Counted from the first letter of the stretch, positions 1-32,000 are shown. The stretch is DNA of 32,000 bases from Desulfobulbaceae bacterium (GCA_028718985.1 JAQUKQ010000006.1:10061-42060), one strand, 5' to 3'. Notes: generated by a model not told the origin, from the letters alone. Made by a program: numbers and translations.

Positions 1-1
1 G

Positions 2-181
2 GAGAAGATACAGGAACTCTATGGGAATAACGTCTGTGCGCCGATCCGCTATAATGTCAGACTGTCTGAGGCCCCGGCCTATGGGCAGAGCATCTATGAG
101 TTCGCCCCAGGTTCGCCGGGGGCGAGTGACTACCGTGAACTGGTGCGGAAGGTCGCTAATAATAACAAATTGTTCCGTTAA
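2..181 (+). CDS. ParA/Soj-family partition ATPase, C-terminal fragment (5' end lies outside the window)
   Basis: The frame starting at nt 2 is open from the window edge to TAA at 179-181. My translation EKIQELYGNNVCAPIRYNVRLSEAPAYGQSIYEFAPGSPGASDYRELVRKV matches the conserved ParA/Soj C-terminus (R-LSEAP-yGq-I, GA--Y--L). It is absent from the ORF track because there is no start codon in the window. Confidence 0.75.
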   Translation, partial: EKIQELYGNNVCAPIRYNVRLSEAPAYGQSIYEFAPGSPGASDYRELVRKVANNNKLFR

Positions 182-234
182 TGGAAGGGGTAGGGCGTGG
201 TGGTCTGCGTCTCCCATGGTTTGGTGAAAAATAA

Positions 235-2181
235 GTGAAGTGTGTTCGTTGTAACACTGAAAATCGAAGGGCAAACGCTCATTGTGAGAAATGCGGAGCG
301 CCGTTACAGTTTAAACGGCGCTCCGATTTTTTTCGTACCCGTAAAATTACGATTATTCTCGCTGTGTTTCTTGTTTGGCTGTGTTCCTTTGTGCTGATGT
401 TCCGTGAGTCGCTTTTCCCCGGTTCTGTGGAGAGAGCTACGCTCTCTGCGGAACAACGCCAAGCGATTAACGACAGGAACTCGGCCAAGCGCAAGGAGAT
501 GAGTGCCAAGTTGCAGGAGGTTATGGCCGCAGCGGAAAAACAGGCGGCGACGGGGAAGGGTCAAGCCGAAAAAGTGCCAGCCGCTGATGAAAAGCCGCTT
601 GAGCCACAAGTTGCCTCTGTATTGCGTGCCGGCTGGGTGTCTATTGCCGACCCGTGGGGACATTTGGTGGCCAGGACCCGTGCTGCCCTGATCAAGGGAA
701 GTTGGTTGGCTTTGCCGACACGGACGGCCTATGCCGGTTACCAGTGGACTTTCTCAAGGGATAGTGGGGTCGTGAATGAGATCGATTCTGGTGTCTGGAG
801 GCCTGGTGATGCAGTTGGGCTTTGGCACCTTAGCGCCAGCACCTCGGCGGCGGATGGTTTGTCCCTCTCTCCTTGGAGTTCTGGGGAGCCGTTACTCTGG
901 ATGAGTCTTGACTCTCAGCGTGAAATTTCCGACATTCGATTGGTGCCGGGGCTACGTCAGGGGGATTTTGTTGCCTGTTCCCCTCCAGAGGGGATCGATG
1001 AAAATGGTGTTTTTCTGCAAGGATCAAATATCGTCGGCTGGTCTTTTGGCCCCTGGCTTAGCAGTGTTTATTTGTGGGGTGGAAAGAGTGAGGCAGAGCT
1101 TGAGCCGATGACTAACGTTCACTCTTTTTACGCGGCGACCTTTGCTAAGGGGCGGGAGGAGAAGTTTGCAGGAGCGCTTGCCCTTAAGGAAGAACACACC
1201 GATCTGGAGCGTTTGGCTGCGTTGCTTGCAGGGTTTGCCGAGAGGCCGAAATTGGCTTTGGAGGATACGCCGCAGTATCTTACGCCAGGTGAGGTCGTCA
1301 AACAGATTCGTCAACTCGTTACGCAGCTTTTGCGGAGCGGACAAGGCGCCCAGCTTGTGGGGCTTTTGGATGATGGCGTTCTTCTTGCGATTGGCGACTT
1401 GAAATTGCTTCTGGATATTGTGCCTGCCATTACCGCCAATCAAGGCTTCGAACCCGCTATTCAAAAAATCGAGAGTGTCGGACGTCAGCTGGTTGAAAGG
1501 GGCGGCGTTGATGTCCCGGCTGTCAATGAGGTTCATCTCAAGCTCTATCAAGAGTGGCTGCAGTCTCTGGTGACGGTGAAGGCGGTGAGTGAGGCGGTTA
1601 CGGTTTTGATGACGGCAAAGGCCTTTTACCCTAACGACCCGTATCTCCATCTCCTGGCGGTGGAGTTGGCACTCTTACAGAATGATTGGCAAGAAGCGGA
1701 GAGGCTTTTGGCCATGATGCAGTATCCTGCCAGGTTTCGAGATCGCTACGAGTTGTTGTCGCGCCGCATTTCGGAAATGAAGGGCGATGAAGGTACCATT
1801 GTGATTCGTTTTCAGCCGGGTGGAAGTCGTATCCCCTTGGCTGCAGGCTTAAATCAAGCCCTGCGCCAAAATTTTATTGTGGACACTGGTGCGTCGATGG
1901 TGACGATCCCTTCTGCTACGGCGGAATCCTTGAATCTGCAGATGGTGCAGGGACATCACGGCGGCAGGCGAACGGTGTCGACTGCCGGGGGCATGGTCGA
2001 TGCCTACGAGGTGTTGATTGAGAGCGTCGAGATCAATGGCTGGGTCGAGCACAATGTCGGTGCTTTGGTAATGGATATTCCCGGTCAGCCGGGTGTGGGG
2101 CTGCTCGGACTGAATTATCTCGATCGGTTCAAGGTGAGCTTAAATAGTAACGAAGGGAAACTGACCTTACGCCCCAAGTGA
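235..2181 (+). CDS. Membrane-anchored zinc-ribbon protein with C-terminal retropepsin-like (clan AA) aspartic protease domain
   Basis: 648-aa ORF with a GTG start at 235. The N-terminus has CxxC-x10-CxxC (KCVRCN...CEKCG), followed by one hydrophobic helix (ITIILAVFLVWLCSFVLMF) and a K/A/E-rich linker. The C-terminal ~120 aa carry the retropepsin signature FIVDTGASMVTIP (D-T-G at nt 1882-1890) and LLGLNYLDRF, as in TIGR02281-type bacterial clan AA proteases. Confidence 0.7.
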   Translation: MKCVRCNTENRRANAHCEKCGAPLQFKRRSDFFRTRKITIILAVFLVWLCSFVLMFRESLFPGSVERATLSAEQRQAINDRNSAKRKEMSAKLQEVMAAAEKQAATGKGQAEKVPAADEKPLEPQVASVLRAGWVSIADPWGHLVARTRAALIKGSWLALPTRTAYAGYQWTFSRDSGVVNEIDSGVWRPGDAVGLWHLSASTSAADGLSLSPWSSGEPLLWMSLDSQREISDIRLVPGLRQGDFVACSPPEGIDENGVFLQGSNIVGWSFGPWLSSVYLWGGKSEAELEPMTNVHSFYAATFAKGREEKFAGALALKEEHTDLERLAALLAGFAERPKLALEDTPQYLTPGEVVKQIRQLVTQLLRSGQGAQLVGLLDDGVLLAIGDLKLLLDIVPAITANQGFEPAIQKIESVGRQLVERGGVDVPAVNEVHLKLYQEWLQSLVTVKAVSEAVTVLMTAKAFYPNDPYLHLLAVELALLQNDWQEAERLLAMMQYPARFRDRYELLSRRISEMKGDEGTIVIRFQPGGSRIPLAAGLNQALRQNFIVDTGASMVTIPSATAESLNLQMVQGHHGGRRTVSTAGGMVDAYEVLIESVEINGWVEHNVGALVMDIPGQPGVGLLGLNYLDRFKVSLNSNEGKLTLRPK

Positions 2182-2838
2182 TGACGCACTGTGTACGGTT
2201 ATTCCATGAGGGCCTTCATGGAGAGTCAGGTGGTAGAAGGCAAGGGATTTAAACAGGGGGCGGCCGAAGTAGAGGAGCTCTTCCGCAACACTCAGTCGGC
2301 GGAGTTGGATGGCCCGTTGGCGGATTTTCAGGTCAAGAGAGACGATTCGGCCAATTTCCGTCTGTGTTGTTGAGTTGCAGGTTGTTATGAATTCTGCGGC
2401 GAGAGCGGCGATTTTGGCAAACTCACAATGCTCTTCTTGGATGGTGATCAACTCCCAAAGATCGTCATTGGCAGGAATGATATCGTGACGGCTCAGGCAG
2501 TGTTGGTAGATGACTTGGGTAAGATCCGCCGTTTCCCAGCACTTTAGTAAACGGCACTCCAGCGGACGGTTGGCGTAGATTCCGCAGAGATTCTGAGCCT
2601 GATCGAAAAAATGACAGGTCCAGGAGTCGTCTTGGCCTGCCAGTTTGATCAGTTCGGAGCGAGAGGGCTCGATCGTGTTAACAAGTGGTGAGAACACTGG
2701 TTCGCCTGCCCGGATGGTGATCAGATCAGGTATGGTAAGATGCCGGCCATCGATAAGTGGCAGATCTTCGGTGTGTAGGGCTGGTCCTCCTTTGCTGCAA
2801 CACGTTCCGCAACGCTTGCAGGATCTCATTCTGCTCAT
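2167..2838 (-). CDS. YkgJ-family CxxCxxCC zinc/iron-chelating domain protein (UPF0153)
   Basis: 223-aa ORF with N-terminal CKRCGTCC (the CxxCxxCC motif of PF03692-type proteins) and further conserved Cys/His. Its 3' end overlaps the convergent protease gene by 15 nt. Confidence 0.7.
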   Translation of the reverse strand: MSRMRSCKRCGTCCSKGGPALHTEDLPLIDGRHLTIPDLITIRAGEPVFSPLVNTIEPSRSELIKLAGQDDSWTCHFFDQAQNLCGIYANRPLECRLLKCWETADLTQVIYQHCLSRHDIIPANDDLWELITIQEEHCEFAKIAALAAEFITTCNSTTQTEIGRIVSLDLKIRQRAIQLRRLSVAEELLYFGRPLFKSLAFYHLTLHEGPHGITVHSASSLGA

Positions 2839-2912
2839 CGCTTTCTATCTTCCTGAAAATCTAGTTGTGTGCCGTGGCGGATAACTGACTGGCCGTGCTG
2901 CTGGCCAGTTCC

Positions 2913-3662
2913 TTAATTTCCACAAACAGGGCAACGCTGCAAGCGTTGGATCTTCTCTAATCCGCAGGCCTCAAGCAAGGCCTCGTCTCTAAAGATAGCT
3001 TCTGTTGGCCCGTCGGCGGCAATTTTTCCACGATGAAAAACGATTGTCCGTGTACAGAGATCCATCACCATGTCCAGATCGTGGGTGGCAATAATCTTTG
3101 TGTGTTGGAATGATTTCAGGAGATTGATCAATCGGCGGCGGGCGGCGGGGTCGAGGTTCGAACTTGGTTCGTCCATGACAAGGATATCCGGCGACATGGC
3201 TAGCACTGTTGCGATTGCCACGGCACGTTTTTCGCCACCGGAAAGATGATAGGGCGGTCGATTATGCAGGGCGGAGGCTCCAACCCGTTCCAGGGCTGCT
3301 TTGACCCGGGACTCGACTTCGTCAGCAGGCAAACCGAGGTTTAAGGGGCCAAAGGCGACATCTTCGTGTACTGTCGGCATGAAAAGTTGGTCGTCCGGGT
3401 CCTGGAAGACCATGCCTACCGTTCGGCGGATCTCTTGTAATGTCTCTTTGGTCAGTGGGTAGTCTCCGATTCGCACCGTCCCGTGCTGGGGGGTCAGATA
3501 GCCATTTAAGTGGAGCAATAGGGTAGATTTCCCTGCGCCGTTGGCACCTACGATTGCCACCGATTCACCATGCGTGATGCGGAAGGAGAGCCCTTTAAGG
3601 GCCTTGGTGCTATCCGGGTAGCTATAGCGGAGATCGACGACTTCGACAATATGATGACTCAT
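2913..3662 (-). CDS. cbiO: ECF-type ABC transporter ATP-binding protein (CbiO/EcfA family)
   Basis: 249 aa with Walker [13 protein letters not shown] signature [12 protein letters not shown] and Walker B ILVMDEP. The N-terminal pattern [12 protein letters not shown] is typical of CbiO/EcfA. A 4-nt ATGA overlap with the upstream T-component gene indicates translational coupling. Confidence 0.9.
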
Positions 3663-4471
3663 GACATGACCTGTGTTAGCAGTGTGCCCAATAATTGCGG
3701 CAGATTATAGCTTCGCATGATTGCAAAGACGGCTACCCACCCCAGGGTGAACAAGATGTCGGGTAAGCTAATGCGTGAGGGGCGGAGCACTCTTACCTCG
3801 CCGTCAAAACCACGGCTCAGCATTGCCCGATGAACCCGCTGGGCTCGATCGAGTGTCCTGAGCAGGAGATGGCCCACGACCGAGGCAAATACCTTCATGC
3901 CAAGCCCCCGTTTGCCGAAGGAGCGCAACGCCCTGGCTCGGAAAAGCCGCATGGCTTCACCCCCCAGAACGAAAATATAGCGGTAGAGAAAGAGGAGTTG
4001 CACAGTAAGCACCTTCGGTAATCCTAAGCGCAGCAAGGCAAGACACAAGCCATGGAAGCTGGTGGTGGCTATCAGCAGAAAGGCGGTGCTGATGGTCAAG
4101 CAAAAACGCAACAGGATCGACAAAAACGAAATCCAGCCGCCGCTGATGGGCAACGTCCCAAGGTGGATCAGGATCTCTCGGTCGAGGAAGGGGTTGAATA
4201 TGCCTACCATGACGGCAAAGGGGGAGACAATGATGACTTTACGGACAATGAATCCTACCGGGAGTTGGCCTAAGGTGATCAGTACGACTGGATAGAGAAA
4301 AAAAGGCAAGAGTGCTGAAACCTCGTACTTGGGAAAGGAGACTACCGCCAGCAAGAACGCCATCGAGGTCAGGAGTTTGGCCCGTGGGTCTAGTCGGTGA
4401 ATGGCTGTATGTTGTTGGGCTAACTGGTCAAGCCGTCCGATATCAAAGAAAGAGGTGTCAATCTTGGCCAT
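3659..4471 (-). CDS. cbiQ: ECF transporter transmembrane T component (CbiQ/EcfT family)
   Basis: The CbiQ hallmark HRLDPRAKLL is followed by multiple TM helices and a C-terminal Arg-rich coupling region (RALRSFG...LLRTLDRAQRVHRAMLSRGF). I place the start at the internal ATG (MAKIDTSFF, 4469-4471), giving 270 aa. The 85-aa extension in the ORF track (to 4726) is non-membrane, low-complexity-looking and unlike CbiQ N-termini. Confidence 0.82.
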   Translation of the reverse strand: MAKIDTSFFDIGRLDQLAQQHTAIHRLDPRAKLLTSMAFLLAVVSFPKYEVSALLPFFLYPVVLITLGQLPVGFIVRKVIIVSPFAVMVGIFNPFLDREILIHLGTLPISGGWISFLSILLRFCLTISTAFLLIATTSFHGLCLALLRLGLPKVLTVQLLFLYRYIFVLGGEAMRLFRARALRSFGKRGLGMKVFASVVGHLLLRTLDRAQRVHRAMLSRGFDGEVRVLRPSRISLPDILFTLGWVAVFAIMRSYNLPQLLGTLLTQVMS

Positions 4472-4705
4472 GTCAGCGTTCGGGCGACCTTGAATCGATA
4501 AAGAATGGGGGCGCGTGGGACAGGGTGTGAGGCGGCTACTTGTCCCGTACGTGGTGAGGGTGTATCGATGATTCGACAAACGCGCATACAATAAACCGAT
4601 CGGCGCATAAAGACAACACCATTTTCTTGGAATCGTACTATCGGTGGGCTTGGTGAAGTGTGGGTGCCGCCCGAGGTTGCGTGCCCCTTTGCTCGGATGG
4701 ACATA
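4472..4705 (-). promoter_or_regulatory. Long untranslated leader of cbiQ with nested inverted repeats (candidate cis-regulatory RNA, class unknown) and a possible -10 TATAAT at 4706-4711
   Basis: There are about 230 nt between a minus-strand TATAAT (4711..4706, preceded by TGG) and the cbiQ ATG, with no credible CDS. Stems are visible: CCGAG/CTCGG near 4672-4698, GGGACA(4517-4522)/TGTCCC(4541-4546), and two ATCGAT palindromes (4494-4499, 4564-4569) bracketing a GC-rich core. I found no B12 box or other riboswitch signature I can name. Confidence 0.3.
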
Positions 4706-4755
4706 ATTATATACCAAAAAGGCCATCTTTCTGTTATTTTAATCGAGTTTTATGA

Positions 4756-4784
4756 TTGACAGGCGCGGGTGCAGCCCTTAATTT
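4756..4784 (+). promoter_or_regulatory. Candidate sigma-70 promoter for tig
   Basis: A perfect -35 TTGACA (4756-4761) is followed after 16-17 nt by a weak -10 (TTAATT/TAATTT, 4778-4784), about 125 nt upstream of the tig ATG. The -10 matches only 3/6 positions, so confidence is low. Confidence 0.3.
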
Positions 4785-4908
4785 TGTTGGCGTTGTTGAA
4801 GGGTAAATTGGCACCGTCGTTAGACGGCATTCAGGTTGTCGGCAAAGAGGGAGAGGTCTCCTTGCCCAATATATTCAATTAATTTTTACTCAGAAAAGGA
4901 AGGTTTTA

Positions 4909-6225
4909 ATGGAAGTCGCGGTCGAAGATCTCAGCACACTCAGAAAGTCGTTGAAGGTAAGCTTGTCGAGCGATGTCGTTGCCCCTAAGCTTGGCGCCTC
5001 GTATCAAAAATTACAAAACCAGGTCGCGATCAAGGGTTTCCGCAAGGGCAAAGTTCCTATGAAAGTCCTTGAAAAGGGTTATAAAGATCGAGTGCAGGCT
5101 GAAGTGAGTGAGGCTCTGATTCAGGAAACCTATTTTGATGCCTTGGCGCAGGTTAAGCTTGAGGCCGTAGTGCACCCAGACATCAGGTCTTTCGACTTCC
5201 CCGAGGATGGTTCTTTTGTGTATGTTGCTGAAGTGGAGGTTAAACCGCAATTTGAACTTGGTGCCTACAAAGGGATCGAAATTGAGCATCCGGCCATAGA
5301 GGTAAGCGAGGAGGAGATCACCAAGTCTCTTGAGTTGACCAGACGGGAGATGGCCCCTCTGCAGTCGGTCACTGGTCGCGGGGTACAGAAAGATGATCTG
5401 ATTGTGCTCGATTTCCAGGGCTACGAGAATGGTAAAGAGTTGCAATACGTTGCTGGCAAGGACTCACCTGTCGATGTCGGTTCCGGTCGTAATGGCCAGG
5501 AGTTTGAAGGGGCGCTCTTGGGGTTGAAACTTGACGAGGAGACGCGGCGTGAAGTGCAGTTTCCGGCAGATTTCGCAAGCGCCATGCTGGCCGGCAAAAC
5601 GATAGAGTTTAAGATGACGGTAAAGAACATCAAAGAGCGGGTTCTGCCGGCCATTGATGATGATTTCGCCAAAGATGTCAGTGAGGATTTCGCAACGCTT
5701 GCCGATTTGACCTCAAGTATCAGCGAAAAAATCCGTAAAGAGAAAGAGAAGGCCATGGATGGTGACATTACCGATAAGCTGATGTTGAAGCTGGTCGATT
5801 CGCACACCTTTGAAGTGCCTGCCCGTTTGGTAGCCTATGAAATTGACTCCTTGGCTAAGGACTTTGAGACTAACCTGGAACGGCAGAATTTAAGTTTGGA
5901 GGCTATTGGTTTAAGCCGGGAGAAGCTGGCCGAAACCTATCGGGAAGCGGCAGAGCGTCGGGTTAAGGGTGACTTTATCCTGAAGAAGATCGCCGAGGTT
6001 GAGAATATCAAGCTTGCCAACGAAGATATTACTCAAGGATACAGCCGTATTGCTCAGCAGTATGGTATGAAAATCGATGAGGTGAAAGAGTACTTCAAAG
6101 GCCGTAACAACCTCATGCCTTTTATGAACGAGCTGTTAAATGAGAAAATATTGGGCTTTTTGCGCGATGCGACGATTGTTAAATTCGTGGCAGCTGAAGC
6201 CACGGAAGCTGGAGCCGAAGCATGA
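4909..6225 (+). CDS. tig: Trigger factor (ribosome-associated PPIase chaperone)
   Basis: 438 aa. The N-terminus [19 protein letters not shown]...GFRKGKVP carries the ribosome-binding GFRxGxxP motif. A strong SD (AAGGAAGG) lies upstream. The conserved tig-clpP-clpX-lon synteny supports the call. Confidence 0.95.
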
Positions 6226-6821
6226 ACTTGATTCCGATGGTGGTGGAACAGAGTCCGCGTGGTGAGCGGGCCTATGACATCTACTCTAGACTGCTGAAGG
6301 AGAGGATTATCTTTCTCGGTACCGGGGTAAATGACGATGTCGCCAATGTGATTGTTGCCCAGCTGTTGTTTCTGGAGGCTGAAGACCCCGATAAGGACAT
6401 CACCTTCTATATCAACTCACCGGGCGGTGTTGTCACGGCAGGCATGGCGATTTACGATACGATGAATTATGTGAAGTGTGACATCGCGACCCTGTGCATG
6501 GGTCAGGCGGCCAGTATGGGTGCAGTGCTCCTTGCGGCAGGCACCAAGGGCAAGCGTTATGCCTTGCCCAATTCGCGGATCATGATTCACCAGCCTATGG
6601 GCGGGTTTCAAGGGCAGGCGACGGATATCGATATTCATGCCAGAGAGATTCTTCGCATGCGGCAGGATTTGAATAAGATTCTGGCTCAGCATACTGGTCA
6701 GAAGATTAGCCGAATCCAGCGAGATACCGAGCGGGACTTTTTCATGAGTTCTGCTGAGGCCAAGACCTATGGCTTGGTGGATAAAGTTTTGACCCGTCGC
6801 CAAAACCAGGAGGGAGAGTAA
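6222..6821 (+). CDS. clpP: ATP-dependent Clp protease proteolytic subunit
   Basis: 199 aa with [19 protein letters not shown], the catalytic Ser context GQAASMGA and the His context IMIHQP. An ATGA overlap links it to the tig stop. Confidence 0.97.
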
Positions 6822-8074
6822 TGGCAAGACGTAAAAACGATGACCATGTGACCTGTTCTTTCTGTGGGAAAAAGCAAGACGAGGTTAAAAAACTCATTGC
6901 CGGTCCGAATGTTTTTATCTGCGACGAGTGTATCGAGCTGTGCAATGAAATCGTCCTGGAGGATACCGAGCACGTTGTTGATGGTGCTTCGACCGATATC
7001 AAACTGTTGAAACCGAAAGATATCAAGGCAAAGCTTGACGATTACGTCATTGCCCAAGATCACGCCAAACGGGTGCTGTCTGTCGCGGTGCATAATCACT
7101 ATAAAAGAATCAGCAGCACTCTTGAGGAAGAAAACCCCGTCGAGTTGCAAAAAAGTAACATCATTCTGATTGGTCCAACCGGCAGCGGGAAGACGTTACT
7201 TGCCCAGACCTTGGCCCGTATTCTGAACGTGCCGTTTGGCATGGCCGATGCCACCACCCTGACTGAAGCGGGATATGTTGGTGAGGATGTCGAAAATATC
7301 CTGGTGGGGCTGTTGCAGTCCGCCGATCAGGATGTCGAGCGTGCCTGTCGCGGCATTATCTATATTGATGAGATTGACAAAATTGCCCGTAAGTCGGATT
7401 CGGCCTCCATCACCCGTGACGTCTCTGGAGAGGGCGTGCAGCAGGCGCTTCTCAAGATTATCGAGGGGACGGTGGCTGCTATCCCACCCAAAGGTGGTCG
7501 AAAGCACCCCCAGCAAGAGTATGTTCGGCTCGATACCAGTAATATTCTCTTCATCTGTGGCGGCGCCTTTGTCGGTCTCGATAGTGTGATTAAAAAACGA
7601 ACGGGTACCAAGTCCATGGGCTTCGGTGCCAAGGTCGTGGGCGAGACAAAGAAAAAGATGGGCGAGATTCTGGCCATGGTACAACCGGAAGACTTGCTCC
7701 GTTTTGGCCTGATTCCTGAGTTCGTAGGGCGTTTGCCGGTCATTGCCACCATGAACGAGTTGGATGAGTCCGACTTGATCCGCATTTTGCGTGAGCCGAA
7801 GAATGCCCTGACCAAGCAGTACGAGAAGCTGTTCGAGTACGACCATATCCGTTTGCGATTCACAGAGGGTGCAGTGACCGCCATCGCGAAGGAGGCGGTG
7901 AAGCGCAAGTCCGGTGCACGTGGTCTACGTTCGGTGATGGAGGAGGCCATGCTAGAGGTGATGTATGATCTGCCCTCCCAGGAAAATGTTCGTGAGTGTG
8001 TGATCAGCGAGCAGGTCATTCTCAACGGTGACTATCCCGTCGTCCTTTATGAAAACGAGAAAAAAAGCGCTTGA
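6821..8074 (+). CDS. clpX: ATP-dependent Clp protease ATP-binding subunit ClpX
   Basis: 417 aa with an N-terminal C4 zinc finger (CSFCGK...CDECI), Walker A GPTGSGKT and Walker [16 protein letters not shown] overlap links it to clpP. Confidence 0.97.
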
Positions 8075-8085
8075 GCCAGGAAGTT

Positions 8086-10524
8086 ATGACAGAAAAAAGC
8101 CCACCGATTCATAAAGTCTGCCCAATGATGCCGCTGCGGGATATCGTTATCTTTCCGCATATGGTGGCACCGTTGATAGTTGGTCGAGGCAAGTCCATTA
8201 AGGCGCTTGAGCATGCCATGGCCAATCGGGTTGAGATCTTTCTCTCTACGCAGCGCGATTCGGCGGTTGATGAACCTCTGGCCAAGGATGTCAATACCAT
8301 CGGTACGATTGCCAATGTTCTGCAATTGTTGAGATTGCCTGATGGCACCATCAAGGTGTTGGTGGAAGGAAAACAACGGGCTAAGATAATTGGTTTTGTC
8401 CGGAATCCGCATTTTTTTACGGTGCAGACTGAAGAGATGGAGGATGGCGGGCTTTGTGGCTATCACTCTGTCGCCTACCGTCGAGAGTTGCTGGCGATTT
8501 TCAAAGAGTACACCGCGAAAAATAAGAAAATTCCGGCCGAGGTCGTCAACTCTTTAGAGAAAATTTCTGATGCAACCAAGTTTGTCGATGTCCTCTCTTC
8601 TCATCTCCCAATCGGCACAGGAGAGAAACAGCAGATTCTTGCTGCTGTCTCTTTGGAAGAGCGTTTCCAAATGGTTCTTGGCATTATCCAACGCGAAATC
8701 GAAATTGACTCGTTGGAAGGGGATATACGATCCAAGGTCAAGAAGAAGATGGAGAAGAACCAGCGGGACTACTATCTGACCGAGCAGATCAAGGTCATCA
8801 AAAAGGAGATTGGTGACGGGCAGGCGGATGATCCCACCGACGAGATCAATGCCCTGGAGGCAGCGATTAAAAAGAAGAAGCTGCCGGCAGCGGCCAACGA
8901 CAAGGCCCTGCAGGAGTTGAAAAAACTGAAGATGATGCCCCCCTCATCGGCCGAGGCGACGGTTGTGCGCAACTATGTCGATTGCATTCTGAGCCTGCCG
9001 TGGAAGGTGAAGAGTGCCAGCCGCCTTAATATCAAAAAGGCCGAGGCGATCATGGAAGAGGATCATTTTGGTCTTGCTAAACCTAAAGAAAGGATCCTTG
9101 AGTATCTGGCCGTGCAGTCACAGGTCAAGAAGGTTAAAGGGCCAATTCTCTGCCTGGTTGGGCCGCCAGGTGTTGGCAAGACATCGTTATGTAAATCAGT
9201 CGCCCGGGCCATGAATCGTAAATTTGTCAGGCTTTCGCTTGGTGGTGTCCGCGATGAGGCCGAAATACGTGGGCATCGACGTACCTATATCGGTGCGATG
9301 CCGGGCAAGATCATTCAGTCCTTGCAGAAGGTTAAGGTTAATAATCCACTTTTCTGCCTCGATGAAGTCGATAAAATGAGTACCGATTTCCGGGGTGACC
9401 CATCGTCGGCACTTCTTGAGGTGTTGGATCCTGAGCAGAATGGCACTTTCAACGACCACTACCTCGATCTGGATTATGACCTGTCCGATGTCTTTTTTAT
9501 TACCACCGCCAATAACTTGCAATCGATCCCTGTGCCGCTGCAGGATCGGATGGAGATTATTCGGCTTGAGGGGTACACGGAAGAGGACAAGTTGATGATC
9601 GGCCAGGATTTCTTGGTGCGAAAGCAGATGGAAGCCAACGGGTTCAAGGAAGGAGAGGTGAATTTTAGTGCTGAGGGTATTCTTGAGATTGTGCGGCATT
9701 ATACCCGAGAAGCCGGGGTGCGGAGTCTGGAGCGCAGCATAGCAAGTGTCTACCGCAAAATCGCTCGAGAACGCCTAAAAAATAAGAAGGCAAAAATCGG
9801 CCGCGTTACCGGGGCGGCCATTCAGAAATATCTGGGCACGCCCAAGTATCGCTTTGGCTTGGCAGAGGAAAAGGATGCGGTGGGGCTGGCGACCGGCCTT
9901 GCCTGGACCGAGGTTGGCGGTGAGCTCCTACAAATCGAAACGGTATTGATGCCAGGGAGTGGCAAGTTAACCATTACTGGGAAACTTGGTGACGTCATGC
10001 AGGAGTCGGCACAGGCGGCGTTGAGTTATGTGCGCTCGCGTTCGGCAAGACTTGGTATTGCAACAGACTTTTACCAGAAGCTTGATATCCATGTTCATGT
10101 GCCGGAAGGAGCAATCCCTAAGGACGGGCCGTCTGCCGGTATCACCATGACGACCTCTATTGTCTCTGCCCTGCTCAAGGTGCCGGTGAAGAGAGACTTG
10201 GCCATGACCGGTGAGGTTACCTTGCGGGGGCGGGTTTTACCCATCGGGGGGTTGAATGAAAAGTTGCTTGCCGCAAAACGTGGGAACATCACTCATGTCC
10301 TGATACCCAAAGATAATGAAAGGAATCTTCGCGATGTCCCGGCAAAAATTTTACGAGGCCTCACCATCGAACTGGTTGATCATGTTGATGATGTTTTGAC
10401 CAAGGCGTTGATTCTTGCGGAAGGTGTCTCCTTGTTCAAGGAGTGCACCGATCCATTTTTCTGCCCGGACTCAATTTTGCACGGTGCGCCGGTTGTGCCG
10501 CCGGTTGCTAACTCGGCGCATTAA
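8086..10524 (+). CDS. lon: Lon protease (LonA type)
   Basis: It has the Lon N-terminal domain ([12 protein letters not shown]), Walker [10 protein letters not shown] and the catalytic Ser motif [10 protein letters not shown] prefer the ATG at 8086 (AGGAAG just upstream) over the in-frame TTG at 8071 that overlaps the clpX stop; either is possible. Confidence 0.93.
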
Positions 10525-10548
10525 TAGCCGTAAAACTGATTTTCTCCC

Positions 10549-10603
10549 CCTGCGACTTCGATAGTATCATTGTTCACCATCGAACCCTAAACGAAGTCGC
10601 AGG
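10549..10603. repeat. 12-bp perfect inverted repeat (possible shared terminator between convergent lon and the FabI-like gene)
   Basis: CCTGCGACTTCG (10549-10560) pairs with CGAAGTCGCAGG (10592-10603) around a 31-nt loop. There is no U-tract on either strand, so terminator function is uncertain. Confidence 0.3.
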
Positions 10604-10757
10604 ACTACTCCTTGCCACCTCATTTCCTCCCTCCGTCCTATTCTTTCTTCCTCCCGTATTTCTCCCTAACGTGCCTCTACGTTTTCTGGCCGGCTTATTG
10701 ACAAGGCTCTCTGGCGCAACATGACAGCGAGACAGCGTAACCTATTCTTGTAACATC

Positions 10758-11567
10758 TTAAGCTTGTGGGAAATTTACTCGGCGGACGATTTCAGGGTCA
10801 AAGTAGTTGATTGCCATGCCGGCATCAACAACGATAGCTTGAGCATTGATGCCAGAGGAACGTTCGGAGAGCAGAAAGGCGGCACAGTCGGCGGCTTCAG
10901 TGGTTTCGACACCGCGTTTTCGTGGGATCACTTGCTCGGCAAAGAGGTAGGAGTCAACATAACCGGGGATGCCGGCTGAGGCCGAGGTCTTTAGAAGCCC
11001 AGGGCAGACGGCGTTGAAGCGGATTTCGGAAAATTTGGCAAAGCTCTGAGCCAGAAAACAGAGGGATGATTCGAGGGCGGCCTTAATCGGGGCCATATAG
11101 CCATAATTTTCGGCCGCCATCCTGGTGGTGGAGATGGAGATGGTGACCACCGAGGCGTTTGGCGCAAGCACGGTGCTGAAGTGGTTGGCAATGGAGATCA
11201 GTGAAAAGCAGGAGATATTGACGGCCTGCAGAAAATCGGCCTTTATCGTTTGGTGGAAGGGCCTGAGTCCTGCTGAGTAATTGGCAAAGGCAATGGAGTG
11301 AACCAGCCCATGGATAGGGCCGTCGATGTCATGTGTGATGTCGTTTCGCAGACGGATAATGTTCTCTTCATCCTCGACATCACAGCAGTAGACCCGTGCC
11401 TCGGGGAAAAGCTTCATGGCCGTTGCTCGCCGCTCTTCGCTGCGCACGACATGGATAACCTCTGCCCCTTCTGCCAACAGGACTTTGGTGATGGCGCAGG
11501 CAACTGATTTCTTGTTGGCCAAGCCGAAGACGATAATGCGCTTGTTGTGCAGATTGAGGAAGGACAT
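10758..11567 (-). CDS. Enoyl-ACP reductase, FabI-like SDR (last gene of the FAS-like operon)
   Basis: 269 aa, colinear with E. coli FabI. Shared motifs are the N-terminal [15 protein letters not shown] (FabI G-x-A-x-x-x-S-I-A type), HSIAFA, and the catalytic Y-x6-K in [12 protein letters not shown]. It begins 7 nt after the upstream gene. Confidence 0.85.
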
Positions 11568-11574
11568 GGGCGGA

Positions 11575-12009
11575 TTACGGTGTTGTTGCTTCGGTGCAGC
11601 CGAATTCTACGCTGACTGCGGTTTTGCCATCGACCTTGACTTTGCCCTTCAGCACCCAGGCCGAACCGATTTTTTCCACCAGTTTAGCCTCCATGGTGAT
11701 GGTTGTCCCCGGTTGCACCTGGCGTTTGAACTTCGCACTGTAGATTCTGGTCAATACGGGAACACCGGAGAAGGAGATTCCATCTTGGTCGAGACGATGG
11801 GAGATCAAGAGTGCGCCGGCCTGGAAGACCGCCTCGCAGAGGATTACACCTGGAGTGATCGGTTGGTTTGGATAGTGGCCCTGATAGAGTTCAAGGTCGG
11901 CGGCCAAATCTTTTTCGGTGACGATCTTCTCGTCGTCGAGAGAGACAATTCGGTCAACCCACAGGAAGGGAGGCCGATGAGGGATCATGGCGCAAATATC
12001 AAATTCCAC
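11575..12009 (-). CDS. 3-hydroxyacyl-ACP dehydratase, FabZ-like hot-dog fold
   Basis: [13 protein letters not shown] and [25 protein letters not shown] parallel FabZ LPHRYPFLLVDRV / [23 protein letters not shown], with the catalytic His and Glu present. I chose the GTG start at 12009 because a GGAG lies 7 nt upstream. That start overlaps the FabG-like stop by 11 nt. The ATG at 11988 is an alternative. The track's 12081 start would overlap the upstream gene by 83 nt. Confidence 0.8.
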
Positions 12010-12742
12010 CGTTGATCTCCAGAACGGAACCGGTAATGTAGGCAGCTTGTCGCCCGGCGAGAAAGAGGACGGCGTCTGCAACCTCTTCAGGGGTACCGAA
12101 ACGGGATAGGGGTACTAACTTTTGGTATTCAGCCCTTTTTTCGGGGGAAAGACCAGCAATCAGTTCGGTGTCGATGAAGCCTGGGGAGACACAGTTGACT
12201 GTGATTTTACGCTTGGCGGTCTCCTTGGAGAGTGAGCGCATCATGCCGATCTGCCCGGCCTTCGAGGCGGCATAATTGGCCTGCCCGGCAAATCCCAGGT
12301 GCGCCATCGGAGAGGTAATGAAGATAATTCGGCCGTATTTTTTCTTCATCATCAGCATAACCGCGAACTTGGCCATGTTGTAGGAGCCGGTCAGGTTGAC
12401 ATCAATGACGCGACGCCAGTCTTCCTCTGCCATCATGGCCAACACTCCATCACGACGGATACCGGCGTTGCTGACCATGATGTCGATGCTACTGAATTCC
12501 TCTTCAACGGCGGTGTAAAGGGTGTTGACCATCGCGTAGTCGGCTACGTCACACTGATGAAGGCGAAGGCGTCCCTCACTGTAATACTCATGCTTCATCA
12601 GATCCGCCGCCGCTTGATCCCCGCCATAGACACCAATCACCGTTGCCCCCCCGGCCAAGAGCGCTGTGCTAATCGCCCGGCCGATTCCTTTGGTGGCACC
12701 GGTGACAATGGCCACTTGCTGGTCGAATTGTCCTGTTGTCAT
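11999..12742 (-). CDS. 3-oxoacyl-ACP reductase, FabG-like SDR
   Basis: It has VAIVTGATKGIGRAI (TGxxxGIG), NAGI, and catalytic S...YAASKAG. I place the start at the ATG at 12742 (MTTGQFDQQVAIVTG), 10 nt after the upstream stop. The track's longer start (12790) overlaps the upstream gene. Confidence 0.88.
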   Translation of the reverse strand: MTTGQFDQQVAIVTGATKGIGRAISTALLAGGATVIGVYGGDQAAADLMKHEYYSEGRLRLHQCDVADYAMVNTLYTAVEEEFSSIDIMVSNAGIRRDGVLAMMAEEDWRRVIDVNLTGSYNMAKFAVMLMMKKKYGRIIFITSPMAHLGFAGQANYAASKAGQIGMMRSLSKETAKRKITVNCVSPGFIDTELIAGLSPEKRAEYQKLVPLSRFGTPEEVADAVLFLAGRQAAYITGSVLEINGGI

Positions 12743-12752
12743 CGCTTTCGCT

Positions 12753-14159
12753 TTATCCCCTGACGTAGGCATCCACGTCATTAGCAACAATCACTCCATA
12801 GTTGATTGCCCCGAGCCAGCCGGACATGATGATGCCGACCGAACCGACATGGAAGAGACCTGGTACGACCTTGAAGATCGAGCGGGAGATGTCTAACCCT
12901 TCGAACTTGGTGCCAAAGGATGAGCCATTCGTGTGCAGCGTGTAGCGCTGAAAGGTCTTCGGAGTGGCGGCCTCCAGCCAGTCGCACTTGGCTCTGATGC
13001 CGGGCAGGTATTTCTCGAGTCCGCTCATGGCGCGGTCGATCATCCTGCTCTTTGCCGCCTCGTAGTCGGTATCGTTAAGGCTAACCCAATCGTCATAGTG
13101 GCCGTTCATGGAGGCGACAATGGTGTAACGGTCATGGCCTGGTCTGGTTTTTGGGTAGTAGAGTGAAAAGGTGCGGCTCTTGGTCTCCATGTTCAGCATC
13201 TCGTCGGCACTGAAATCAGCCGCCTCTGAAGTGAAGAGCAAATCACCGATATCGTCGATGGCTTCGCCTTTTTTGACCCCCATGTAGACCTGGCAGCTCG
13301 AATTGTTGACCTTGACAAGGTCGCAATCCTTCATGAAGTCGGCAGGGAAGGCCTCGCGGCCTGCCAGGTCGTTGACGGTGTTGAGGATGCCGGCGTTTGA
13401 GACTACGGCCTTGGCACTGATTTCTCGATTTTTTACAATGACACCGCGCACTTGCCCTTTATCAATAATGATCCGATCAACTTTAGAGCGGTCGCAGAAG
13501 GTCACCCCATTTTTTTCAGCCTCTTCCACCATCATGCCGATCAGTTTATCGGTGCCACCGCTGAAGGTGAAGACCCCCTTGTTCATGAAGTTTGAAAAGA
13601 CGATGCCATAGGTAATTGCCGGATCATTTAACGTGGAACCGTTGGCGTAGGTAATGGGTTCCATGAGCAGGCGGTGGACATCGCTGCGGCCAGGAAAAAA
13701 TTTCTCGAAGAGTTCTCTGGTCGTCATGCGGCGGTCGTCGAAGAAATTCATACCGGCGACGGTGGTGAAGAAGCTCTCAACGGTCTGACGTGTAATTTTA
13801 AAGGTGTTGGTCAGGATATCGCTAAAATTTTGGCGATCGAAGGTGGTGGTCAAGGAAAATTGGGGATTGTCAAAGCGGATATTTCTGAGCTGGACAATGG
13901 AGTCCATGATGGCTTTGTTCCAATATTTACGGCAGGTCTTGACCATGCCGTATGGAAAGCCGTGCAGGGAGATGTCGAAAATATGGTCTTTTCGTTTGAA
14001 CCAGGTAGCAAGCCCACCGAGTTGGTGGTGATGCTCAAGGAGTAACACCTGATGGCCGGCCTTAGCCAGGCGGTTGGCGGAGGTCAGGCCACCGAGGCCT
14101 GAGCCGATAACAATAACATCATAGGTGTTCTTGAGTTCGTCAATTGAGTGATAAACCAT
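12753..14159 (-). CDS. FAD-dependent oxidoreductase, phytoene desaturase/CrtI-RetSat-like family (paralog 2)
   Basis: 468 aa with an N-terminal dinucleotide-binding fold [37 protein letters not shown] (GxGxxG...E...GG). The length and C-terminal G-rich segment ([15 protein letters not shown]) are typical of the amine-oxidase/CrtI superfamily. Confidence 0.8.
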
Positions 14160-14233
14160 GGAATTTCAGAGGAAGTGAGAAAAGTTAGCAGCCGTCGCCC
14201 AATCTTTGCCAAGGGCAGCAATTATAGTTGAAT

Positions 14234-15658
14234 TCAGGCCGTGTCTTGATCGGTTACGGTTAGAAGTTGTTGATTGACAATGGTGACGCCGCTCAACATG
14301 GCACCGACGATACCCAGGAAACCCTGATCAGTGCCAGCAAGGAGTAGGTTCCGGTAGCGGGTTAGGCCATCCTTGATTTTCAAGGGGCTACCGTATACCG
14401 CACCTGCCGCCTTGCCGCTGTAGTGTTCAATACTGAGAGGTGTAAAGGTATCTAGATATACTATGTTTTGGCTGAAATTCCCAATCATTTTGCCGATTTT
14501 GGCAAGTGAGAGCTCTTGCCATGATTTTTTCATTGCTAAATATTGGCTTGATCGGCCGTTGACAGAGGTTTGGTCGGCCAGGCGGAAGCTTTCGTAGTTG
14601 GCGGGATGGGTGACGCGGATTTGAATCGGATCGCGGGGCTCCAGTTCCTGGAAGTTGGCGGGGAAGTTAATGACTCCAACGCCTATATCAATGGGCTCGG
14701 CTGGGCGGCGATAGAGGAACGTGTCACGGTCACTATAGAAAATGCAAGTAGCATCGTGCTGGATGTCAGTCAGGGTGGATTGGGGCAGAAGGTAGATCGA
14801 TTCGACAAAACTTAATCGCCCAACATAGTCGTTGCGCACACCAGGCAGGCAGTCGGGCAGCAAGGCCATGGTGCCGACGGCACCAATGGTTGAAAGCACG
14901 GTTTGTGCCTCGATCTCTTCGCCGGTTGCCAACCGCACGCCAAGGACGGTGCCTTTTCTTACGAGGAGGGACTCCACTCCTGTGCGGTAACGAATTTCAC
15001 CGCCCAAGGCGAGGTAATGGTCTTGCAGCATCTCCAGAAAATCACGGATGCTGCCTGCTGGCCGGAAGAACCCTTCGAGAAAGACCGCCTGGAACATAAT
15101 GACAAATTGCGCCAGGTCCATGTCGTCTTCTTCACTGTTGCCATAGATCATTAAGGGGCAGAGGAGCATCTCGATGAGCAGCGGATCAGGGATGAAGGAG
15201 CGTAGTCGTTGGCGGGCCGAAAGCCATGGACGCTTGAGGAATGGGTCGTAATGTTTGATGAAATCGGTAAGCTGCGTAAAGCCCGCGGCGGAGGCTGGAA
15301 AGTTAGTGCAAACCTCATTGTGCAGGCAGGAGAAATCGTTGCTGAAGTGGAGACTTTTGGTGGGGAAACGGATCTCCGAGCCGATCTGCTCGTGGGTCCG
15401 AAAGGTCTTGCGGGAGAGCTTGAGCTGACGAAAAAGACGGTTGAGGGGGGCGGATCGATCTTTGGGCCCGGCGTAATTGGTCATGGCATGGAGGCCGGTC
15501 TCAAACAGATGCCCTTGCCGATGATAGTAGGAGTTGAGGCCGCCAGGCCGGGTATGTTTTTCCAGGATGACTGTCGGCTTTCCAAAGCGGGCCAAGCGGA
15601 TGGCGGCGGCAAGCCCGGACATGCCACCGCCGATGATAACGATTGGCTGCTCTTTCAC
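14234..15658 (-). CDS. FAD-dependent oxidoreductase, phytoene desaturase/CrtI-like family (paralog 1)
   Basis: 474 aa with IVIIGGGMSGLAAAIRLARFGKPTVILEKHTRPGGL at the N-terminus and LLAGTDQGFLGIVGAMLSG at the C-terminus. It uses a GTG start one nucleotide after the ACP stop (TGA-G-GTG), implying coupled translation. Confidence 0.8.
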   Translation of the reverse strand: MKEQPIVIIGGGMSGLAAAIRLARFGKPTVILEKHTRPGGLNSYYHRQGHLFETGLHAMTNYAGPKDRSAPLNRLFRQLKLSRKTFRTHEQIGSEIRFPTKSLHFSNDFSCLHNEVCTNFPASAAGFTQLTDFIKHYDPFLKRPWLSARQRLRSFIPDPLLIEMLLCPLMIYGNSEEDDMDLAQFVIMFQAVFLEGFFRPAGSIRDFLEMLQDHYLALGGEIRYRTGVESLLVRKGTVLGVRLATGEEIEAQTVLSTIGAVGTMALLPDCLPGVRNDYVGRLSFVESIYLLPQSTLTDIQHDATCIFYSDRDTFLYRRPAEPIDIGVGVINFPANFQELEPRDPIQIRVTHPANYESFRLADQTSVNGRSSQYLAMKKSWQELSLAKIGKMIGNFSQNIVYLDTFTPLSIEHYSGKAAGAVYGSPLKIKDGLTRYRNLLLAGTDQGFLGIVGAMLSGVTIVNQQLLTVTDQDTA

Positions 15659-15659
15659 C

Positions 15660-15911
15660 TCAGACGTCGCGCAGTTTAGGCTCCAGATAATTCACGCAGG
15701 AATCGAGGGTGGCGAGCTGCGGGTAATCCTCTTCCGGGATTTGCAATTTGTATCGCTTGCGAAGCTCCATGACGATGTCAAGAAAATCCATTGAGTCGAG
15801 ATCCAACTGATCCCGCAATGGTTTGTCTGACGCCAGGGTAGCGGTGTCGGCGTCCTCGTCGATATCTTTGATTATTTCAATAATTACGTCGTTTATTGCG
15901 TCTCTGTTCAT
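15660..15911 (-). CDS. Acyl carrier protein (dedicated, operon-encoded)
   Basis: 83 aa and acidic, with the phosphopantetheine attachment motif LDLDSMDFLDIVMEL (DSx). I chose the ATG at 15911 (GAGGA 6 nt upstream) rather than the TTG one codon earlier. Confidence 0.9.
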   Translation of the reverse strand: MNRDAINDVIIEIIKDIDEDADTATLASDKPLRDQLDLDSMDFLDIVMELRKRYKLQIPEEDYPQLATLDSCVNYLEPKLRDV

Positions 15912-15937
15912 CAAGAATCCTCGTATATGAAAACGAA

Positions 15938-17185
15938 TTATCCGTTATATTTTTTGACAATAATGACCGAGTTGATGCCGACCATGCCAAATGAATTATT
16001 GAGAATGGTTTCAACCTTGTCGATTGTGCGTGCCTCATTGAGTACCAGATTGGGCAGGGCACATTCAGGATCGAGACGATCGACGTTTATGGTTGGGTGT
16101 ACCATATGGTCGCTAAATGCCGGCAAGTTGGCCGCGAGTTCTAACACTCCCGCCGCACCCATGGCATGTCCAATGATACTTTTTGTGTTATTGAACCACG
16201 TGGTCGGGCAGTCTGCAAAGATCTCGGCGAGACCCCGACACTCTTCAATATCTCCCTGCCGGGTGCCAGTGGCATGGGTGTTGACGATATCGATATCGTC
16301 TGGTTTTAAGCCTGCCCGAGAGAGTGCCAAGCGGATACACTCGGCCTGACGCGGGCCATGGGGCATGACGAAATCTAGGGCGTCTGAATTCATGGCATAG
16401 CCGACGATCTCACCGTAGATCTTGGCGCCGCGCTGTAAGGCGCGATCTAATCTCTCCAGGCAATACAGGCATGCCCCTTCAGAGATGACAATGCCGTCTC
16501 GGTCAAGATCAAAGGGACGACTGGCCTTGGTAGGATCCTGGTGGTTGGCCAATGCGCCTTGCGCCTTGAAACTTGCGAAGATGCCAAAAGAGCCAACTGA
16601 TTCTGAGATGCCACCGCAGAGGGCCAGCTCAACCTCGCCTAGGCGCAGCATCTGAGCGCCTTGAATAAGGGCAGCATTACCGGCGGCACAGGCGGCACCA
16701 ACAGAATAATGGGGGCCAGTGATGCCGAGGCTCATGGTAATTTCGCCTGCCGGGTTGTTAAGGACGGTGCGTGGGTTGTGATGATGCGTCCAGTAGTCTA
16801 CATTGTAACCGTATTGGCTGATGTTGTAGACTTCGTTCTCAGTCTCCACGGTGCCGTGCTCGGTAAGCCCAATATAGACACCCGTCAGGTCGCGGCGATA
16901 CTCGCTGAAGTTTATCCCGGCGTCGGCTAGGGCCTCATGAGCGGCATAGACGCCGAGGCAGCCAGCCCTGGTGCCTCGTTTGTTATCTTTTTTCTTGCGA
17001 TACCTGGTCTCAGGGAAAGTGCACACCCCAGCCGGGGCCTTACCCATATAGCGCAACTCAATTTCTCGAATTTCACTTGTGCCTGCTAAGACCTTTGCGC
17101 GGAAATCGTTGAGGTTGTCAGCGTTGGGTGCGGCCAAGCCAACTCCGGTAATTACGATCCGCTGCTGTATTGGCAGGGTATTCAT
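15938..17185 (-). CDS. Beta-ketoacyl-ACP synthase, KAS I/II (FabF/FabB-like), first gene of the FAS-like operon
   Basis: 415 aa with the Cys-His-His triad contexts VGAACAAGNAAL, NTHATGT and GHAMGAAG, plus the C-terminal NNSFGMVGINSVIIV. There is no adjacent chain-length-factor paralog. Confidence 0.92.
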   Translation of the reverse strand: MNTLPIQQRIVITGVGLAAPNADNLNDFRAKVLAGTSEIREIELRYMGKAPAGVCTFPETRYRKKKDNKRGTRAGCLGVYAAHEALADAGINFSEYRRDLTGVYIGLTEHGTVETENEVYNISQYGYNVDYWTHHHNPRTVLNNPAGEITMSLGITGPHYSVGAACAAGNAALIQGAQMLRLGEVELALCGGISESVGSFGIFASFKAQGALANHQDPTKASRPFDLDRDGIVISEGACLYCLERLDRALQRGAKIYGEIVGYAMNSDALDFVMPHGPRQAECIRLALSRAGLKPDDIDIVNTHATGTRQGDIEECRGLAEIFADCPTTWFNNTKSIIGHAMGAAGVLELAANLPAFSDHMVHPTINVDRLDPECALPNLVLNEARTIDKVETILNNSFGMVGINSVIIVKKYNG

Positions 17186-17280
17186 TTGTTAGATGTCAAG
17201 CCTCCCGGCATGGCAGTCGCAACAGGCCTGAACCTGCAAGTCAAAAAAAGAGTTAAAGGAACGGTGGATGGGGCGTGCCC

Positions 17281-17296
17281 AGCAACGTGCCAGCCA
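17281..17296 (-). promoter_or_regulatory. Candidate sigma-54 (-24/-12) promoter upstream of the FAS-like operon
   Basis: The minus strand reads TGGCTG-gcacg-TTGCT, which is GG-N10-GC spacing. The -12 element matches TTGCW perfectly and the -24 element matches TGGC of TGGCAC. It sits about 95 nt upstream of the KAS ATG in a 193-nt intergenic region. A sigma-54 activator is encoded about 5 kb away in the same window. Confidence 0.35.
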
Positions 17297-17378
17297 AACA
17301 GTGTACAACACGGAATGTAAAGGGAAATTCATAAAAAGAGAGAAACTATAATAAAAAATCGCCAGACTGTCGATAGGA

Positions 17379-18026
17379 TTATTCAAATTGCTGTTTGAAA
17401 CGGGTAAATTCTGCACGGAGTTGTTGAAGTCCCTCCCTCAGAGATTCAATCTCGCTGGACATGGTATCTATTCGGTCATTTTCATTACGAACGGACAGGG
17501 TGGCTGGTTCTGGGCGGGCGGCGGGCATCTCTTCTGGGGTTGGCTCACCGGACAGGAGATGTGCATAGCGCGGCTCTTTCCTGCCAGCCTGTCGAGGGAG
17601 TTTAACGACGTACTCGGCCTCAATCATTTCGTTCAATGTTGTTTCGACGGCTGTGATATCTGCAAAAGAGAAGGCTCGCTCGCAGCGGGTTCTGATCTCG
17701 CCAACCGTCTGTGGCCCTCGGAGCAAGAGCACCATCAAAATGGCCGATTCACGGCCTAAAAGGCTATGCCGATGCAGAAAAGTTTCGGCGTATTTAGGGA
17801 CCCGGCTGGCATCGCTTTGCACTGCCAACTGTTTCTCTTTAAGGGAGTCGAGCGCGCGCACGACGGTTGTTTCATCAAAATCAAAGATTGGATCTCGATT
17901 CGACTTCTGATTGCAGGCCGTGGTCAATGCGACAAGAGAAAGGGGGTAATAGTCTGGTGTCGTCAGACTCTTTTCAATGAGTGACCCTAAAACCCGCGCT
18001 TCGACATCACTTAAGATGAAGTCCAT
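17379..18026 (-). CDS. DUF480 / YceH-family protein (tandem winged-helix-like, UPF0502)
   Basis: MDFILSDVEARVLGSLIEKSLTTPDYYPLSLVALTTACNQKSNRDP is the characteristic YceH N-terminus. I place the start at the ATG at 18026 (GGAGGG SD) rather than the track's 18071. The C-terminus is a coiled-coil-like segment. Confidence 0.75.
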   Translation of the reverse strand: MDFILSDVEARVLGSLIEKSLTTPDYYPLSLVALTTACNQKSNRDPIFDFDETTVVRALDSLKEKQLAVQSDASRVPKYAETFLHRHSLLGRESAILMVLLLRGPQTVGEIRTRCERAFSFADITAVETTLNEMIEAEYVVKLPRQAGRKEPRYAHLLSGEPTPEEMPAARPEPATLSVRNENDRIDTMSSEIESLREGLQQLRAEFTRFKQQFE

Positions 18027-18120
18027 GTTCCCTCCATTGTAAGCACGTAACTGCTTGGCAGTGGCGCGCACGGCACATTTCTACCGTTCACTCACCTGCC
18101 GGTCGTATGTCGCTTACCGT

Positions 18121-18169
18121 AAAAAAAAAAGCACAAAGAGGGAGGCAAACACCCTTTGCGCCTTTTTTA
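18121..18169 (-). terminator. Rho-independent terminator downstream of ilvC (bidirectional architecture)
   Basis: The minus strand has a GCGCAAAGGG...CCCTCTTTGTGC stem of about 10 bp (including G-U pairs) followed by a T10 run (plus-strand A10 at 18121-18130). A T6 run follows the stem on the plus strand. It lies 20 nt after the ilvC stop. Confidence 0.8.
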
Positions 18170-18188
18170 TGGGTTTCTTGCGGTTTGC

Positions 18189-19721
<1,533 letters not shown>

Positions 19722-19727
19722 TTACGC

Positions 19728-19748
19728 TTCTGTCTCCAAAAGACAGAA
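19728..19748 (-). other. Second hairpin between the HU stop and the terminator
   Basis: TTCTGTCT-ccaaa-AGACAGAA forms a perfect 8-bp stem starting 10 nt after the hup stop codon. Confidence 0.4.
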
Positions 19749-19757
19749 ACTGAAACA

Positions 19758-20030
19758 TTATGCGAGTGCTTCTTTCAGCGCTTTGCCTGGTTTGAACTTC
19801 GGCACTTTTTTGGCGGCAATTTTCAAGGCTTTGCCGTTGCTCGGGTTGCGGCCAGTACGGGCGGCACGCTCGTTGACGGAAAAAGATCCGAAACCAGTGA
19901 GAGAGACAGAATCCCCGTTAGTCATGGCGGTGGTCAAAGACTCAAGTAAGGCCTGCAGAGCTCTGCTGGCATCTGCCTTGGTAATCCCGGCGTTTTCGGC
20001 AATAGCTGTAACTAGTTCGGACTTGTTCAT
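19758..20030 (-). CDS. hup: Nucleoid-associated DNA-binding protein HU
   Basis: 90 aa. MNKSELVTAIAE...GFGSFSVNERAARTGRNPSNGKALKIAAKKVPKFKPGKALKEA is a canonical HU/IHF-fold sequence with the conserved arm. An AAGGTGA SD lies upstream. Confidence 0.95.
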   Translation of the reverse strand: MNKSELVTAIAENAGITKADASRALQALLESLTTAMTNGDSVSLTGFGSFSVNERAARTGRNPSNGKALKIAAKKVPKFKPGKALKEALA

Positions 20031-20287
20031 AATTCACCTTGTGCTTAATTGATTGAAATTGAAATGGTTCCACCTTTCGTAACGACTTCGATCTATTTGA
20101 AAACCGTAGTAACTTAAGTTCGTTTATGGCTGTTCTTTTGCTTGGCACGGCAGTTGGGAGAGAGAGGGAGGTTAACGCATCCCTCAAGGGCCGGCTGATG
20201 ATGAAAAGATTCACTAGAGATGCGGATAATATAAACTATAGAGAGGGAAGAGTTGCAAGTGTAAAATTGATTTTTTGCTAAAAAAAA

Positions 20288-21955
20288 TTAGAGGGGAAGT
20301 GGCAGGGTGATAGTAAAGGTGGAGCCTTTGTCTACCGTACTTTTGACGGCTATTTTCCCTTGGTGTCCTTCAATAATCTGTAAAATTATGGCCAGTCCCA
20401 GACCGGTGCCATTTTCTCTGGTTGTGAAAAAAGGGGCGAAAATGTCGGAGAGCATTGAGGCAGGAATGCCGCAACCACTATCGCTGACCTCGATTACGGC
20501 AAAAACCTTACCATCGCTTGCGGTCTCTTCTTGGGCGCTGATTTCGATCCTGCCGCCGGACTCCATACTGAGGCATGCGTTATGGATGAGGTTCAAAAAA
20601 ACTTGTTTCAATTGGTGTTGATCCGCCCAGCAGTCGAAGTTGTGAGGGATGTCGGTGTGCAGGTGGCAGTTGCTCTTGAACTTTGCACTCTGCTGGATAA
20701 CGGTCCAGCATTCATCAATCAATGATGGCAAAGGGATCCATGTTTGTTCCGGAACCGCAGGTTTGGAGAATTGTAAAAAATCTGTGATATTGGTTTCAAG
20801 GCGGGAACATTCTCGAGTGATAATAGTTAAGAGGCTATGATTCGTTGACGAGGTGGGGAATTCTTGGGCCAGCACTTGAGCGGCACCTGAAATGGCGGCC
20901 AGGGGATTTCTGAACTCATGGGCAATGCCTGCGGCAATTTTACCAATAGCGGCCATCTTTTCATTTTGACGGATTTGTTCCTCCATCTGGCGAATACGAC
21001 TGAGATCCTGCAAGGTGTAGACACGGCAATCATCCTGCACCTCAGGCATGTTGAGCCGAGACCAGGAGTATCCGACCGGGATATGACGCTGATCTTTACG
21101 GACGAGTTCCATGGTGGGACGGTCATCTGTCTGGGCCGCGCTTAGGAGGCCAGGAAAGATCTTGCTCAGATTGCGATCCATTACCTCGAAGGCAGCGTAG
21201 CCGGTAATGGCCTCGGCGGCTCGATTAAAAGAGGTGATTTTTCCCTGGGCATCAACCGTAATAATGCCGGAGGTGATGTCATCAAAAATTTGTTTGTAGA
21301 GTTGGCTTAAGAAGTCAAGATGGCGAGAGGTCTGATTGAGTGCCGTTTCGGCCCAGTTCAGCCGTTCTGACAGAAAGGCGCTGAGCAGGGCGACGAGAAT
21401 AAAAGAGAAGCTGTAAATTAAAAAATTTTGCAGCAGAATCGCTGGCGCGGTGACGGCGTTAGGCCTAATAACGGCGGGTAATTGGGTTGCCCAGTCGATG
21501 TATTGCGAAGAGAGCATGAGCCCGTAGCTGATAATCGTAAAGCCCGCAATGATCATTCCGCCCCGGCGAAAAAGCATGAGCCCTGCACTGATGATCGGGA
21601 AAAAATAGAGAAAGGTGAAGATAGATTCGCTGCCGCCGGAAGCATAGATGATCATGGTGATCAGCACAGAATCGGCCAGGATCTGGCCGTAGGTGAAGTT
21701 CTCGAGACGGTTGAGCCGATTGATGGTGACTGCCGAAGCAATGCTGAAAAGATAGATGAAAAGACAGAAAAAAACGATAGCGACGATAGGGGGAAGGTTA
21801 AGCCCGGGGTGTGAGACTTGCAGGATTGAACTGGTACCTAGAAAGAGAGAGAGCAGAAAGACACGGAGCAGAAGAAGCCATTTGACTTGGCGGCGGAGTC
21901 TTGATTCGTCAGAGAGGCTGTTTGCGGTTGGGCTAAGTTGGATGCTGGCAGCCAC
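20288..21955 (-). CDS. Sensor histidine kinase: polytopic membrane N-terminus, PAS, HisKA, HATPase
   Basis: 555 aa. About 6 hydrophobic helices occupy residues 25-200, followed by a PAS-like segment (ITVDAQGKITSFNRAAEAITGY). The H-box is IAHEFRNPLAAI, the N box LIHNACLS, G1 DSGCGI and G2 GTGLGLAI. The GTG start directly abuts the regulator's TAG stop. Confidence 0.88.
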   Translation of the reverse strand: MAASIQLSPTANSLSDESRLRRQVKWLLLLRVFLLSLFLGTSSILQVSHPGLNLPPIVAIVFFCLFIYLFSIASAVTINRLNRLENFTYGQILADSVLITMIIYASGGSESIFTFLYFFPIISAGLMLFRRGGMIIAGFTIISYGLMLSSQYIDWATQLPAVIRPNAVTAPAILLQNFLIYSFSFILVALLSAFLSERLNWAETALNQTSRHLDFLSQLYKQIFDDITSGIITVDAQGKITSFNRAAEAITGYAAFEVMDRNLSKIFPGLLSAAQTDDRPTMELVRKDQRHIPVGYSWSRLNMPEVQDDCRVYTLQDLSRIRQMEEQIRQNEKMAAIGKIAAGIAHEFRNPLAAISGAAQVLAQEFPTSSTNHSLLTIITRECSRLETNITDFLQFSKPAVPEQTWIPLPSLIDECWTVIQQSAKFKSNCHLHTDIPHNFDCWADQHQLKQVFLNLIHNACLSMESGGRIEISAQEETASDGKVFAVIEVSDSGCGIPASMLSDIFAPFFTTRENGTGLGLAIILQIIEGHQGKIAVKSTVDKGSTFTITLPLPL

Positions 21956-23356
21956 CTAGTCTATCTCGTATTTTTTAATTTTATAACGAATCGAGCGGAA
22001 ACTGACCTGTAGGAGTTCCGCTGCCTTCATCTTGGAACCATCGGCCTGCCGCAGTGCCTGGGAGATCAACTTCTTCTCCAAGCAGGCAACGGCGTCATCG
22101 AGGCCCATGGCAAAGTAACCATCATGGTTGACAGAGGGGTCTTCCATAGAGGGGGGTATCTTTTTCCGCTTATGGGCAGCAAGGGTCAGGCTCTCGGGCA
22201 GGATGATATTGGAGTTTTCGAGCGCCACGCCGCGCTCGATAATGTTCTCAAGCTCTCGGACGTTCCCTGGAAAATCGTACTCCAGCAACACCTCCATAGC
22301 GTAGGAGGAGAGGGCTGTGACCTCTTTGCCGAAGAGGGCCGAATATTTCTTGAGAAAGTGGTCGACCAAGAGCGGCACGTCACCCTTACGCTCACGGAGA
22401 GGCGGTACGCGGAGCGGCACAACCGCCAATCGGTAGAAGAGATCCTCGCGAAATCGCTTGGCAATGACCTCTTCCTCCAAATCCCGGTTGCTGGCAGAGA
22501 TGATGCGGACGTTGGCCTTGATTGTCTCATTACTGCCAACCGGTTTGAACTCCCGCTCCTGAATAATACGTAGTAGTTTGGTCTGGATCAACGGGGTCAG
22601 TTCCCCAACCTCGTCGAGAAAGATACTGCCGTTGTTGGCCTCGGCAAAGAGCCCGGTTTTGGTGGCCAATGCCCCGGTAAAGGCCCCTTTGACGTGGCCA
22701 AAGACTTCACTCTCGAAGAGGCTCTCTGGGATAGCGTTGCAGACGATGGGTACAAATTTGTGGGAGGCGGCTTTGCTCAGATTGTGGATGGCCTGGGCTA
22801 CCAGTTCCTTACCGGTACCGGATTCTCCTTGGATGAGGACATTGGCGTGGGTCGGGGCAATGCGGCTGATCAGGTCGAATATTTTTTTCATCTCCGGACT
22901 TTGACCGATAATCCCCTGGAAATTATTGCTGTCACCAATCGCTCTGGTTTGGGCCGATGAGAGCGGCTGTGATGCCGCATCACAGCTGTGCAAGGCGTTA
23001 TTGATAATCGCCTTGATCTCGGCGACATTGAAAGGCTTGGTGATATAGTCAAAGGCCCCGCCCTTCATTGCTCGGACGGCGTCTTCTGGAGAGGCATAGG
23101 CAGTAATCAGGATGAGTGGGGTTTGCAGGCCGAGAGAACGGATCTGCTCGAGGAAACTGAGGCCGCTTCCGCCGGGCATCTTGATGTCTGAGATGATCAG
23201 GTCGACCGATTCTTGCTGCAGAATAGAGAGCGCGGTAGAGGTGTTGGCAGCAGTTAGGGCCGCATACCCCTCCTTCTCGAGTAGAATTTGCAGAAACTCC
23301 CGCATGCTGAGCTCATCATCAACTACGAGAAGTCTTTTGCGGTCGGGGAGTTCCAC
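21956..23356 (-). CDS. Sigma-54-dependent response regulator (NtrC family: REC, AAA+, Fis-type HTH)
   Basis: 466 aa. The REC domain is LLVVDDE...ISDIKMPG. The AAA+ domain has Walker A GESGTGKE and the sigma-54 contact loop GAFTGA. A C-terminal HTH (AAELLQVSFRSIRYKIKKY) follows. GTG start with an AGGTGA SD. Confidence 0.92.
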   Translation of the reverse strand: MELPDRKRLLVVDDELSMREFLQILLEKEGYAALTAANTSTALSILQQESVDLIISDIKMPGGSGLSFLEQIRSLGLQTPLILITAYASPEDAVRAMKGGAFDYITKPFNVAEIKAIINNALHSCDAASQPLSSAQTRAIGDSNNFQGIIGQSPEMKKIFDLISRIAPTHANVLIQGESGTGKELVAQAIHNLSKAASHKFVPIVCNAIPESLFESEVFGHVKGAFTGALATKTGLFAEANNGSIFLDEVGELTPLIQTKLLRIIQEREFKPVGSNETIKANVRIISASNRDLEEEVIAKRFREDLFYRLAVVPLRVPPLRERKGDVPLLVDHFLKKYSALFGKEVTALSSYAMEVLLEYDFPGNVRELENIIERGVALENSNIILPESLTLAAHKRKKIPPSMEDPSVNHDGYFAMGLDDAVACLEKKLISQALRQADGSKMKAAELLQVSFRSIRYKIKKYEID

Positions 23357-23378
23357 GTTACATCACCTGGATTGGGAA

Positions 23379-24941
23379 TCAATCTGGTTGCTTGTTTGCA
23401 AGATAGTGTTCCGTAATCGATTGAACCATGGTGGCAATCGAATAGCATTCTGAGGGTTGAACATCAATAGTCAAGCCTTTCTTGATTATTGCCTTGCCGG
23501 TAACCGGTCCGATGGAGGCGATTTTTACCCCTTGCAGTAACTGCCGCATCTCTGCGTCATCTTTTGGATTCAGCATATAGATGAAGTTGGTAAACGTCGA
23601 GGAACTGGTGAAGGTAACCATGTCGATGGCATGGTCGATAAACTCTTGGCGTAAGGCTGCTTCCCGGCCCTTGGGGCGGATATTTTGGTAGACTGGCGCT
23701 ACCGTCACCTCGGCGCCTGCTTGGCGAAGGATGTCCGGCAGCGCTTCATTGGCTTTGAGCGCTCTAGGCAGGAGAAAGCGAGACGTGCCAGCTCCTTGCT
23801 TGATCAAGGTCTCTGCCAGCCCTTCGCCGGTAAACTCTTTGCTGGGCAACAGATCTGCCTTAAGTCCGTACTTCTGCAGCTCAGCCGCTGTGGCAACGCC
23901 AACGGCCGCAATCTTGATGTTGCATAGAGTCCTTGCGTCCATTTGTCGGGCAAAGAGCCGTTGGAAGAAGAATTGGATGGCATTGATGCTGGTAAAGAGC
24001 AGCCAGTCGAAGCGGCTGATGGTGTCGACTGCCAGGTCGATTTCGTCCCAGGTGTCGGGCGGTTCGAGGGCGATGGTGGCGAATTCGACGCAGTCCGCTC
24101 CTAACTCTTCGAGTTGCAGCACGAGATCGCTTGCTTGATCGCGTGTACGTGTCACCATGATCCGTTTGCCAAGCAGAGGCTTTTTTTCGAACCAGTTCAT
24201 CGTCTCTCTGAGTTTGACGACCTCACCGACGATAATCAGGGCTGGTGGCTTAATGTTGGCACTGTTCACCACATCAACAATCGTGGCGAGAGTTCCGGTC
24301 ACCGTGCGGTGCTCTGGGGTTGAAGCCCAGCGGATTACCGCCACCGGCGTCTCTGGGGCACGGCCATAGCGGATCAACCGTTCGGTGATGTTGGGTAAAT
24401 TTTTGATGCCCATGTAGAAAACAATGGTGCCAATGCCGGTAGACAGTTTTTCCCAGTCGATCGAACTCTCCTGCTTGTTCGGGTCTTCATGACCGGTGAC
24501 AAAAGCCACGGTTGCTGTGTAGTGGCGATGGGTAATGGGAATGCCAGCGTAGGTCGCGGCGGCACTGGCGGCAGTAACGCCGGGGACAATTTCGAACTCG
24601 ACGCCATGCTTGGCCAACTCCTCAATCTCTTCACCTCCTCGACCAAAGATAAAGGGGTCGCCACCCTTCAAACGAACGACTCTCTTGCCTGTCATGGCCT
24701 GGTCTACCAGGATTTGATTGATCCCCTCCTGGGTCTCGGCATGAATGCCGCCCCCTTTTTTGCCGACATAGATCAATTCGGCGTCAGCCGGGACATGGTT
24801 CAGTAATTTTATATTGGCCAGGTAATCATAGACCACAACTTCAGCCCGTTCGAGAAGCTGTTTGCCTTTAACGGTAATCAGGCCGGGATCTCCTGGGCCT
24901 GCTCCCACCAAATAGACCTTGCCGATTTTACTATTTTTCAC
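23379..24941 (-). CDS. cobA: Bifunctional uroporphyrinogen-III C-methyltransferase / uroporphyrinogen-III synthase (CobA-HemD fusion)
   Basis: 520 aa. The N-terminal ~250 aa are SUMT-like (VYLVGAGPGDPGLITVKG..., RLKGGDPFIFGRGGEE, VPGVTAA). The C-terminal ~260 aa are HemD-like (KRIMVTRTRDQ...LLFTSINA...FTSSST). GTG start at 24941. Confidence 0.9.
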   Translation of the reverse strand: MKNSKIGKVYLVGAGPGDPGLITVKGKQLLERAEVVVYDYLANIKLLNHVPADAELIYVGKKGGGIHAETQEGINQILVDQAMTGKRVVRLKGGDPFIFGRGGEEIEELAKHGVEFEIVPGVTAASAAATYAGIPITHRHYTATVAFVTGHEDPNKQESSIDWEKLSTGIGTIVFYMGIKNLPNITERLIRYGRAPETPVAVIRWASTPEHRTVTGTLATIVDVVNSANIKPPALIIVGEVVKLRETMNWFEKKPLLGKRIMVTRTRDQASDLVLQLEELGADCVEFATIALEPPDTWDEIDLAVDTISRFDWLLFTSINAIQFFFQRLFARQMDARTLCNIKIAAVGVATAAELQKYGLKADLLPSKEFTGEGLAETLIKQGAGTSRFLLPRALKANEALPDILRQAGAEVTVAPVYQNIRPKGREAALRQEFIDHAIDMVTFTSSSTFTNFIYMLNPKDDAEMRQLLQGVKIASIGPVTGKAIIKKGLTIDVQPSECYSIATMVQSITEHYLANKQPD

Positions 24942-25136
24942 GAATATTCCTTAACTTCAAAATTACTTGGTTGATGGTATCTGGACTTGACTCATGCGTC
25001 TCAAGACGAGTCAGGCCGAACTCCAGTTGGAATTCGGCCTGCAAGAGTACGGTAGCAACGTATGTTGGCACGATATCTCGTGACCTTTATGTCTGATGCA
25101 TATCAAACAAGCGAGGCGCACTGCATTGCGATGTCG

Positions 25137-26072
25137 TTATGCTATTTCCTGGCCGTATACCTCTTCGAGGATGGCTTTGGCACCCATGGCGAGTAGCTCT
25201 TCGGCAAGATTTCGTCCCAAGGTTTCTGGCTGATCGGCCGGGCCGCAGGCTGATTTTTTGATCACCTCTTTCCCGTCTATCGAGGCGACGAGGCCGGTCA
25301 AGGTCAGCTGATCTTTGTCGTCAATCGTGCAGAAGCCTGCGATAGGCACTTGGCAACCACCTTCCAAGCGCAGGAGAAAGGCTCGCTCGGCCTGGACAGT
25401 GACCTTAGTGGCTCGGTGGTCGAGGAAACTGAGGCCGGCCAAAAGCTCCTTGGCGTCACGACGCATCTCGATACCGACAGCACCCTGCCCAACGGCGGGC
25501 AACATCTCAAGAGCCGAGAAATACGAGCTTGCCCGGTCGAGTTTTAAGCGATTCAAGCCCGCTGCCGCCAAGATGATGGCATCGTACTGACCCTCATCGA
25601 GTTTGCGTAAACGGGTGTCGAGGTTGCCGCGCAGATCTTCGATAATCAGATCAGGACGAACCTTGGCGAGCTGTGCCCGTCGGCGCAGGCTGCTGGTGCC
25701 GATCTTGGCACCGTGCGGCAGTTCTGCCAATGTCTTGTACTTGACAGAGATCAGGGCATCTCTGGGATCTTCACGTTTGGTGACGAGTGCCAGGTGCAGC
25801 TCGTCGGGCAGTTCTGCCGGGACGTCCTTCATGGAGTGGACGGCCATGTCGACCTCTTTGTTCAGCATCGCCTCTTCCAGCTCTTTGACAAAAAGGCCCT
25901 TGCCGCCAACCTTGGCCAGGGGGACATCGAGGATTTTATCGCCCTTGGTCATAATTTTGACCAGCTCAACAGTGACGTCAGGGTATTGAGCTTCGATCTG
26001 GGCTTTGATGCCATTGCTCTGGGCTAAGGCGAGGAGGCTCTTTCTAGTGCCGATTTTAATAAGCTTTTGCAT
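25137..26072 (-). CDS. hemC: Hydroxymethylbilane synthase (porphobilinogen deaminase)
   Basis: 311 aa with IKIGTRKSLLALAQ, GDKILD, KGLFVKELE, RGNLDTRL and the cofactor Cys context GGCQVPIAG. Confidence 0.95.
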   Translation of the reverse strand: MQKLIKIGTRKSLLALAQSNGIKAQIEAQYPDVTVELVKIMTKGDKILDVPLAKVGGKGLFVKELEEAMLNKEVDMAVHSMKDVPAELPDELHLALVTKREDPRDALISVKYKTLAELPHGAKIGTSSLRRRAQLAKVRPDLIIEDLRGNLDTRLRKLDEGQYDAIILAAAGLNRLKLDRASSYFSALEMLPAVGQGAVGIEMRRDAKELLAGLSFLDHRATKVTVQAERAFLLRLEGGCQVPIAGFCTIDDKDQLTLTGLVASIDGKEVIKKSACGPADQPETLGRNLAEELLAMGAKAILEEVYGQEIA

Positions 26073-26255
26073 GCATGATTCCTTTTTAAATGGCTCAATC
26101 TTGATGGTGGTGCCGACGAGCGTAGACCTCTCAATGCCCGCTCTATCGCATTGTTGTGCGTGGGGTAATCTGTTGTGGATGCAACGAATAAATAAATGTA
26201 CCAGTTTTAAAAGCAGTTCTCAACGGAATAAAGCCGTTCTCGTTCAGAGTTGTAA

Positions 26256-26471
26256 TTAGTGGCAAGTCCCGCAAGAGCCACCGGCACAGCCCGAACATTT
26301 CGAACTGGAAGCAACCCCCGCCTCTTTCGCGCCACCGCGAACGGAGAAGCCAGACATCAATCTGTCGAGGTCATGGCTTGCGCAAAGTGGGCATTGTGCA
26401 AGCTCCTTTCCCAGCTGCAACAGTTCAAATTCGTGGTTGCATTGTTGACATCGGTAATCGTATAAAGGCAT
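26256..26471 (-). CDS. FmdB-family zinc-ribbon protein (CxxC-CxxC) with Cys/Gly-rich tail
   Basis: 71 aa. MPLYDYRCQQCNHEFELLQ...CPLC is the canonical FmdB/TIGR02605 N-terminus. The C-terminal tail is KCSGCAGGSCGTCH. It begins 5 nt after the upstream stop. Confidence 0.8.
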   Translation of the reverse strand: MPLYDYRCQQCNHEFELLQLGKELAQCPLCASHDLDRLMSGFSVRGGAKEAGVASSSKCSGCAGGSCGTCH

Positions 26472-26476
26472 GGTGT

Positions 26477-27442
26477 TTATGTGCTCACATTCGTGCCAGT
26501 TGCCAGTTCATCGAGCAGTGCCGCCGCCAGGAGTGGGATCATCAGCTCGTGATGGCCGGTGATAGAGAAGCCCTTGCCGCCGCCTGTTGTCGGTCGGTTG
26601 ACGACGTTAGTCTGCGGGCGGTAGTGGCGGATGAAATCAAAGTTCGCGGTGGTGAAACATTGGACCTTATGGCCCAAATTACGGACGACAGTCAGGGCCT
26701 TCAAAAAAACCTCAGGGAGTAAGACAGCCGAGCCAAGGTTGAGGTAGGCTCCTCCCTCCAGGTCGGCCACCATGCCGCAGAAGAGTCTGAAATCGTGATG
26801 GCTGCCGGCACCAATTGCGGCACCGTTGGCTGAGGGGTGAATGTGGACAATGTCAGTGCCGATTGCCACATGGACCGTGACCGGCACCTTGAGGCGGCGG
26901 GCTGAGGCAACGAGACTCATGCCACAAAAAGGAAAATCGCCTGTCAACAGGGCATCTCCCAAAGACTCGCCAATTCCTCGCTCTCTTTCCAGCCCGCGAT
27001 TGATAGCGCCATTGATGAACTCTCCTGTCTCTTTGGCCGCTCCAAAGGCACCGTCACCCAGGACTTGATCGACGTCCTCTGATGTTCTGCCTGCCATGGC
27101 AATCTCTGTGTCATGGACGATACCGGCTCCGTTCAAAGCGATACCGGTCACGATTCCACGTTCCATCAAATCGATGAGGATGGGGTTTAGGCCGACTTTG
27201 ATGACATGGGCACCCATGCCAATGATGATCGGTCGTCGCTGACGGTGGCAGTTGGCCAGGCGAGTAACAAGCTCGGGGAAGTCTTTGCCCATCAACTGTT
27301 GTGGGAGGGACGTCAGTAATTGTCGGACACTCCAGCCAGCCTTTGGGGCCTTGGCGAAATCCTGCACAGTGACCTTGCTGCTCCGGTCATGAAGGGAGTA
27401 GGTTGATAGCGCCGAGAAATCGATGGGCCGATAGTTTGTCAT
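26477..27442 (-). CDS. Uncharacterised protein, tentatively deoxyhypusine-synthase-like (DHS-like NAD-binding fold)
   Basis: This 321-aa ORF has good coding character. Segment order resembles DHS: IIIGMGAHVIKVGLNPILIDLMERGIVTGIALNGAGIVHD vs FLG-TSNLISSG-R...VDVLVTTAGG-EED, and VPVTVHVAIGTD vs IPVF-PALTDGS. The C-terminal TGHHELMIPLLAAAL resembles ADASLVFPLLVAETF. This is by-eye similarity only. An ATGA overlap links it to the upstream SIS gene. Confidence 0.45.
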   Translation of the reverse strand: MTNYRPIDFSALSTYSLHDRSSKVTVQDFAKAPKAGWSVRQLLTSLPQQLMGKDFPELVTRLANCHRQRRPIIIGMGAHVIKVGLNPILIDLMERGIVTGIALNGAGIVHDTEIAMAGRTSEDVDQVLGDGAFGAAKETGEFINGAINRGLERERGIGESLGDALLTGDFPFCGMSLVASARRLKVPVTVHVAIGTDIVHIHPSANGAAIGAGSHHDFRLFCGMVADLEGGAYLNLGSAVLLPEVFLKALTVVRNLGHKVQCFTTANFDFIRHYRPQTNVVNRPTTGGGKGFSITGHHELMIPLLAAALLDELATGTNVST

Positions 27443-28020
27443 CGAACTGAGGCTCCGAACATGGTCTCGTCGACCAGTTGACAGATAAGGTGTTCCGCCC
27501 AGAGGTGGGTCTCTTGGATGTGTGGGGTGAAGAAACAGGGGACGTTTAAGCCTATATCGGCCATGGGCAAGAGCTTGCCGCCGCTACCGCCAGTCAGGAC
27601 TGCGGTGGTCAATCCCATGGCTCTAGCTTGTTCGATGGCCTTGATGACATTTGGGGAGTTGCCGCTGGTTGATATGCCAAGGGCGATGTCGCCCGCCTGG
27701 CCTAAGGCTTGGATCTGCTTGATGAAGATATCGTTGAAAGAAAAATCATTGCCGATACTGGTCAAGATTGAAGAGTCGGTGGTCAAGGCGATAGCGGGTA
27801 ATGGCCGTCGATCGATCAAAAAACGATTGACGAATTCTGCGGCCATATGCTGGGCATCGGCAGCACTGCCGCCATTGCCGAAGATTAAAAGCTTGTTGCC
27901 GTTCCGAAACGCTTCAACCAGGGTTTTAACTAAACGGCACAGCTCAACACTGCAGGCGGCGGCAAAATCCTGCTTAGCTTTGATTGACCCTAAAAGTCCG
28001 GCGTTGATTTGTTCTTGCAT
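27439..28020 (-). CDS. SIS-domain protein, phosphoheptose isomerase GmhA / DiaA-like
   Basis: 193 aa with GNGGSAADAQHMAAEF, LTTDSSILTSIGND and ISTSGNSPNVI, the signatures of GmhA-type SIS proteins. No other heptose/LPS genes are adjacent. Confidence 0.8.
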   Translation of the reverse strand: MQEQINAGLLGSIKAKQDFAAACSVELCRLVKTLVEAFRNGNKLLIFGNGGSAADAQHMAAEFVNRFLIDRRPLPAIALTTDSSILTSIGNDFSFNDIFIKQIQALGQAGDIALGISTSGNSPNVIKAIEQARAMGLTTAVLTGGSGGKLLPMADIGLNVPCFFTPHIQETHLWAEHLICQLVDETMFGASVR

Positions 28021-28321
28021 TCTCGTCTATTCCTTGCTATCAGGCTCGTTTGCCTTGTTGTCCGTTGCATAAAGAAAGTCAAACGGCAGGGGGGGAAATC
28101 GAACAACTTTACGGCTTCTTTGTAATGAGCCAAACTTTTATTCCAGCCACCAATCTTTGTCAAGGGATGCCTTTCTTGGCATACGCATATTTCTTTTGCA
28201 TTCGCGATCTTTTTTTTGATAGAGTGTACAGGAAAGTGGTTTTGCTGATCTCAGCAACTCCACGGGAACGACGAACAGGAAACGCCAACAGGCATTGAAA
28301 CAGGGCAAAGCGGAGACCGCC

Positions 28322-28837
28322 ATGCAGGAAACAGATCATTTAAGAAATAACGAAAAAGTGTTGCGCATCTTGCGAGAGATCGATCAATTTACCACCTTTT
28401 CCAGTGAAGACATCCTCTCTTTTCTCGAGGCCGGAAAGCTCCTTGAGTATGAAAAAAACGAAGATATCCTGATCGAAGGGCAAAATGGCTTCCATGTCTA
28501 CTTCTTGCTGGCAGGGGAGGTGAGAATCACCAAAGATGGCAAGGAGGTCAAGACGTTACGACGTACCGGCGAACTTTTTGGTGAGATGGGCTTCATGGAA
28601 GGGGCTACGAAAGCGGCATCAGTAACCGCTCTGCAGAAGACCCTGGTCTTGCGGTTGGACAGTGCAATCATCGGCAAAAATCCAGATGCCAAGGAACTTG
28701 CCTTGGGGTACACGATTTATCGCCTTTTTTGTGAGGTCCTGGCCGATCGTCTTCGGGTAACCACTGAGGAGAATGTGAAGCTCAAAAAAGAAATTAAGAA
28801 GCTGGCCGCTAAAGTTACCACCAAAAAGGCCTCTTGA
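28322..28837 (+). CDS. Stand-alone cyclic-nucleotide-binding-domain protein with Lys-rich coiled C-terminal tail
   Basis: It has a cNMP-binding beta-barrel pattern (ILIEGQNGFHVYFLLAGEVRI...FGEMGFMEG-ATKAASVTA). I chose the ATG at 28322 (GGAG 6 nt upstream) over the TTG at 28295. The phosphate-binding-cassette Arg-Ser/Thr position reads K-A. Confidence 0.78.
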   Translation: MQETDHLRNNEKVLRILREIDQFTTFSSEDILSFLEAGKLLEYEKNEDILIEGQNGFHVYFLLAGEVRITKDGKEVKTLRRTGELFGEMGFMEGATKAASVTALQKTLVLRLDSAIIGKNPDAKELALGYTIYRLFCEVLADRLRVTTEENVKLKKEIKKLAAKVTTKKAS

Positions 28838-28907
28838 AACGAGCAGGAGCTCTTTGCTCGCCCTTTTTCCCCCAGTCACGTTTACTGCACTTGTCCTTTT
28901 AACCGTA

Positions 28908-29651
28908 ATGTCTGCTTCGTTTTTCTGTGTTGTCTTGGTCGAACCCCAAGGGCCGCTCAATATCGGCTCGGTTTGCCGGGCTATGGCGAATTTTGGGTTT
29001 GATGATCTGCGACTGGTCAATCCTCAAACAGATCACTTAAGCGATGAGGCACGGCGGATGGCAGTCAAGGCCACCCCGCTGCTGGAAAAGGCCAGGGCTT
29101 TTTCGACACTGGCTCAAGCCTTGGCCGATTGCCATTTTTCGATGGCTTCGACGCGACGCTTGGGGAGTTACCGGGAAGATTTTTATTATCCTGATCAAGC
29201 CGCCCAGGTATTGCTGCCGCTCAGTGCTCAAGGCCGAGTCGCCTTAGTGTTCGGCCGTGAGGATCATGGCCTGTTCAACAGTGAGCTGGATCTCTGCCAG
29301 CGACTCATTACTATCCCAACTGCCGAGGCGTTGCGGTCCATGAATCTGGCCCAAGCGGTCACTCTCTGTCTCTATGAGATCTTCAAGGCCAGACACGGTT
29401 CCATCAATCAGATTCCGGCCAAGAAGCTGGCAACTTCCGAGAAATTGGAAGCCATGCTCCTACATATGCAGCAGTGCATGGCAGATGTTAAATATCTCAA
29501 TCTGCAGAATCCTGAGCATATCGTTCGCACCTATCGGCATATCTTTGGGCGTGCCCAATTGGATGAACGGGAGGTAAGAACGCTGCAGGGATTGTGGAGC
29601 CATATCGAGTGGCTTAAAGGGAAAATCGACACCACGGCATCTGAAGCATGA
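28908..29651 (+). CDS. SpoU/TrmH-superfamily RNA 2'-O-methyltransferase, TrmJ-like
   Basis: VVLVEPQGPLNIGSVCRAMANFGF..LRLVNP, LVFGREDHGL and IPT...SMNLAQAVTLCLYE match the three SpoU motifs in TrmJ order. The start is ambiguous. ATG 28908 fits homolog N-termini. TTG 28854 has the better SD (AGGAG, 4-nt spacing) but adds 18 hydrophobic residues. Confidence 0.8.
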   Translation: MSASFFCVVLVEPQGPLNIGSVCRAMANFGFDDLRLVNPQTDHLSDEARRMAVKATPLLEKARAFSTLAQALADCHFSMASTRRLGSYREDFYYPDQAAQVLLPLSAQGRVALVFGREDHGLFNSELDLCQRLITIPTAEALRSMNLAQAVTLCLYEIFKARHGSINQIPAKKLATSEKLEAMLLHMQQCMADVKYLNLQNPEHIVRTYRHIFGRAQLDEREVRTLQGLWSHIEWLKGKIDTTASEA

Positions 29652-29693
29652 TGGAATTATTTGCTATTTTAAACATGACAACTATTTTGCCGA

Positions 29694-31238
29694 ATGAAAA
29701 TTAACGCTAAACTTGTTGCCAGCTTCGGCACAGTCCTGGTAACCACCCTAGTTGTTTTTGGTAGAATTAGCTATAGCACCTTCACCGAAAGTGCTCATAT
29801 GGCTTCTGATAAAATTATTTCACTGCAAAGTAGTGAGATAATTTATCACACCACCAAGTCGCTACGGAAAGAGGTAGGTAATATTGAGCAGCAGCTTTCC
29901 CTCTATATGCAGGTTAATGCCTGTAGCCTTGGGTCGGATAAGGAGAGCAAGGATCTTCTCGAGGGGTTTGCTAAGCACGATCCGTTGTTTCGCTCAATTA
30001 GTCTATCTCCGCGCCGTGGGAATTTGCCCCCTCCCGAGTTTCAAACCTGGATGGACGAGTTCGAGGCGAATCATTTTGAACCGTTCTTGACCCGCAGGGG
30101 AGACGATCTTCTTCTGCTTTGGCCTACTCAGACCCCGCAGGGGGCGGCTTTTTTTGTCATTACGCTTGACCCTGCCTACTTCGCCGCAAAACTAAGTTCC
30201 TCGATGACCAATAGTGGCTATTTGAATGTTAGTGGAGCTGCCATTGTGTTGACCAGCCATGGAAAACCTCTTCTTGAACCAGTGTTGCAGGATCCCCAAA
30301 AGACCCTGGCGAGAGATATCCTCACCGGTGTCGATATTGATGCTCTGGCTGAGCATGTTGAAGATAAAGGGGAGTATTTTATCTATCGACCAGCAGATAC
30401 TCTTTTTGATGCTGATTTGACGATGGTAGTTCCTAAAAAATTTAATCAGGACAATTTGGTTAAATTGAAAAATAGGATCCTGGCCGCGATGTTAATTGTT
30501 GCCTGGATCTCGGTTTGGATCATGTTGGTTATCGCCTACAGAATTTCCAGTCCGATCAGAAAGCTGTCAAAGATCACCAAGGATATTATTGAGTTTAATT
30601 ACACAACCGAGATGGAGATTCCTCCGTCGAATGATGAGATTGGCGAGTTGGCTGAAAATTTCGAGAACATGCGGCAAAAGATCAAGACCTTGGTGACTGA
30701 GGACCCATTGACTCAGGTCTATAATCGCCGTTTCGTGATGCATCTTTTTGATTTGGCGGTTCTGAAAGCAAGCGCCAGCAATACTCCGCTTTGCTGTATT
30801 ATGATGGATATTGATTTCTTTAAAAAGGTTAACGATACGTATGGGCATCAGGGTGGGGATGCTGTCTTGATGGCTGTCGGGAAAGTTTTGAAGGAGATCT
30901 CGAGGGATTACGACACACCCGCCCGGTATGGCGGCGAAGAGTTTCTCTGTCTTCTGCCTGAGACGACGCTACCGGACGCAGTTGCTATTGCGGAGAGGAT
31001 TCGTATGGCGGTCAAGGGTCTTACCGTCGTTTTTGGAGAGATCGAGCTGCGCTGTACCGTCAGTCTTGGTGTCGCGGAGTACGTCGTAGGGAGGGCCGAG
31101 AGTACGGACGAAATCATTCGTGATGCCGACAACGCGCTCTATCAAGCCAAGGAGAACGGTAGAGATCAGGTCGTGGTCTGCCGTCAAGAACCGAACGCGG
31201 TGGTCTGTCCAGCAGGGGAGGAAGGGGCAACGGTCTAA
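29694..31238 (+). CDS. Membrane sensor diguanylate cyclase (periplasmic domain, TM, HAMP, GGDEF)
   Basis: 514 aa. An N-terminal TM and a second TM (AAMLIVAWISVWIMLVIAY) flank a ~240-aa extracytoplasmic domain. A HAMP-like linker (DEIGELAENFENM) precedes the GGDEF domain. That domain has an intact active site RYGGEEF and an I-site RDYD exactly 5 residues upstream. Confidence 0.9.
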   Translation: MKINAKLVASFGTVLVTTLVVFGRISYSTFTESAHMASDKIISLQSSEIIYHTTKSLRKEVGNIEQQLSLYMQVNACSLGSDKESKDLLEGFAKHDPLFRSISLSPRRGNLPPPEFQTWMDEFEANHFEPFLTRRGDDLLLLWPTQTPQGAAFFVITLDPAYFAAKLSSSMTNSGYLNVSGAAIVLTSHGKPLLEPVLQDPQKTLARDILTGVDIDALAEHVEDKGEYFIYRPADTLFDADLTMVVPKKFNQDNLVKLKNRILAAMLIVAWISVWIMLVIAYRISSPIRKLSKITKDIIEFNYTTEMEIPPSNDEIGELAENFENMRQKIKTLVTEDPLTQVYNRRFVMHLFDLAVLKASASNTPLCCIMMDIDFFKKVNDTYGHQGGDAVLMAVGKVLKEISRDYDTPARYGGEEFLCLLPETTLPDAVAIAERIRMAVKGLTVVFGEIELRCTVSLGVAEYVVGRAESTDEIIRDADNALYQAKENGRDQVVVCRQEPNAVVCPAGEEGATV

Positions 31239-31406
31239 GGCGGGCTGTTGAATGAGGTGTTCAGTGTATGTTTTTTAGACGAGCAGAGGAAAGCTTGTTC
31301 AGCAACGTCACGGACATGTGCTCAAGCCTGCAAGGCTTAAAATTGCCTGTCTGCGCAGGGCTGAGACAATGCGGACGTGACGTAGCTGAACAGTTCACAG
31401 ATTGGG

Positions 31407-31628
31407 TTACTTTTTTTCGCCGCAAGCACAGGTGCTCAGGCCAATAAGCTTGTAGAGGGGGCAAAAGCGCATAAGACCGGTAAGAAGTGGCAAGAAGGCA
31501 ACAAACTTGATGATGGTTTGTGACGTGCCGGCTGAGACGACAGGGTTTTCAAAAAAACCAATGTAGCCTAGGCCGATGGCGATAACAAGCCGCAGTAACA
31601 TATCGAAAGTGCCAACATTTTTTTCCAT
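31407..31628 (-). CDS. DUF2892 (YgaP-C-like) small membrane protein
   Basis: 73 aa. NVGTFDMLLRLVIAIGLG...two hydrophobic helices...FCPLYKLIGLSTC is the typical DUF2892 pattern. Confidence 0.7.
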   Translation of the reverse strand: MEKNVGTFDMLLRLVIAIGLGYIGFFENPVVSAGTSQTIIKFVAFLPLLTGLMRFCPLYKLIGLSTCACGEKK

Positions 31629-31760
31629 GCTTTCCCCCTGTTTAGAGTAGTCAATATCTTTTTGTCCGGATTTGCCAATACTGGGATAATATAGGCTGAT
31701 CAGGTCAAGAGACTTCGGATAACGTGATCACCTGTATTGTATTGAAAAAAATCTCGTAAA

Positions 31761-32000
31761 TCACGCTTTATTTTCTGTGATATGCAGAAAAGAGGCGGCC
31801 TCGACAGACAGGAAACTTGCTTCGACCCTTAGTAGCCAGTAGCCATCTGGCTCTCTCAGAATGGCATCGCGGAGCTTATCTGAAAGCCAATGGGAGTCTT
31901 CGATAAGGTTATAGAAGACCGAGTCTATGCCGATGAAGCCATCGAGAAGGTGAGCAATCAAGTGCAGAACCTTGCTGGGAAAGCCTAATGGCAGTTTCTT
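31761..32000 (-). CDS. Hypothetical protein, C-terminal fragment (5' end outside window)
   Basis: The minus-strand frame is open from the window edge (my translation ...KKLPLGFPSKVLHLIAHLLDGF...) to TGA at 31761-31763. The track's TTG start at 31961 is probably internal. I recognise no family. Confidence 0.4.
   Translation of the reverse strand, partial: KKLPLGFPSKVLHLIAHLLDGFIGIDSVFYNLIEDSHWLSDKLRDAILREPDGYWLLRVEASFLSVEAASFLHITENKA

Follow-up and report, generated by a model that had tools for sequence, protein, structure and literature searches.

Gene organisation of the operon

The window, a stretch of 32,000 nucleotides that was analysed as a whole and derives from the metagenome-assembled genome (MAG) of a Desulfobulbaceae bacterium related to sulfate reducers, carries seven co-directional open reading frames on its minus strand (10758-17185), in the order KS-ACP-FL1-FL2-KR-DH-ER. 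The first gene, KS (15938-17185), encodes a protein with N- and C-terminal ketoacyl-synthase domains (Pfam; E values of 8e-36 and 4e-27), and is followed by ACP (15660-15914; PP-binding domain, E 3e-8) and by two genes for FAD flavoproteins, FL1 (14234-15658; CrtI/CrtD fold) and FL2 (12753-14159; CrtI/CrtD/CRTISO fold), both of which match the Pfam models Amino_oxidase / NAD_binding_8. The remaining genes encode a FabG-like 3-oxoacyl-ACP reductase (KR; 11999-12742), a FabZ-like 3-hydroxyacyl-ACP dehydratase with a FabA-like Pfam domain (DH; 11575-12009) and a FabI-like enoyl-ACP reductase (ER; 10758-11567). After refinement of the start codons, the gaps from KS to ER are 23, 1, 74, 10, -11 and 7 nt, the same range of -11 to 74 nt that a first-pass annotation had given for seven co-directional genes. 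FL1 begins 1 nt past the ACP stop codon, the KR start was confirmed as ATG, and DH starts at a GTG with an 11-nt overlap with the KR stop.

A promoter scan of the upstream intergenic region (17186-17378, minus strand) returned a candidate sigma-70-like promoter (TCGACA-17-TATAGT, 17373..17345), proposed purely as a consensus match (10/12 positions). The end of the operon (10525-10757) is a synteny breakpoint, at which convergent lon-clpX-clpP-tig genes lie in the window and oleABCD lies in relatives. In agreement with the first-pass annotation, a Pfam search of all window ORFs of at least 120 aa detected no crt, fabH, fabD, PPTase, thioesterase or acyltransferase genes; within the same 32 kb there is no fabH, fabD, plsX or acc gene near the operon and no radical-SAM gene.

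The operon encodes specialised fatty-acid synthase paralogues

Alignment to structures and orthologues showed that the catalytic residues of KS, ACP, KR, DH and ER are intact, and the motifs are kept in 57-81 orthologues, the number depending on the motif. KS aligns to Pseudomonas aeruginosa FabF (4b7v) and carries its Cys/His/His triad in GAACAAG, NTHATGT and GHAMGAAG; ACP has the attachment site DLDSM (conserved in 81 orthologues); KR has the motifs TGxxxGIG, NAG and YxxxK, also conserved in orthologues; DH aligns to FabZ structures, with the His and Glu of its GH...CE motif intact; and ER aligns to Staphylococcus aureus FabI and has the Y-x6-K motif. The gating loop of KS is GMVG, compared with the canonical GFGG, and GM[VL]G is present in 74/74 KS orthologues (GMLG in the planctomycete KS).

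All seven proteins score under the NCBIfam cut-off of their respective housekeeping counterparts: KS reaches 305 bits against 494 for fabF, ACP 39 against 70 for AcpP (and is below every AcpP cut-off), KR 274 against 298 (TIGR01830), DH 112 against 155 for fabZ and 110 against 113 for NF000582, and ER 160 against 299-477 for the FabI models. Judged by these alignments and scores, KS is a FabF-derived beta-ketoacyl-ACP synthase, and the seven proteins are specialised paralogues, with motifs intact and scores below the housekeeping equivalog cut-offs. The observation on which the first-pass annotation was built was confirmed: the ORFs lie where it placed them, the catalytic motifs that it listed for KS (C-H-H), ACP (DSM), DH (His/Glu) and ER (Y-x6-K) are all present, and its description holds, in that the set is FAS-II-like, includes an ACP of its own and two CrtI-superfamily flavoproteins, and has one KS with no chain-length factor.

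FL1 and FL2 have a CrtI-type fold but are distant from carotenoid enzymes

FL1 and FL2 are 21% identical to each other. AF2 models (pLDDT of 91 for FL1 and 85 for FL2) were compared with known structures using Foldseek; the best matches of FL1 were 4REP (TM 0.69) and 4DGK (TM 0.55), FL2 matched 4REP (TM 0.73), and 3KA7 was also among the top matches. The models thus predict an FAD-binding fold shared with CrtI, CrtD, CRTISO and RetSat (E values of ~1e-23 to 1e-25, TM 0.55-0.73), as is an N-terminal GxGxxG motif. Identity to the CrtI and CrtD structures, however, is only 16-19%, and FL1 and FL2 fall far under the family cut-offs, with 67.6 and 85.8 bits, respectively, for crtI_fam (TIGR02734; cut-off 238.1) and 64.5 and 110 bits for the carotenoid isomerase model (cut-off 587). 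The top NCBIfam matches of FL2, carotenoid isomerase (110 bits) and CrtD (108 bits), are both far below their cut-offs, and some relatives of the flavoproteins are labelled retinol saturase by their sources. Neither crtB, crtE or crtY nor any other crt gene was seen in the window and related loci. Membership of a carotenoid pathway was rejected, the fold being of CrtI type but the crtI_fam score and the crt neighbours being absent; bona fide carotenoid enzymes, which would have undermined the first-pass interpretation, are not what these two proteins are.

The gene context of FL1 and FL2 implies acyl-ACP rather than isoprenoid substrates. The earlier suggestion that ACP-bound chains are the substrates has gained strength from the 1-nt gap between ACP and FL1, from a 625-aa FL2::DH fusion that precedes an ER orthologue on one metagenomic contig, and from the recurrence of FL2-DH adjacency, as FL2-DH or FL2-KR-DH-ER modules, in distant clades of 38-71% GC. 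At one locus (L088) an FL2-DH pair stands alone amid housekeeping genes. The FL2 family is narrow, with 167 representatives at E<=1e-30 among 1.84 billion. Sequence and fold do not discriminate between isomerisation, desaturation and saturation by FL1 and FL2.

The gene cluster is conserved and under purifying selection

Relatives of FL1 are encoded in >540 species-level genomes. KS-ACP-FL1-FL2 is syntenic in essentially all of the 80 loci examined, and the order KS-ACP-FL1-FL2-(KR-DH) is maintained over 80 Desulfobulbales loci, so that synteny in other genomes, which the first-pass annotation had set as a test, proved massive. The gene set recurs in Planctomycetota, in which KS, FL2 and ER are 58-63% identical; ACP identity is 67-69% in Planctomycetota and at locus L091. 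The complete set is present in the window, but the term 'self-contained', used for it previously, was overstated, as some lineages have no KR, DH or ER in the cluster and Desulfocapsaceae-type loci have neither ER nor ole beside the core. Relative to one relative (synonymous divergence of ~0.3-1.0), dN/dS is 0.014-0.088 across the operon, and the KS value of 0.014 is close to that of ilvC. Purifying selection on the operon is strong even though no ole genes lie next to it, and given its order in dozens of genomes and the low dN/dS, the gene cluster is real, far beyond chance.

Related operons are joined to oleABCD

Immediately after ER comes oleABCD in 30/30 of the Desulfobulbales loci that contain ER and extend far enough downstream. 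The gap between ER and oleA has a median of 9 nt and is at most 10 nt in 17 of 33 loci. Adjacency to ole was also found at L086, L090 and L091. At L091, ACP-FL1-oleA-B-C-D is convergent with FL2-KR-DH-ER, with FL1 directly upstream of oleA; L086 has a similar arrangement, and a Planctomycetaceae MAG has KR-oleD-KS-ACP-FL1-FL2-DH-ER. The ole proteins of the relatives score 427 bits against the OleA model (cut-off 285), 660 bits against the OleC family (cut-off 478) and 387 bits for OleD (E 1e-116). No similarity to ole was detected anywhere in the 32-kb window by tblastn, and the window's two closest relatives (L082 and L083) have the same ole-free arrangement with convergent lon; L004 has upstream genes as in the window, but continues as ER-oleA-oleB. 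The operon in the window and in these two relatives must therefore have a use that is independent of adjacent ole. The linkage to oleABCD is the strongest clue to function and was missed in the first-pass annotation. It seems to be unreported in the literature searched, although the clustering of FAS genes with flavoprotein genes has itself been known since 2009.

Proposed function and alternative explanations

The operon is best explained, with a probability of roughly one half, as a dedicated, dissociated type II synthase that would make cis-unsaturated, probably polyunsaturated, acyl chains on its own ACP independently of oxygen, and that would feed Ole in relatives. Given its position directly beside oleABCD in related genomes, special unsaturated chains are its probable product, made without oxygen by a route that is uncharacterised. 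The KS, KR, DH and ER identified here would run elongation cycles, with FL1 and FL2 acting on ACP-bound intermediates and FL2 partnering the FabZ-like DH. Taking the place that FabA-type isomerase domains have in PUFA synthases, the flavoproteins would probably either convert enoyl double bonds or create them, so that these persist through elongation; speculatively, the GMVG gate of KS, as opposed to GFGG, would admit kinked chains. In relatives, OleABCD would receive the product and, by head-to-head condensation, yield very-long-chain polyolefins of the C31:8/C31:9 type, and in the window's lineage the product may be used by ole genes located elsewhere in the genome, or enter membrane lipid. 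The operon would thereby stand in for a Pfa synthase in supplying Ole polyolefin synthesis.

The intact specialised paralogues, conserved order, spread to Planctomycetota, ole linkage in three arrangements, FL2-DH coupling and purifying selection all count in favour of such a synthase. OleA takes acyl-CoA as its substrate; the lack of a thioesterase, acyltransferase, FabD, FabH or PPTase to account for priming or for hand-over to OleA counts against it, as do the ole-free window and its two closest relatives, and the Desulfocapsaceae-type loci that have neither ER nor ole. From the literature, D. psychrophila makes C31:8/C31:9 hydrocarbons without a Pfa-type PKS, and such hydrocarbons were reported from Planctomycetes too (Rattray 2009, PMC2649909); G. 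bemidjiensis has a tandem pfaDABC-oleABCD-pfaE and produces C31:9 (PMC4882568, PMC3098273). Both cases are counted in its favour.

A distinctly less probable explanation, though the most serious competitor, is an anaerobic monounsaturated branch for membrane phospholipids, in which FL2 and the FabZ-like DH would replace FabA, FabM, FabN or FabX via cis-3-enoyl-ACP, KS would serve as FabB/FabO and ER as a dedicated FabI (compare the Enterococcus fabN-fabO-fabI cluster), and the ole linkage would reflect shared use of unsaturated chains. The solitary FL2-DH pair of L088, the strong constraint on an operon without adjacent ole and its near-universal presence among the Desulfobulbales loci recovered are consistent with such a branch, and conservation as high as that of KS would fit an essential membrane-lipid role too. 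A single double bond, however, needs neither a private ACP nor a second flavoprotein; the housekeeping ACP serves the known anaerobic systems for unsaturated fatty acids, and the close, recurrent joins with oleABCD, in differing arrangements, indicate a dedicated supply line. Also in favour of the branch are a precedent in which unsaturated fatty acids are made with a specific ER (PMC9671860) and the 16:1 and 18:1 isomers of D. psychrophila, two of each, which differ in 13C depletion (PMC2649909). It is unlikely that FL1 and FL2 are true CrtI-like desaturases that, with quinone or some other electron acceptor, introduce additional double bonds into either ACP-bound chains or the finished Ole hydrocarbon, in the manner of phytoene desaturation. 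The nearest folds of the predicted models are indeed desaturases (CrtD-like 4REP and CrtI 4DGK), and UfaD, of the CrtI family, desaturates fatty acyl chains, but CrtI chemistry gives conjugated rather than methylene-interrupted polyenes. The ACP-FL1 and FL2-DH couplings speak against a free hydrocarbon substrate, and since the carotenoid isomerase model is the best family match and some relatives are labelled retinol saturase, isomerase or reductase chemistry is equally likely as the desaturation proposed by Rattray 2009 (PMC2649909).

Matches of DH to the Pfam ApeI-like and ApeP-like models, the 225 bits of KR to flexirubin FlxB and weak matches to the cispentacin AmcB, AmcE and AmcF models would suit a type II PKS or aryl-polyene-like route to a conjugated polyene pigment or other non-hydrocarbon secondary metabolite. 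All of these scores are far under the family cut-offs, the ApeI-like matches of DH are secondary to its FabA-domain match, and where such a route would call for a KS-CLF heterodimer and no enoyl reductase, there is one KS, its C-H-H triad complete and no chain-length factor beside it, together with a FabI-like ER. Aryl-polyene clusters are accompanied by export, glycosyl- or methyltransferase genes, and neither these nor ammonia lyase genes were seen in the window and related loci, making this route improbable. Least probable of all, and close to dismissal, is that the operon is the housekeeping fatty-acid synthase of the organism. The full KS-KR-DH-ER-ACP set and very strong conservation would be expected of one, but every component is under its equivalog cut-off, fabH, fabD, plsX and acc are missing nearby, several lineages have no KR, DH or ER in the cluster, and the gene set is joined to ole operons; D. 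psychrophila, moreover, has five KS paralogues and FabI elsewhere (PMC2649909).

Comparison with known systems

The synthase proposed here would resemble the Pfa synthase with OleABCD of Shewanella and Geobacter bemidjiensis in making a secondary lipid independently of oxygen, on a carrier protein of its own and from genes directly beside oleABCD (here, in relatives), and the proposed product, a polyunsaturated C16-type chain condensed to C31:9, is alike. With the product handed to OleABCD in relatives, the gene set would hold the position that pfa has beside ole in Geobacter. Pfa, however, is a type I multidomain megasynthase that combines tandem ACPs with DH domains of the FabA-like kind and lacks the two flavoproteins, whereas the operon encodes separate FAS-II-type proteins with a FabZ-like DH, and no ole genes occur in the window. 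Membership of the Pfa-type PUFA synthases was rejected, all proteins being discrete, with KS at 84 bits for PfaA (cut-off 1010) and DH at 22 bits for fabA (cut-off 238).

The first-pass annotation had pointed to FAS paralogues beside phytoene-desaturase homologues in anammox clusters, with relatives in some deltaproteobacteria, accurately so: candidate 'novel anaerobic PUFA / ladderane' clusters in Kuenenia stuttgartiensis and Desulfotalea psychrophila combine FAS-II paralogues with amine-oxidase or phytoene-dehydrogenase-like genes, as here (Rattray 2009, PMC2649909), and we assume that the adjacent DP2405/DP2406 are the Desulfotalea counterpart of FL1/FL2. The clustering is shared, but FL1 and FL2, with 24-27% identity to the anammox proteins kuste3336 and kuste3607 (the same as to Pantoea CrtI), are not their orthologues; ladderane-type clusters also contain radical-SAM, methyltransferase and phenylacetyl-CoA-ligase genes that the operon does not have, and ole linkage was not part of the 2009 description. 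As the annotation had stated, no biochemical function has been established for such clusters: the anammox flavoprotein homologues did not complement crtI (Javidpour 2016, PMC4790861), and a 2026 review gives ladderane biosynthesis as proposed mechanisms only (PMC13459092). With corrections on anammox orthology, on self-containment and on the overlooked ole link, its interpretation is supported overall.

By analogy, the FabA/FabB, FabM, FabN-FabO-FabI and FabX systems may share the logic of the operon, with a double bond branched off at the enoyl-ACP stage and the resulting unsaturated intermediates processed by a KS and an ER devoted to them. These systems run on the housekeeping ACP and contain no CrtI-fold proteins. 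FabX of Helicobacter shows that a flavoenzyme is able to do such a job, although its fold is unlike that of FL1 and FL2 and its cofactors are FMN and [4Fe-4S]. The rhizobial acpXL-fabZXL-fabF2XL-fabF1XL cluster includes a dedicated acyltransferase and, unlike the operon and its relatives, has neither flavoproteins nor ole linkage, but it too devotes FAS-II paralogues and a private ACP to one special chain, the very-long-chain fatty acid of lipid A.

A seven-gene operon encoding FAS-II-like enzymes and two flavoproteins

Seven closely packed ORFs were located on the minus strand at window positions 10758-17185, and Pfam and NCBIfam identified their products, in operon order, as a FabF-like ketosynthase (KS; 15938-17185, 415 aa), an acyl carrier protein (ACP; 15660-15914, 84 aa), two amine-oxidase/CrtI-type flavoproteins (FL1; 14234-15658, 474 aa, and FL2; 12753-14159, 468 aa), a FabG-like reductase (KR; 11999-12742, 247 aa), a FabZ-like dehydratase (DH; 11575-12009, 144 aa) and a FabI-like reductase (ER; 10758-11567, 269 aa). 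Start codons were refined by direct translation and by comparison with a relative of 94% identity, giving intergenic gaps of 23, 1, 74, 10, -11 and 7 nt. The first-pass annotation had described this operon from the sequence alone, and its observation was borne out by the ORFs at these coordinates, the family identities and the intact active sites: the active-site motifs (KS Cys/His/His, ACP DLDSM, DH His/Glu, KR YxxxK and ER Y-x6-K) were all found, and are kept in 57-81 orthologues, the number varying by motif. A feature missed by that annotation is the KS gating loop, which reads GMVG in the window versus GFGG in FabF and FabB. The sequence GM[VL]G is present in all 74 of 74 KS orthologues, and also in planctomycete homologues, at the position of 'Phe392', a residue that steers the incoming acyl chain (PMC2649909, Table 2).

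All seven proteins (7/7) scored below the curated NCBIfam cut-off of the housekeeping equivalog that each resembles, which contradicts a housekeeping FAS reading. FL1 and FL2 share only 21% identity with each other, and their crtI family scores of 68 and 86 bits, respectively, fall well short of the cut-off of 238, contradicting a carotenoid reading. AlphaFold models of the two proteins were confident (pLDDT 91 and 85), and the closest structures were the CrtD-like desaturase 4REP and CrtI 4DGK, at 16-19% identity. FL1 and FL2 therefore have the CrtI fold while lying outside the characterised carotenoid families, as indicated by the sub-cut-off scores and the low identity to solved folds. Their top profile matches were to the carotenoid isomerase model and some relatives carry the source label 'all-trans-retinol 13,14-reductase', so that isomerase or reductase chemistry is as plausible as desaturation.

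The flavoproteins were also compared with kuste3336 and kuste3607 of anammox bacteria, which fail to replace crtI (Javidpour et al. 2016, PMC4790861). Identity was only 24-27%, the same level as to Pantoea CrtI, and FL1 and FL2 are therefore superfamily relatives of the anammox flavoproteins, not orthologues. This contradicts a ladderane reading of the operon; for ladderane biosynthesis itself, a 2026 review offers only alternative mechanisms, all as proposals (PMC13459092). The aryl-polyene reading, too, conflicts with one or more of the features tested.

The operon is widely conserved and under selection

The two flavoproteins match, at 100% identity, proteins on a 60-kb contig of a Desulfobulbaceae MAG. 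With one genome scanned per species, FL1 relatives proved to be encoded in at least 540 genomes, and nearly all of the best 80 were labelled Desulfobulbales or broader groups containing Desulfobulbales, among them Desulfobulbaceae, Desulfocapsaceae, Desulfurivibrionaceae and cable bacteria. Conservation of gene order in other genomes was confirmed by tblastn of the window proteins against the related loci: KS-ACP-FL1-FL2 occurs in this order in essentially every sufficiently long locus, usually with KR and DH next, at identities to the window proteins of 72-94% for KS, 76-97% for ACP and 68-88% for FL2. Values of dN/dS, computed against one relative at a synonymous divergence of approximately 0.3-1.0, ranged from 0.014 (KS) to 0.088 (FL1), with 0.009 for the flanking ilvC. 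This is a genuine, specialised operon, conserved widely and kept under selection. Its invariant core is KS-ACP-FL1-FL2, as KR and/or DH are missing from the cluster in some lineages that nevertheless keep KS-ACP-FL1-FL2-ER-oleABCD.

In two cable-bacteria loci (Electrothrix, Electronema) the core is interrupted by unrelated genes (L045 11405-12706; L056 6387-9531 and 11394-13088) lying between FL1 and FL2 and, in L056, additionally between KS and ACP. No KR, DH, ER or ole genes follow the core in either locus, and these organisms may be remodelling or losing the pathway. The inserted genes of the cable-bacteria loci, and those of the related loci L004 and L074, were considered as pathway members and rejected, as they look like unrelated insertions.

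The gene set is linked to oleABCD in relatives

Clustering the ORFs of every locus brought out a conserved group of four co-directional genes downstream of ER. These encode an OleA-family thiolase (NF006720, 427 bits versus a cut-off of 285), a haloalkane-dehalogenase-like hydrolase of OleB type, an OleC-family ligase (NF006754, 660 bits versus 478; 535 and 497 bits with olefin beta-lactone synthetase models) and OleD (387 and 380 bits, E 1e-116), the proteins of olefin hydrocarbon synthesis. Shewanella-type and Xanthomonas-type OleC/OleD subtype models score alike, so the product class is not predictable from them. Among the 51 loci with at least 4.5 kb of sequence after FL2, ER was present in 30, and oleA and subsequent ole genes lay directly downstream in 30/30 of these; ole genes followed the FL2 region in 0/21 ER-less loci, where tolQRAB was found instead. 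The gap between ER and oleA has a median of 9 nt, and is 10 nt or less, often with overlap, in 17/33 loci. Five Desulfobulbales loci (L015, L021, L027, L044 and L066; for example L044 16843-17457) encode a stand-alone response-regulator receiver protein of approximately 190 aa between oleA and oleB, which hints at regulated olefin synthesis.

In the window ER is present, yet it is followed by convergent lon-clpX-clpP-tig, with a synteny breakpoint at 10525-10757, and tblastn detected no trace of ole genes or remnants in the window, including downstream of ER. Loci L082 and L083 (FL2 91-94% identical) share this ER-then-lon arrangement. The next relative, L004 (FL2 88%), has ilvC-DUF480 upstream as in the window but ER-oleA-oleB downstream, which argues that oleABCD was lost or relocated in the window lineage. 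The seven genes are still under strong constraint, as judged by dN/dS, despite the loss or move of the ole block.

The FL2 family is narrow (167 representatives at E<=1e-30 among 1.84 billion), and its distant members vary in gene context. In L085, from a low-GC (38%) metagenomic contig, a single 625-aa gene (2209-4086) encodes an FL2-type flavoprotein fused to a FabZ-like dehydratase, followed by an ER orthologue (48% identical) and a radical-SAM gene. One distant member is a stand-alone FL2-DH pair, and two distant loci carry FL2-KR-DH-ER modules, one of which (L086) has oleDCBA convergent 4 kb away. In L091, FL2-KR-DH-ER is convergent with an operon of ACP-FL1-oleA-oleB-oleC-(permease)-oleD. 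One 8.8-Mb genome has KS-ACP-FL1-FL2-DH-ER, and a Planctomycetaceae MAG has KR-oleD-KS-ACP-FL1-FL2-DH-ER, with identities to the window of 63% (KS), 67% (ACP), 58% (FL2) and 62% (ER) and a KS gate of GMLG. The gene set and oleABCD have thus repeatedly been fused into shared loci, in at least three different arrangements and in lineages of very different GC content, a classic signature of functional partnership. Judged from gene order, FL2 is coupled to DH in evolution, once as a fusion, and FL1 to ACP.

Upstream of FL2-KR-DH-ER, L091 also encodes a 520-aa CrtI-like protein, an AurF-like di-iron oxygenase, an alpha/beta hydrolase and a membrane fatty-acid desaturase (3275-7393), which may be a second lipid-modifying cluster. 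Two high-GC metagenomic proteins, P0296 and P0300, join an FL1-like C-terminal part to an FL2-like N-terminus, indicating that FL1-FL2 adjacency, fusion or read-through also occurs in high-GC organisms.

A candidate route to unsaturated chains that needs no oxygen

FAS-II paralogues beside 'phytoene dehydrogenases' were described by Rattray et al. (2009, PMC2649909) in Kuenenia, and in Desulfotalea psychrophila at DP1860 and at the neighbouring genes DP2405/DP2406. The authors detected C31:8 and C31:9 hydrocarbons in Desulfotalea, found no Pfa-type PKS there, and put forward a novel anaerobic route to PUFAs. The bare clustering observation is therefore not new. Literature searches for a function, covering a role of CrtI-like proteins in forming unsaturated fatty acids anaerobically, work on Desulfobulbaceae, OleA in connection with Desulfotalea, and the DP2405/DP2406 pair, returned nothing beyond that study, and no paper linking the gene set to ole was found; within this incomplete search, the ole linkage is apparently new. 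The Shewanella C31:9 hydrocarbon is a product of Pfa, the multidomain PUFA synthase, condensed by OleABCD, and the C31:9 producer Geobacter bemidjiensis carries a tandem pfaDABC-oleABCD-pfaE array (PMC4882568, PMC3098273). The Pfa synthase there holds the same position beside ole as the operon set does in relatives of the window; Desulfotalea has no Pfa synthase.

The cautious interpretation in the first-pass annotation, that of a candidate FAS-like pathway in which flavoproteins may act on acyl chains, holds, given the specialised paralogues, conserved synteny and apparently non-carotenoid flavoproteins. A more specific reading, to which we give a probability of roughly 0.3, is that the operon is a third, O2-independent route to polyunsaturated chains, a dissociated 'type II PUFA synthase' in which two CrtISO/RetSat-like flavoproteins and the FabZ-like DH would set cis double bonds on a private ACP; it would be common to Desulfobulbales, Planctomycetota and others, and would be the unexplained source of the Desulfotalea C31:8/C31:9 polyolefins. 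In the main reading, the system would assemble a special acyl chain on its private ACP, which the Ole enzymes would then condense, and so fill the place that Pfa takes elsewhere. The flavoproteins would act on enoyl-ACP intermediates generated by DH, fixing cis double bonds without oxygen, and the modified KS gate, together with the dedicated KR, DH and ER, would handle the unsaturated intermediates. Chief among the rivals is a branch making monounsaturated fatty acids anaerobically for membrane lipids. It fits the lone FL2-DH pair and the strong conservation where no ole genes are adjacent, but accounts less well for a private ACP, a second flavoprotein and fusions with ole.

To our knowledge, polyunsaturated chains have just two established origins, desaturases that require oxygen and the Pfa megasynthase, and we know of no mechanism by which many bacteria without FabA, FabM and FabX insert double bonds anaerobically. 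The source of C31:9-type polyolefins in Pfa-less Desulfotalea has been a question since 2009. The operon is small, at seven genes (eleven in relatives when ole is counted), and widespread, and the ole linkage, the FL2-DH fusion, the multi-phylum spread and the KS gate signature together make an uncharacterised O2-independent route to unsaturated chains a directly testable hypothesis. If the flavoproteins do act on enoyl-ACPs, this chemistry would be new to the CrtI superfamily, would bear on the proposed desaturase step of ladderane biosynthesis, and would offer a small toolkit for anaerobic production of unsaturated hydrocarbons.

Neighbourhood of the operon

The operon is flanked by tig-clpP-clpX-lon (convergent), a DUF480 protein gene, ilvC, a PilS-like kinase with a sigma-54 regulator, and haem genes. 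No further lipid gene was found in the window, which, as the first-pass annotation correctly noted, contains no crt gene, PPTase, thioesterase or acyltransferase. No RNA elements came up when the window was searched with Rfam and for tRNAs. A -24/-12-like motif (TGGCTG-N5-TTGCT; 17281-17296, minus strand) lies approximately 100 nt upstream of the KS start, and the sigma-54-dependent response regulator and PilS-like kinase are encoded at 20288-23356, approximately 4 kb from this region. The motif is missing from 64/64 orthologous KS upstream regions, so a sigma-54 promoter for the operon was rejected and the motif is probably due to chance or lineage-specific. The DUF480-KS intergenic region is occupied by a 75-aa ORF (17189-17416, minus strand), which is probably not a gene, as it runs into the end of the DUF480 gene and has no Pfam match. 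Elsewhere in the window, a 321-aa ORF without a Pfam match (26477-27442, minus strand) adjoins a SIS-domain (GmhA-like) gene, and a 648-aa protein (235-2181, plus strand) has a C-terminal retropepsin-like aspartyl protease domain (residues 540-631) as its sole recognisable domain.
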